Assembly: GCF_032444005.1 (NCBI RefSeq)
Contig: NC_091286.1
Location: forward strand, 167,400,001 to 167,464,000
From: Ranitomeya imitator
Lineage: Eukaryota
Direction: 5' to 3'
Length of the DNA stretch: 64,000 nt
The notes beneath the pieces are model-generated. The model saw only the letters and a list, made by a program, of their open reading frames with translations, made no database searches and was not told the origin of the DNA. Positions within the stretch are counted from its first letter, which is position 1, and every line of letters starts with the position of its first letter. A program made the translations under genes and the position numbers. This document shows, one piece after another, positions 1 to 64,000 of the stretch.

Positions 1-324
1 CATTAGGAGCATGCCCATGCGTTGTAGGGAGGTCATACTGGCACGTGGAGGCCACACACACTACTGAGCATCATTTCCTTGTTTTGAGGCATTTCCACTG
101 AAGTTGGATCAGCCTGTAACTTCATTTTCCACTTTGATTTTGAGCATCATTCCAACTCCAGCCCTCCATGGGATATTAGTTGTGATTTACGTTGATAATT
201 TTTAGGTTTTATTGTTCTCAACACATTCCACTATGTAATGAATAAAGATTTACTACTGGAATATTTCATTCAGTGATATCTAGGATGTGGGATTTTAGTG
301 TCACCTTTGTTTTTTTGAGCAGTG
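1..324 (+). mobile_element. 3' end of a Tc1/mariner element (same family as 50392-51721)
   Basis: Ends in the terminal inverted repeat (TIR) ...TTTTTTGAGCAGTG followed by TA (325-326). Closely matches ~51440-51721, which follows Tc1 transposase fragments. Confidence 0.85.
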
Positions 325-415
325 TATATTGAATATGCCTGCATTTATATTTCTTTACTTGCTTGCATTCAAATAACATATTCTAATATTCTAAATCATT
401 GATATATATTTTTAG

Positions 416-527
416 TTTACGGAGAGCTGTGGAAGACTGGGATGTTCGAGCGAATGTCTTTACAGACCGATGAAGATGAGCACAGCATCGAAATGCATCT
501 ACCTTACACTGCTAAGACAATGGAAAG
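416..527 (+). CDS. MEMO1: MEMO1 internal coding exon (112 bp)
   Basis: Acceptor TTTTTAG at 411-415 and donor GTAAGC at 528. Translates to [36 protein letters not shown], recognised as MEMO1. Phase matches the next exon (AG|C = Ser). Confidence 0.97.
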
Positions 528-2544
528 GTAAGCTACAGTGAAAGCAGAGTGACCTTTTTGTAGTATGTTGTAGTTTCAGTAAATTTGAAATGATATAAAC
601 TTGTGCATTTATTATATGTACCCTGTGGTTTTCTCGTTCTTTGGTGATTAGAAACAGTTTGACAATATTTTTTTTTCGTTTAACTCAAATGCTATACATG
701 TACGTGATTGCGTGTGGAAAGGGATCAGTAGCTGAGGGATCTTGACACGTGGTTGATGCTGGTAATTTTACATAGCCAGTATCTGTGTCTAATTGCCGGG
801 GCTGAAGCTGAGCTCAGATCGCAGGTATTAACCATTTAAATTTTGGAATGTGCCCTGGCTCCATTCAAACCTCCAGAAAGCCAGGGACCTGCCAAAGTCC
901 CCCATCACTGCCATCTTGATACTACTGTATAGGTCGGCAACATAGTGAGTTCCACAGGAAACAAAGATTTTCAGTATTGTCGTGTAAACACCTTTCCTGG
1001 AAGGGCTAATTTGTGATGAGACTAAAAGGGTCTCCAGATCTGCCAGTGTTGGTCCAGTTAAGATCGATGCATTGGAGACAAGAACACACACAGCCAGTAT
1101 CTGTCAGTGTACAAGGCTTGTCTGGACTCAGGTCCCATTCCACAAGTTTTTATTACACCTATAGGAAGGAAAGGGCTAAGTACATTTCCTATAGGATATG
1201 AAAGATTCAAGAACAAAGGCCATAAATCATGGATTCTGCTAAATTCCTTAAACTAGGTCTATCCAGCTCTGAATGCCTTCAGCAGTTTTTTAAACAAAAA
1301 CAACGTTGTGCCTCATTTGCTTTCATGAATGAAATATATAAGCCAAACAAAAGCACTAAGTTATTAACCCCTTTACCCCCAAGGGTGGTTTGCACGTTAA
1401 TGATCGGGCCAATTTTTACAATTCTGACCACTGTCCCTTTATGAGGTTATAACTCTGGAACGCTTCAACGGATCCCAGTGATTCTGACATTGTTTTCTCG
1501 TGACATATTGTACTTCATAACAATGGTAAAAATTCTTTGATAGTACCTGCGTTTATTTGTGAAAAAAACAAATTTGGCGAAAATTATGAAAATTTCGCAA
1601 TTTTCCAACTTTGAATTTTTATGCAATTAAATCACAGAGATATGTCACACAAAATACTTAATAAGTAACATTTCCCACATGTCTACTTTACATCAGCACA
1701 TTTTTGGAACCAAAATTTTTTTTTGTTAGGGAGTTATAAGGGTTAAAAGTTGACCAGCAATTTCTCATTTCTACAACACCATTTTTTTTTAGGGACCACA
1801 TCTCATTTGAAGTCATTTTGAGGGGTCTATATGATAGAAAATACCCAAGTGTGACACCATTCTAAAAACTACACCCCTCAAGGTGCTCAAAACCATATTC
1901 AAGAAGTTTATTAACCCTTCTGGTGCTTCACAGGAATTTTTTGAATGTTTAAATAAAAATGAACATTTAACTTTTTTTCACAAAAAATTTAATTCAGCTC
2001 CAATTTGTTTTATTTTACCAAGGGTAACAGGAGAAAATGGACCCCAAACATTGTTGTACAATTTGTCCTGAGTACGCCGATACCCCACATGTGGGGGTAA
2101 ACCACTGTTTGGGCGCATGGCAGAGCTCAGAAGCGAAGGAGCGCCATTGACTTTTCTTTCTTTCAATGTTCTTTTTATTGCATATTATTAAGATTTACAA
2201 ACATTTTGAGAGAGTAAGATAAGTGACATAATGATCAAAAACGCAATCAAGAGATCATCAGGTTTTTACAAAGGAACAGCTCTAAAAGGTATTGTTTTAA
2301 ATCTCTCAAAGGTGATCAAAACCGTAACATTTGACAAATGGCAAGCGGTTACCCTCTTATAAAGAGAAGTAGTATTAGTCAATTGTCAATACAAAAAGGA
2401 GATACAGATGAGAAAGAGAAAGAGAAACAAGTAGGTGGGACTAAGAGAAGAAAAAAAAAAAAAAGAAAAAGGAGTGAGGGAGGGTAGAGGGGGGGGGGGG
2501 GGTGGAGAGGGGGACACACTGGGATGAGTACTCTTATTTAATAG

Positions 2545-5500
2545 TTATATCGCAGAGTGGAATACATTCTGAGTCCTGAATCGGGCCCAAGGGTTCCAGA
2601 TATTTTGAAATTTTGTGAACGAGTGGTTAGTTTTGGCTGCAAGTTCCTCTATGCGGTACAGTTGGTCTATTTTGAGATAAATTTGCTTAATTGAGGGTGT
2701 AATTTTAGTGTTCCAATTTGAAGGAATCAAGGATTTACCCGCAGCCAAAATGAATTGTGCTAATTTTGAAGCCTTCTCGTCTCCTGGCCACAGTGGTAGG
2801 TTCAGGAAGACGTTTTCCGGTTTTAAAGGAGTGCTTTCCTCCAGTACATCTTGGATGATTGAGGCCAATGCCTTCCATAGGGGGGAAAGGGATTGGCATG
2901 ACCACCACATGTGCAAATAGTTGCCAACATCTGCCCCACATCTCCAACAGTCAGAGTTAGATGAGCGATACCATTTCTTGATTTGACTGGGAGTTAAGTA
3001 CCATCTGGAAATAATTTTAAAGGAATTTTCTTGGATGCGCACACAGGCAGAGGGACCATGTGAATTTCTATATATATATTTGATTTGAGGCTCTGAGAAG
3101 GAAATAGCTAGATCTTTCTCCCATCTAGCTAGGTATGCCCTTTTCATTGAGGTGTCTAATTGAAGTAGGGATTGGTATATTGTCGATAGAGACTTAGTGG
3201 GTATTTTTGATCTGGCACATAGTGTTTCATAAGGGGTTAGTGATCTACTAAGGTCAATAGATTGGCGGTGGAGGCGAATGATATGAGAAAGTTTACCATA
3301 TTGTAGAAAAGTTAGACCTGAGATTCCTGAGATTTGAAGTAAATCCTGTAGAGGAAGAAGAGTCCCATCCACAATCAATTGCTCAAGTGGAATATGGGCC
3401 GCACAACTGGGTAGCGAGTCTACGATGTCAGTGACCATAGTTAGTGGTGAGAGATGGGGTGCCAGCGATGGGCCAACTTTCTTCCATATTTTAAAAGTAG
3501 CAGAAGTGAATATATTTTGTAATTTAGGTGGGGTCATATCTTTAGCATGACCTAATAACATGGAGTGCAGAGGTATAGGGGACAATGCTTCTTCAATGTT
3601 TAACCATTGTTTATCTACTGATTTCCTGATCCAGTGGATCGTTCTTGTAATATGGGCTGCTTGATAGTATTTTAAAATATCTGGAGCTCCAATCCCACCT
3701 AAATCTTTTGGAAGGGAAAGCGTTTTGGCGTTAATGCGTGATTTACCCTTTTGCCAGATATAGCCAAAAAATAAAGAATGCACTTTAGCCAAATAGGAGC
3801 ACGGTAATTGTATTGGGAGCATGTTGAGGATATAGATAAATTTTGGAAGAATTATGCTTTTTAGAATATTTTTCCTGCCTACCCAAGATAGATAAGTGTC
3901 TTTCCAGGAGCGAATGAGTGTGGTAGTGTTTTCCAATAGTCTGGAGTAGTTAAGAATGAAAAGGTCTTTATCCGAGAGGCATAACTGTATGCCTAGATAT
4001 GTTAGACTTTTCGGTCTCCAAGGGAAGGGGAATGACGATTTAAGACTATTGACTATATTATTAGGTAGTCCAAGGTTTAGAAGCTCAGATTTAGATTCAT
4101 TTATATTGAAATTGGATAGTATGCTGTACCTCTCCAAAGTGTTCATAATGGCTGGAATGCTTCTCAATGGTTTTGAGATAATTAATAATAGGTCATCCGC
4201 GAACGCCGCCACCTTAAAGTGGATGCCTTGAACATGAAGTCCTTCAATATCAATGCATTGTTGTATGGCCTGTAATAGAGGCTCATTTGAAAGTACAAAG
4301 AGTAGCGGCGATAGCGGACAGCCTTGTCTTGTGCCATTGAATATCTGAAATGAGTCTGTAAGCGACCCATTGATTCTGATTCTAGCTGAGGGCGCAGAAT
4401 ACATTCCCATAATAGCCGATATCGAGGGCGTGGGAAACCCAAATTTTAGTAATGTTTCCTGTAGGAAAGTCCAGTCAACCTATCGAAGGCCTTCTCAGCG
4501 TCTAAGCCCATTAGTGCAATTGGTATTTTCTTAAGTTTTGCATATTGCATAAGGTGCAATACTTTGTACGAATTATCCTTCCCCTCTCTACCTTTCACAA
4601 AACCAGATTGATTCAGAGAAATTAGTTGAGGCAGCACGACAGCCACCCTGTTGGCTTAGTCTCGCATATAGTTTTAGATCCGCGTTTAACAATGAGATCG
4701 GCCTATAGCTGCCACACTGTTCCGGATCTTTCCCTTCCTTATATATCAGTGAGATTCTGGCTTCCAGAAACTGGCGTGGGGCCGCCTCCCCTTTCTGAAG
4801 AGAGTTGCACATATTAAGCAGATGAGGGAGCAAAATTTCGGAATTGGATTTGTAGTAGTGTGCTGTAAATCCGTCCGGACCCGGGGCTCTCCCTTTGGGA
4901 CACTTCGACAGGGCTGACCGGAGTTCCACAAGAGAAAATGGTTTGATTAATTGTTCTTGCCGAGATGTAGATGGGGCTGGGAGATTCAGGCTATTTAAGA
5001 AGGTTTGAATGTCCTGCTTTCTCTGTTTTTTTTCCCTTTCTCCTTCTTCAAGGCATAATTGGTATAGGGACTTGTAGTAGTTTAGAAATTCTTTCTCAAT
5101 CTGAGAGTAGTTTGGGGTTTTTTGGCCAGTTTTAGTTTTGATAGAATGGATAAATGTGCGGGCTTGTTTCTTTTTAATAAGTGACATAGTTAGTTTAGAG
5201 GCTTTATCCCCATGTACAAATATGCGGTTTTTTCCAAGAAGCAAAAAATTTCGCTGACTGCTCTCTGAGGATGTCCCTTAGTCTTTGCCTTTTAGTTGAG
5301 AGTTCTAGAAGAGTTTGTGATAGCAAAGTCCTCTTATGTTGGGATTCTAGATTTTTTATCTCCTCATACAGAACATTCAGTTCCTTATTTTTGGTCTTGT
5401 TCAGGTAGGATGCTATGGATATAAGTTCTCCCCGCAGTACAGATTTGTGTGCCTCCCACAATATTAAGGGTGATATTTCATCATTATTGTTTAATTCAAA

Positions 5501-6619
5501 ATATGTTTTAATGGCTTAAGCGATGCGTGATTTAGTGGAGGGGTTATCTAGGAGCGAATCATTTAGCTGCCAGGACCTGTTCGGGAAGAATTGTTTAGAT
5601 AATATTAACTCTACCAATACATACGAGTGATCTGAAAACAAGGAGGGATTTATGTCTGCTTCTTGTATGTTGGGTAGTAAAGATCTAGGTGCAAATATGT
5701 AATCTATTCGATGGTAAGAGCCATGTGGGTGAGAAAAGAAAGTGAAATCTCGTTTGGTCGGATTCATATAACGCCAAACGTCTATTAGGTTCAATGAGTG
5801 TAGAGCTTGTTTCAGTCTAACCAAGTCCCTAAGGGAGATTGCACTTTTCTTTTTTGTTGTATCAATGGAGGGTTCAAGGGCTAAGTTGAGGTCTCCACCA
5901 AGGATGAGTGTACCCTCCCTAAAGTCCCTTATTTTTTTGAGTGTGGCTAGAATCCATTCTAATTGCTTCTTATTTGGGGCATAGACATTGCAGATGGTGA
6001 CAGCCACCCCCGCCAAAATTCCCTTTATCATTAGATAACGGCCATTTGGGTCAGCCATCTGGTTATGAAGTTGAAATGGGATACCTTTAGCTATGGCTAT
6101 TGATACTCCCTTAGATTTGGTCTGAGGTGAGGTAGCATGAAACCATCTATAATAATCTTTATTTTTTAATAATCTTTATTTTTATATAGCGCTAACATAT
6201 TCCGCAGCGCTTTACAGTTTGCACACATTATCATCGCTGTCCCCGATGGGCTCACAATCTAAATTCCCTATCAGTATGTCTTTGGAATGTGGGAGGAAAC
6301 CGGAGTACCCGGAGGAAACCCACGCAAACACGGAGAGAACATACAAACTCTTTGCAGATGTTGTCCAAGGTGGGATTAGAACCCAGGACCCCAGCGCTGC
6401 AAGGCTGCAGTGCTATCCACTGAGCCACCATGCTGCCCTAGCATAGTGGCCCTTACCAAAGGAGGGGATCTTGTTGCTAGAAAAGTGGGTTTCCTGTAAG
6501 AGTAGTAAGTCGATACCTTTTTTCTTGAAGTATGAAAGGGTTTGGCCTCTGGAAGACGGAGAGTTGAAACCATTAGTGTTGAAGGAGATTAATTTGAATT
6601 TCTTCTGGTTGTCAGCCAT
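2545..6619 (-). pseudogene. L1 ORF2 (APE endonuclease, reverse transcriptase, C-terminal CCHC), disrupted
   Basis: Motifs SFNTNGFN, LLQETH, GGDLN, HRIDY, SDH, QGCPLSP, FADD and CWRC...HMWWSC. Broken by a SINE, one in-frame stop (5516-5518) and three frameshifts. Confidence 0.93.
6150..6438 (-). mobile_element. tRNA-derived V-SINE with L2-type 3' tail, inserted in L1 ORF2
   Basis: Minus strand shows A box TGGCTCAGTGG, B box GGTTCTAATCC, V-domain-like GTTTGCGTGGGTTTCCTCCGGGTACTCCGGTTTCCTCCCAC and an (ATT)n tail. Removing it restores ORF2 GHYARWFHAT. Confidence 0.9.
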
Positions 6620-7023
6620 CTGGAAGGAAGTCTTGATGCTGGAGGACATCCCAATGTGTCTGAGGGGAGAGGGAGAGGAGGGGGGGTGGGGAGAAAATAG
6701 AGAGGGAAGAAACAGAAAGAGTGGGAAGGTGTAGAGAATTTAAAAAGACAATACATAATGAGAAGAGTCATAACATAACACTCAACCGAGTGCATCATCT
6801 CTGGAATGCAGCTGGAAATAATAATCATTGCCAGCTAGAAGAGGCAATTTAATAACAATAAACACAACGTATCTAATCTTAGAACTATTGTTCTGTGTAT
6901 CAACGTGAACCTACACAATGGAGTGAGATCAAAACAGTGGGGTGTAAAAGGACGGTATTAGGGATATCTATCAGTGATCCCTAGACTGTTAACAACGGAG
7001 GCAGATCCGTCTCTTCAGGTTTC

Positions 7024-8821
7024 TTAGTCCTTGGTGTGAGTGGACCTGGATACTTTACGCTTAGTTTTCTGGGACCTGGGAGTGGAGACCGGCTGCCATG
7101 GGATGGGGCTAGGGAGGGGTTGTAGCATTGAGGCTGCATGGAAGGACTCAATGTCGGGATATTGGTCAAGGGAGATGTTCAGTTCTTTACAAATCTTCTG
7201 GATGTCTGCTGAAGATCTTGCTTGCAGTCTTTTGTCTTCAGTAATGATTTGTATTCCGAATGGGTACAGCCAGCGTTACTGAAGTTTTTTCTGGAGAATT
7301 GCCTCGGTGAATGGTTTGAGCAAAAATCGCTTCCTCAGGGTAATTGCAGAGAGATCTTGAAAAAGTTTGAGGCATGTGTCTTCAAATTTGATGTCTTGGG
7401 CCTCCCTTGCCCGTTTTAGTATCAGATCCTTAGTACGGAAGTCCAGGAACCTGCACAGTACATCTCGGGGTGGATCCCCCTGTTTAGGCTTAGGGCGAAG
7501 CGCCCTGTGTATTCTAACTATTTCAATGCCTTGGGGGTCATGATCTAGAAGCAGGGAGCGGAAGATCTCGGTAGCAGCCTTGGTAAGGGCTTCAGAAGCG
7601 ACAGACTCCGGCAAACCTTTTATCCGGATATTATTTCTCCGCTCACGGTTTTCATGGTCTTCAAGTGTGCATTGGACCATATTATTATTATTATTATTAT
7701 TTATTATTACAGCGCCATTTATTCCATGGCGCTTTACATGTGAGGAGGGGTATACATAATAAAACAAGTACAATAATCTTGAACAATACAAGTCACAACT
7801 GGTACAGGAGGAGAGAGGACCCTGCCTGCGAGTGCTCACAATCTACAAGGGATGGGTGAGGATACAGTAGGTGAGGGTAGAGCTGGCCGTGCAGCGGTTT
7901 GGTCAATCGGTGGTTACTGCAGGTTGTAGGCTTGTCGGAAGAGGTGGGTCTTCAGGTTCTTTTTGAAGGTTTCGATGGTAGGCGAGAGTCTGATATGTTG
8001 TGGTAGAGAATTCCAGAGTAGGGGGGATGCACGAGAGAAATCTTGTATGCGATTGTGGGAAGAGGAGATAATAGGGGAGTAGAGAAGGAGATCTTGTGAG
8101 GATCGGAGGTTGCGTGCAGGAAAGTACCGGGAGACGAGGTCGCAGATGTATGGAGGAGACAGGTTGTGGATGGCTTTGTATGTCATGGTTAGGCTTTTGT
8201 ACTGGAGTCTCTGGGTGATGGGGAGCCAGTGCAGGGATTGACAGAGGGGAGAGGCCGGGGAATAGCGGGGGGACAGGTGGATTAGTCGGGCAGCAGAGTT
8301 TAGAATAAATTGGAGGGGTGTTAGAGGGGAGGCCACAGAGCAGGAGGTTACAGTAGTCAAGGCGGGAGATGATGAGGGCATGGACTAGGGTCTTTGCAGA
8401 TTCTTGGTTTAGGAATGTGCGGATGGAGCTGATCCTCTTGAGCTTTAATGCAGGACAGAATAGCGTTAGAATATTCTATGGAGTTACTTTGTGAGCTCTC
8501 CAAGGCCTCAATTCCATGCCCCTGCTGTGTTATTTCTTGCTTAATATCTGTTAATTCTTTACCAATAGGTTCCAGGGCTTTGGATAGGATGCGTTTGATA
8601 AAGGAACGGGTTACCGGGTGTTCCTTGCCCCCAGAGCCCATATCAGAGTCACTTTCCATGTCGGAATCTGTTTCTCCTTCCGTGGCTAGGTTGGATGGGT
8701 AGTTTGTTTTAATCACACTGGGGATAGAGACTCGTTTTTTTAGATATTTGTCTAGATCCGATTGTGCGGCTAGCGAACTAGTTTTAGTTGGCTTGGGTGT
8801 TTTGATGTTAGATCTGACCAT
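7024..8821 (-). pseudogene. L1 ORF1, split by an L2 insert, with one nonsense codon
   Basis: RRNNIRIKGLPE and IHRALRPKP...PRDVLCRF motifs. Removing 7681-8422 restores the frame QEDQLHMVQCTLEDHENR. TAA at 7276-7278 sits where L1 ORF1 has the Y of Y-x-W. Confidence 0.88.
7681..8422 (-). mobile_element. 5'-truncated L2 LINE
   Basis: C-terminal ORF2 sequence LNSAARLI...LHWLP...LWNSLP...FKKNLKTHLF, then a 3' UTR and (AAT)n tail. Confidence 0.9.
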
Positions 8822-9499
8822 TGTGTGTAATGTGGCGTTATGGGCGAAGCTATAATTCCTCTTCCAGCGAGCAACGAGGACCTTAACTCCTCATCTTACT
8901 GGGGTGATCCCAGCACAGGTAGGTCGTTTGTCCAGAAGATGCAGTCACCACTATTATTAATGAAGAGAACCAATTCTTAGTGCGGCCACTAGGTGTCAGA
9001 AGAGGACCACTCTATTGCAAGCAGCTATTGCAGGATTCCACAGTGATAGAGACCTTTATTTTTAAGTTGGATCAAAGGAAATAGATCATCCCACAAGGAT
9101 ATTTAGGTGACCAGGTTTGTTTCAGCGGTCAGTAGTGGTCACTAGTGTGGTTTTGTGGTCGTGGTTCCCAGGCGACCTGTTTACAGTATAATGGGGTTGG
9201 TAGGGGCAGAGCCTGTTCACAGGGAGTTCAGAGAAGGAAGTCTAATGGGTTAATGTGCTCCTCTAGCACTAGATTTGTCTCAAGATGGCGCTTCTGTTAT
9301 TGTGATGCACTGTCTGTGCTTCTTCCCTATACAGTTCCCCTCTGGCCAAACTATAAAGCAGCCACCCTCTCTCCCAGGTATCACTTAGAACTCCTCTGGC
9401 AAACAAAGGGTTAACTTCGGCCTCTGCAGTCAAAACCTCTCCCCCCCAACCCGAGGCAACAGATAAGGCTCCAGATAAGGTACCTCGTAAATCCTCTGT

Positions 9500-10290
9500 C
9501 TGCGCTCACTTATTCCTCCCCAGGGGGGAAGGGGAAACAGCAGCTGTGTACCAGCCTCGTGGAGCAGTCAGGCAGGAGGGTACGTTCCAGGGACCCAGGC
9601 AGAGTCTCTCACCACCAGGTGATCCCAGTTCAGGGGAGCGGTGACTACGGGCGTCCTCCTCCCGCCGTCCCCGCTGGCCAGATGGAGTCCCCTTCACCAC
9701 TCACCGCCGGCAGCCGCGGCAGTGAATCACGCCGCAGGAGGCAGGCTGAGAGATCGGACACCGCCTCAGGGGGATCGCTCCGGAGCGCCGCTATGTGCGT
9801 GAGCGGTTCTAGCTCCCACCACGTCTCGCACTCACCGCAGGGTTATCTTGTCAGCGGCGGGAAACCTCCCTGAGAGCGGCGGGCGGAAGGTGCCGCAGGC
9901 GATCACGTCCTCCAGTCACCAGACTTCGGAGCCTCCCCGAGGTGCGACGCAGTACTGGCTGTCCCACGGGGGTCTCTCCTCTACCCCGCTTATGATCGCT
10001 TTCCTTCAGGGGGAGGAGGCGTCAGTCCCGGCGCGCCGGCCAGGGGGCAAGAGGGATCACCTCGTGCGGGCTTCAGGCCTTCTCTCAGGCCTCAGTTCTT
10101 CACGGCTGTCTCAGTTAGTGCTAATGGTTGGCCCAGCAAAAATCAGCCTCCCAGGTCTTTAAGGAGATATATATCCCTCTATATTAATGCGGATGGGCTT
10201 TGTGGACCTAGGGATTAGGCAGATTATAGCAGATATCTGAGGAGCTCTGGAGACATACGTCTTTCTCCTTCGGTTGCTGGCCACGCCCCC
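9500..10290 (-). promoter_or_regulatory. GC/CpG-rich L1 5' UTR (putative internal promoter)
   Basis: Visibly CpG-dense segment upstream of ORF1. Promoter function is inferred from L1 biology, not shown. Confidence 0.55.
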
Positions 10291-11960
10291 GCCATTTGAC
10301 TTTTCAATGCAAAATTGACTGGAATTGAGATGGGACGCCATGTTTCGTTTGGAGAGCCCCTGATGTGCCTAAACATTGAAACCCCCCACAAGTGACACCA
10401 TTTTGGAAAGTAGACCCCCTAAGGAACTTATCTAGAGGTGTGGTGAGCACTTTGACCCACCAAGTGCTTCACAGAAGTTTATAATGTAGAACCGTAAAAA
10501 TAAAAAATTAAAAAATTATATTTTTTCACAAAAATTATCTTTTCGCCCCCAATTTTTTATTTTCCCAAGGGTAAGAGAAGAAATTGGACCCCAAAAGTTG
10601 TTGTACAATTTGTCCTGAGTACGCTGATACCCCATATGTGGGAGTAAACCACTGTTTGGGCGGATGGGAGAGCTCGGAAGGGAAGGAGCGCCGTTTGACT
10701 TTTCAATGCAAAATTGACAGGAATTGAGATGGGACGCCATGTTGCGTTTGGAGAGCTACTGATGTGCCTAAACATTGAAACCCCCCACAAGTGACACCAT
10801 TTTGGAAAGTAGACCCCCTAAGGAACTTATCTAGAGGTGTAGTGAGCACTTTGACCCACCAAGTGCTTCACAGAAGTTTATAATGCAGAGCCGTAAAAAT
10901 AAAACAAAAATCTTTTCCCACAAAAATTATTTTTTTAGCCCCCAGTTTTGTATTTTCCCGAGGGTAACAGGAGAAATTGGACCCCAAAATTTGTTGCCCA
11001 ATTTGTCCTGAGTGCGATGATACACCATATGTGGGGGGAACCACTGTTTGGGCGCATGGGAGGGCTCGGAAGGGAAGGAGTGCCATTTGAATGCAGACTT
11101 AGATGGAATGGTCTGCAGGTGTCACATTGCGTTTGCAGAGCCCCTAATGTACCTAAACAGTAGAAACCCCCCACAAGTGACACCATTTTGGAAAGTAGAC
11201 CCCCTAAGGAACTTATCTAGATGTGTGGTGAGCGCTTTGACCCACCAAGGGCTTCACAGAAGTTTATAATGGAGAGCCGTAAAAATAAAACAAAAATTTT
11301 TTTCCCACAAAAATTATTTTTTTGCCCCCAGTTTTGTATTTTCCCGAGGGTAAGAGGAGAAATTCGACCCCAAAAGTTGTTGTCCAATTTGTCCTGAGTA
11401 CGCTGATACCCCATATGTTGGGGGAACCACCGTTTGGGCGCATGGGAGGGCTCGGAAGGGAAGGAGTGCCATTTGGAATGCAGACTTAGATGGAATGGTC
11501 TGCAGGTGTCACATTGCGTTTGCAGAACCCCTAATGTACCTAAACAGTAGAAACCCCCCACAAGTGACCTCATATTGGAAACTAGACCCCCATGGAACTT
11601 ATCTAGATGTGTTGTGAGAACTTTGAACCCCCAAGTGTTTCATTACAGTTTATAACGCAGAGCCGTGAAAATAAAAAATCTTTTTTTTCCCCCACAAAAA
11701 TAATTTTTTAGCCCCCAGTTTTGTATTTTCCCAAGGGTAACAGAAGAAATTGGACCCCAAAAGTTGTTTTCCTATTTGTCCTGAGTATGCTGATACCCCA
11801 TATGTTGGGGTAAACCCCTGTTTGGGCACACGGGAGAGCTCGGAAGGGAAGAAGCACTGTTTTACTTTTTCAACGCAGAATTGGCTGGAATTGAGATCGG
11901 ACGCCATGTCGCGTTTGGAGAGCCCCTGATGTGCCTAAACAGTGGAAACCCCCCAATTAT
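10291..11960 (+). repeat. Tandem array of ~386-399 bp units inside copy A
   Basis: Equivalent positions recur at 10291, 10690, 11082, 11468 and 11854. Confidence 0.92.
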
Positions 11961-11964
11961 AACT

Positions 11965-12295
11965 GAAACCCTAATCCAAACACACCCCTAACCCCAATTC
12001 CAACAGTAACCCTAACCACACCTCTAACCCTGACACACCCCTAACCCTAATCCCAACCCTATTCCCCACTGTAAATGTAATCTAAACCCTAACTGTAACT
12101 TTAGCCCCAACCCTAACCCTAACTTTAGCCCCAANNNNNNNNNNNNNNNNNNNNNNNNNNNNNNNNNNNNNNNNNNNNNNNNNNNNNNNNNNNNNNNNNN
12201 NNNNNNNNNNNNNNNNNNNNNNNNNNNNNNNNNNNNNNNNNNNNNNNNNNNNNNNNNNNNNNNNNNNNNNNNNNNNNNNNNNAACCCTAGCCCTA
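11965..12295. repeat. Degenerate (CCCTAA)n telomere-like tract containing a 148-N assembly gap (12135-12282)
   Basis: CCCTAA, CCCTAG and CTTTAGCCCCAA variants. The same tract occupies the same position in the other copies. Confidence 0.9.
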
Positions 12296-13189
12296 ATGGG
12301 AAAATGGAAATAAATACATTTTTTAAATTTTTTCCTAACTAAAGGGGTGATGAAGGGGGGTTAGATTTACTTTTATAGTGGTTTTTTTAGCGGATTTTTA
12401 TGATTGGCAGCCGTCACACACTGACAGACGCTTTTTATTGCAAAAAATATTTTTTGCGTTACCACATTTTGAGAGCTATAATTTTTCCATATTTTGGTCC
12501 ACAGAGTCATGTGAGGTCTTGTTTTTTGCGGGACGAGTTGACGTTTTTATTGGTAACATTTTCGGGCACGTGACATTTTTTGATCGCTTTTTATTCCGAT
12601 TTTTGTGAGGCAGAATGACCAAAAACCAGCTATTCATGAATTTCTTTTGGGGGAGGCGTTTATACCGTTCCGCATTTGGTAAAATGGATGAAGCAGTTTT
12701 ATTCTTCGGGTCAGTACGATTACAGCGACACCTCATTTATATCATTTTTTTATGTTTTGGCGCTTTTATACGATAAAAACTATTTTATAGAAAAAATAAT
12801 TATTTTTGCATCGCTTTATTCTCAGGACTATAACTTTTTTATTTTTTTGCTGATGATGCTGTATGGCGGCTCGTTTTTTGCGGGACAAGATGACGTTTTC
12901 AGCGGTACCATGGTTATTTATATCTGTCTTTTTGATCGCGTGTTATTCCACTTTTTGTTCGGCGGTATGATAATAAAGCTTTGTTTTTTGCCTCGTTTTT
13001 TTTTTTTTCCCTTACGGTGTTTACTGAAGGGGTTAACTAAGTGGGCCAGCTTTATAGGTCGGGCCGTTACGGACGCGGCGATACTAAATATATGTACTTT
13101 TATTGTTTTGTTTTTTTTATTTAGATAAAAAAATGTATTTATGGGAATAATATATATATATATTTTTTCATTATTTAGGAATATTTTAG

Positions 13190-14720
13190 GAATACAATAA
13201 GATCAACTAATTTCTTCTCATCTGATCATAATAGGGAGTATAAGATTACGCAGTATATTTCATGCAGTACCGATTATGTTGTATACTATGCAACATGTAC
13301 TTGTGATTTGATTTATATAGGCCTCACATCACAGGAGTTACGGATTCGAATCCGCGAGCATGTTAGAGACATAGTGGCAGCAAAGGATGTTTTGGATATT
13401 ACAACTTTAAAAACAATCCCACGTCACTTCAAATTATTTCATCATTGCAATTCTGCTGATTTGAAAGTGAGGGGAATTGATAGGATCAGAGGTGGGGTCC
13501 GAGGGGGAGACCTGAAGAAAAAATGGGGCAATTAGAATGTCTCTGGATCACGTTACTTGGTAATAATAATAATAATAATAATAATTTTTATTTATATAGC
13601 GCCAACATATTCCGCAGCGCTTTACAAATTATAGAGGGGACTTGTACATACAATAGACATTACAGCATAACAGAAATACAGTTCAAAACAGATACCAAGA
13701 GGAGTGAGGGCCCTGCTCGTAAGCTTACAAACTATGAGGAAAAGGGGAGACACGAGAGGTGGATGGTAACAATTGCTATAGTTATTCGGACCAGCCATAG
13801 TGTAAGGCTTGGGTGTTCATGTAAAGCTGCATGAACCAGTTAATTAATTTTTTTTTTTTTAATATAGGCCACACAGGGATCGTTAGGTTAATGCATTGAG
13901 GCGGTAGGCCAGTCTGAACAAATGAGTTTTTAGGGCACGCTTAAAACTGTGGGGATTGGGGATTAATCGTATTATCCTAGGTAGTGCATTCCAAAGAATC
14001 GGCGCAGCACGTGTAAAGTCTGGTACGATGACACCAGCTGGATTAAATGAACAACTTAGCTTCTCCTCTTTTTTGTAGTTTCTGTGCTTGAGCTGCTTGT
14101 GAGCTCCAATTTTCCCGGACCTTATTTTAATTGTGTGTCTTTTGTCTTTCACTGTTTTTTAGTTTTTTAACTTCAATTTTTTTGGAGCGTCTATTCATCA
14201 GAGGGAGGAGTATTGAGTAGCCTGCTTCTGCATTACCATACAAGAAAAGAAATATGTGCTTTTATGCCCTGCGCACCAGCAATTCAATTCTTCACTTACA
14301 ACATTATTATTATTGTTCACCCAGTCATTCTTGTATATTTGGCTGTTATTTATGTTGATATTAGACAATATATATTATCTATATATGCACTGTCACTTTA
14401 TTACATGCATATTGTCACTACACGAATTACGCAATATGTTATTGTCTTTTTATTCTTTATTTTTTATTTTTTTGCCATGGTTGCCTTTTGGCAACATGAG
14501 TTCACTTGCACTGTCACTTTATTCTGATCGCGCTTATTCTTACAGTTTTGGTCAGGAGTTTGTCGGCTTGATATTTGCCTTGTTGCTACGTTACCATATG
14601 ATTTCGCCCCTACCTATTGACGGAGTACAGGCTGTACGCATGCGCTCTGTGGCCACACGCTGGTTGGCGCCACCGACGGCGCTCGATTGTGACGCTTGCG
14701 GGAAATGACGTCATTAGGGG
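13190..14720 (+). mobile_element. Penelope-like element 3' fragment (GIY-YIG), split by an L2; right boundary approximate
   Basis: SCSTDYVVYYATCTCDLIYIGLTSQELRIRIREH. The frame resumes after the L2 as LWITLLG|TMTPAGLNEQLSF. Confidence 0.85.
13563..14023 (-). mobile_element. L2 3' fragment
   Basis: DFTRAAPILWNALP...FKRALKTHLF, (ATT)n tail and TGGTA junction homology. Same subfamily as 49984-50336. Confidence 0.88.
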
Positions 14721-15009
14721 ATTTCCCCTACCCGCAGCGCCACTGTGAATGTTGCGATCGCCGGTAATTAACTGTTTACCGGCGACCGCAAAAAAAAAAG
14801 TAAAGTGTAATTCTCTGTCCTCTGATGTGATCGCACATCAGAGGACAGAGAAATAGGGGGATTTGGGGACCCTACAATACTCACCTGTGTCCCTGGATAC
14901 TCTTGCTGCTCCTCCTGGCCGCCGGCAGAAGAACATGGCGGACGCATGCCCAGTGCGCCCGCCATCTGTCTCCATCTGCCGGCCGGCAGGAGAACAGCAG
15001 TTTGGGCTA

Positions 15010-15935
15010 AAATTAGGGTTAGGGGTAGGGTTATGGTTAGGGGTAGGGTTAGGGGTAGGGTTAGGTTAGGGGTAGGGCTAGGGTTAGGGCTAGGGTTGGG
15101 GCTAAATTTAGGGTTAGGGTTGGGGCTAAATTTAGGGTTAGGCTTCTTTCACACTTATGTCGGTACGGGGCCGTCGCAATGCGTCGGCCCGACATACCGA
15201 CGCACGTTGTGAAAATTGTGCACAACGTGGGCAGCAGCTGTAGTTTTTCAACGCATCCGCTGCCCAATCTATGTCCTGGGGAGGAGGGGGCGGAGTTACG
15301 GCCACGCATACGCGGTCAGAAATGGCGGATGCGACGTACAAAAAAACCGTTTCATTGAACGTTTTTTTGTGCCGACGGTCCGCCAAAACACAACTGATCC
15401 AGTGCACGACGGACGCGACGTGTGGCCATCCGTCACGATCCGTCGGCAATACAAGTCTATGGGCAAAAAACGCATCCTGCGGGCACATTTGCAGGATCCG
15501 TTTCTTGTCCAAAACGACGGATTGTGACGGAATGCCAAACGACGCAAGTGTGAAAGTAGCCTTAGGGCTAGGGTTAGGGTTGGGGCTAAAGTTAGGGCTA
15601 GAGCTGGGATTAGGGTTAGGACTTGGATTAGGGTTGGTATTAGGGTTAGGGTTGGCATTAGGGTTACGCTTGGGATTAGGGTTAGGTTTGGGATTAGGGT
15701 TTAGGTTAGGGTTGTGATTAGGGGTGTATTGGGATTAGGGTTAGGTTTGAGGTTAGGGTTGAGATTAGGATTAGGGGTGTGTTGGATTTAGGGTTTTGAT
15801 TAGGGTTATGGTTAGGGTTGACATTAGGGTTGTTTTGGGGTAAGGGTTGTGATTATGGTTAGGGTTAGTGATTAGGATTATGGATCAGGTTGGGATTAGG
15901 GTTAGGGGTGTGTTGGGGTTAGGGTTGGAGCTAGA
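15010..15935. repeat. Degenerate (TTAGGG)n tract in copy D, interrupted by a MITE
   Basis: TTAGGG, GTAGGG, CTAGGG and TTGGGA variants. Confidence 0.9.
15141..15561. mobile_element. PIF/Harbinger-type MITE, 421 bp
   Basis: TIRs GGCT(T/A)CTTTCACACTT and 3-bp TSD TTA (15138-15140, 15562-15564). Confidence 0.88.
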
Positions 15936-18770
15936 ATTGGGGGGTTTCCACTGTTTAGGTACATCAGGGGGTCTCCAAACACGACAGCCAATTTTGCGCT
16001 CAAAAAGTCAAATGGTGCTCCCTCCCTTCTGAGCTCTGCCGTGTGCCCAAACAGTGGGTTACCCCCACATATGGGGCATCAGCGTACTCGGGATAAATTG
16101 GACAACATCTTCTGGGGTCCAATTTCTCTTGTTACCCTTGTGAAAATAAAAACTTGGGGGCTACAATATCTTTTTTGTGAAAAAAAAAAACATTTTTTAT
16201 TTTCACGACTCTGCATTCTAAACTTCTGTGAAGCACTTAGGCATTCAAAGTTCTCACCACACATCTAGATAAGTTCCTTGGGGGGTCTAGTTTCCAAAAT
16301 GGGGTCACTTGTGGGGGGTTACTACAGTTTAGGTACATCAGGGGCTCTGCAATCGCAACATAATGCCCACAGACCATTCTATCAAAGTCTGCATTCCAAA
16401 AAGGCGCTCCTTCCCTTCCGAGCTCTGCCGTGCGCCCAAACAGTGGTTTACCCCCACATATGGCGCATCAGCGTACTCGGGATAAATTGGACAACAACTA
16501 TTGCAGTCCAATTTCTCCTGTTACCCTTGTAAAAATAAAAACTTGGGGGCTACAATATCTTTTTTGTGGAAAAAAAAATATTTTTTATTTTCACGACTCT
16601 GCATTCTAAACTTCTGTGAAGCACTTGGGCATTCAAAGTTCTCACCACACATCTAGATAAGTTCCTTGGGGGGTCTAGTTTCCAAAATGGGGTCACTTGT
16701 GGGGGGTTACTACAGTTTAGGTACATCAGGGGCTCTGCAATCGCAACATAATGCCCACAGACCATTCTATCAAAGTCTGCATTCCAAAAAGGCGCTCCTT
16801 CCCTTCCGAGCTCTGTCGTGCGCCCAAACAGTGGTTTACCCCCACATATGGGGTACCAGCATACTCAGGACAAATTGGACAACAACTTTTGGGGTCCAAT
16901 TTCTCTTGTTACCCTTGTGAAAATAAAAACTTTGGGGCTAAAAAATCTTTTTTGTGGAAAAAAAAATATTTTTTATTTTCACGGCTCTGCATTATAAACT
17001 TCTGTGAAGCACTTGGGCATTCAAGGTTCTCACCACACATCTAGATAAGTTCCATGGGGGGGGTCTAGTTTCCAAAATGGGGTCTCTTGTGGGGGATTTC
17101 TACTGTTTAGGCACATCAGGGGCTCTCCAAACGCGACATGGCGTCCGATCTCAATTCCAGCGAATTCTACATTGAAAAAGTAAAACGGCACTCTTTCTCT
17201 TCCAAGCTCTGCGGTGCGCCCAAACAGTGGTTTACCCCCACATATTGGGTATCGACGTACTCAGGAGAAATTGCACAACAACTTTAGTGGTCTAATTTCT
17301 CCTGTTACCCTTGTGAAAATAAAAATTTGTGGGCAAAAAGATCATTTTTGTAGAAAAAATGCAATTTTTTTTTTTTCACGGCTCTACGTTATAAACTTCT
17401 GTGAAGCACATGGGGGTTCAAAGTGCTCGCCACACATCTAGATAAGTTTCTTAAGGGGTCTAGTTTCCAAAATGGTGTCACTTGTGGGGGGTTTCCACTG
17501 TTTAGGCACATCAGAGGCTCTCCAAATGCGACATGGCGTCCAATCTCAATTCCAGCCAATTCTACATTGAAAAAGTAAAACGGCGCTCCTTCACTTCCAA
17601 GCTCTGCGGTGCGCCCAAACAGTTGTTTACCCTCACATATGGGGTATCGACGTATTCAGGAGAAATCGCACAACAACTTTTGTGGTCTAATTTCTCCTGT
17701 TATCCTTGTGAAAATAAGAATTTGTGGGCGAAAAGATCATTTTTGTGTAAACAAAAGCGATTTTTTATTTTCACGGCTCTACGTTATAAACTTCTGTGAA
17801 GCACTTGGGGGTTCAAAGTGCTCACCACACATCTAGATAAGTTCCTTAAGGGGTCTAGTTTCCAAAATGGTGTCACTTGTGGGGAGTTTCCACTGTTTAG
17901 GCACATCAGGGGCTCTCTAAATGTGACATGGCGTCCGATCTCAATTCCAGCCAATTCTGCATTGAAAAAGTCAAACGGCGCTCCTTCACTTCTAAGTTCT
18001 GCGGTGCGCCCAAAAAGTGGTTTACCCCCACATATGGGGTATTGGCGTATTCAGGAGAAATTGCATAACAAAATTTATGGTTACATTTCTGTTTTTACAC
18101 TTGTGAAAATAAAAAAAATGGTTCTGAATTAAGATGTTTGCAAAAAAAAGTTAAATGTTCATTTTTTCCTTCCACATTGTTTCAGTTCCTGTGAAGCACG
18201 TAAAGGGTTAATAAACTTCTTGAATGTGGTTTTGAGAACCTTGAGGGGTGTAGTTTTTAGAATGGTGCCACACTTGGGTATTTTCTATCATATAGACCCC
18301 TCAAAATGACTTCAAAAGTGATGTGGTCCCTAAAAAAAAATGGTGTTGTAAAAATGAGAAATTGCTGGTCAACTTTTAACCCTTATAACTCCCTAACAAA
18401 AAAAAAATTTTGTTTCCAAAATTGTGCTGATGTAAAGTAGACATGTGGGAAATGTTATTTATTAACTATTTTTCGTGACATATCTCTCTGATTTAAGGGC
18501 ATAAAAATACAAAGTTTGAAAATTGCAAAATTTTAAAAATTTTCGCCATATTTCCGTTTTTTTCATAAATAATCGCAAGTAATATCGAAGAAATGTTACC
18601 ACTAACATGAAGTACAATATGTCACGAAAAAACAGTCTCAGAATCAGCGGGATCCGTTGAAGCGTTCCAGAGTTATAACCTCATAAAGTGACAGTGGTCA
18701 GAATTGCAAAAATTGGCTCGGTCATTAAGTACCAAATTGGCTCTGTCACTAAGGGGTTAAGCGTGACCAC

Positions 18771-19583
18771 TGTTATGATAAGGTAATTCAGTACCACAAT
18801 GGACATAGAGGTCAGAGCACATACAGTGACCTGACAATAACCCAAAAACATTGAACGAGCTCTGAGACGTGGGAACTCTGCTGACCGCAAACCCTAATCC
18901 TCTCCAACCACACTAGAGGCAGCCGTGGATTGCGCCTAACGCTCCCTATGCAACTCGGCACAGCCTGAGAAACTAGCTAGCCTGAAGATAGAAAATAAGC
19001 CTACCTTGCCTCAGAGAAATACCCCAAAGGAAAAGGCAGCCCCCACATATAATGACTGTGAGTTAAGATGAAAAGACAAACGTAGAGATGAAATAGATTT
19101 AGCAAAGTGAGGCCCGACTTTCTGAACAGAGCGAGGATAGGAAAGGTAACTTTGCGGTCAACACAAAACCCTACAAAAACCACGCAAAGGGGGCAAAAAG
19201 ACCCTCCGTACCGAACTAACAGCACGGAGGTACACCCTCTGCGTCCCAGAGCTTCCAGCAAGCAGGAAAAAACAAATAGACAAGCTGGACAGAAAAAAAC
19301 AGCAAACAAAATGGCAAAGCGGAACTTAGCTATGCAGAGCAGCAGGCCACAGGAACGATCCAGGAGGAAACAGGTCCAATACTAGAACATTGACTGGAGG
19401 CCAGGATCAAAGCACTAGGTGGAGTTAAATAGAGCAGCACCTAACGACTTCACCACATCACCTGAGGAAGGAGACTCAGAAGCCGCAGTACCACTTTCCT
19501 CCACCAACGGAAGCTCACAGAGAGAATCAGCCGAAGTACCACTTGTGACCACAGGAGGGAGCTCTGCCACAGAATTCACAACA
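18771..19583 (-). mobile_element. Solo LTR, 813 bp, 6-bp TSD
   Basis: TGTTATGA...TCACAACA termini with GACCAC on both sides (18765-18770, 19584-19589). No internal sequence. Orientation is inferred. Confidence 0.85.
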
Positions 19584-19903
19584 GACCACACACAGGCTAC
19601 CATGGGTGAGATTATCTCTTGTGCAGTTATATATATATTTTATTGAATTGATTCTTTTTCACAACAGATTTGTGAGACAGTGTCTTTATAATAATGTCTT
19701 GCTTACCCGTATGACTAATTGGGCATTAAAACCTTTTTTTTTGTCATATGTACATCTTTACTGGTGAATTTTTATGCAAGGAGGCCCATTTTAACAATGT
19801 TATACTGATGTTGGCAAGATGCTTTGATCTATCCCGTGCCTGTAATTTATATGTGTGGAACCGCACATTGGTTTCTTTTTGACACCGTGCGCCATCTATC
19901 TTA

Positions 19904-20177
19904 GGCTAGTTTCACACTAGCGTTTACCTGATCTGCGGCGGGCTGCAGACTTCTTCCGTGAAGCCCCGCCCTCAGCCGCACCTCTGCCGCTAGCTCCGCC
20001 TACTTCTGCATGCGGCCTGCATACCTATCTTTAACTTTAGGTACGCAGGTCGTGCGGCTGTATGCGGATGCTTCCTCATGCGTCGTTTTGACGATGCGGA
20101 GGGAAAAAAATTGCTACAGGCTGCGTCCTACGCTGGTCGCCGCATCGTCAAAACGACACATGCGGAAGCATCCGCAT
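19904..20177. mobile_element. Truncated Harbinger-type MITE
   Basis: TTA|GGCTAGTTTCACACT resembles the 15141 TIR, and there is an internal hairpin (CGTTTTGACGATGCGG / CCGCATCGTCAAAACG). No right TIR. Confidence 0.65.
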
Positions 20178-20879
20178 ATATATTGGTGTAATAAAAATTT
20201 ATATTTTTTACATATTGGGACTTTTGTACTCTATGGCTCTTGCAGGTTGAAGGTTTGATAGTGTCCGTTTTTTGTTTTTGGTCCAATTACCATCAGCATG
20301 ACATTCGGTGTCATAAATGTTTTTTCTGTTTGGTTGATATTGATTATATCTTTTTATGTGCATGTTCCTTGGTATAGCTAGTCAAATATATTTATGGATT
20401 GCCCTCCCACTGCATAGCAGAAACACTGGAATTGTTTGTATGTGCATTTTGATATAACAATCCTGAGAGACGGCAATGTTCATCAGTCTTTTTATCCTAT
20501 TATCAATATATTTGCACGGCTAACGGGCAGTAGCAATATGCCATTAAATTAATAATGGCTAATGATTACTTTTCAGCAATTTAACACCCCATGCATTTGC
20601 ATTTTCACATAGATAATTTCCTGTGTATACATGTGTCCTGCTCAAGCTCTCGGTGTAATTTTTGGTTGATCTGAGTCACCTTGTCTATAAGTCTACTTAT
20701 GTATTTGTATGCATTTTAACTATTTATAATAAAGAAATTTTGTTTTTAAAATATTTATGTGAACACTTCTTAATCTGACCATAGTCTGTATAACTGTGGG
20801 ATTAGTATGTTGCAAAAGCCAAAAAGAGGTAGCCATGGAATTCTACTGCTGTCTTAGTCAAGTGTCACATATAATAAAG

Positions 20880-21430
20880 ACAGAAAAAGAATGTTAGGAA
20901 ACAGCTGACAAGCCTACAAGTGGACGACCATGGAAAACTTCCTCCAAAGTTCATCACATTATAAGAAAATGTCTGTTTGAGGTCTATAAAAGTTCTGTAC
21001 AGATTTAGCACAAAATAAACAAAGAATATGGGGTCAAAGAGAGTCGTCAAACTGTGGTGCAAAGGCTAAGAGCAGTAGGGTTGAGTGCATGAGTTCCAGT
21101 CAAGAAGCCTTTCATCTCTGCTAAGAATCGGAAGGTCCGACTTGAGTTTGCTAAAGAACACAGCCAATGGAGAGTGGCAAATTGCTCTAAAGTGTTGTGG
21201 TTGGATGAATACAATTTCATTCTGTTTGATATTGATGGCAAGCACTATATATACCTCTCAATTGGAAAACGTAATGATGTAAGGTACCATACACCTATAG
21301 TGAAACATGTTGGTAGCAATGTCATGGTTTAGGGCGGCTTGGCCCTCAAAATAGAATTGATAGAAATATGAATGAATGCAAATGCTACCATGCACAAGGA
21401 TATACTGGAGAATGTAATGAAGCCACATGG
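20880..21430 (+). mobile_element. Old Tc1 transposase relic
   Basis: PVKKPFISAKNRKVRLEFAKEH...KVLWLDE, with stops. Confidence 0.7.
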
Positions 21431-22279
21431 TAAACCAAAGCAGGCAGAGGTTGGAAATTATTACTGATAATAGATTTGTGCTGAAAGTGTGATAGGAAAA
21501 AGGTTTTTAATCATCGTAAACCAGTACTAATAGTGTGTTGATCTAGCTGATGGCAACAAAGGAATTAGTGCTGAAAAAAGATGGACAAAGAAGTAATCAG
21601 GGTTATTCAAAACCAAGATTAACCACATATGTTATGAATTATTGTAACTTGCCCAAGGAAAAGCTGAAAAGGAAAATGATTATCTTAAATCATAAACCAG
21701 AGCAATGCAATTTTGCTGAAAGAGAAAATGGTATTTGTATGAAAAGCTGGAATATTCTCAGGTGCTGTAGGGTAAAGCGGCAGAAAGTAAAGGATTAACA
21801 CAATGCAATCAAATGTTAAGTCCCGGCACAGAAGATTAACCCACTGTAATCAATAGTCCATACAGTACATGTACCTTCGTTTGCTTAGATAGTTCAAAGT
21901 CTGTGTCCGTTGGGAGGGGTGCCCCGGCCGGTGGCTGCTGCTCAAAAAGGATTCTCCAGCAGTGGGTGAAGTGTTTGTGCCCAGTAAGTAGTGCGCGCTC
22001 AAGGCGCAGAGATGAATTACACAATTGTCATTAAATACGGTACCTCCGGTGGTCTGCGGAAAAAACTGGTGCTTCAGTAGGCAACTTCATCCTGGCGCTC
22101 AGCGGTAGGAGTAGGACCTTGCTGGTGCAACGATGAACCACAATACCCGCGCTCCAGCGGTCGGCAGGGATCCGATCCCTCTGGTCGGTAGTTTCGTCCT
22201 AGCAGTATGCAATTGGAGCAGGACCTGTTTGACGCAGTGGATCACGTGATGCCACGTGACCGCTGCTGGATGAGGTACG

Positions 22280-23181
22280 GATGACGCGTTTTGGAAAATT
22301 CTGTTTCCTTCTTCAGGGATGGTCTCTCTATCAGTCACAGTCCTTATATAGGTCCTATGTCAATTAGCCTGTGTCAATAAAAAGCAAATAATTCCATTTC
22401 GCTGTTTAACCTTCTAGGGATCAGGGTATCCAGGGTAAATATCTTAGCTTTCTGCACGGGACCTAGTTTTGATAAAATTACCCATGCTCCAATATTGAGG
22501 TATAATTTCAAGACCCGTTACTTCCATGGATTGTGCCACACTTCCATGGCATTCTACAAAATGTTTTAAGAGAGGGTGATTAAGAAATTTCTGTTTAACC
22601 CCTTTCTGCCATTAGTCGTACTATTCCATCCATGTGACCCGGGCCCTACTTCCCATGGATGGAATAGTACGTCATAGGCCCGTGAGCGCGGCCGATCGCC
22701 GCCCGGTGTCAGCTGACTATTACAGCTGACATCTGGCACTATGTGCCAGGAGTGGTCACGGACCGCTCCCGGCACATTAACCCCTCGGTACACTGCGATC
22801 AAGCATTATCGCAGCGTTCCGGTGGCATAGGGAAGCATCGCACAGGGAGGGGGCTCCCTGCGTGCTTCCCTGAGACTCTCGGAACAACGCGATGTGATAG
22901 CGTTGTTCAGAGGGTCTCCTACCTCGTCCTCCCTGCAGGCCCCGGATCCAAAATGGCCGCGGGGCTTTTTCCCGGTCCTGTAGGGAGGTGGCTTGCAAGC
23001 GCCTGCTCAGAGCAGGCGTTGGCAAGCCTGGAGCACTGCCTGTCAGATCGCTGATCTGACACAGTGCTTTGGAAAGTGTCAGATCAGCGATCTGACACTA
23101 TAGCATGATATCCCACCCTGGGACAAAGTAAAAAACTAATAAATAATAAAAAAATAATTGCATGTGTAAAAAAAAAAAAAA

Positions 23182-23241
<60 letters not shown>

Positions 23242-25830
23242 TGTTCCAATAAATACATTTCTTTTTCTACCGTAATTAAAAAAAAATAAAAGTACACATT
23301 TAGTATCGCCACATCCGAAAGGACCCGACCTATAACACTGTCCCACTAGTTAACCCCATAAGTGATCACCGTAAAAAAAGAGGCAAAAAACAACGCTTTA
23401 TTATCATACTGCCCAGCAAAAAGTGGAATAACACGCGATCAAAAAGACTGTTATAAATAAACATGGTACCGCTGAAAATGTCATCTTGTCCCGCAAAAAA
23501 CTAGCCGCCATACAGCATTATCAGAAAAAAAAGTTATAGTCCCCAGAAGCAAAAATAATTATTTTTTATATAAAATAGATTTTATCGTATAAAAGCGCCA
23601 AAACATAAAAAAATATAAATGAGGTATCGCTGTAATCCTACTGACCCGAAGAATAAAACTGCTTTATCAATTTTATCAAACGTGGAATGGTATGAATGCC
23701 CCCCCCCAAAAGAAATTCACAAATTGCTGGTTTTTGTTCATTCTGCCTCGCAAAAATAGGAATAAAAAGTAATCAAAAAAAGTAACATGCCCGAAAATGG
23801 TACCAATAAAAAACATCAACTCGTCCCGCAAAAAACAAGACCTCACATATGACTCTGTGGACCAAGGTATGGAAAAATTATAGCTCTCAAAATGTGGAGA
23901 TGCAAAAACTATTTTTTGCAATGAAAAGCGTCTTTTAGTGTGTGACAGCTGCCAATCATAAAAATCCCCAAAGAAACTCGCAATCAAAGTAAATCAAACC
24001 CCCCTTCATCACCCCCTTAGTTGGAGAAATATAATAAAATTGTAAAAATTTATTTATTTCCATTTATCCATTAGGGTTAGGGTTGGGGCTAAAGTTAGGG
24101 TTAGGGCTACAGTTATGGTTAGGGTTTGGATTACATTTACGGTTGGGATTAGGGTTAGGGGTGTGTTTGGGTTAGGGTTTCAGTTGGAATTGGGGGGTTT
24201 CCACTGTTTAGGCACATCAGGGGCTCTCCAAACGCGACATGGCGTCCGATCTCAATTCCAGCCAATTTTGCATTGAAAAGTCAAACGGCGCTCCTTCCCT
24301 TGCGAGCTCTCCCGTGCGCCCAAACAGGGGTTTACCCCAACTTATGGGGTATCAACGTACTCAGACCAAATTGGACAACAACGTTTGGGGTCCAATTTCT
24401 CTTGTTACGCATGGGAAAATAAAAACTTGGGGGGCTAAAAAATCATTTTTGTGGGAAAAAAATTATTTTCACGGCTCTCCGTTATAAACTGTAGTGAAAC
24501 ACTTGGGGGTTCAAAGTTCTCACAACACATCTAGATAAGTTCCTCAGGGGGTCTAGTTTCCAATATGGGGTCACTTGTGGGGGGTTTCTACTGTTTAGGT
24601 ACATCAGGGGCTCTGCAAACGCAATGTGACGCCTGCAGACCATTCCATCTAAATCTGCATTCCAAACAGCGCTCCTTCCCTTCCGAGCTCTGCCATGCGC
24701 CCAAATGGTGGTTCCCCCCAAGTTCCCTAGGGGGTCTACTTTCCAAAATGGTCTCTCTTGTGGGGGTTTCAATGTTTAGGCACATCGGGGGCTCTCCAAA
24801 CGCGACATGGCGTCCTATCTTAATTCCAGTCAATTTTGCATTGAAAAGTCAAATGACGCTCCTTCCCTTCCAATCCATGCGCCCAAACAGTGGTTTATCC
24901 CCACATATGGGGTATCAGTGTGCTCAGGACAAATTGCACAACATCGTTTGGGGTCCAATTTCTCCTGTTACCCTTAGTAAAATAAAACAAATTGGAGCTA
25001 AAGTAAATTTTTAGTGAAAAAAGTTAATGTTCATTTTTTTTCTTTTTTAAACATTCCAAAAATTCCTGTGAAACACCTGAAGGGTTAATAAACTTCTTGA
25101 ATGTGGTTTTGAGCACTTTGAGTGGTGCAGTTTTTAGAATGGTGTCACACTTGGGTATTTTCTATCATATAGACCCCTCAAAGTGACTTCAAATGTGATG
25201 TGGTCCCTAAAAGAAAAATGGTGTTGTAAAAATGAGAAATTGCTGGTCAACTTTTAACCCTTATAACTGCCTAACAAAAAAAAAAATTTGGTTCCAAAAT
25301 TGTGCTGAAGTAAGTAGACATGTGGGAAATGTTACTTATTAAGCTTTTTGTGTGACATAACTCTGTGATTTAAGGGCATAAAAATTCAAAGCTGGAAAAT
25401 TGCAAAATTTTCAAAATTTCTGCCAAGTTTCTGTTTTTTCCCCACAAATAAACGCAGGTAATATCAAAGAAATTTTACCACTAACATGAAGCACAATATG
25501 TCATGAGAAAAGTGTCAGAATCACTGGGATCTGTTGAAGCGTTCCCGAGTTATAACCTCATAAAGGGACATTGGTCAGAATTTTAAAAATTGGCCCGGTT
25601 ATTAACGTGCAAACCACCCTTGGGGGTAAAGGGGTTAATATTCCTGATAAGCTCACTAATTCTGACTTTCAGTGGGCTTTTTGTACAACCCACATACAGC
25701 TTGTCGCATGGGCATTTAATGAGATAGATAACACCCTCTGTAGAGCATGAAATAAAGTTTTTAATTTTATATTCTTTGCCATCCTTAGTAATTCCCAGTT
25801 TCTTGCGGGTTTTGGTCTGGTGGCACATTC
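22280..25830 (-). mobile_element. Penelope-like 3' fragment (GIY-YIG), split by copy C
   Basis: SCSTEGVIYLIKCPCDKLYVGCT...IRNI|KQKFLNHPLLKHF rejoins across TTAA. A hammerhead-like motif lies at 22283-22316. Confidence 0.82.
22599..25634 (-). mobile_element. piggyBac-like non-autonomous element, complete copy C (3,036 bp)
   Basis: TTAA at 22595-22598 and 25635-25638. Both ends start CCCCTTT. Reverse complement of copy B; contains (CA)n at ~23184-23231. Confidence 0.9.
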
Positions 25831-25861
25831 TACAACTATGGCAGGGGGGAAAAAACCTTAA

Positions 25862-26205
25862 AGGGAACCTGTCACCCCCAAAATCGAAGATGAGCTAAGC
25901 CCACCAGCATCAGGGGCTTATATACAGTATTCTGGAATGCTGTAGATAAGCCCCCGATGTAACCTGAAAATGAGAAAAAGAGGTTAGATTATACTCACCT
26001 GGGGGGGTCCGATCCGATGGGCGTCGTGGTCCGGTCCGGGGCCTCCCATCTTCTTACGATGATGTCCTCTTCTTGTATTCAAGCTGCGGCTCCAGCACAG
26101 GCGTACTTTGTCTGCCCTGTTGAGGGCAGAGCAAAGTACTGCAGTGCGCCGGGTAAGGTAAGAGAGGCCCGGGAACCTGCGCACTGCAGTACTTAGCTCT
26201 ACGCT
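25862..26205. mobile_element. T2/Kolobok-type MITE, left arm only
   Basis: TTAA|AGGGAACCTGTCACCCC, the same terminus as 38168. Confidence 0.7.
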
Positions 26206-27043
26206 GGAGCCTACACCTTTTCCAGGACATGACAGCGGGTCTGATCAGCTGTCATGTGCCCAGAACAGCCGCGGGTATCATTGCAATTCACTAGCGGCTG
26301 TGAACATGTTAAATGCCGCTGTCAAACTCTTGACAGCGGCATTTAACATGCACGTGCAGGGAGCGCGTCATGTCCCCATAAAACCCATACCCAAATAAAT
26401 ACACAGGACACAGATATCACAGTGGCATAAAATTGGCCGTGCGGTTTTATTCAGGGTTACATAAAATACCTTAAATATTTCCAATAAATAAACTTCCATA
26501 AAATAAATTCAAATTCTCCAAATTTCCAAATGTCCAAATCCACCCATACATGGGTGATTTTTCCCCACAATTAAAACCACACGACAGGATGAATGACGAT
26601 ATAGAGGGAGGGAGGGTGGGCTCTTCTTTAATCTTGCGTCAGCAACTGAGGCGCTCAGAACCGCCAGTCAGGTTAAATATTTGAAAAAAGACCGCCAAAA
26701 ACGCTCTCCACCAATGAGAATTCAGCAAACTTGCCGCTCAAAAACTGATTGAAACCAGATTGTCACGAATCTACCACAGATTCTGACATTACAATAACAT
26801 CATAAAAATGCATAAAATAGTTCCCAATAAAATGGACAGAGCAGGGTCTATGAGGACATGAGACCCCCGCTATACTGCTTTATGTCTTGAGCGGGGGGGC
26901 TTACATGTCCCCATAAAACCCATACCCAAATAAATACACAGGACACAGATATCACAGTGGCATATAATTGGCCGTGCGGTTTTATTCAGGGTTACATAAA
27001 ATACCTTAAATATTTCCAATAAATAAACTTCCATAAAATAAAT

Positions 27044-27717
27044 TCAAATTCTCCAAATTTCCAAATGTCCAAATCCACCCATACATGGGTGATTTTTCCC
27101 CACAAGGCCGAGACTAAACAAGTCGAGGCCCCCCCCCCCCCCCCCCCCCCCACCGCACAGCCATTTTTCAGTTATGCTGCCCATATTTAAATTAAAAATA
27201 TCCAGACCAATATTGGATAAGTGAATCAAATCCTGTCTAAACATCCCGGGTAGAAACCCCTCCAAATCTTCGTGCCTAAAAGAAAAGCCACCCAACAAAG
27301 GAAAAAATTTCATCATGGCACGGTTCACCCTCTTACGAATTTTATCCAGAAATAAAAATTGCTGTTGTTGCCAAAAGAGTCTGGGAATGATCTCAGAAAA
27401 AACAAGGCTTGAAAAAGGAAAATTTTGCCTCAAAAATATAAGATCAGACCTCATGGTCGCTAACAGATCAAGCGTATTGATTTTACCCAGATCATTACCA
27501 GCAAGATGAATAATAATTAAATCCGGGTAAGGAAATTTCAACATGCAGTTGTTTAACTCAGGAACTAAGGAAGCCCACTTCAATCCTCGAATGCTATGCC
27601 AGAAGACCTGAGTAATAGAAGGGTTAAATGATAAATTCTCCGAATAGGACCGCTGACTAGCCCTCTTCTGGGCCCAGAAAACAAATGAGTGGCCAACAAT
27701 CCAAACAATAGTTGGAC
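27044..27717 (-). CDS. SGNH/GDSL hydrolase-like ORF of the Ngaro element (no ATG; begins at a putative splice acceptor)
   Basis: Frame is open from 27718: block I WIVGHSF, block II RGLKW, block III HLAGNDL, block V QDLIH. Confidence 0.85.
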
Positions 27718-27735
27718 CTAAAAGAGAATAAACGA

Positions 27736-28599
27736 TTAGTCAGCATATAAATTATGACGAACATACAGTTTGAAACGGTTAGAGTTCCATCTACCCATTT
27801 TTTTGATTTTAGCATCGGACAAACCGGCCCTAGCGGCCTCCGTAGCTGCACCAATCCTAAAAGAATGGGAAGATATTTTGAGGTGACTTTTACCCAAAAA
27901 GGAAAGGCATTTCTTGAGGATAAAATTAAACTGAAATATCGTCACTGGTGACTTATCCCTGTGTATGAACAATGGGCCCTGCACCGCAGGCCTATTAACA
28001 ATCCATTTTGAAAAATGAAGAACCTGGCAAATAGTAGGATCATAAAATGAATTCAAGCGAATTTCACTACCCCTTCCTAACTGATCGGTTTTAGATTTCC
28101 TTATAAACACTAAGAGGGATGAATCGCATAGCTTAACGTCCTCTAGTCTGAGCCCAGATGGTTCTGCTTTTTTAAAGGATACTATCTCGCTCACTCTAAG
28201 AGCTCCAAAAAAACAGATGGAAAAAATGGCATTAAATAATAAAGCTTCCTCCGAATTCGAACAAACACTAGTCAGCGCTGAGCAAATGCTTATCAATAAC
28301 GAAAATGAGATAGGGCGTCTGGAATCTGGTAAAAAATTTTCATGTTTCAGGCCTTTCAAAAACTGTTTCACGAGAAAAAGGTCAGTTAGAGCAGTTCTCC
28401 CATGAACCTTAAAAAAAAAGGAAACTCCTGCGAAGCATTTCGCCACTGCAGAGTAAGATAAGTTCTTCTTGAGTAAGGACTCCGCAAATTGTAAGGCCAC
28501 GAAAGGATCAGACACCAATACTTCAAAACCATGCAAAACACAAAAATCAGTCCACTTCTTCCATGCGGCTGAATAATCAGCCCATGATCGTTTGGACAA
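27736..28599 (-). CDS. Tyrosine recombinase
   Basis: FFGALRVSE (R), RKSKTDQ (K), SHSFRIGAAT (HxxR) and GRWNSNRFKLY (W, Y). No upstream ATG. Confidence 0.93.
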   Translation of the reverse strand: MSKRSWADYSAAWKKWTDFCVLHGFEVLVSDPFVALQFAESLLKKNLSYSAVAKCFAGVSFFFKVHGRTALTDLFLVKQFLKGLKHENFLPDSRRPISFSLLISICSALTSVCSNSEEALLFNAIFSICFFGALRVSEIVSFKKAEPSGLRLEDVKLCDSSLLVFIRKSKTDQLGRGSEIRLNSFYDPTICQVLHFSKWIVNRPAVQGPLFIHRDKSPVTIFQFNFILKKCLSFLGKSHLKISSHSFRIGAATEAARAGLSDAKIKKMGRWNSNRFKLYVRHNLYAD

Positions 28600-28622
28600 T
28601 GAATTTTATATAAAATACGGTA

Positions 28623-30534
28623 CTAAGCTGAGATCACATCCCAGACTGAGGGAGGACAAAACGTTGCTTCTTTGTCCGCTAATGGAACATGTTGGAAAAA
28701 ATTAATCCACTGACTATTCAAAATTAGCTCCGTACAATTACTAATATTGCTAACACCCACTTTTGCCTTCAACCAAACGTTATTTTTTAAACATAATAAA
28801 ACTAATTGCCTCAGAATTTTTGCGGCCCAAAGGTTCTTTGAAGAAAGGGTATTGATAGCAAAAACCACCGCCTGGTTTGAAGAATTTAACAAAATTCTTG
28901 AATTCTGCAATTCGTTGCCCCAAAGAAAAATGAGTGAAAAAATCGCGAAGAGCTCTATGAGCAGGGAGTTATTAATGACCTTAACAAAATTACAATCGTC
29001 AGGCCAACTCAAGTGAACCCAGTGTGAAGAAAATAAAAGACCGACGCCTAAGGAAACCTCCGCCGAAAAGGCCAGCGGAATGGAATCTGCATTGATAAAA
29101 GGAGACTGAATAACAGATCTGCCATTAAAGTCAGCCAAGAATAAGAGCCAAATTCTTGCATCCTCCTTAAGATCCGATCGGACCCTGATGTGGGACTTAG
29201 GTGAAGAAAACCCCTTAGTAGCTTCGTAAAGACTTCTAGAAAATACACGGCCCATTGGGATAACCCGAAGGGCGAAATTAAGAAGGCCCAACAAAGCTTG
29301 CAAATCCTTGAGGATAATGTTTTCCTTAGACAAAAATTCCGAAAGAGATGCTCGCAGTTTAGCAACCTTTGCCTCAGGCAAAATAGCTACCATTTTTTCT
29401 GAGTCAATTAAAATACCTAAAAATTCAATCTGACTACATGGGCCGACTGTCTTATCGTGGGCGATGGGAACTCCAAAGTGAGCACACAAACGTAAGAAGC
29501 TGTCCAAGGTATCCTTACATGCGCGAGAATGAGGAGGACCCACAAAAAGGAAATCATCCAGGTAGTGCAAAATACCAGCCTCTACACAGCTGGATTGCAA
29601 TACCCAATGTAGAAAAACAGAAAAAGATTCAAAATAAAAGCAAGACAAAGAAAAGCCCATTGGAAGGCACCTATCAAAGAAAAAACAGTTATCAAACTGA
29701 AAACCCAAAGAATTGAAACCCATAGGGTGAACTGGTAAGAGCCTAAAAGCCGATTTAATATCGGATTTAGCCATCAAGGAAAAAGGGCCAAATTTTCTTA
29801 GAAGATCTAACGCGCCGTCAAAAGAAGAATAGGATACTGAACACAGATCCTTATCCACTTTGTCGTTTAGGGACTGACCCGGTGGATACGATAGATGGTG
29901 GATTAACCGAAACGAACCAAAATCTTTTTTAGGAACCACCCCTTGGGGCGAAATGCGACAATTCAAGAAAGGAGGGGACGAAAAAGGGCCAGCCACCCTA
30001 CCAAATTCTAACTCGTTAGAAATTTTTTCCCTAACAACTTCGGGAAAAGCGAAAACAGATGATACATTTTTTTACTAAAGTGCAACCTTTCCCTTCAAAA
30101 CGAGGAACAAAAAAACCGGAATAGAACCCATCATAAAGGAGACGACTAGTCTCCTTGTTTGGGAATTTGCTTAGCCAATAGACCATATTTTCCAGAATCA
30201 CTGGCGTCCGAGCCTTTTGGGTTAGAATCCCTAATTGAAGATTGCTGAGCTGCTTGCTTCTTAAAACACTTGGACATGGGGTGGGGGTTACCGCAGAACG
30301 AGCACTCATGCCTAAACCTACAGTTGTTGTTCCACTTGCAAAAAGACTCGTTGAAGGCGAAGCAGACGCCTTTTTTAGGAAAGGAATTAACCGATTGCCT
30401 GCTAACCACATTTCTCGATGGCAGCATGAGGTTAATCCACAAGCCAATGTCCTTAGTACCCCACTTGACCTCCGGGTGAACTGAAAGTTTGTGTCTAAAT
30501 GCCTCATCATAGTGAAGCCAAGCAGTACCTCCAA
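28623..30534 (-). CDS. Reverse transcriptase + RNase H-like domain; one 1-nt frameshift in the homopolymer at ~30067-30073
   Basis: VVPKK...FRLIHHLS, KSDIKSAFRLL, LPMG and HYLDDF. Removing one A joins LVKNVSSVFAFPEVV...AGPF. Confidence 0.9.
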
Positions 30535-31066
30535 AATTCCTATAGGCTTCTAAAATGATGTCGACGTGCTGAAACAGGCTGCTGCAAAGATTAGGGGATT
30601 TTTCCCCCAAAACTGCAGCATATATAGCAAAAGCCTGTATCCAATTGTTAAAAGATCTAATGTTACGTTTACTGTCATCAGAGTCAGCCCTATCATCTTT
30701 TTTATCTGACTTGGGGGGCTGATCTCTGCGAGGCAGGAGAGAAAATAGATCAATATAATTATTGTTACAAATAAGCTCCTTCACCGAAGAGCTTAAGTGA
30801 AAACCAAGGGGCGACAGTTCGCACATAAGTGCCTCCTTAAAAGGATTCAAAGGGGTAAGACCAAGGGCAGGCGCTTCTGAAGGTAAAGAAATGCTAGCAG
30901 ATACTAAAGGAGAAGGGAGACCCACATTACCCATGGTCTCACATATAACCGATTTAATAAGTTCCTTCAATTGATTGTGAGGAAAAGGGAAGTTAGTTAA
31001 CTCACCCTTTGAATGCAGAACGTCTCGGCGTCGCTCTCCAGAGCCACTTGCGCTCAAGCCCACCAT
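30146..31066 (-). CDS. Gag-like ORF with C-terminal zinc-finger motifs
   Basis: SFNNWIQAFAIYAAV, WLHYDEAFR and CFAFN...CRFRHECSFCGNPHPMSKC. Confidence 0.88.
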   Translation of the reverse strand: MVGLSASGSGERRRDVLHSKGELTNFPFPHNQLKELIKSVICETMGNVGLPSPLVSASISLPSEAPALGLTPLNPFKEALMCELSPLGFHLSSSVKELICNNNYIDLFSLLPRRDQPPKSDKKDDRADSDDSKRNIRSFNNWIQAFAIYAAVLGEKSPNLCSSLFQHVDIILEAYRNFGGTAWLHYDEAFRHKLSVHPEVKWGTKDIGLWINLMLPSRNVVSRQSVNSFPKKGVCFAFNESFCKWNNNCRFRHECSFCGNPHPMSKCFKKQAAQQSSIRDSNPKGSDASDSGKYGLLAKQIPKQGD

Positions 31067-31614
31067 AATAGGTGAGCGCGGCTCTCTGAGAGAATTTGCT
31101 TGGGGATCATCTTTTCTTCGGAGGACTGTGTAGCAACAGCTGGAGCCGGCCTTCCTTGCTGTGCCGGAGCAAAGATGGCCGCTCTGGAGCGAGAAGAGGA
31201 GGGGACCGCGGCGCTTTTACGGCCCTGCCCCTCACCTGACCTTCCGGATCCTTCATATGACGGCGAAAGTTCACGCTGAGGGCACCGGCTGAGATCCCGC
31301 ACCGGGCTGCGGGATTTGTCTGAGGTGCAGCGACGCGGCTTCTTACCGGCGTCCCGAGCGCTACGCCTGGGAGTCGCAGAACCCGCAGCTGCAGACGGCA
31401 CAGACCTAGACTTCCTGGGACAAGTTCCGGAGCTTGAATCAGTCACAGCAGCAGGTACAGGGCTTGGCAACGGAGGAAGGGGCTCTGGAACCGGAGGGGG
31501 AGGAATGGCTTCGGAGGCTGATGGCAAGGGACTCATAGCCAGACAGCTTTTTAACCAATCCAGGCCGTTTTCACCCCCGGTCCTGGCTAGAAGCTCCTGC
31601 ATAAGCTTCTCCAT
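31054..31614 (-). CDS. Pro/Ser/Arg-rich ORF, probably the frameshifted N-terminus of gag/ORF1
   Basis: ATG lies 14 bp inside repeat A1. Overlaps the gag frame, which is open about 130 nt upstream of its own ATG. Confidence 0.6.
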   Translation of the reverse strand: MEKLMQELLARTGGENGLDWLKSCLAMSPLPSASEAIPPPPVPEPLPPLPSPVPAAVTDSSSGTCPRKSRSVPSAAAGSATPRRSARDAGKKPRRCTSDKSRSPVRDLSRCPQRELSPSYEGSGRSGEGQGRKSAAVPSSSRSRAAIFAPAQQGRPAPAVATQSSEEKMIPKQILSESRAHLLWWA

Positions 31615-32902
31615 GACAGCGCGGTATCTCTTCTTTAATCTTGCGTCAGCAACTGAGGCGCTCAGAACCGCCAGTCAGGTTAAATATTTGAAAAAAGACC
31701 GCCAAAAACGCTCTCCACCAATGAGAATTCAGCAAACTTGCCGCTCAAAAACTGGTTGAAACCAGATTGTCACGAATCTACCACAGATTCTGACATTACA
31801 ATAACATCATAAAAATGCATAAAATAGTTCCCAATAAAATGGACAGAGCAGGGTCTATGAGGACATGAGATCCCCGCTATACTGCTTTATGTCTTGAGCG
31901 GGGGGGCTTACATTACCTCCTCCCATCGGCACCCATGTCACATGACCGCGGGTCGCCGATGGGTTGGCATGACATCCCGGGGTCAGGAGAAAACCCTGTG
32001 GTTGTCATTGCTGGATCGCTTTGAGCGCCGCATGGTGGTTGGCGCTCATAGCGAGTGAGCATATCTGCTACATATAGAAGGGCTGCAGCCCTGCTCTGTA
32101 GCAGAGCCAATCAGACAAATAAAGCTTCTAGCCTCCCATGGAGACTATTGAAGCATTCAGAAGTTTTAAAAAAAAGTTTTTAAAAATCTTAAAAAATATA
32201 TAAAAGTCTTAAGTCACCCCCCCATTTGCCCCATTCAAAATAAACCAATGAAAAAAAAAATCAAATATACACATATTTGGTATCGCCGCGTTCAGAATCT
32301 ATCAACATAAAAAAATAATCCAATCGGTAAACGTTGTAGCAAGAAAAAGATTGAAATACCCGTAATTACGTTTTTTTTGGTTTTCAATAGATCATATCTG
32401 CACCAAAGTGGTATCCTTAAAAACGTCAGCTCGGCACACAAAACATAAGCCCTCACCTGGCCCCAGATCCCGAAAAATGGAGACGCTGCGGGTCTTGGAA
32501 AATGGCAATTTTTTTTTTTTATATACTAACTTTGGATTTTTTTTCACCACTTAGATAAAAAAGAACCTTGACATGTTTGGTGTCTATGAACTCGTAATGA
32601 CCTGGAGAATCATAATCACAGGCCAGTTTTAGCATTTAGTGAACCTAGCAAAAATAGCCAAACAAAAAACAAGTGTGGGGACTGCACTTTTTTTTCAATT
32701 TCACCACACTTGGAATATTTTGCCCATTTTCTTTTACACGACATAGTAAAACCAATGTCATTCTAAAGTACAACTCGTCCTGCAAAAAATAAGCCTTCAC
32801 ATGGCCATTTTGACCAAAAAATAATCGTTATGGCTCTGTGAAGAAGGGGAGCAAAAAATGAAAATGGAAAACCAAAAATACCCCTGGTCGTTAAGGGGTT
32901 AA

Positions 32903-33090
32903 TCAGCCTTAAAAATAGGCCATATTATACTTTGCCAAAAAACATCTAAAGAAGTCATCCAATTCTGGAAAAGCATTCTTTGGACAGATGAAACTAAGAT
33001 AAACCTGTACCAGAATGGTGCGAAGAAGAAAGTATGGTGACTGTGTGGAGAAGCTCATGATGCAAAATGTACAACGTTTTCTGTAAAACT
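32903..33090 (+). mobile_element. Tc1 transposase relic
   Basis: WKSILWTDETKINLYQ. Confidence 0.7.
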
Positions 33091-33540
33091 AGATCTCTAC
33101 TGTTTATTGATGATTGGACTCAGAGGCGTAGCTAGTGGTTTGGTTCAGGGGATGGTGTGTGAAACTTCTGAGAGGGCCTCTAACCAGGTAACCCTGATTA
33201 CAACTATGGTGGCGCACCCTAATAGCGAATGTAGGAGAACCTCAGCAGATGTTGGTACAAAAAAAAATCTCTATACAAAGACCATCGCTGATATTACCAC
33301 CATATGGTGACCATGTAGTTAGTGGTAGAAACTAGTGCTGCAGAACATACAGTGAAGGAAATAAGTATTTGATCCCTTGCTTATTTTGTAAGTTTGCCCA
33401 CTGACAAAAGTCATGAACAGACTAAAATTTTAAGGGTAGGTTAATTTTAACATTGAGAGATAGACTGTCAAAAGAAATCCAGAAAATCACAATGTATAAA
33501 TTATATAAATTTATTTGCATTTTGCAGTGAGAAATAAGTA

Positions 33541-36021
33541 CCGTGATTTTTGCTTTTTAAGACGCACCTGATTATAAGACGCACCTAGATTTTAGACAGG
33601 AAAATAAGGAAAAAATATTTTGATCCAAATAGTGTGCAAAAACCTTTCATAAAATACAAAAATATTATCTGTGGATGACGCTCTGTTATGGGGGATCTGT
33701 GAATTACAGTACTGTGCCTGCAGTACCGTATATTGTGATTATCGCCCCCTCATCCTCAGGTTACACCCACTTACTGTATACATGGATGTATTCTGAAAGA
33801 TAAGGGAGGTGGTAGTCACATTTGCAATAAACACTTTGGACACTACATTACAGTGTATATACTAAATATGGCTAGAACCCCCATCATCCTACAGAATATA
33901 CCCATTGATACAGTATATTCTGAAGGATGATGGGGGTTGTTTTCTCACCTTTGCTAAAAGGATCTCACTAGGGTTGAGCGAAACGGGTCGGCCAGATTCA
34001 GAAGTCGCCGACTTTTGGCAAAGTCGGGTTTCATGAAACCCGACCCCTGTGTGGGGTCGGCCATGAGGTCGGCGATCTTCTGAATCTGGTATCGGAATTC
34101 CGATACCGAGTTCCGATATGTTTGCGATATCGGAAATTGGTATCGGAATCCATATTTAAGTGTAAAATAAAGAATCAAAATAAAAAATATTGATATACTC
34201 ACCCTCGGACGCGCCCTGGTACTAACCGGCAGCCTTCCTTCCTAAGAATGAGTGCCTGAAAGGCCTTCTGTGACGTCGCGGCTTGTGATTGGTCGCGTGA
34301 CCAATCACAAGCCGCGACGTCATCGAAGGTCCTTCAGTCGCTCATTCTTAGGAAGGAAGGTTGCCGGTGAGAACCAGGGTGCGTCCGAGGGTAAGTATAT
34401 CAATATTTTTTATTTTGATTCTTTATTTTACACTTAAATATGGATCTCAGGGCCTGAAGGAGAGTTTCCTCTCCTTCAGACCCTGGGAACCATTAGAAAC
34501 CCAATGCACTGCATTGGGTTTCGGCCGACCCCCGACCCCGACTTTTCTATAGGATCGGCCGATTTCACTCGACCCGACTTTTGAAAAAGTCGGGTTTCGT
34601 GAAACCCGACCCGATCCTATAAAAAGAAAAGTCGCTCAACCCTAGATCTCACACTTGTGAGTACCGTAGTTGCAACATTAAATAGTGTGCAGAGACAGAT
34701 ATGTGATTGGTGGAGGCAGCTCAGCAACAGTTCCCTCCACCAATCACTATCCATCCCTGCAGAGGAAGAGGAGAATCACTCTTCTCAACCTCCTCAGGTT
34801 TAGGCCTCTTTGACACATCTGTGTCTCCAGTACATGTGGTGACAATTTTCACACGTACCGGAGACACTGACAAAGGTAGACCCATTCAAATGAATGGGTC
34901 TGTGCACATGTCAGTGTGTTCCAAAGCACCGTGTGCCCCACACGTAGACATGTCCATTTTTTACTGTCAACACAGGCGGCAAAACGTTCCACACACGTGC
35001 ACACTGAGAACACTCATGGATGTCATCAGTGTGACACGCATCGGCACCGGTGAATAAGCGCTACAGTAAGCTCTTCTATGGTGCCGGGTGCTCTCATACT
35101 CCTGTGCTCTGCCGGCGATCGGCGCAAGCAGAGGAGAATGAGTTCTATTCAAGTCAGAACAATAACCGCAGGCGGGGGCTTTTTGGACTATTACTCCCAT
35201 CAACATACACCTGCTGCCGCTAATGGCAGAAGCAGATGATGGGGGTATTCCTCACCCGCCGCCTGTGTTATAACTAAATGAATGAAAACCCTCAGCTGTC
35301 AGCTTCCGCAAGGTTGTTATCAAGAATAGAGGGGTTCCCACGCCTTATTTTTAATTAAATAATTTTAAAAAACTTGTGGGGTCCCCCCCATTTTTGACAA
35401 CCAGCATTGCTAAAGCTCACATCTGGGAGCTGGTATTTTCAGGCTGGTAAGGGGCCATGGATATTGCCCCCTCCCCAGCTTAAAAATATCAGCCCACAGC
35501 TGCCCAGAAAAGGCGCATCTATTGGATGCGCCAATTCTGGCGCTTTGCCCGGCTTTTCCTACTTGCTCTGTAGCGGTGGCAAGTGGGGTTCATAATTGTG
35601 GGGTTGATGTCACCTGACAATACATAGATGCTTGATGCATGGGCTTGATGCCCACTGCTTAGTAATGGAGAGGCGTCGATGAGACACCTATCCATTACTA
35701 ATCCTATAGCTATATGGTAAATAAAGACACAGCCAGAATAAAATCCTTTAATTGAAAAAATGACACATATTACTTTAATAATCTCAATAAAAGCATACTT
35801 ACGCCCTCGCCTAATTCCACCAAAGCCCTGATCTCCTTTAATAAAAGTAAAATAAATAAACAACAATATACCATACCTGTCTGTTCTGTCCCTCGCCGCT
35901 GTACCACCACTGCAACTCCCGCAGCATAGGTAATAATAATGTTTGGTTTATAAGACTCATGCCCATTTCCCCCCTAATTTTGGGGATCATAAAAGTGCGT
36001 CTTATATAGCGAAAAATACGG
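33541..36021. mobile_element. Tc2/pogo-like non-autonomous element with TA TSD
   Basis: Imperfect TIRs CCGTGATTTTTGCTTTTTAAGACGCAC / CCGTATTTTTCGCTATATAAGACGCAC. TA at 33539-33540 and 36022-36023. Confidence 0.8.
33969..34644. mobile_element. hAT MITE, 676 bp
   Basis: TIR TAGGGTTGAGCGA and perfect 8-bp TSD GATCTCAC (33961-33968, 34645-34652). Confidence 0.92.
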
Positions 36022-37274
36022 TATTTGATCCCGTACCAACCATCAAGAGTTGTGGCTCCTACAGGCCAGTTAGACGCTCATAATCAACTTGTTACCTGCA
36101 TTAAAGACAGCTGTCTTACATAGTCACCTTTATAAAAGACTCCTGTCTGCAGACTCCATTAATCAGTCAGAATCTAACCTCTACAACATGGGCAAGTCCA
36201 AAGCGCTTTCTAAGGATTCCGGGGACAAGATCATAGACCTGCACAAAGCTGGAATGGGCTGCAAAATCATAAGTAAGACACTGGGTGAGAAGGAGACAAC
36301 TGTTGGTGCAATAGTAAGTAAATGGAAGAAATACAAAATGACTGTCAATCGACATCGATCTGGGGCACCATGCAAAATCTCCCCTTATGGGGTATCCTTG
36401 ATCATGAGGAAGGTGAAAGATCATCCTAAAACTACACAGGGGGAACTTGTTAATGATCTCAAGGCAGCTGGGACCACAGTCACCAAGGAAACAATTGCTA
36501 ACACATTATGCCGTAAAGGTTTAAAATCCTGCAGTGCCCACAAGGTCCCCCTGCTCAAGTAGGCACATGTGCAGGCCTGTCTGCAGTTTGCCAATGAACA
36601 CCTGGATGATTCTGTGAGTGATTGGGAGAAGTTGCTGTGGTCAGACGAGACAAAAATTGAGGTCTTTGACATTAACTCTACTCACCGTGTTTGGAGGAAG
36701 AGAAATGCTGCTTATGACCCAAAGAACACCATCCCCACTGTCAAGCATGGAGGTGGAAACATGTTTTGGGGGCGTTTCTCTGCTAAGGGCACAGGACTAT
36801 TTCACCGCATCATTGGGAGAATGGATGGAGTCATGTACCTTCTCTCCACCAGGACATTAAAAATTGGTCGTTGCTGCGTCTTCCAACAAGACAATGACTC
36901 AAAACATACAAAGGAGTGGCTCAAAAAGAAGCACATTAAGGTCATGGAGTGGCCTAGCCAGTCTCTAGACCTTAATACAATAGACAACTTATGGAGGGAA
37001 TTGAAGCTCCGGATTGCCCAGCGACAGCCTCAAAATCTTAATGATTTAGAGATGATCTGCAAAGAGGAGTGGACCAAAATTTCTCCTGACATGTGCGCAA
37101 ACCTCATCATCAACTACAAAAAAACATCTGACTGCTGTGCTTGCCAACAAAGGTTTTGCCACCAAGTGTTAAGTGTTGTTTGCCAGAGGGATCAATTGCT
37201 CATTTCTCACTGCAAAATGCAAACACATTTATATAATTTATACGATGTGATGATTTTCTGGATTTTATTTCTGA

Positions 37275-37407
37275 TACTATAGATGGAGGCCCAATGCTAT
37301 CACATCGGGAAGGTGGTGACGTGCCGATGGGGGCAAGCTGCAAAGCCTGCCCCCATCGGCACGTCACCACCCACTCGATGCGATAGCATCAGGCCTCCAT
37401 CATAGTA
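37275..37407. repeat. 133-bp foldback (about 60-bp arms, 12-nt loop), probably a tiny MITE
   Basis: GATGGAGGCC..ATGCTATC.CATCG....GGTGGTGACGTGCCGATGGGGGCA is mirrored. TA at both ends. Confidence 0.75.
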
Positions 37408-37911
37408 TACGGTATTTCGTCCTCTCCCTGGAGAACACGCTCTGTTACAGCCTGTTATTGCCGCCTCTCACCGTCTCCGCTCCGGGATCCATATGCCGGG
37501 CCTGCTGTCATCCATGTGAGCGCACTCTGTCCCGCCAACATGGCCGCCGCCAGTAGGATTGTTGGCGGGAGGAGTGAGGAGACGGGGGCTGCAGAGAGGA
37601 GCGAGGGGAGACTGAGAGCGACTGACAGAAGAGAGGGGAGACGGGCTCTCTACAAAGTATTAAAAATGAACATTTTATTTATGATGACATTAATTTATCT
37701 TCAATACTTTTGAGCTATTGAAATGAGGAGGCTTTATAGAACATTTGCAATTCCCAAATATTTCACAGAAAATTTTTGTTCAATCCCTTTATTAACCCTG
37801 AAAGTCAGCACTTCAATTGCATCTCAGTTGTTTCATTTTAAATCCAAAATAGTGGCATGTAGAGGCCAAATCATGAAGATTTGGTCACTGTACAAATACT
37901 TTTAAAACTAA

Positions 37912-39720
37912 TCTAATATATAATGCTGAATGTGTGTGTGTGTCCGGGATTGGCATCTGCACCGTCGCAGCTACAGCCACAAAATTTTGCACAGTAACAC
38001 GTCTGGACCCCGAGAGCGTCATACGCTATGCTGTGAGGCGAAATTTTAACCCCGCACATTCCAATTCACCAAACAATTTTGCCCCTATCTACATAATGAG
38101 GAAAAAGTGAAAGGAAAAGTGTTGGAGGCAAATTGACAGCTGCCAGATGTGAACAAGGGGGACTTAAAGGGAACCTGTCACCCCGTTTTTTCAGATTGAG
38201 CTATAAATACTGTTAAATAGGGCCTGCGCTGTGTGTTACTATAGTGTATGTAGTGTACCCCGATTCCCCACCTATGCTGAGAAATAACTTACCAAAGTCG
38301 CCGTTTTCGCCTGTCAATCAGGCTGGTCAGGTCGGGAGGGCGTGTTCACAGCGCTGGTTCTTCCTCAGCTTTACGTTGGTGGCGTAGTGGTGAACAAGCA
38401 GCGCGCGATCTGCGCTGTCATCCCTTTCGTCGGTGGGGGCGGCCATCTTCCTGGGGCCGAGTTTGCATCTCGGCTTTGGGAAAATGGCCGCCGCGATCTC
38501 TAATGCGCACGCGCGGCATCCCGCGGCCATTTTCCTGAAGCCCCGTGCAGCAGAGCACTCGATCTGCGCACGCGCGGCCCCAGGAAGATGGCCGCCCCCA
38601 CCGACGAAAGGGATGACAGCGCAGATCGCGCGCTGCTTGTTCACCACTACGCCACTACGCCACCAACGTAAAGCTGAGGAAGAACCAGCGCTGTGAACAC
38701 GCCCTCCCGACCTGACCAGCCTGATTGACAGGCGAAAACGGCGACTTTGGTAAGTTATTTCTCAGCATAGGTGGGGAATCGGGGTACACTACATACACTA
38801 TAGTAACACACAGCGCAGGCCCTATTTAACAGTATTTATATCTCAATCTCAAAAAACGGGGTGACAGGTTCCCTTTAAAGAATGAGAGCGATGGCGCCAA
38901 GGAGTATATACCGTACAGTTGCTAAGGTAGGGCCCCGACATGGGATACTCACCACACACGGAGATATGAACACACACAAAATGCGCCACACACTACCACG
39001 TGCTTGAACACATATACCACCCTCAGCACACAGTTCACCACACATACACCAACCTTGCCACATAAATTGTCGAAACACAAAAGTCGACGCGCAAAACTCG
39101 CCACATGCAAAACTAGCCTCACGCAAAACTCGCCACACCTGCAAAACTCATCTCATGGAAAACACTCACATGCAAAACTTGCACACGTGGAAAAATTGCC
39201 ACATGCACAAAAGTTGCAACACATGCAAAAGTTGCCTCACACAAAACTTGCACATACTCAAAAAGCACCACACATAAAACTCGCTAAGTGCAAAACTCGC
39301 CTTGCACAAAACTTGCTGCACACAACTTGCTACAGTAACCTGTCACATGCAACTCAACACACAAAAAGTTGCTACACGCATGTCGCCACACAAAACTCAT
39401 CTCACAAAAGTCGCTACATGCATGTCGTCACATGCAACTCAACACACACAACTTGACACATGAAACTCGCCCTAAAACACACACAAGTCTGGTATTATCC
39501 TTCAAAAATAAAAATCTGATTAATAAGCAGACGAACTACAAGAGCAACAACTGTACCATATAGGAAATACGGCAGCTGTCAGTCACATGACCTGTCTATT
39601 ATGTGTATGTGTGAGCTAATATAGACTGCCAGGGGGAGGGATTTCTGGTGGCTGGGGATTTATCAGGCTGCCAATTTAGCTTACAAATACTGAGGTAAAA
39701 ATACTGACCAAATAACGTGT
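37912..39720 (+). mobile_element. Helitron-like non-autonomous element, 3' truncated, containing a T2 MITE and a minisatellite (~39060-39470)
   Basis: A|TCTAATATATAATGCTG start followed by a (TG)n stretch. Flanks rejoin at TTAA around the MITE. No 3' CTAG seen. Confidence 0.6.
38168..38874. mobile_element. Complete T2/Kolobok-type MITE, 707 bp, with ~290-bp inverted arms
   Basis: TTAA|AGGGAACCTGTCAC...GTGACAGGTTCCCT|TTAA. The arms are near-perfect reverse complements. Confidence 0.93.
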
Positions 39721-42700
39721 GGAAGGAAGTAGGTAATGATGAGGCATTAAATAAATACAGAAAATTAAATAAATTCTGTAAAAAGCAAGTCAAGGCAGCA
39801 AAAATTGAGACGGAGAGACTCATTGCCAGAGAGAGTAAAAATAATCCCCAAATATTCTTTGACTACGTAAATATTAAGAAACTAAAAAATGATAGTGTTG
39901 GCCCCCTTAAATATAGTCTGGGTGAAATGGTGGATGAGGATGAGGAAAAAGCCATCAGTATTTACACAAGAAAATTCCATGGCAGACAATATGATCAGTG
40001 ATAACAAAAATTCCCCATTAAATGTCACCTGCTTAACCCAGCAGGAAGTACGTCGGCGTCTAAAATTCACTAAAATTGACAAATCTCCAGGCCCGGATGG
40101 GATACACCCTGGAGTACTGCAGGAAATAAGTACAGTCATTGATAGGCCATTATTTTTAATCTTTAACCCCTTTACCCCAAAGGTGGTTTGCACGTTATGG
40201 ACCGGGCCAATTTTTACAATTCTGACCACTGTCCCTTTATGAGGTTATAACTCTGGAACGCTTCAACGGATCCAGGTGATTCTGACATTTTCTCGTGACA
40301 TATTGTACTTCATGATAGTGGTAAAATTTCTTTGATATTACCTGCGTTTATTTGTGAAAAAAACGGAAATTTGGCGAAAATTTTGAAAATTTCGCAATTT
40401 TCCAAATTTGAATTTTTATGCAATTAAATCACAGAGATATGTCACACAAAATACTTAATAAGTAACATTTCCCACATGTCTACTTTACATCAGCACAATT
40501 TTGGAACCAAAATTTTTTTTTTGCTAGGGAGTTATAAGGGTTAAAAGTTGACCAGCAATTTCTCATTTTTACAACACCATTTTTTTTAGGGACCACATCT
40601 CATTTGAAGTAATTTTGAGGGGTCTATATGATAGAAAATACCCAAGTGTGACACCATTCTAAAAACTGCACCCCTCAAGGTGCTCAAACCACATTCAAGA
40701 AGTTTATTAACCCTTTAGGTGTTTCACAGGAATTTTTGGAATGTTTAAATAAAAATGAACATTTAACTTTTTTTCACAAAAATTTACTTCAGCTCCAATT
40801 TGTTTTATTTTACCAAGGGTAACAGGAGAAAATGGACCCCAAAAGTTGTTGTACAATTTGTCCTGAGTACGCTGATACCCCATATGTGGGAGTAAACCAC
40901 TGTTTGGGCGCATAGGAGAGCTCGGAAGGGAAGGAGTGCCGTTTAACTTTTAAATGCAAAATTGACAGGAATTGAGATGGGACGCCATGTTGCGTTTGGA
41001 GAGCCACTGATGTGCCTAAACATTGAAACCCCCCCACAAGTGACACCATTTTAGAAAGTAGACCCCCTAAGGAACTTATCTAGATGTGTGATGAGCACTT
41101 TGACCAACCAAGGGCTTCACAGAACTTTATAATGCAGAGCCGTAAAAATAAAACAAACATTTTTTCCCACAAAAATTATTTTTTAGCCCCCAGTTTTGTA
41201 TTTTTCCAAGGGTAACAGGAGATTTTGGACCCTAAATATTGTTGTCCAATTTGTCCTGAGCTACTCGATATGTGGGGGGAACCACCGTTTGAGCGCATGG
41301 CAGAGCTCGGAAGGGAAGAAGCATCATTTGGAATGCAGACTTAGATGGATTGGTCTGCATGCGTCACATTGCGTTTGCAGAGCCCCATATGTACCTAAAC
41401 AGTAGAAACCCCCCACAAGTGACCTCATATTGGAAACTAGACCCCCCAAGGACCTTATCTAGATGTGTTGTGAGAACTTTGAACCCCCAAGTGTTTCACT
41501 ACAGTTTATAACGCAGAGCCGTGAAAATAAAAATAAAAAAATTTTCCCCAAAAATTATTTTTTAGCCCCTAGTTTTGTATTTTCCCGAGGGTAACAGGAG
41601 AAATTGGACCCCGCAAGTTGTTGTCCAATTTGTCCTGAGTACGCTGATACTCCATATGTTGGGGTAAACCCCTGTTTGGGCACACGGGAGAGCTCGGAAG
41701 GGAAGGAGCACTGTTTTACTTTTTCAACGCAGAATTGGCTGGAATTGAGATCGGACGCCATGTCGCGTTTGGAGAGCCCCTGATGTGCCTAAACAGTGGA
41801 AACCCCCCCCAATTATAACTGAAAGCCTAATCCAAACACACCCCTAACCCTAATCCCAACAGTAACCCTAACTACACCTCTAACCCTGACACACCCCTAA
41901 CCCTAATCCCAACCCTATTCCCAACCGTAAATGTAATCCAAACCCTAACCCTAACTTTAGCCCCAACCCTAACCCTAACTTTAGCCCCAACCCTAACTGT
42001 AGCCTTAACCCTAGCCCCAGCCCTAGCCCTAACCCTAACCCTAATGGGAAAATGGAAATAAATACATTTTTTTAATTTTTCCCTAACTAAGGGGGTGATG
42101 AAGGGGGGTTTGATTTACTTTTATAGCGTGTTTTTTAACGGATTTTTATGATTGGCAGCCGTCACACACTGAAAGACGCTTTTTATTGCAAAAAATTTTT
42201 TTTGCATTACCACATTTTGAGAGCTGTAGTTTTTCCATATTTTGGTCCACAGAGTCATGTGAGGTCTTGTTTTTTGCGGGACGAGTTGACGTTTTTATTG
42301 GTAACATTTTTGGGCATGTGACTTTTTTTATCGCTTTTTATTCCGATTTTTGTGAGGCAGAATGACCAAAAACCAGCTATTCATGAATTTCTTTTGGGGG
42401 AGGTGTTTACACCGTTCCGCGTTTGGTAAAATGGATAAAGCAGTTTTATTCTTCGGGTCAGTACGATTACAGCGTCACCTCATTTATATCTTTTTTTATG
42501 TTTTGGCGCTTTTATACGATAAAAACTATTTTATAGAAAAAACAATTATTTTGCATCGCTTTATTCTGAGGACTATAACTTTTTTATTTTGCTGATGATG
42601 CTGGATGGCGGCTCGTTTTTTGCGGGACAAGATGACGCTTCCAGCGGTACCATGGTTATTTATATCTGTCTTTTTGATCGCGTGTTATTACACTTTTTGT

Positions 42701-44582
42701 TCGGCGGTATGATAATAAAGGTTGTTTTTTGCCTCGTTTTTTTTTCTTACGGTGTTTACCGAAGGGGTTAACTAGTGGTCCAGTTTTATAGGTTGGGTCG
42801 TTACGGACGCGGCGATACTAAATATGTGTACTTTTATTGTTTTTTTTTATTTTATTTAGATAAAGAAATGTATTTATGGGAATAATATATATATATATTT
42901 TTTCATTATTTAGGGCACTTGGTAAGCCACCTCCCTCCCTGCAGGACCCGGATGCCGTGGCCATCTTGGATCCGGGCCTGGATCAGGGAGGGAGGTAAGG
43001 AGACCCTCACAGCAACCCTGCGCGATGCTTCCCTGTACCGCCGGCACACCGCGATCATGTTTGATCGCGGTGTGCCGGGGGCGGTCCATGACCGCTCCTG
43101 GTTCATTGCGCCGGATGTCAGCTGCGATAGGCAGCTGACACCCGGCCGCGATCGGCCGCGCTCCCCCCGTGAGCGCGGCCGATCGCGCTGGACGTACTAT
43201 TCCGTCCTTGGGAAGTAGGGCCCACCCCACATGGACGGAATAGTACGTCCAGTGGCAGAAAGGGGTTAAAGACTCCATAATAACAGGGTCTGTACCACAG
43301 GACTGGCGTATAGCAAATGTAGTGCCAATATTCAAAAGGGGGCAAAAACTGAACTCGGAAATTATAGGCCAGTAAGCTTAACCTCTACTGTGGGTAAAAT
43401 CCTGGAGGGCATTCTAAGAGATGCTATGCTGGAGTATCTGAAGAGGAATAACCTCATGACCCAATATCAACATGCGTTTACTAGGGACCGTTCCTGTCAG
43501 ACAAATCTGATCAATTTCTATGAACAGGTAAGTTTCGGACTGGACCAAGGGAATGCAATGGACGTAGTGTATATGGACTTTTCAAAAGCTTTTGATACGG
43601 TGCCACACAAAAGGTTGATACATAAAATGAGTGTAATGGGGATAAGGGAAATTATGTGTAAGTGGGTTAAGAGCTGGCTCAGGGATAGGAAACAAAGGGT
43701 GGTTATTAATGGAGCACACTCGGACTGGGTCGCGGTTAGCAGTGGGGTACCACAGAGGTCAGTATTGGGCCCTCTTCTTTTTAACATATTTATTAATGAC
43801 CTTGTAGCGGGCTTACAGTGCAGAATTTCAATTTTTGCAGATGACACTAAACTCTGCAGGATAATCAATACAGAGGAGGACAGTTTTATATTACAGGATG
43901 ATTTATGTAAACTAGAAGCTTGGGCTGACGAATGGCAAATGAGCTTTAATGGGGATAAATGTAAGGTCATGCACTTGGGTAGAAGTAATAAGATGTATAA
44001 CTGTGCTTAATTCTAAAACTCTGGGCAAAACCGTCAATGAAAAAGACCTGGGTGTATTGGTGGTTGACAAAATCACATTTAGTGGCCAGTGTCAGGCAGC
44101 TGCTACAAAGGCAAATAAAATAATGGGATACATTAAAAGAGGCATAGATGCTCATGAGGAGAACATAATTTTACCTCTATACAAGTCACTAGTTCGACCA
44201 CACTTAAAATACTGTGTACAGTTCTGGTTTCCGGTGTATAAGAAAGACATAGCTGAACTAGAGCGGGTGCAGAGAAGAGCGGCCAAGGTTATTAGAGGAC
44301 TGGGGGGTCTGCAATACCAAGATAGGTTATTACACTTGGGGCTATTTAGTTTGGAAAAACGAAGGCTAAGGGGTGATCTTATTTTAATGTATAAGTATAG
44401 GGGACAGTACAAAGACCTTTCTGATGATCTTTTTAATCATAGACCTAAGACAGGGACAAGGGGGCATCCTCTACGTCTGGAGGAAAGAAGGTTTACGCAT
44501 AACAGACGCGGGATCTTTACTGTAAGAGCAGTGAGACTATGGAACTCTCTGCCGTATGATGTTGCAATGAGTGATTCATTAC
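39712..44582 (+). mobile_element. CR1 LINE ORF2 fragment, split by copy B and ended by a T2 arm
   Basis: KSPGPDGIHP, LIF|KDSIITGSVPQDW across TTAA, DFSKAFDTVPH, SGVPQ.SVLGP, FADDTKL and ERVQRRA. Confidence 0.92.
40167..43265 (+). mobile_element. piggyBac-like non-autonomous element, complete copy B (3,099 bp)
   Basis: TTAA at 40163-40166 and 43266-43269. About 3 array units (40820-41820) and a CCCTAA tract (~41830-42045). Confidence 0.92.
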
Positions 44583-44586
44583 TTAA

Positions 44587-44745
44587 AGGGAACCTGTCAC
44601 CTGAATTTGGCGAGACCGGTTTTCGGTCATATGGGCGGAGTTTTCGGGTGTTTGATTCACCCTTTCCTTACCCGCTGGCTGCATGCTGGCCGCAATATTG
44701 GATTGAAGTTAATTCTCTGCCCTCCGTAGTACACGTCTGCATGAA
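44587..44745. mobile_element. T2/Kolobok-type MITE, left arm only
   Basis: TTAA|AGGGAACCTGTCAC. Confidence 0.7.
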
Positions 44746-44777
44746 TGAATATTATTAGCAGAATAAATTTCAGGCTA

Positions 44778-46662
44778 ACACAAAAGGAAAAAAAAAAAAA
44801 AAATGGAGAGAAACCAGCTCACCTACTAGGCATTTGTTGTGGGGGAAGCCCGGATGCCGTGCAGTCTTCACGTGAAACAATAGAACAAAATAGAAGAGAA
44901 AATCCAGCTTCCAAAAATATCCAATTTATTAAAGTTAAAATCCAAGGTCCAAAAACATGGTTCACAGGAGAGGAGATAGCAGCATGCTACGCGTTTCGAA
45001 CACTAGGTTCTTTTTCAAAGCTGCCTACTATGCACCAGAATGAGGTTTAAATAGCAACTGTGACCAATCACAGTGAATTAATCCACACCTGATACATCAG
45101 TAATTATATACAATAAAAACGCAATAATATTGCAAAAGAGAAAAACAAAGAAAATATATAATACAGACATATAAAAAACATATAATATAACTAAACAGCA
45201 TTGATCTCTCAGTAATGAAACATGATTTCCTTGCGAGCATTTAAACCCATGGGATAGCAAGTGTTAAGGCAAAACATCCAGTAGGCTTCACGCGTCATTA
45301 AGCGTCTTTTCAGATCTCCTCCTCTGGCTGTTATCAGAAGCTTTTCAATGCCGACAACCCGAAGGAATGCAGTATCTCTTTGATGACTGATAATAAAATG
45401 CTTAGAGGCGTGAGACATAGAGCGATTATTATTAGTAGAAACAACAATGTCAGTGATATGTTCAGAAATACGCGTCTTTAACATGCGAGTAGTGCAACCT
45501 ATATAACTTAAATTACATTTAATGCATGTTATCATATAAACTACATTCTTACTATTGCAGTTAATAAATTGCTGAATTTTGTGTTCATGTCTGTTACTAC
45601 TATCAGTAAAGGAATGCATAACAATGGAATGCGCACATGTGCGACATTTAGAAGCACCACAATGATAAAAGCCTTTATGATGTAACCATGTGTGGGAGAC
45701 CTTGCTAGATTTAAATAGGCTGGGTGAAAGAATATCAGACAAAGTGGTAGCCTTTTTTGCAATCACCTGACAGCCTGAAGACAGAATTTTGGAGAGAATC
45801 TCATCCTCATAAAGAATAGGAATGTTTTTCAAAATAAGAGATTTGATGTTATTGTATTGAGGACTGTATTTAATGGAGCAGAAATTTTTTTGGTTTTGAT
45901 GCAATTTACTCTTATTTTTAGATAACAGCATGTCACTGCGTTTTTTATGTTGTACTATATTTTTGGCTCTATCCAGAGACCAATTAGAGTAGCCTCTTTT
46001 TTTCTAATTTTTTACAACACAAATCAGTCTCTTGCTTTAAAATGCTAGCATCACTACAATTTCTGGTTATTCTAGTCAGCTCACCCACTGGTATAGACTT
46101 TATTGTATGTCCAGGATGACTGCTGGACGCATGTAAAATACTATTACCAGATAAAGGTTTATGAAATGTGGAAGTGGCAATACCAGAGCCAACAGTACTA
46201 TGCAGCATCAAGTCCAAAAAGGAAATCATGTGTGAATTATGGCTGCATGTAAAACAAAGATTAAATTCATTAGAATTGAGATAACTGAGGAACTCCGGTA
46301 TGGTAGATTCATCGCCACTCCATATGAGGAGCAAATCATCGATATATCTACCATACCAGAATATGTCCATCAAAAATGGATTACGATCCGAATAAAGAAA
46401 TAATTCCTCCCAATATGACATTACCAAATTAGCAACGGATGGTGAATGTTTGCCTCCCATAGAAACTCCTTTACATTGGAGAAAAAACTGCTATTTAAAC
46501 CTCATTCTGGTGCATAGTAGGCAGCTTTGAAAAAGAACCTAGTGTTCGAAACGCGTAGCATGCTGCTATCTCCTCTCCTGTGAACCATGTTTTTGGACCT
46601 TGGATTTTAACTTTAATAAATTGGATATTTTTGGAAGCTGGATTTTCTCTTCTATCTTGTTC
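44778..46662 (-). mobile_element. 5'-truncated Penelope-like element with inverted 5' pLTR copy and 14-bp TSD
   Basis: RT MGGKHSPSVANL...RYIDD; GIY-YIG NVVYMITC..CNLSYIGCT. TAAATTTCAGGCTA at 44764-44777 and 46663-46676. 46490-46664 is the reverse complement of 44881-45055. Confidence 0.92.
46521..46560 (+). ncRNA. Candidate minimal hammerhead ribozyme, U3:A8 core variant (second copy on minus at ~44985-45024)
   Basis: UUGAAAA-A-GAAC/CUAGU/GUUC-GAAA-CGCG-UA. Helix I register is imperfect. Confidence 0.55.
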
Positions 46663-46765
46663 TAAATTTCAGGCTATTGGTTCAACCCTCCACAAAGTCA
46701 GTCTCTCATATTGTCTTTCGGGAAAAATAATTGCCCACTCATGTACTATGGTATTCTAGTATGGA

Positions 46766-47075
46766 CAGTGAGGAAAAAAAATATTTAGTCAGCCACCAAT
46801 TGTGCAACTTCTCCCACTTAAATAGATGAGAGAGGCCTGTAATTGCCATCATAGGTAGCCCACAACTATGAGAGTCAAAATTGAGAGAACAAATCCAGAA
46901 AATCACCTTGTCTGATTTGGCAAGTTTTATTTTTCAAATTATGGTGGAAAATAAGTATATGGTCACCTAAAAACATGCAAGATTTCTGTCTCTCACAGAC
47001 CTGTATCTTCTATAAGAGGCTCCTCTGTCCTCCACTCATTACCTGTAGTAATGGCGCCTGTTTGAACTTATCAGT
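46766..47075 (+). mobile_element. Tc1 left-end fragment
   Basis: CAGTGAGGAAAAAAAATATTTAGTCAGCC plus an inner repeat GAAAATAAGTATATGGTCACC. Confidence 0.65.
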
Positions 47076-47199
47076 TTACCCCACAAATATGAACCCCACT
47101 TTCCACCGCTACAGGGCAAGTGGGAAGAGCCAGGCAAAGCACCAGAATTGGCAGTTTTCAGTGGCATTTAAATGGAATGCACACACAGTTTACATTTGG

Positions 47200-48486
47200 T
47201 TCCACATAGTGTGATCACAGGGGACCGATGGGTTAATATTACCTATGAGTTATTATGAAGACCTCCTGTCGCTGTTATCTCGATCTTCCTGTGAAGCTCA
47301 GCTGCAGGCTGAACTCTACAGGAGACTGAGATTTTTCTCTATACTGTAATACTACAGTAATAAGCGATCAAACGACCACAAGTTCTAGTCCCCCAATCGG
47401 TCTAAAACATAATTTAAAGAAAAAAGTTTTTACTAATATAAAAGTTCAAAAAAATAAACAATTGATATTGCCGCATTTGATAAAAGTCCGATCTATTAAA
47501 TTTTTGAATTAATTACCATAACCTAAGCGGTGGGGCTAAAACAACATTTTTGTGGTAAAAATGTAATAATTTTTTCTCCACTGCCGAATGGAATAAAATT
47601 CTGTCATGTCAATATGATCACTGGACCCCTAGATAAAATCATTGAGAGGTGAAGTTTGTAAAATCGGGTCACTTATGGGGGCTTCTGCTTTTCTGGCACC
47701 TCAGGGGCTATCCCACTGGGTCATGGCACCCGCAAACCCTTTACAGTAAAATCTGCAATATATTATGGCAGCCCTTTCCTTCTGAGTTTTGCAGTGTGTC
47801 TCAAACGTAGTTCCCAATTACATGCAGGATATTGGCGTACTCGGGAGAAATTGCATAACAAACTGAGATGTCTATTTTTTCCTATTATCCCTTTTAAAAA
47901 TTAAACATTTGGCGCTAAAAGAACTTTTAGCCGTAAAAATTTAATTATTCTTTCTTCACCACCATGGTGTAAATTTCTGTGAGGCACATGTGGTGTCAAC
48001 ATGCTCTCTGCACTCCTAGATGAATTAATTGAGAGGTATAGTTTGTAAAATGGCATGACTTATGGGGGGGGGGGGGGGGGTTCTGTTGTTCTGGCACCTC
48101 AGGGGCTCTGTCAATGTGACATGTTACCCTCAAATCATTCCAGCAAATTATGAACTCCAATATGGAGTTTCTTTCCTTCTGAGATTTTCACTGTGCCTCA
48201 AAAGTAGTTTTCGACCACCTATGGGGTATCTGTGTACTCAAAAGAAATCGCACAACAAATTGTATGGTGCAATTTTTGCTGTTACCCTTGTGGAAATAAA
48301 AAAAAATTTGGCTAAAAGAACACTTTTTGAGAAAATTAGATTTATTTGCATATCTCAACTTTATAAATGTCTGTGAAGCACCTGGGGGTTTCAAGGTGCT
48401 CGCCACACATTTAGATACATTTCTTGAGGGGTCTAGTTTCCAAAATGGGGTCACTTATGGAGGGTTTCCACTATTTAGGCAAATCA
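47200..48486 (-). mobile_element. Older, diverged member of the ~390-bp-array TTAA family
   Basis: Diverged array motifs, e.g. GAGGGGTCTAGTTTCCAAAATGGGGTCACTT at ~48427. Confidence 0.6.
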
Positions 48487-48797
48487 TCTACTATATAATT
48501 GTCTATGGGTCACTTCCATCTGTCTGACACGGATATTCATTGGTCGCGGCCTCTGTCTGTCATGGAAATCCAAGTCGCTGATTGGTCGTGGCAAAACGCC
48601 CACGACCATTGCCACAACCAATCAGCGACGGCCATAGTCTAGCAGCGAAATGGCCGCTGCTTTACTGCCCTGCAGTCAGCGCTGAGCGCTCACACAGGGT
48701 TAATGCCAGTGTTAACGGACCGCGGTGTAACGCACTCCGTTAACGCAGCTATTAACCCTGTGTTACCAACTTTTTACTATTGATGCTGCGTATCAGC
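48487..48797 (+). mobile_element. Helitron/HINE-like element, copy 1 (5' part only)
   Basis: A|TCTACTATATAATTGTCT with a GTCT microsatellite. Reverse complement of the 5' part of copy 2. Confidence 0.75.
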
Positions 48798-50391
48798 CCG
48801 ATTCTAACGTATCGTGTATTCTAGAATATGTAGGTAGTATACAGCACAGGCTACGTACTATATTGCACAGTGACGTAGTATATAACACAACCGACGTAGT
48901 ATCGAATATAGCTACGTAGTATTTAACAGAGCTACGTAGTATGTAACACAGCGTACGTAGTATATAGCAGAGCTACGTAGTATATAACACAGCTACGTAG
49001 TATATAACACAGTCACGTAATGTATTGCACAGCTACGTAGTGTATTGCACAGCCACGTAGTATATAGCAGAGCCACGTAGTATATAACATAGCCATGTAG
49101 TATATTGTAGAGGCACGTAGTATATTGCATAGCTATGTAGTATATTGCACAGCCACGTAGTATATAACAGAGCCACATAGTATATTGCACAGTCGACGTA
49201 GTATATAACAGAACCGACACAGCCACATAATATATTGCACAGCTACATAGTATATAACACAAAGCACGTAGTATATTGCACAGCCACATTGTATATTGCA
49301 CAGTCATGTTGTATATTGCCCAGCTACATAGTATATAGCAGAGATGTAGTTTATAACAGAGCCCACGCAGTATGTAACACAGCCCACATAGTATATAGCA
49401 ATGTGGGCACTATATGCGTTGTTAAAAAAGACTTAAAATAAAAAATAAACATATACTCACCTTCCGAAGGCCCCTTGAAGTCCTGGCGCCTGTGTGCGGT
49501 GCACGCGGCAGCTTTCGGTCCCAGGGTCGGTATGAGCGCAGGACCTATGATGACGTCGTGGTCACAAGATCGTAACATCATGGCAGGTCCTTCTCGCATA
49601 GCGTCCTTGGCACCGGAACCTGCCGTTTGCACTGCCGAGGACAGCGCGCGACGCGGAGGGTGAGAATAACCTTTTTTTTATTATTGTTATTTGTAACATT
49701 AGATCTTTTTGCTATTGATGCTGCATACGCAGCATCAATAGTAAAAAGTTGGTCACACAGGGTTAATAGCTGCGTTAACGGAGTGCGTACACCGCGGTCC
49801 ATTAACACTGGCATTAACCCTGTGTGAGCGCTCAGCGCTGACTGCAGGGCAGTAAAGCAGCGGCCATTTCGCTGCCACACTATGGCCGTCGCTGATTGGT
49901 CGTGGCAATGGTCGTGGGTGTTTGGCCACGACCACTCAGCGACTTGGATTTCCATGACAGACAGAGGCCGCGACCAATGAATAATAATAATAATAATAAT
50001 TTTTATTTATATAGCGCCAACATATTCCGCAGCGCTTTACAAATTATAGAGGGGACTTGTACAGACAATAGACATTACAGCATAACAGAAATACAGTTCA
50101 AAACAGATACCAGGAGGAGTGAGGGCCCTGCTCGCAAGCTTACAAACTATGGGGAAAAGGGGAGACACGAGAGGTGGATGGTAACAATTGCTTTAGTTAT
50201 TCGGACCAGCTATAGTGTAAGGCTCAGGTGTTCATGTAAAGCTGCATGAACCAGTTACCTGCCTAAGTATGTAGCAGTACAGACACAGAGGGCTAATACT
50301 GCATAAAGTGTATGAGAACATGATGCGAGGAACCTTTGAATATCCGTAACACAGACAGACGAAAGTGACCCTTAGACAATTATATAGTAGA
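48796..50391 (-). mobile_element. Helitron/HINE-like element, copy 2 (terminal CTAG lost), with ~21-bp minisatellite (48850-49400) and L2 insert
   Basis: 5' A|TC at 50392/50391. 3' hairpin remnant C(A)CGAT..ATCGGG at ~48797-48820. ACGTAGTATATAACACAG-type repeats. Confidence 0.75.
49984..50336 (-). mobile_element. L2 3' UTR fragment
   Basis: About 280 bp near-identical to 13563-13840. Flanked by TGAATA at 49978-49983 and 50337-50342. Confidence 0.85.
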
Positions 50392-51721
50392 TTATCAAGA
50401 CACACTCAATAAAGGAGTGGTTGTGCAGGTGGGGACCACAGACCACATCTCAGTACCAATGCTTTTTGGCTGATGCTTTGGTCACTTTTGAATGTTGGTT
50501 GTGCTTTCACACTGGTGGTAGCATGAGATGGACTCTACAACCCACACAAGCGGCTCAGGTAGTGCAGCTCATCCAGGATGGCACATCAATGTGAGCTGTG
50601 GCAAGAAGGTTTGCTGTGTCTGTCAGCGTAGTGTCAAGAGACTGGAGGCGCTACCAGGAGACGTGGAGGGGGCCGTAGGAGGGCAACAACTCGGCAGCAG
50701 GCCTGCTACCTCAGCCTTTGTGCAAGGAGGAACAGGAGGACCACTGCCAGAGCACTGCAAAATGACCTTCCACAGGCCAAAAATGTGCATGTATCTGCAC
50801 AAACGGTTAGAAACCGACTCCATGAGGATGGTTTGAGTGCCCGACGTCCACAGATGGGAGTTGTGCTCACAGCCCAACACAGTGCAGGATGCTTGGCATT
50901 TGCCACAGAACACTTGGATTGGCAAATTCACCACTGGTGCCCTGTGCTCTTCACAGATGAAAGGTTCACACTGAGCACATGTGACAGAGTCTGGAGATGC
51001 TGTGGAAAGCAGTCTGCTGCCTGCAACAACCTTCAGCATGACCAGTTTGGCAGTGGGTCAGTAATGGCGTGAGGTGGCATTTCTTTGAAGGGCCGCACAG
51101 CCCTCCATGTGCTCGCCAGAGGTAGCCTGACTGCCATTAGGTACCGAGATGAGATCCTCAGACCCCTTGTGAGACCATATGCTAGTGCGGTTGGCCCTGG
51201 GTTCTTCCTACTGCAGGACAATGCCAGATCTCATGTGGCTAGAGTGTGTCAGCAGTTCCTGCAAGATGAAGCCATTAAAGCTATGGACTGGCCCGCCCGT
51301 TCCCGACCTGAATCCGATTGAACACATCTGGGACATCATGTCTCGCACCATCCACTAACGTCACATTGCACCACAGACTGTCCAGGAGTTGGCGGATGCT
51401 TTAGTTCAGGTCTGGGAGAAGATCCCATGCCACCCCATCAGGTGGAGGCCACACACACTACTGAGCATCATTTCCTTGTCTTGAGGCATTTCCACTGAAG
51501 TTGGATCAGCCTGTAACTTCATTTTCCACTTTGATTTTGAGCATCATTCCAACTCCAGACCTCTGTGGGATATTAGTTGTGATTTACGTTGATCATTTTT
51601 AGGGTTTATTGTTCTCAACACATTCCACTATGTAATGAATAAAGATTTACTACTGGAATATTTCATTCAGTGATATCTAGGATGTGGGATTTTAGTGGTC
51701 CCTTTATTTTTTGGAGCAGTG
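50392..51721 (+). mobile_element. Tc1 element lacking its left end, degenerate transposase
   Basis: [22 protein letters not shown] and WPARS. Right TIR GAGCAGTG followed by TA (51722-51723). Confidence 0.9.
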
Positions 51722-51827
51722 TATATTCTTTTTTTTTTTTTAACACCTTTTAGTCCTTTCTTATAGTCTATATATGTCAAATGTTAATTTTGTTTTCACT
51801 TCCAATTCTTCTTTATTTCCCCTTTAG

Positions 51828-51970
51828 CCATAAAGATGAGTTTACCATTGTTCCTGTGTTGGTTGGAGCCCTTAGTGAATCAAAAGAACAAGAATTTGGG
51901 AAACTATTTAGCAAATATTTAGCAGATCCTGCTAATCTCTTTGTAATTTCATCAGATTTTTGTCACTGGG
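51828..51970 (+). CDS. MEMO1: MEMO1 internal coding exon (143 bp)
   Basis: Polypyrimidine tract and TTTAG acceptor, GTAAGT donor at 51971. [47 protein letters not shown] contains the conserved SSDFCH metal-site motif. Confidence 0.97.
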
Positions 51971-52529
51971 GTAAGTAAGAACAATTTTAATTTATTTTTT
52001 TATTATTTAAACTAAAATGACCAGAAAACTCTAATAATAATTATTCAAAACCGCTATAGGTGCTTATACACATTAGCTAGATGTTGGTTGAGTCTGCAGA
52101 ACCTAATAAGATTTAGCAATTATGTGACTGGAGTTTTACAACTCTTCCATGAAGGGCCCATATCTGTGCAATGACACCTTTGGCTTGTTGAAATTTTAAC
52201 AACCTATACTATGTTCCTGTGGGAGATAAGCCACTGCCAAGTTTAAAGTACAATTTGCATGCTTCTTTCAACAGAAAAAACTTGTCCCTACCCTCAGAAA
52301 ATCCACTTTGTGGATTTTAAGAACCTGAGGTAGCTAAAGATGAAACGCTGCTGGATTAATGACAACGGTTATTTTATAGGGACCAATAAATCTAGGTCCC
52401 AACTTCCAGGAAGGAACCCTCAACCTCATATTCCTGGTCGATAACCACACAGTCATTCACATTCAGGTCTGATCCTGGTACATGTTTTCTATCAGCTATA
52501 CGTTTGTACCTGTCTCCCTTTGTTTAGAA

Positions 52530-54880
52530 AAATATTTAGAATTGAGAGTCCTTCAGTGGTTGATACCTTTTAATGGCTAACTGAAAAGATGGTAACAAAG
52601 TGCAAGCTTTCGAGACTACTCAGTCCTCCTCATCAGGCATAGATAATACAACATCTGAAGAATCACATATTTATACACAACACAGCACAGAACTGTCATT
52701 ATGGGAGAGTGATAAGTGATAAACAGTTGTGTCCATAAGTATTGGAACAGTTCCTAGATTAGGAGTGAATATTTTGTTGTCCTCTGATTGAGGTCTGGTT
52801 CTCTTATGATGACCCCACATGGTCTGAAGTGCAAATTCCTTAATTGATGTAAAAAGACAAATCCATGTGACATATTCATTCTTGCACTGTGTCAAAGGTT
52901 GTCATAAATGTATACTCCCAAATTCTTCTGTCTCTCTGAGATTTGAATTTACCTTTCAATACAAGTAATTTCAGGTCCTTGGTGCTATGATCAAGCATAC
53001 AAAAATGTTTGGCCACAGGTAGATCCATTCTTTTTTCTCTTATTGTGTGGCTGTGAGAATTTATCCTTGTTCTCAGTTTCTGCCCTGTCTCCCCTACATA
53101 CAGACCCCCAGTTGGACATTTAGTACAATTAATTAGGTACACCACATTAGAAGTGACGCAGCTGAAAGTACCTGGTATCTTGTAGTACTGATGTGAATTG
53201 GGGATCTTTATCTTGTCCATGGTCATTATAAATGGACAGATTTTACATTTTTTCAGGTTGCAAGGAAGGGTTCCTGCAGCTGTTGGAGAGGACAGGGAGC
53301 TTCTGACAATGATGCTTCTAAGATTTGAGGGCTACCTAAAACACAGTAGTTTGGGGTCTGGAAAAATGGATTGTAAGCGGGCATCTTTTTGTAGTAAAGG
53401 TTGTAATTTCCGTGCAGCTCCCCTTAGCACCTCCAGATTTGGATTGTAGGTGACTACTAGAGGCACCCGGTTATTTTCTTCTTTAGCTTTGTAATGTAGC
53501 AGGTGATTCATTGATATTCTGGTGGCTCTTGTAATCTGGTTTTCAATTGTTCTTGGATGGTAGCCCTGATTCAAAAAGGTCTTTCTGAGGTGACCAAGGT
53601 GTTCTTCTCTATCCATGGGGTTGGAACATATATGATTGTATCTGATGGCTTGGCTGTAGACAATAGAGGTTTTTTTATGTGTTTTGGATGGAAACTGTCC
53701 CATTTAAGGTATGTTGGGCGTTCAATTGGCTTTTGATACAGGGATGTCTCTATTTCATTGTTCTCCAGCTTAATGATGGTGTCCAAAAAGTTAATTTCAG
53801 TACAGGAGTAGGTGAGCGTCAAGTTGATGGTGGGATGAAATTGATTAAGCTGTTTATGGAACATCTTTAGCTGTTGCTCAGACTCCGTCCAGATGATTAA
53901 AATATCATCAATGTAGCTGTAGTAGGCCAGAGGCCTGATGGGACATAAGGACAAAAAGTCGTTTTCAAGCTTGGCCATGAAAATATTTGCATACTGTGGA
54001 GCCATTTTACTTCCCATTGCTGTGCCAGTCTCCTGTAGATAGATCTTGTTGTCAAATTCAAAGTAATTGTGGGTGAGGATGAATTTTATAAGTTTCACCA
54101 CAGAATCCGCATCACTCCCTGTGTTTTCCATGAAGAATTTGCAGGCATTTAATCCATCCTGGTGTGGGATATTGGAGTACAAAGATTCCACATCCATGGT
54201 GGCCAGGATGGTTCCTTTTGGTAGAGGACCTATTGCTGCTAGTTTATTCAATAGGTCAGTTGTGTCCCGAATGAAGCTGGGTGTATCCTTTACCAGTGGT
54301 TTAAGAACACCCTCTACCCATCCAGATACCTGGTCAATAAGGGTGCCTCATACATGAGATAATTGGTCTTCCTGGATTTCCAGATTTGTGGATTTTGGGA
54401 AGCATGTAGAATGTCCCTGTTCTTGGACTTTCTTGTATCAGGTCATCGGCTCTTATGGATTCGTTGGGCAGACAAGATACTAACTTGTTTAGTTCCTTGT
54501 AATAGTCCTGTGTATGATCTGACTCCAATTTTTTGTAGTAGCGTGGGTCCATAAGTTGTCTGTTTGCTTCTTTCATATAGTCTGATGTGTTCATCATGAC
54601 TATTGCACTTCCCTTGTCAGCAGGTTTAATGTTGATTTCTTTGTTGGTTTTCAAAGACTCTATGGCCTTTCTCTCCTGGGCACTGATGTTGGATGCTTGT
54701 CTCCTGTTAGTATCTATGATGGTGGATTTTATCAAATGTCTGAAGGAGTCTATATATTAATTCAAATGAGGGAACCGTCCAGGTGGAGGTGTCCAGTGTG
54801 ACCTCTTCTTGGTTGTCAACCACTGAGGTCTCTCAATTCTAAATATTTTTCTATCTACTGGCCAACACAGTACCAAGATA
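52530..54880 (-). mobile_element. Penelope-like element (RT + GIY-YIG), frameshifted
   Basis: KPADKG, YMLPKIHK, TMDVESLY, GTAMGS..AP.YAN, YIDD and SNVVYLINC..C...YVGETG. Confidence 0.92.
52601..52639 (-). ncRNA. Minimal type-I hammerhead ribozyme motif in the Penelope 3' pLTR
   Basis: UGC-CUGAUGA-G-GAG(G)AC/UGAGUA/GUCUC-GAAA-GC-UU-GCA: canonical core, palindromic AAGCUU and a 3-bp helix I. Confidence 0.7.
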
Positions 54881-54889
54881 GATATCTTT

Positions 54890-56317
54890 CCTGTCCCTTT
54901 GTTTAGGCATCAAAGGACAGACTCCGATAAAATGTCCCTTTTTTCTCACAAAAAACACACCTTTTTTTTTTTTTGCGCAACCTCCTGTGAAATGTTCGAT
55001 GTAGAGACATCCCCTAACTGCATGGGCCACTCCACCCTCCCCAGTACAGGTTTACCGCTAGACTGTTCCCCTGAAAAAAGGGCAATACACTGAAAAAGAG
55101 GCTGCAGAGAAGGTGTTCTTACCCACCTATCCCGGAGGCATCTATCCACACGAATAGCCAAAGACATAGCGGCTTCCAAAGACTCTGGGGTTTCCTACAC
55201 TGCTAAAGCATCCTTCCACCTTTCAGTGAGATCCAGGATGAATTGGCTTCTGAGAGCCGGATCATTGCTCAACTGAACAACTATCCTTGCTGAATGCAAC
55301 ACAGCCTGGATTCAGCCAAGGATACACGGTCAGGGTCGTCATAGATGAGGGCATGAGCCCTGAAAAACTCCTCCACAGACTGGAGACACATAGAATCCTA
55401 TGGTAGAGAAAAAGCCCAGGACTGCGGTTACCACTGCAACAGTGAAATAACAATTCCTACTCGTTGCTCCTCATCTCCAGGGGAGTAAGGACGTAGTTTT
55501 AAGTACAATTTACATGCCTCTTTAAACACAAAAAACTTGTCCCTACACCAGAAAACCTGTCTGGGAAGGCAATTTTGGGTTCGAGCTGGACTACCTGCAG
55601 TGTCCCCCACAATAGGAGCATGCAGCCGTTGCTGCTGAACCTCAGAACGATGGTCAGTCACCTCCAGTGACCACCTCTGCAGCTGCTCTGCCAGCACAGA
55701 AACAGGATCCATGAACCCAGCAAAAGAAAAAAAAAACACAAAAAAAACTCCGTCAATTTTTTTTTTTCTTTTGCACACATGAACGGCGGGTGTTAATGTC
55801 ACACACAGTTTAGAACTGACTAAGTGCAACACAAAGGTGCAACACTATGAAAGCATGGAGTGGAGGTCCCTAGGCAGATCTAACTTTTCCCTGTCTGCAT
55901 ATATGACCCTAAATGGATTCCACACCTATCTCCGAGCAGGATACCTAGTCCCTCTCAGACCTTAGCGGTAAGCCCTGCATAGGGAAGATGGGTGAACACT
56001 GGCTGATCCCCATTAACACTAAAGACAGCTAGGATAGACAAAAGGGGAAACTTAGCTGTGTAGAAAGAAACACCGTCGTCCTTCAAACTCCAAAGAGGAC
56101 GCTAGCCAACTGCTGCAGCCCCAAGCCTCAACAGGGAAGTGCAAATAGAAAATAACACCCTCAACTCCCAACAGGAAGTTCAGAGTTATAAACACCCAGA
56201 TCCAGGTGATACCATTAAGGCCGGGAGAGATGGCCACTATTCTGCAAGGCCAACCACTGAGACCTTCTGCAGCCAGATGCAGTGTGACTGTCTGCAGCCT
56301 CTAACACACCCGTGACA
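54890..56317 (-). mobile_element. Gypsy-type LTR retrotransposon remnant: 5' LTR (55797-56317) plus degenerate gag
   Basis: TGTCAC...GTGACA termini. MDPVSVLAEQLQ...FKEACKLYLKLRP...EQRVGIVISLLQ and MSLAIRVDR. Confidence 0.75.
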
Positions 56318-57183
56318 CCAAGAGGGTATAGCAACAACTGAATCCATTACTCTTATATTACTCTTATAAAATAAAAATAACATGCAAATGGAAAATAATA
56401 TATAGTTATGATGTGATTGGAACAATCTGGTTTAGCCAAAAACTGTCTTGTGTATGGCCAGCATTACTTACCTTCTTCCTACTGAAAAAATATAGGTTCT
56501 CAGCCAAGCCAAAAGTGCAGAGGAATAGTTTGAGGCCAACTGCTGTTCTAGCTGTACAGCAACCTTCAAGGTTTGTTTTACTGGGGCCCTGTGCAAAAGT
56601 TATAAAGGGGACACCAAATGTTAACATATTGCCCCATAACACAGAAACTTTCAGGTTGCCCTTTCAATAGCTGTTTTCCATGAAGTATTGGACCACAGTC
56701 AACTACATTGATGATGTTCGGCACTTGTTAATTAGCCTCTTCATGCTGATAAAGAGTAGATCATTCTGTCCCCAAACAGTATGGTGCAGTCAGCAGCACA
56801 TCTCCTGTTTTCAATGGGCAATGTGCTGTCGAGAACAGTGATTTTTTTTTTTTTTCCATAAACAATCCAATCACCGGACGATTAGCAGCATTTTACTATA
56901 TTTATTGGGTAATTGCTGACATATTTACACCTCTGAATGCTCTTTTACGCTGTTGGTCTTCTATAAATATGGATAAAACACACACACTAAATTTGACACA
57001 CTGTATGTTACAAACATGTAATAGGGGGAATCCAGTTCATCATGAGTAATGTTTTCATGATATTTTGGTCACAAACAAAGCTGAAGATTTTATACCATGT
57101 GAGCTGGATTCCTTTCAACACTTTCTGATCGTCAGTCGCAGCGACTTTCATTCTGCATGCGTGCATACAAACATATGCATGTA

Positions 57184-58815
57184 CAGTGGGTACAGAAAGT
57201 ATTCAGACCCCTTTAAATTTTTCACTCTTTGTTTCATTGCAGCCATTTGGTAAATTCAAAAAAGTTCATTTGTTTTTTCATTAATGTACACTCTGCACCC
57301 CATCTTGACTGAAAAAAACAGAAATGAAGACATTTTTGCAAATTTGTTAAAAAAAGAAAAACCAAAATATCACAGTCATAAGTATTCAGACCCTTTACTC
57401 AGACACTCCTATTTAAGTCACATGATGTTCATTTCCTTGTGATCCTCCTTGAGATGCTTCTACTCCTTCATTGGAGGCCAGCTGTGTTTAATTAAACTGA
57501 TAAGACTTGATTTGGAAAGGCACACACCTGTCTATATAAGACCTCACAGCTCACAGTGCATGTCAAACCAAATGAGAATCATTAGGTCAAAGGAACTTGC
57601 CAAGGAGCTCAGAGATGGAATTGTGGAAAGGCATAGATCTGGCCAAGGTTACAAAAGAATTTCTGCAGTACTCAAGGTTCCTAAGAGCATTGTGGCCTCC
57701 ATAATCCTTAAATGGAAGAAGTTTGGTACCATCAGAAGTCTTCCTAGACCTGGCCGTCCAGCCAAAGTGAGCAATCATGGGAGAAAAGCCTTGGGGTGAG
57801 AGGTAAAGAAGAACCCCAAGATTCCTGTGGCTGAGCTCCAGAGATGCAGTAGGGAGATGGGAGAAAGTTCTACAAAGTCAACTATCTCTGCAGCCCTCCA
57901 CCAGTTGGGCCTTTATGGCAGAGTGGCCTAACGAAAGCCTCTCTTCAGTGCAAGACATATGAAAGCCATCATAGAGTTTGATAAAAAAAACACACAAAAG
58001 ACTCAGACTATGAGACATAAGATTCTCTAATCTGATGTGATGAAGATAGACCTTTTTGGTGATGATTCTAAGCGGTGCGTATGGAGAAAACCAGGCACTG
58101 CTCATCACCTGTCCAATACAATCCCAACAGTGAAACATGGTGGTGGCAGCATCATGCTATGGGGGTGTTTTTCAGCTGCAGGAACAAGAAGACTGGTTGC
58201 CATTGAAGGAAACATGAATGTGGCTAAGTACAGAGATATCCTGGATGAAAAGCTCTTCCACAGTGCTCTGGACCTCAGACTTGGCCGAAGGTTCACCTTC
58301 CAACAAGACAATGACGTTAAGCACGCAGCTAAAATAATAAAGGAGTGTCTGCAGAACAACCCCGTGACTATTCTTGACTGGCCCAGCCGGAGCCCTGACC
58401 TAAACCCAATTGAACATCTCTTGAGAGACCTGAAAATGGCTGTCCACCAATGTTCACCATCCAACCTGATGGAACTGGGGAGGATCTGCAAGGAAGAATG
58501 GCAGAGGATCCCCAAATCCAGGTGTGAAAAACTTGTTGCATCATTCCCAAGAAGACTCATGGCTGTACTAGCTCAAAAGGGTGCTTCTACTCATTACTGA
58601 GCAACGGGTCTGAATAATTACTGTATGACCATGTGATGTTTAGGTTTTTCTTTTTTATTATATTTGTAAAAATTTCTACATTTCTAATTGATTTCAGTCA
58701 ACATGAGATGCAGAGTGTACATGAATGATAAAAGAACTTTTTGGAATTTCCAAAATGGCTGCAATGAAACAGAGTGAAAAATTTAAAGGGGTCTGAATAC
58801 TTTCCAGACCCACTG
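57184..58815 (+). mobile_element. Complete Tc1 element (1,632 bp), transposase disrupted
   Basis: TA-flanked TIRs CAGTGGGT..GAAAGTATTCAGACCCCTTTAAATTTTTCACTCT. TVKHGGGSIMLWG, FQQDND.KH and SPDLNPIEHL. Confidence 0.93.
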
Positions 58816-58903
58816 TAGACAGAGAAAATCCTCATTTTTGCACTTGTATGTACAGAGCACAAACACACACGTACGTGTGTGTGTACATGTGCACACACAC
58901 ATA

Positions 58904-60463
58904 CAGGTCCTTCTCAAAAAATTAGCATATAGTGTTAAATTTCATTATTTACCATAATGTAATGATTACAATTAAACTTTCATATATTATAGATTCATTA
59001 TCCACCAACTGAAATTTGTCACGTCTTTTATTGTTTTAATACTGATGATTTTGGCATACAACTCCTGATAACCCAAAAAACCTGTCTCAATAAATTAGCA
59101 TATTTCACCCATCCAATCAAATAAAAGTGTTTTTTAATAACAAACAAAAAAACCATCAAATAATAATGTTCAGTTATGCACTCAATACTTGGTCAGGAAT
59201 CCTTTGGCAGAAATGACTGCTTCAATGCGGCGTGGCATGGAGGCAATCAGCCTGTGACACTGCTGAGATGTTATGGAGGCCCAGGATGCTTCAATAGCGG
59301 CCTTAAGCTCATCCAGTGTGTTGGGTCTTGCGTCTCTCAACTTTCTCTTCACAATATCCCACAGATTCTCTATGGGGTTCAGGTCAGGAGAGTTGGCAGG
59401 CCAATTGAGCACAGTAATACCATGGTCAGTAAACCATTTACCAGTGGTTTTGGCACTGTGAGCAGGTGCCAGGTCGTGCTGAAAAATGAAATCTTCATCT
59501 CCATAAAGCATTTCAGCCGATGGAAGCATGAAGTGCTCCAAAATCTCCTGATAGCTAGCTGCATTGACCCTGCCCTTGATGAAACACAGTGGACCAACAC
59601 CAGCAGCTGACATGGCACCCCACACCATCACTGACTGTGGGTACTTGACACTGGACTTCAGGCATTTTGGCATTTCCTTCTCCCCAGTCTTCCTCCAGAC
59701 TCTGGCACCTTGATTTCCGAATGACATGCAAAATTTGCTTTCATCAGAAAAAAGTACTTGGGACCACTTAGCAACAGTCCAGTGCTGCTTCTCTGTAGCC
59801 CATTTCGGCACCTGTAGCCCATTTCCTGCACACGCCTGTGCACGGTGGCTCTGGATGTTTCCACACCAGACTCAGTCCACTGCTTCCTCAGGTTCCCCAA
59901 GGTCTGGAATCGGTCCTTCTCCACAATCTTCCTCAGGGTCTGGTCTCCTCTTCTCGTTGTACAGCGTTTTCTGCCACATTGTTTCCTTCCAACAGACTTA
60001 CCATTGAGGTGCCTTGATACAGCACTCTGGGAACAGCCTATTTGTTGAGAAATTTCTTTCTGGGTCTTACCCTCTTGCTTGAGGGTGTCAATGATGGCCT
60101 TCTTGACATCTGTCAGGTCGCTAGTCTTACCCATGATGGGGGTTTTGAGTAATGAACCAGGCAGGGAGTTTATAAAAGCCTCAGGTATCTTTTGCATGTG
60201 TTTAGAGTTAATTAGTTGATTCAGAAGATTAGGGTAATAGGTCGTTTAGAGAACCTTTTCTTGATATGCTAATTTATTGAGACAGGTTTTTTGGGTTATC
60301 AGGAGTTGTATGCCAAAATCATCAGTATTAAAACAATAAAAGACCTGACAAATTTCAGTTGGTGGATAATGAATCTATAATATATGAAAGTTTAATTGTA
60401 ATCATTACATTATGGTAAATAATGAAATTTAACACTATATGCTAATTTTTTGAGAAGGACCTG
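58904..60463 (-). mobile_element. Young Tc1 element (1,560 bp) with ~200-bp TIRs, intact DD34E domain and a short internal deletion
   Basis: TA|CAGGTCCTTCTCAAAAAATTAGCATA at both ends. LFSDESKF, FQHDLAPAH and NSPDLNPIENLW. The N-terminal HTH is in a different frame. Confidence 0.93.

Positions 60464-60554
<91 letters not shown>
60464..60554. repeat. (TA)n microsatellite
   Basis: Read directly from the sequence. Confidence 0.95.
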
Positions 60555-60556
<2 letters not shown>

Positions 60557-61009
60557 TGTTACTGTAAAAGTCAGAAGGACGGTAAAACCTAGGATTTACC
60601 GGTCAATCTGGACATTCACCGAGGCCGTCGGTAAAAGCTCAAAATGAAAAGTAAAATTGGACTTTTACCTGTGAAGTCTTGGTAAATGTTAACATTTCTC
60701 AACAGCGTTGCTAAAAGTCAGAAATATCTGGTGTGAAGATGGAACATCTGACTTTAACCAAGCGCTGTTGGTAAATGTGCACATTTACATGTATATAAAG
60801 ATCGTATACATGCAAACACATGTATGCAAAAAGTACAAGCCTACATACACTGGACACATGTATACATACAGGACGTGTATGTATTCAAACAAAGTCCACA
60901 CACACATGCACACACATGTCTTTAAAGAGAGCACATCGACATGTCTATGCACTATATATACAGTACACACAGATTACCCGTGCATGCGTGTGTACGTATA
61001 ATAAATATT

Positions 61010-61957
61010 TTGAAATAGTGTTTGCTCCCTTCCTCATTTCCTATTCTTTTTCATGTTTGTCACACTTAAATCTTTCAGATCTCCAAACCAATTTAAATAT
61101 TAGATAAAGATGACTGAAGTAAACACAAAATGTAGTTTTTAAATTGAGGTCTTTATTTTTTCGGGAAAAAATTCCAAACCTACAGGGCCCTGTGTGGAAA
61201 AATTGTTTATCCCTGCCTTCACCACACCCTCCAAAAAAACAACCCAAAAACATAATTTAACTGTGGCTTATCACATCTTGGGAAGCGGAGTTTTTTATTT
61301 TTCCATCAATGTGGCCATGTGAGGGCTTACTTTTTGCGAAACAAGTAGTACTTTTGAAAGACATCATTGGTTTTAATATGTCGTGTACTAGAAAACGGGA
61401 AAAAAGTTCCAAGTGCGGTGAAATTGCAAAAAAAGTGCAATCCCACACTTGTTTTTTGATTGGCTTTTTTACTAGGTTCACTAAATGCTAAAACTGATCT
61501 GCCATTATGATTCTCCAGGTCATTACGAGTTCATAGACACCAAACATGTCCAGGTTATCTAAGTGGTGAAAAAAAATTCCAAACTTTGTTAGAAAAAAAA
61601 TTAAAAAAAAAGCGCCATTTTCCGATACCCGTAGCGTTTCCATTTTTCATGATCTGGGGTTGGTTGAGGGCTTATTTTTTGCGTGCTGATCTGGCGTTTT
61701 TAATGATAGCATTTTGGTGCAGATAGGTTATTTTGATCGCCCGTTATTGCATTTTAATGCTATATTGCGGCGACCAAAAAAACGTAATTCTGGCGTTTCA
61801 AATTTCTTTCTCGCTACGCCATTTAGCGATCAGGTTAACCCTTTTTTTTTTTATTGATAGATCGGGCGATTCTGAACGCGGCAATACCAAATATTTGTAG
61901 GTTTGATTTTTTATTTTTTTTATTGATTTATTTTGAATGGGGCGAAAGGGGGGTGAT
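61010..61957. mobile_element. Tc1 end fragment (~61010-61285) joined to a family-F fragment (~61286-61957)
   Basis: The F part is the reverse complement of 32210-32860. The Tc1 part was assigned by resemblance only. Confidence 0.6.
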
Positions 61958-61961
61958 TTAA

Positions 61962-64000
61962 CCCCTTTACCCCCAAGGGTCGTTTGCACGTTAATGACCG
62001 GGCCAATTTTTACAATTCTGACCACTGTCCCTTTATGAGGTTATAACTCTGGAACGCTTCAACGGATCCCAGTGATTCTGACAATGTTTTCTTGTGACAT
62101 ATTGTACTTCATGATAGTGGTAAAATTTCTTTGATATTACCTAGGTTTATTTGTGAAAAAAACGGAAATTTGGTGAAAATTTTGAACATTTTGCAATTTT
62201 CCAACTTTGAATTTTTATGCAATTAAATCACAGAGATATGTCACACAAAATACTTAATAAGTAACATTTCCCACATGTCTACTTTACATCAGCACAATTT
62301 TGGAACCAAAATTTTTTTTTGTTAGGGAGTTATAAGGGTTAAAAGTTGACCAGCAATTTCTCATTTTTACAACACCATTTTTTTTAGGGACCACATCTCA
62401 TTTGAAGTAATTTTGAGGGGTCTATATGATAGAAAATACCGAAGTGTGGCACCATTCTAAAAACTGCACCCCTCAAGGTGCTCAAAACCATATTCAAGAA
62501 GTTTATTAACTCTTCTGGTGCTTCACAGGAATTTTTGGAATGTTTAAATAAAAATGAACATTTAACTTTTTTTCACAAAAAATTTACTTCAGCTCCAATT
62601 TGTTTTATTTTACCAAGGGTAAATTGGACCCCAAAAGTTGTTGTACAATTTGTCCTGAGTACACCGATACCCCATATGTGGGGGTAAACCACTGTTTGGG
62701 CGCATGACAGAGCTCGGAAGCGAAGGAGCGCCATTTGACTTTTCAATGCAAAATTGACTGGAATTGAGATGAGACACCATGTTGCGTTTGGAGAGCCCCT
62801 GATGTGCCTAAACATTGAAACCCCACATAAGTGACACCATTTTGGAAAGTAGACCCCCTAAGGAACTTATCTAGAGGTGTGGTGAGCACTTTGACCCACC
62901 AAGTGCTTTACAGAAGTTTATAATGCAGAGCCGTAAAAATAAAACAAACATTTTTTCCCACAAAAATTATATTTTAGCCCCCAGTTTTGTATTTTCCCGA
63001 GGGTAACAGGAGAAATTGGACCCCAAAATTTGTTGTCCAATTTGTCCTGAGTGCGCTGATACCCCATATGTGGGGGGGGGGGGGGGGGGGAACCACTGTT
63101 TGGGTGCATGGGAGGGCTCGGAAGGGAAGGAGCGCCATTTGGAATGCAGACTTAGATGGAATGGTCTGCAGGTGTCACATTGCGTTTGCAGAGCCCCTAA
63201 TGTACCTAAACAGTAGAAACCCCCCACAAGTGACACCATTTTGGACAGTAGACCCCCTAAGGAACTCATCTAGATGTGTTGTGAGAGCTTTGAACCCCCA
63301 AGTGTTTCACTACAGTTTATAATGCAGAGCCGTGAAAATAAAAAATCTTTTTTTTTCCCACAAAAATTATTTTTTAGCCCCCAGTTTTGTATTTTCCCAA
63401 GGATAACAGGAGAAATTGGACCGACCCCAAAAGTTGTTGTCCAATTTGTCCTGAGTACGCTGATACCCCATATGTTGGGGTAAACCCCTGTTTGGGCATA
63501 CGGGAGAGCTCGGAAGGGAAGGAGCACTGTTTTACTTTTTCAACGCAGAATTGGCTGGAATTGAGATCGGACGCCATGTCGCATTTGGAGAGCCCCTGAT
63601 GTGCCTAAACAGTGGAAACCCCCCAATTATAACTGAAAGCCTAATCCAAACACACCCCTAACCCTAATCCCAACCCTATTCCTAACCGTAAATGTAATCT
63701 AGACCCTAACCCTAACTTTAGCCCCAACCCTAACCCTAGCCCTAGCCCTAATGGGTAAATGGAAATAAATACATTTTTTGAATTTTTTCCCTAACTAAGG
63801 GGGTGATGAAGGGGAGTTTGATTTACTTTTATAGCGGGTTTTTTAGCGGATTTTTATGATTGGCAGCCGTCACAAACTGAAAGACGCTTTTTATTGCAAA
63901 AAATATTTTTTGCGTTACCACATTTTGAGAGCTATAATTTTTCCATATTTTAATCCACAGAGTCATGTGAGGTCTTGTTTTTTGCGGGACGAGCTTACGT
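61962..64000 (+). mobile_element. piggyBac-like non-autonomous element, copy E (runs off the window)
   Basis: TTAA|CCCCTTTACCCCCAAGGG, about 3 array units, and a CCCTAA tract at ~63640-63752. Confidence 0.88.

Follow-up and report, generated by a model that had tools for sequence, protein, structure and literature searches.

Probable splicing of the Gag N-terminus to an SGNH hydrolase, and apparently to the tyrosine recombinase, in Ngaro retrotransposons of frogs

Results and Discussion

Structure of the Ngaro element

The stretch of DNA analyzed, hereafter the window, comprises 64,000 nt of Ranitomeya imitator contig NC_091286.1 (167,400,001-167,464,000) and contains an Ngaro element of 5,545 nt, which spans window positions 26369-31913 on the minus strand (Table 1; all positions are those of the window). 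Its direct repeats are split, with A1 at the 5' end and B1, A2 and B2 at the 3' end, and the arrangement is identical at loci L160 and L162. The gene order, gag-like ORF1, RT/RNase H and tyrosine recombinase (YR), is that of Ngaro-like YR retrotransposons, and an SGNH hydrolase ORF is positioned 3' of YR, as in amphibian Ngaro-like elements. Both the repeats and the order of ORFs agree with those of Ngaro in PMC9210276, according to which the SGNH ORF has "no proven function". ORF1 gave no Pfam match and is called gag-like by its position and its Cys/His cluster, and the six frames that were scanned by profile gave no methyltransferase domain at E 0.01. The family is young, seven copies being 96-100% alike. 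The window copy is defective, since frame breaks in ORF1 (near 31110) and RT (near 30060), together with a stop just 5' of the YR core, make it unable to give the full product.

Table 1. Features of the Ngaro element in the window, listed from its 5' end
Feature	Position	Strand	Remarks
Repeat A1, element 5' end	31628..31913	-	286 nt, 99% to A2
Exon 1 coding part, ORF1 N-terminus	31006..31614	-	203 codons in intact siblings; in frame with gag
Two-helix N-terminal module	31537..31614	-	about 26 aa, conserved; followed by disordered Ser/Pro/Ala/Arg-rich linker
ATG chosen in the initial annotation	31064..31066	-	not conserved; Met there in 2/15 subfamily representatives
Splice donor AGG/GTGAGT, exon end 31006	31000..31008	-	phase 1; Gly-Glu codons GGT GAG; from sequence and conservation
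ORF1 C-terminal part, gag-like	30146..31005	-	Cys/His cluster near end; from unspliced RNA only
RT/RNase H frame	28623..30207	-	+1 to gag; RVT_1, E 4e-8
Candidate YR acceptor	28689..28713	-	phase 1; inside RNase H coding; AG lost in window copy
Tyrosine recombinase core	27736..28605	-	without ATG; Phage_integrase, E 2e-7
Predicted SGNH intron	27718..31005	-	3,288 nt (rest of gag, RT/RH, YR); from donor and acceptor; equivalents in mapped models
SGNH acceptor	27718..27743	-	branch motifs 27743-27735, pyrimidine tract 27734-27720, AG 27719-27718; from sequence and conservation
SGNH hydrolase exon	27044..27717	-	Ser10 27688-27686, Gly44, Asn74, Asp162, His165 27223-27221
Repeat B1	26904..27105	-	202 nt, 100% to B2; AATAAA at 26986
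Repeat A2	26621..26906	-	286 nt, 99%, pairs with A1
Repeat B2, element 3' end	26369..26570	-	202 nt, 100% to B1; AATAAA at 26451

The SGNH hydrolase

By its residues, profile and fold the last exon encodes an SGNH hydrolase, for which esterase activity is predicted. Catalytic residues are kept in nearly all of 23 subfamily representatives (Ser of block I in 23, Gly of block II in 22, Asn of block III in 23, Asp and His of the Asp-x-x-His in block V in 22 each), and median dN/dS is 0.10 (69 of 231 pairs being unsaturated). Taken by itself, the protein of the window copy matched neither a Pfam family nor a PDB sequence; the Lipase_GDSL_2 profile matched 8 of 10 fusion models. The structure model consists of two short helices, a disordered linker and the SGNH domain, and a Foldseek search with the predicted fold returned 71 matches at E<=0.001, with SGNH enzymes at the top and the ZfL2-1 esterase (4c1b) at rank 24. 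The exon codes for 195 aa in most copies and for 223 in the window copy, whose C-terminus is longer because of a 23-G run at 27129-27151. The initial annotation described the frame as open from 27718 and lacking an ATG. It is open from 27739, 8 codons ahead of the Pro, and does contain in-frame ATGs, the first at residue 58, downstream of the Ser10 nucleophile.

Splice signals and their conservation

The same annotation proposed that the SGNH frame is expressed by splicing, from a donor AAGG/GTGAGT at 31006 to a branch point, tract and AG at 27743-27718, both in phase 1, and these coordinates, as well as the length of the intron, were confirmed. The second exon supplies 2 nt, followed by PTIVWIVGHSF. 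Two branch-like motifs, CTGAC (27743-27739) and CTAAT (27739-27735), overlap the YR stop TAA (27738-27736), the tract has 13 pyrimidines in 15 positions, and among the top 25 of 306 AG sites this acceptor is the only one with three branch-like matches. The donor ranks second among 309 GT sites of the element strand by a rough weight matrix, applied for rank alone. The core of the branch motif is supplied by the YR stop codon.

The alignment of family copies, suggested earlier as a check, revealed that donor, branch point, AG and phase are all conserved. A canonical YAG is present at the SGNH acceptor in 86/100 copies, 11 more have lost it but carry a phase-keeping CAG 9 nt downstream, as in the L104-type subfamily, and three have neither, while a YTRAY motif lies 15-30 nt upstream of the acceptor in every one of the 25 subfamilies scored (of 28, three being left out for want of an adjacent YR end), counts which are not independent events because the copies were selected for SGNH likeness (99 from thousands of candidates) and the subfamilies are related. 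In the 40 nt preceding the acceptor 10 AG dinucleotides were observed and 60.7 expected. Of the 77 copies in which the ORF1 region could be located, 72 keep the donor G/GTGAG, and its two codons are fixed in a linker of ORF1 that is otherwise unconserved: in the 15 subfamily representatives with intact ORF1 Gly is always GGT, the sole single-codon column among 27 conserved four-fold columns, and Glu is always GAG, one of only two such columns among 62 two-fold columns. U2-type intron features (GT donor, branch motif, pyrimidine tract, YAG) are thus preserved at the nucleotide level, and judged by this conservation the splice signals are more than chance. None of 31 copies was intron-less.

Gene models and transcripts

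Proteins of 321-545 aa that combine the ORF1 N-terminus with SGNH make up 13 of the 15 long SGNH matches among NCBI models, and they come from 8 frog species. Three of them correspond letter for letter to genomic copies, in two exons joined at the predicted sites (P0003 to L142, P0017 to L106, P0001 to L163), the last two using the shifted AG. The four mapped models, one of which is the YR model described below, derive from the Ranitomeya imitator genome itself, and exon 1 contributes 198-249 residues in them; exon structure in other genomes was deduced from protein comparison. The NCBI annotation pipeline draws on RNA-seq and protein alignments as well as on ab initio signal (PMC12605758). 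Gene models are computed and may be transferred between species by homology. No gene model was found that represents the subfamily of the window copy or uses the candidate YR acceptor of that subfamily.

The joint 27717-31006 was absent among the 13 joints listed from shallow contigs of 4 of ten runs (one per study, the kind of run being guessed or unknown) at 85% likeness, and in the shallow contigs of X1, X8 and X4 the donor bin had no cover. This listing carries no weight against the joint. Both sites are also covered by unspliced contigs, the acceptor in X1 (27652-28476) and the donor in X7 (30863-31064). Such contigs are also expected from full-length RNA or DNA carry-over.

From the conservation, the phase-keeping shift of the acceptor and the matching NCBI models we conclude that splicing is a well supported route to the SGNH protein, as had been proposed, even if the window copy, being broken, could not itself use it in full. 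Splicing at these joints presumably takes place in vivo in the window's family.

Alternatives for the SGNH protein

The product had been put at about 244 aa, with the reservation that the leader may be longer if ORF1 begins within 31054-31614. The reservation proved right, exon 1 starting at the ATG at 31614, and the shorter length is specific to this copy; with the 203-codon leader of intact siblings about 399 aa are expected. That the splice is real and still yields the short form, with a 20-aa leader from ATG 31066, is most improbable: the 61 nt from this ATG to 31006 do give phase 1 in the window copy, and 5/15 subfamily representatives have a Met nearby, but the other 10 have none within the last 40 codons before the donor, and a conserved ATGG about 200 codons farther upstream opens the frame in all 15, the mapped models beginning there too. 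Routes to SGNH that dispense with splicing (frameshifting or readthrough out of YR, reinitiation, an internal promoter) are only slightly less improbable. The frame begins 16-25 nt past the YR stop and 35/100 copies have an in-frame ATG somewhere upstream. However, the spacer after the YR stop takes all three phases (15, 35 and 46 of 96 scorable copies), which excludes a fixed frameshift or readthrough into SGNH, and 65/100 copies lack any in-frame ATG upstream, while the first Met inside the frame comes after the nucleophile; an in-frame ATG or readthrough was precisely the competing route named in the initial annotation. The fixed donor codons and the phase-keeping AG shift would also be left unexplained. 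It is just as improbable as the short form that the signals are vestigial or have another function, e.g. RNA control or sparing of host genes, with no SGNH protein made at present. The broken window copy and the lack of a transcript joint in the shallow contigs could be read in this way, but phase is maintained when the AG moves, the low dN/dS goes together with intact catalytic residues, and the family is young.

The tyrosine recombinase

The same donor appears to serve the recombinase too. A candidate YR acceptor, YAG/G, is present in 73/81 scorable copies and is followed by an open YR frame in 71 of the 81. It lies in RNase H coding and overlaps Gln-Val codons (6 of 7 Gln codons are CAG), so that selection on the protein accounts for part of its conservation. 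Model P0050 is an exact two-exon match to L160, in which a G/GTGAGA donor is joined to a phase-1 CAG to give the ORF1 N-terminus with YR. At one Rhinoderma locus the isoforms have 222-226 residues in common and then continue into YR, SGNH or onward into gag. Among 45 long YR models, 12 have an SGNH counterpart with the same N-terminus, from Xenopus to poison frogs, and 10 of these 12 branch 32-39 aa before the YR core; paired isoforms occur in eight frog species or genera, including Xenopus and Bombina. The -104 site, which is the YR joint in P0050 and Rhinoderma, has YAG in 58/81 copies of the window's clade and an open YR frame after it in only 21; because the frame is mostly closed after this site, the -83 site is preferred for YR in that clade. 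A spliced RT route received no support: the start motif of RT was located in 10 of 16 sequences, which share no conserved phase-1 acceptor ahead of it, and BLASTP found the N-terminal module in none of the 120 long RT proteins listed.

Alternatively, splicing could serve SGNH alone, and ribosomes translating unspliced RNA would reach YR by a programmed frameshift where RT and YR overlap; the ORF1-YR models would then be annotation artefacts. Frameshifting was proposed for Ngaro YR by Poulter and Butler, as quoted in PMC13003380 (2026), and in the window's subfamily the RT frame does contain a T TTT TTC heptamer immediately ahead of the open YR frame; the overlap of the candidate acceptor with RNase H codons points the same way. 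We regard this as unlikely, though less so than the alternatives above, because the heptamer occurs in 1/7 scored subfamily representatives, far less often than the acceptor with its open YR frame, and because of the exact match of P0050 and the isoform pairs in frogs that include Xenopus and Bombina.

Proposed mechanism

Our main reading, to which we give a probability of about 0.86, is that the ORF1 donor, 203 codons in, is spliced to the same-phase SGNH acceptor to give a Gag N-terminus with esterase of about 399 residues, and to the second acceptor to give a Gag N-terminus with tyrosine recombinase. Unspliced RNA would then provide full Gag and the genome. By analogy with Gag-Pol fusion, the shared two-helix module and Arg-rich linker may recruit both enzymes to the Gag/RNA particle; a prediction of self-binding for module residues 1-32, in two copies and without alignment, gave a score of 0.05. 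The esterase might act on lipids or membranes, as the ORF1p esterase of ZfL2-1 suggests. In its widest form, for which we consider the chances even, the model states that an undescribed hub-and-spoke splicing exists in vertebrate Ngaro and predates the split of Xenopus, Bombina and poison frogs, that one gag donor tags recombinase and esterase for particle loading in place of a frameshifted Gag-Pol, and that cis signals within the intron stop the copying of spliced RNAs.

Splicing had been likened to that of env. In retroviral and errantiviral env mRNA, and in spliced pol of foamy virus, excision of most of gag/pol as one intron gives access to a 3' ORF, and the use of one large intron for a 3' ORF is indeed what the frog elements share with them. 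In env mRNAs, however, the coding contribution of exon 1 is small or nil and a membrane-anchored glycoprotein with a signal peptide is made, whereas here exon 1 adds about 203 aa (see the mapped models for its range) and the products are a putative esterase and a recombinase. Being a Gag-N fusion with shared exon coding, the arrangement is closer to P50 of MLV, where a donor inside gag and a downstream acceptor of the SD' RNA likewise produce an in-frame fusion of the Gag N-terminus (PMC10496198). P50, which includes part of integrase, has an accessory role, and the SD' RNA undergoes packaging and copying (PMC10496198), while in frog Ngaro whole enzymes would be obtained through the join and in no other way, there are two acceptors and intron-less copies were not seen. 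In plant Ty1/Copia, with its shGAG subgenomic RNA (PMC5580714), conserved alternative splicing also sets retrotransposon protein output, but there it is splicing that makes Gag alone, whereas in frog Ngaro Gag would come from unspliced RNA and the enzymes from splicing. ORF1p of the CR1/L2 element ZfL2-1 (PDB 4c1b, PMC3905857) has the same Ser-Asp-His triad, Gly/Asn oxyanion hole, helical N-terminus and Arg-rich stretch, and a matching fold; it differs in belonging to a non-LTR element, in being one unspliced ORF and in its long dimeric coiled coil, as opposed to a frog layout that is spliced together, has a helical module of about 26 aa and is known from sequence and model.

The main text of PMC9210276 contains neither "splic" nor "intron" and treats the ORFs as overlapping frames, while here SGNH and YR appear as spliced fusions with the ORF1 N-terminus. 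Literature searches, beyond whose reach lay the two founding Ngaro papers (by Goodwin and Poulter in 2004 and by Poulter and Butler in 2015), found no published description of a gag-to-SGNH splice in Ngaro. Expression of the overlapping, start-less ORFs of DIRS-order elements has so far been largely assumed. If splicing is the route, esterase and recombinase really exist as Gag-N fusions, about 400 aa and about 500-550 aa long respectively, which changes the proteins to express and assay, junction reads directly report the activity of elements in large amphibian genomes, and a YR retrotransposon reaches the layout of helix, Arg-rich stretch and esterase seen in CR1/L2 ORF1p. Many frog gene models named "uncharacterized", "mucin-like" or "collagen-like" were identified as transposon products.

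The element and the sample of copies

The Ngaro element occupies 26369-31913 on the minus strand (5,545 nt), carries split direct repeats and contains frames for a gag-like ORF1, reverse transcriptase (RT)/RNase H, tyrosine recombinase (YR) and an SGNH hydrolase, which is the Ngaro layout of Xenopus DIRS-53_XT in the accessible part of PMC9210276. Seven copies are 96-100% alike and the family is therefore young; in the R. imitator genome (~6 Gb) SGNH candidates run into thousands (5,999 candidates, 150 scored). The window copy is defective, with indels near 31110 (ORF1), 30060 (RT) and at the G run near 27140-27150, and with a stop directly 5' of the YR core.

Split direct repeats of the Ngaro element (window positions)
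Feature	Position	Strand
Repeat A1	31628-31913	-
Repeat B1	26904-27105	-
Repeat A2	26621-26906	-
Repeat B2	26369-26570	-

The element is hosted by another repeat (boundaries 26368/26369 and 31913/31914), and contigs of all four runs join 26368 to 31911 with a 3-nt overlap, representing an empty site or sister repeats. Both element ends and the B1/A2 junction carry the triplet ATG, the pattern expected when a recombinase integrates a circle. Nearby are a hairpin with 147-nt arms, 93% complementary (34148-34445), and a degenerate TTAGGG-like array (24071-24183).

For comparison we took 99 other copies, namely 39 of 40 scored DNA matches and 60 hand-picked from 150 scored protein matches, with a lowest SGNH identity of 62%; as they were selected by SGNH likeness and the subfamilies are related, counts among them are not independent events.

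Splice signals

The initial annotation proposed that the SGNH hydrolase is made by a splice from 31006 to 27717, and all its coordinates hold: the exon ends at 31006 in the donor AAGG|GTGAGT, branch-like CTGAC and CTAAT lie across the YR stop and are followed by a tract and the AG at 27719-27718, the intron measures 3,288 nt with both sites in phase 1, and the SGNH frame has no ATG upstream of its Ser10 nucleophile, the first Met being residue 58. When family copies were compared, AG, branch motif, donor and phase were found to be largely kept. YAG|G occurs at the same acceptor position in 86 of 100 copies (window included), while 11 copies of a 13-copy cluster have lost the original AG and carry a CAG 9 nt further downstream that preserves the phase; three of the 100 have neither, namely L118, where the exon start has an indel, and the rearranged L124 and L133. 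Branch and tract were scored in 25 of 28 subfamilies, three being dropped for want of an adjacent YR end. All 25 have 8-12 pyrimidines in 12, a TAA or TGA as YR stop, and a YTRAY motif 15-30 nt upstream, whose conservation is less surprising than it appears because the YR stop supplies its core. The 40 nt before the acceptor contain 10 AG dinucleotides in these subfamilies vs 60.7 expected from the YR body.

Where the ORF1 region could be located (77 copies), G|GTGAG is present in 72, one match (L145) being probably due to chance; 23 copies with this region absent or truncated were left out. Codons were examined in subfamily representatives whose ORF1 is intact (15, picked blind to the donor). 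The Gly-Glu pair at the donor is invariant in all 15, within a linker that varies freely; Gly is always GGT, the sole one of 27 conserved four-fold columns to use a single codon, and Glu always GAG, one of two such columns among 62 two-fold ones. Judged by this codon choice, the constraint at the donor acts on nucleotides. We put the probability that the splice signals are a real, conserved feature at about 0.86.

The leader is longer than first assumed. ATG 31066, taken as the start, corresponds to Met in only 2 of 15 representatives, while an ATGG start lies ~200 codons upstream of the donor in 15 of 15; intact siblings are open from ATG 31614 through the donor into gag, with 203 codons before the donor, which bears out an aside in the initial annotation. 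Together with an SGNH part of 195 aa in most copies, this gives an expected product of ~399 aa in place of the proposed ~244 aa.

Production of SGNH by readthrough, by a fixed frameshift or from its own start is excluded, since the spacer between YR stop and SGNH occurs in all three phases (15, 35 and 46 of 96 scorable copies) and an upstream in-frame ATG is missing from 65 of 100 copies. Contigs X1 (27652-28476) and X7 (30863-31064) are unspliced across acceptor and donor, respectively, which is what full-length RNA or DNA would give; a low-powered look at the contigs revealed no spliced joint. None of the 31 copies that include the donor region is a precise intron-less copy. Since splicing leaves both ends of the RNA in place, the intron may contain a signal for packaging or copying. 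All 33 candidates matching 30940-31240 in the source genome were scored, and 31 of them are long matches that retain the donor and continue into the intron; one copy ends 5 nt past the donor but has gag downstream.

Public gene models

A search for longer SGNH proteins gave 15 matches, of which 13, from 8 frog species and 321-545 aa long, join the ORF1 N-terminus to SGNH (12 recognized by a BLASTP match to the first 30 residues and one by alignment) and two are RT chimeras. Protein P0003 is identical to genomic copy L142 across two exons with the joint AAGG|GTGAGA / TTTAG|G, and P0017 and P0001 match L106 and L163 exactly, both through the shifted CAG, and the residue at the joint is Val, in agreement with the phase; these three models come from the R. 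imitator genome and are not independent of it. With a profile search, 2,414 proteins were obtained at E<=0.001, and among the matches listed the N-terminal module (small HMM) was found in 24 of 142 new proteins, the named ones including Hyperolius, Mantella, Eleutherodactylus and Bufo; long low-complexity leaders also occur in Spea, Engystomops, Xenopus and Bombina models. Many models are numbered isoforms of a single locus, which presumably suggests read support. The NCBI pipeline blends RNA-seq, protein alignment and ab initio signal (accessible part of PMC12605758), and the fusion models are best taken as computed predictions of such mixed basis. In Rhinoderma (P0009, P0039, P0044, P0047) a later second donor in gag is modelled, giving isoforms of 534-545 aa that include ~120 aa more of gag ahead of the same SGNH exon.

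Recombinase and RT

A probable tie of splicing to YR as well as SGNH extends the initial proposal. An SGNH partner model (at least 80 residues common, at least 70%) exists for twelve of the 45 long YR proteins, in Rhinoderma (4), Dendropsophus, Hyperolius, Eleutherodactylus, Bufo, X. laevis, X. tropicalis (2) and Bombina; ten diverge from their partner 32-39 aa ahead of the YR core and two nearer to it. Single-locus Rhinoderma isoforms have 222-226 residues in common and continue into YR, into SGNH or further along gag. P0050, ORF1 N-terminus plus YR, maps exactly to L160, of a more distant family in R. imitator, through a G|GTGAGA donor and a phase-1 CAG, and the same element also has an SGNH acceptor. 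Within the clade to which the window copy belongs, 73 of 81 scorable copies (19 truncated or absent ones dropped) carry a phase-1 YAG|G 83 nt ahead of the YR core, and in 71 of 81 an open frame follows it; the window copy lacks its AG (28689). This candidate overlaps RNase H codons and is used by none of the gene models, which makes the YR step weaker here. A frameshift route to YR is quoted from Poulter and Butler in the accessible part of PMC13003380; its slippery heptamer is present in only 1 of 7 representatives.

RT is in the +1 frame to gag (window 30146-30550), where no conserved start or acceptor was found. In copy L136 ORF1 continues in frame into RT (989 aa), probably through a copy-specific indel.

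The predicted fusion protein and known systems

The structure model of P0001 (mean pLDDT 57.6, 10 sequences) has helices at 2-12 and 17-26, disorder over 30-194 and then a folded domain matching SGNH hydrolases including PAF-AH, TesA and the ZfL2-1 esterase. Each of Ser, Gly, Asn, Asp and His is conserved in 22-23 of 23 subfamilies, the median SGNH dN/dS is 0.10 (69 of 231 pairs, the unsaturated ones) and Arg plus Lys make up 12-17% of the linker. ZfL2-1 ORF1p, in the accessible part of PMC3905857, combines a dimeric coiled coil and an Arg-rich motif with an esterase that is active and binds liposomes; by analogy, the frog fusion may play a similar role, and the shared N-terminal module would bring esterase and recombinase to the Gag particle.

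The accessible parts of the literature searched, including PMC6681497, PMC7192593, PMC9341512, PMC8547959 and PMC3266345, contain no mention of an ORF1-SGNH splice, and an earlier EST-based mention in print seems unlikely. A Gag-internal donor making fusions is known in MLV and functional splicing in plant Copia (accessible parts of PMC10496198 and PMC5580714).

Proteins P0259 (moray eel), P0260, P0274 and others, Pro/Gly-rich and 1,700-2,060 aa long, end in a Ngaro-like SGNH domain and are possibly products of a host gene with a captured domain. Other N-terminal leaders are found outside frogs in SGNH/YR models of the lizard Elgaria (P0334, isoform X2), Anolis (P0073, YR, isoform X2) and lungfish (P0345); the two lizard leaders start alike, that of lungfish has a Cys/His cluster, and the splice programme may reach reptiles and lungfish.

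What the first reader, a model, noticed from the sequence alone, without database searches (positions are those of the whole stretch)
28623..29110. RNase H of the young Ngaro element lacks three of four catalytic acidic residues but keeps an open frame
Seen: where DIRS/Ngaro RNase H normally has TDAS, LEL, xDN and ADxLS, this ORF reads FSAEVS, IELF, NSSNQAVV and NCTELIL, so only the Glu remains. Fold-level neighbours (GxG, HW..SWP, LWG, LRQLVLLCL, QW..F) persist with no stops. RT (YLDD) and YR catalytic residues are intact, and the repeats are about 99% identical. Inferred: the changes are too many for recent decay, so this looks like a lineage with a pseudo-RNase H that relies on host RNase H or a helper element. 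The alignment was done by eye.
Basis: partly seen in the sequence, partly recalled or inferred. Interest (0 to 1): 0.7.

Follow-up and report, generated by a model that had tools for sequence, protein, structure and literature searches.

The report
Ngaro retrotransposon with dead RNase H
A recently inserted Ngaro-type jumping gene carries an RNase H domain that keeps its fold but has lost two of the four acidic residues needed to cut RNA; this happened before the insertion, and poison-frog Ngaro elements lost the same residues independently and have kept the dead domain under selection.

Summary
A 121-sequence alignment puts the RNase H catalytic quartet (DEDD in 108 of 120 relatives) at window pol residues 311, 348, 373 and 423, which read S-E-S-E. 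Two Asp are lost to Ser, through multi-step codon changes. The fourth is a conservative Asp to Glu, not a loss. The domain still models as an RNase H fold (pLDDT 91.8).

The RT-RNase H frame is open, but the copy is not intact: pol is broken upstream at an A7 run and gag is split.

The split direct repeats differ at 3 of 488 bases. The RNase H changes hit 15 of 38 near-invariant columns, against 5 of 93 in RT, so they predate the insertion. Neutral decay is very unlikely to have left 162 codons open.

No close relative of this element exists in any collection searched, so the claim that it is a lineage cannot be tested directly.

Independent Ngaro lineages in dendrobatid frogs lost largely the same active-site columns. 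They keep the dead domain under purifying selection (dN/dS about 0.14) and have inserted recently.

Best reading: a pseudo-RNase H kept for a structural role, with RNA removal supplied by the host or in trans.

The parts
26369..31913 (-). Whole Ngaro-type tyrosine-recombinase retrotransposon (5545 bp), the only copy in the window
   Evidence: Repeat layout A1-internal-B1-A2-B2. ORF order is gag, RT-RNase H, YR, ORF4.
31628..31913 (-). Split direct repeat A1 (5' end of the element)
   Evidence: 286 nt, 2 mismatches to A2.
26621..26906 (-). Split direct repeat A2
26904..27105 (-). Split direct repeat B1 (overlaps the end of ORF4)
   Evidence: 202 nt, 1 mismatch to B2.
26369..26570 (-). Split direct repeat B2 (3' end of the element)
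31054..31614 (-). N-terminal piece of gag (Pro/Ser/Ala-rich)
   Evidence: Its first 30 residues match the start of the single 484-aa gag of relative L004. It lies in a different frame from the next piece.
30146..31066 (-). C-terminal piece of gag with a Cys/His knuckle
   Evidence: 52% identity to L004 gag residues 255-479.
30031..30534 (-). ORF holding the conserved N-terminal segment of pol, out of frame with RT
   Evidence: tblastn with P0003 and P0036 splits into two frames.
30067..30073 (-). A7 homopolymer where the pol reading frame breaks
   Evidence: Three-frame translation and DNA. Relatives are continuous here.
28623..29996 (-). RT-RNase H ORF, 457 aa, open
   Evidence: Pfam RVT_1 E=3.7e-8. 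1267 homologues, best 52% identity.
29553..29564 (-). RT motif C, YLDD
28626..29111 (-). Pseudo-RNase H domain (pol residues 296-457)
   Evidence: AlphaFold2 pLDDT 91.8 with RNase H topology. Foldseek top hits are HIV-1 RT RNase H and archaeal RNase HI. No Pfam RNase H hit, unlike 63 and 28 of the other 107 domains scanned.
29064..29066 (-). Catalytic position 1: Ser311 (codon TCG) where 114 of 120 relatives have Asp
28953..28955 (-). Catalytic position 2: Glu348, retained
28878..28880 (-). Catalytic position 3: Ser373 (codon TCA) where 113 of 120 relatives have Asp
28728..28730 (-). Catalytic position 4: Glu423 where 109 of 120 relatives have Asp
27736..28599 (-). Tyrosine recombinase ORF with R135, K170, H245, R248, W271, Y279
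   Evidence: Pfam Phage_integrase E=1.5e-7. Alignment A3. Codons.
27044..27739 (-). ORF4, SGNH-hydrolase-like (GHS, GND and DxxH strings), open frame without an ATG
   Evidence: 37% identity to ORF4 of L004. Frame shown. The equivalent ORF of frog element L001 hits Lipase_GDSL_2 weakly. The window's own ORF4 has no Pfam hit.

Best explanation
The region is the RNase H domain of a single, recently inserted Ngaro-type tyrosine-recombinase retrotransposon. It is a pseudo-enzyme. The RNase H fold is kept, but the two Asp that hold the catalytic metal ions are Ser and the fourth carboxylate is Glu. The surrounding active-site motif residues (TDAxG, DN, PGxxNxxADxLSR) are replaced as well.

This state was inherited from the element's source lineage, not acquired in place. 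It evolved while selection kept the domain open and folded, most likely because the RT needs the domain as a structural or nucleic-acid-positioning module, as retroviral RT uses its connection domain (inferred). The RNA strand of the cDNA hybrid would then be removed by host RNase H1/H2 or by the RNase H of another element (inferred, untested).

The copy in the window is itself no longer intact, because gag and pol carry frame breaks. It records the lineage and is not a working element.
For: Shown:
- The quartet is S-E-S-E against DEDD in 108 of 120 relatives.
- Both Ser codons need at least two nucleotide steps from Asp.
- The model has high confidence and RNase H topology. The four positions sit in strand 1, helix A, the end of strand 4 and the last catalytic helix. 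Foldseek top hits are all RNase H.
- Departures from near-invariant columns: RT 5 of 93, RNase H 12 of 29. On a fixed topology the RNase H branch is 2.97 against 0.61 for RT, a ratio of 4.9 where the median is 1.4.
- The repeats differ at 3 of 488 bases, so only 1-2 changes are expected in the domain since insertion.
- Simulated neutral decay that changes about 40% of residues leaves no stop in about 2% of runs. With an assumed indel rate the joint probability falls below 1e-5.
- 12 of the window's 15 lost near-invariant columns are also lost in the independent frog GEKN clade (Fisher p=5e-5). The Trp, Gly and Pro core columns are kept in all of them.

Parallel evidence that such lineages live:
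- The frog GEKN elements share the dead quartet across dS of at least 1.4, with RNase H dN/dS 0.12-0.15.
- One family has three independent insertions in Ranitomeya variabilis. They are 99.0-99.7% identical, encode an identical 606-aa pol, and in the copy checked (L001) all four ORFs are open.
Against: - Only one copy of the window's family could be examined, so selection on its RNase H is inferred from pattern, not measured.
- This copy has frame breaks in gag and pol, so it could descend from a defective, trans-mobilised source.
- The AlphaFold model leans on an alignment of catalytically intact relatives, so it cannot prove that this sequence folds.
- Glu313, two residues after Ser311 on the same strand, and Glu423 leave room for some altered metal site.
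- No biochemical data exist.
Confidence: 0.6

Rival explanations
1. Ordinary decay: this is a dead copy and the RNase H changes are random damage accumulated after insertion.
For: The copy does carry frame breaks in gag and pol, and ORF4 lacks an ATG. Single catalytic changes are common among database fragments.
Against: - Repeat divergence of 0.6% allows about 1-2 changes in the domain.
- 15 near-invariant columns are changed, and two codons need multi-step changes.
- RT and YR are conserved within the normal range.
- There is no stop in 457 codons.
Confidence: 0.05
2. A non-autonomous lineage that is mobilised wholly in trans by RNase H-competent Ngaro elements of the same genome. Its RNase H is simply unselected, and the frame is kept open only because downstream YR expression needs pol to be translated to its end.
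For: - The copy is defective in gag and pol.
- All other members of the window's 18-member clade are DEDD and could include helpers.
- The YR frame begins close to the pol stop.
Against: - RT is not accelerated. Its terminal branch of 0.61 equals that of its neighbour P0007, and it departs from 5 of 93 columns.
- The YR catalytic residues are all kept.
- The losses in RNase H are concentrated in the active-site shell while core residues are kept, which an unselected spacer would not show.
Confidence: 0.2
3. The domain is still an active nuclease with a rebuilt metal site, for example using Glu313, Glu348 and Glu423.
For: Glu313 lies two residues after position 311 on the same strand, so it faces the same side. 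An acidic residue persists at position 423.
Against: - No acidic residue lies near position 373 (NSSNQ).
- The flanking substrate and metal motifs (G314, N419, S426, R427) are also gone.
- In E. coli RNase HI the first three carboxylates are each essential (established knowledge; not tested here).
Confidence: 0.1
4. Alignment artefact: a correct alignment would place Asp or Glu at all four positions.
Against: - Three independent alignments (MAFFT on 21 and on 121 sequences, hmmalign to a 108-sequence profile) give the same columns.
- Invariant Trp, Gly and Asn anchors flank every catalytic column.
- The secondary-structure positions fit the RNase H topology.
Confidence: 0.03

Closest known systems
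Canonical Ngaro elements of amphibians and fish (for example DIRS-53_XT and DIRS-54_XT of Xenopus; PMC9210276)
   Same: A1-internal-B1-A2-B2 split direct repeats. ORFs for gag, RT/RNase H and tyrosine recombinase, plus an extra SGNH-hydrolase-like ORF after YR. No methyltransferase hit in Pfam.
   Different: The RNase H catalytic quartet is S-E-S-E instead of DEDD, and the neighbouring active-site motifs are replaced. No family member closer than about 52% identity was found.
Retroviral connection ('tether') domain and the degenerate gRNH of plant Tat LTR retrotransposons (PMC4408406)
   Same: An RT-linked RNase H fold whose DEDD residues have degenerated while the domain is kept, presumably for a structural or regulatory role.
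   Different: In those cases a second, active RNase H was acquired downstream. No second RNase H domain is detectable in the window element or in the frog element L001.
Non-LTR retrotransposons that lack an RNase H domain, such as mammalian L1, thought to use host RNase H (own knowledge, not checked here)
   Same: A retroelement that replicates without its own RNase H activity.
   Different: There the domain is absent altogether. Here the fold is retained. The replication chemistry also differs: a tyrosine recombinase element versus target-primed reverse transcription.
Dendrobatid frog Ngaro families with dead RNase H, found here (P0030, P0040, P0044 with quartet GEKN; P0093, P0116, P0104)
   Same: Ngaro architecture, intact RT, and loss of largely the same active-site columns with the same core kept.
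   Different: These are separate lineages on the RT tree with different replacement residues (Gly/Lys/Asn rather than Ser/Ser/Glu). For them, multi-copy status, recent insertion and purifying selection are shown. For the window element they are not.

Membership tests
Ngaro (tyrosine-recombinase retrotransposons, order DIRS) | Split direct repeats in the order A1 - internal - B1 A2 B2 | tested here: met
   A 31628-31913 / 26621-26906 and B 26904-27105 / 26369-26570 on the minus-strand element.
Ngaro (tyrosine-recombinase retrotransposons, order DIRS) | Reverse transcriptase of the DIRS/Ngaro type with its catalytic motifs | tested here: met
   RVT_1 E=3.7e-8. D79 and YLDD present. Nearest relatives are Ngaro-like pols with YR and hydrolase ORFs beside them.
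Ngaro (tyrosine-recombinase retrotransposons, order DIRS) | Tyrosine recombinase with the R-K-H-R-W/H-Y residues, and no DDE integrase or protease | tested here: met
   Phage_integrase E=1.5e-7. R135, K170, H245, R248, W271, Y279. No other Pfam domains in the element's ORFs.
Ngaro (tyrosine-recombinase retrotransposons, order DIRS) | No methyltransferase domain; in amphibians an SGNH hydrolase ORF after YR | tested here: inconclusive
   No methyltransferase hit. ORF4 is 37% identical to ORF4 of L004 and carries GHS/GND/DxxH strings, but it has no Pfam hit itself. The frog counterpart hits Lipase_GDSL_2 below the cut-off.
Active type 1 RNase H (RT-linked) | RNase H fold | tested here: met
   AlphaFold2 pLDDT 91.8 with strand-strand-strand-helix-strand-helix-helix-strand-helix order. 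Foldseek top hits are all RNase H, probability up to 0.98 but E=0.02 and TM 0.45-0.5.
Active type 1 RNase H (RT-linked) | Four metal-binding carboxylates D-E-D-D | tested here: not met
   S311, E348, S373, E423.
Active type 1 RNase H (RT-linked) | Cleavage of the RNA strand of RNA:DNA hybrids | not testable with these tools
   Needs an enzyme assay.
Tether-plus-RNase H dual arrangement (retroviruses, Tat elements) | A degenerate RNase H fold followed by a second, catalytically intact RNase H | tested here: not met
   Pol ends about 35 residues after the degenerate domain's last helix. No RNase H family hit in any other ORF of the element.

The most novel reading that the evidence does not exclude
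Ngaro retrotransposons can persist and transpose for long periods without their own RNase H activity. They repeatedly turn the domain into a conserved structural pseudo-enzyme without acquiring a replacement, so RNA removal during tyrosine-recombinase retrotransposition is outsourced to the host. The window element is one more independent instance of this. In the sample examined, every Ngaro pol from Ranitomeya or Dendrobates is catalytically degenerate across two to three lineages, which hints at a host-level cause.
Probability: 0.4. Interest if true: 0.7.

Novelty: new variant of a known kind. Interest (0 to 1): 0.55.

Why it matters
RNase H is regarded as a core activity of RT-bearing elements that make free cDNA. 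In the known cases where the RT-linked RNase H degenerated (retroviruses, plant Tat elements), a second RNase H had been acquired.

A tyrosine-recombinase retroelement that keeps a dead RNase H fold with no replacement would be a different case, especially since this happened more than once. It would show that these elements can replicate on host RNase H, and that the domain has a second, non-catalytic job for the RT. That bears on the poorly understood DIRS/Ngaro replication cycle.

I found no paper in the searchable library that describes this for DIRS or Ngaro elements.

Tried and rejected
- Sequence search of the whole pol and of a 108-sequence RNase H profile against PDB chains gave nothing meaningful. 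Only fold comparison links the domain to solved RNase H structures.
- Pfam does not recognise the window's RNase H. A weak SUFU hit is noise.
- The search for closer kin failed everywhere:
  - whole pol word search, best 52%;
  - RNase H domain alone, for fragments, none;
  - exhaustive phmmer of the domain against 1.84 billion representatives, best 94 bits at 36-40% identity and no S-E-S-E;
  - metagenome and viral contig scans, none;
  - no second copy in the window.
- A programmed -1 frameshift at the A7 run was considered and rejected. The RT frame is +1 relative to the N-terminal segment, and relatives are continuous there.
- Host identification was attempted via the window's LINE ORF. 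It gave only about 34% hits, mostly anuran, so the host remains unknown, probably an amphibian.
- dN/dS for the window lineage could not be computed, because the nearest DNA is saturated at about 50% protein identity.
- In the frog comparisons synonymous sites are near saturation (pS 0.64-0.92), so I rely on dN ratios and the one less saturated pair.
- The two gag pieces and the two pol pieces were searched apart and never joined.
- The N run at 12135-12282 was left alone.

Full report
**What is there**

The finding lies inside a 5545-bp element on the minus strand, window 26369-31913.
- Its repeats have the Ngaro layout. A1 (31628-31913) is followed by the coding region, then B1 (26904-27105), A2 (26621-26906) and B2 (26369-26570).
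- A1 and A2 differ at 2 of 286 bases. B1 and B2 differ at 1 of 202.
- The ORFs in order are:
  - a gag in two pieces (31614..31054 and 31066..30146);
  - the conserved N-terminal segment of pol (in ORF 30534..30031);
  - the RT-RNase H ORF (29996..28623, 457 aa);
  - a tyrosine recombinase (28599..27736);
  - an SGNH-hydrolase-like ORF4 (27739..27044).
- Pfam finds RVT_1 and Phage_integrase and nothing for RNase H.
- This matches the architecture described for amphibian Ngaro elements (PMC9210276).
- It is the only copy in the window.

**Checking the observation**

The quoted strings are present at pol residues 310, 347, 371 and 420. I aligned the ORF with 20 and then 120 homologues from the protein search.
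- The four columns that read D, E, D, D in 108 of 120 relatives are S311, E348, S373 and E423 in the window.
- An independent hmmalign of 148 further representatives to a 108-sequence profile gives the same columns.
- So two Asp are lost. The fourth is a conservative Asp to Glu.
- The Ser codons are TCG and TCA. Each is at least two nucleotide steps from any Asp codon.
- Homologous domains are recognised as RNase H by Pfam: RVT_3 in 63 and RT_RNaseH in 28 of the 108 domains scanned. The window's domain is not.
- An AlphaFold2 model built on that alignment has pLDDT 91.8 and the RNase H order of strands and helices.
  - Position 311 lies in strand 1, 348 in helix A, 373 at the end of strand 4 and 423 in the last catalytic helix.
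  - Its best PDB matches are all RNase H (HIV-1 RT RNase H, archaeal and bacterial RNase HI), with modest scores: probability up to 0.98, E=0.02, TM 0.45-0.5.

**Open frame**

The 457-codon RT-RNase H ORF is open, but the copy is not intact.
- The pol N-terminal segment, continuous with RT in relatives, lies in another frame. The break is at an A7 run at 30067-30073. The shift is +1, so a standard -1 programmed frameshift does not explain it.
- Gag is one ORF in relatives L004 and L001 but two frames here.
- ORF4 has no ATG.
- The YR frame has a stop just upstream of the listed ORF.
- These breaks may be real or may be homopolymer assembly errors.

**Recent decay or inherited state**

- The repeats differ at 0.6%, which is about 0.3% per copy since insertion. 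That predicts 1-2 substitutions in the 486-nt domain.
- Against that, the window departs from 12 of 29 near-invariant RNase H columns but only 5 of 93 RT columns. The median homologue departs from 1 and 2. None of the five RT departures is in a catalytic motif.
- On the fixed RT topology the window's terminal branch is 0.61 for RT and 2.97 for RNase H. The ratio of 4.9 compares with a median of 1.4.
- The tyrosine recombinase keeps R, K, H, R, W and Y.
- So the RNase H state predates insertion and is specific to that domain.
- In simulation, neutral decay strong enough to change about 40% of residues leaves 162 codons free of stops in about 2% of runs. With an assumed indel-to-substitution ratio of 0.1, the joint probability of an open frame is below 1e-5.

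**Pattern of loss**

- Using 108 catalytically intact relatives as reference, 38 columns are at least 90% conserved, and the window departs at 15 of them.
- Almost all of the 15 lie in or next to the active-site motifs: T310, D311, G314, L347, P351, D373, V391, G416, N419, A422, D423, S426 and R427.
- G317, G319, W326, W331, P332, W359, N382, L403, N406, F433, P438 and P448 are kept.
- This is what a pseudo-enzyme looks like. It is not what random damage looks like.

**Independent parallels**

- Eight of the 120 homologues depart from DEDD at one or more catalytic positions, seven of them at two or more, while their RT stays intact.
- On an RT-only tree the window sits in a well-supported 18-member clade whose other members are all DEDD. 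The other degenerate sequences fall elsewhere. At least three origins are forced by starred branches.
- All six sequences from Ranitomeya or Dendrobates in the sample are degenerate.
- The GEKN clade (P0030, P0040, P0044) shares its dead quartet, although its members differ by dS of at least 1.4.
  - Its RNase H has dN/dS 0.12-0.15, against about 0.06 for RT.
  - Its RNase H-to-RT dN ratio is 2.3-2.75, against 1.7-1.9 in three DEDD frog elements.
  - Synonymous sites are near saturation, so these are rough figures, but constraint is clear.
- The exact 606-aa P0030 pol is encoded at three loci on two Ranitomeya variabilis chromosomes.
  - The three 7.1-kb elements are 99.0-99.7% identical and have the A-B-A-B repeats.
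  - They have unrelated flanks, and all four ORFs are open in L001, the copy I checked.
- So a Ngaro lineage with a dead RNase H has lasted long and moved recently.
- 12 of the window's 15 lost columns are the same as those lost in the GEKN clade (Fisher p=5e-5).

**What could not be done**

- No relative of the window's element closer than 52% (pol) or 40% (RNase H) identity exists in the collections searched: the word-indexed collection, 1.84 billion representatives read exhaustively, metagenome contigs and viral contigs.
- The claim that this particular element represents a multi-copy lineage therefore rests on inference from one copy.
- The host could not be identified. TE hits point weakly to an amphibian.

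**Mechanism**

- Shown: loss of two metal-binding Asp and of the flanking motifs; retention of the fold-forming residues; intact RT and YR; no second RNase H anywhere in the element.
- Inferred: the domain no longer cleaves hybrids; it is kept because RT needs it structurally; RNA removal comes from host RNase H or another element.
- The closest known analogue is the retroviral tether and the Tat gRNH, where DEDD degenerated after a second RNase H was gained (PMC4408406). Here no replacement is present.
- I found no description of this in the papers on DIRS and Ngaro that I could search.

**Verdict**

This is a real feature. It is partly as described and more interesting in context than as a single copy. 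I rate it a new variant of a known kind, with interest 0.55.

Noticed in passing
loci L001-L003, L005, L006 (Ranitomeya variabilis GCA_051348905.1, Dendrobates tinctorius GCA_039654945.1); proteins P0030, P0040, P0044, P0093, P0104, P0116: Every Ngaro pol from Ranitomeya or Dendrobates among the top 120 hits has a degenerate RNase H quartet (GEKN, ADKE, DEKT, GEGE), spread over two to three tree lineages. Five of the six have Lys at the third catalytic position. Hits from the sister family (Anomaloglossus) have no replaced catalytic residue (DEDD, or DED with the C-terminus truncated).
   Followed up: partly
window 30067-30073 and 31054-31066: Frame breaks in pol (at an A7 run) and in gag of an element whose repeats are 99.4% identical. 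These could be early decay or homopolymer assembly errors.
   Followed up: partly
window 27044-27739 (-): ORF4 has SGNH-like strings (GHS, GND, DxxH) and ends in a run of nine Gly. It has no ATG and runs into repeat B1.
   Followed up: partly
window 2545-7839 (-): LINE-type element: an endonuclease ORF (Exo_endo_phos, 5516-6058) upstream of a 621-aa ORF with the RT C-terminal half (2545-4410). Best database relatives are only about 34% identical, mostly anuran.
   Followed up: partly
window 43390-45931: RT ORFs on the plus strand (43390-44758; RVT_1 E=5e-27 in the first) next to a minus-strand ORF with a GIY-YIG domain (45209-45931). Possibly a Penelope-like element in a rearranged or head-to-head arrangement.
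   Followed up: no
window 36569-37282 (+) and 59182-60197 (-): DDE_3 transposase remnants (Tc1/mariner type). The second is the better preserved (E=1.4e-19).
   Followed up: no
window 53571-54251 (-): A further reverse transcriptase fragment (RVT_1 E=2e-13).
   Followed up: no
window 34148-34445: Near-perfect palindrome: two 147-nt arms, 93% complementary, 4 nt apart.
   Followed up: no
window 24190-25022: A cluster of dispersed or tandem direct repeats (112-148 nt units, 65-91% identical) about 1.3 kb beyond the element's 3' end.
   Followed up: no
window 12135-12282: A run of 148 N (gap or masked).
   Followed up: no
locus L001 3255-6290: The frog element's gag ORF is 1011 aa long and contains internal tandem repeats of about 96 nt. 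It has no Pfam hit.
   Followed up: no
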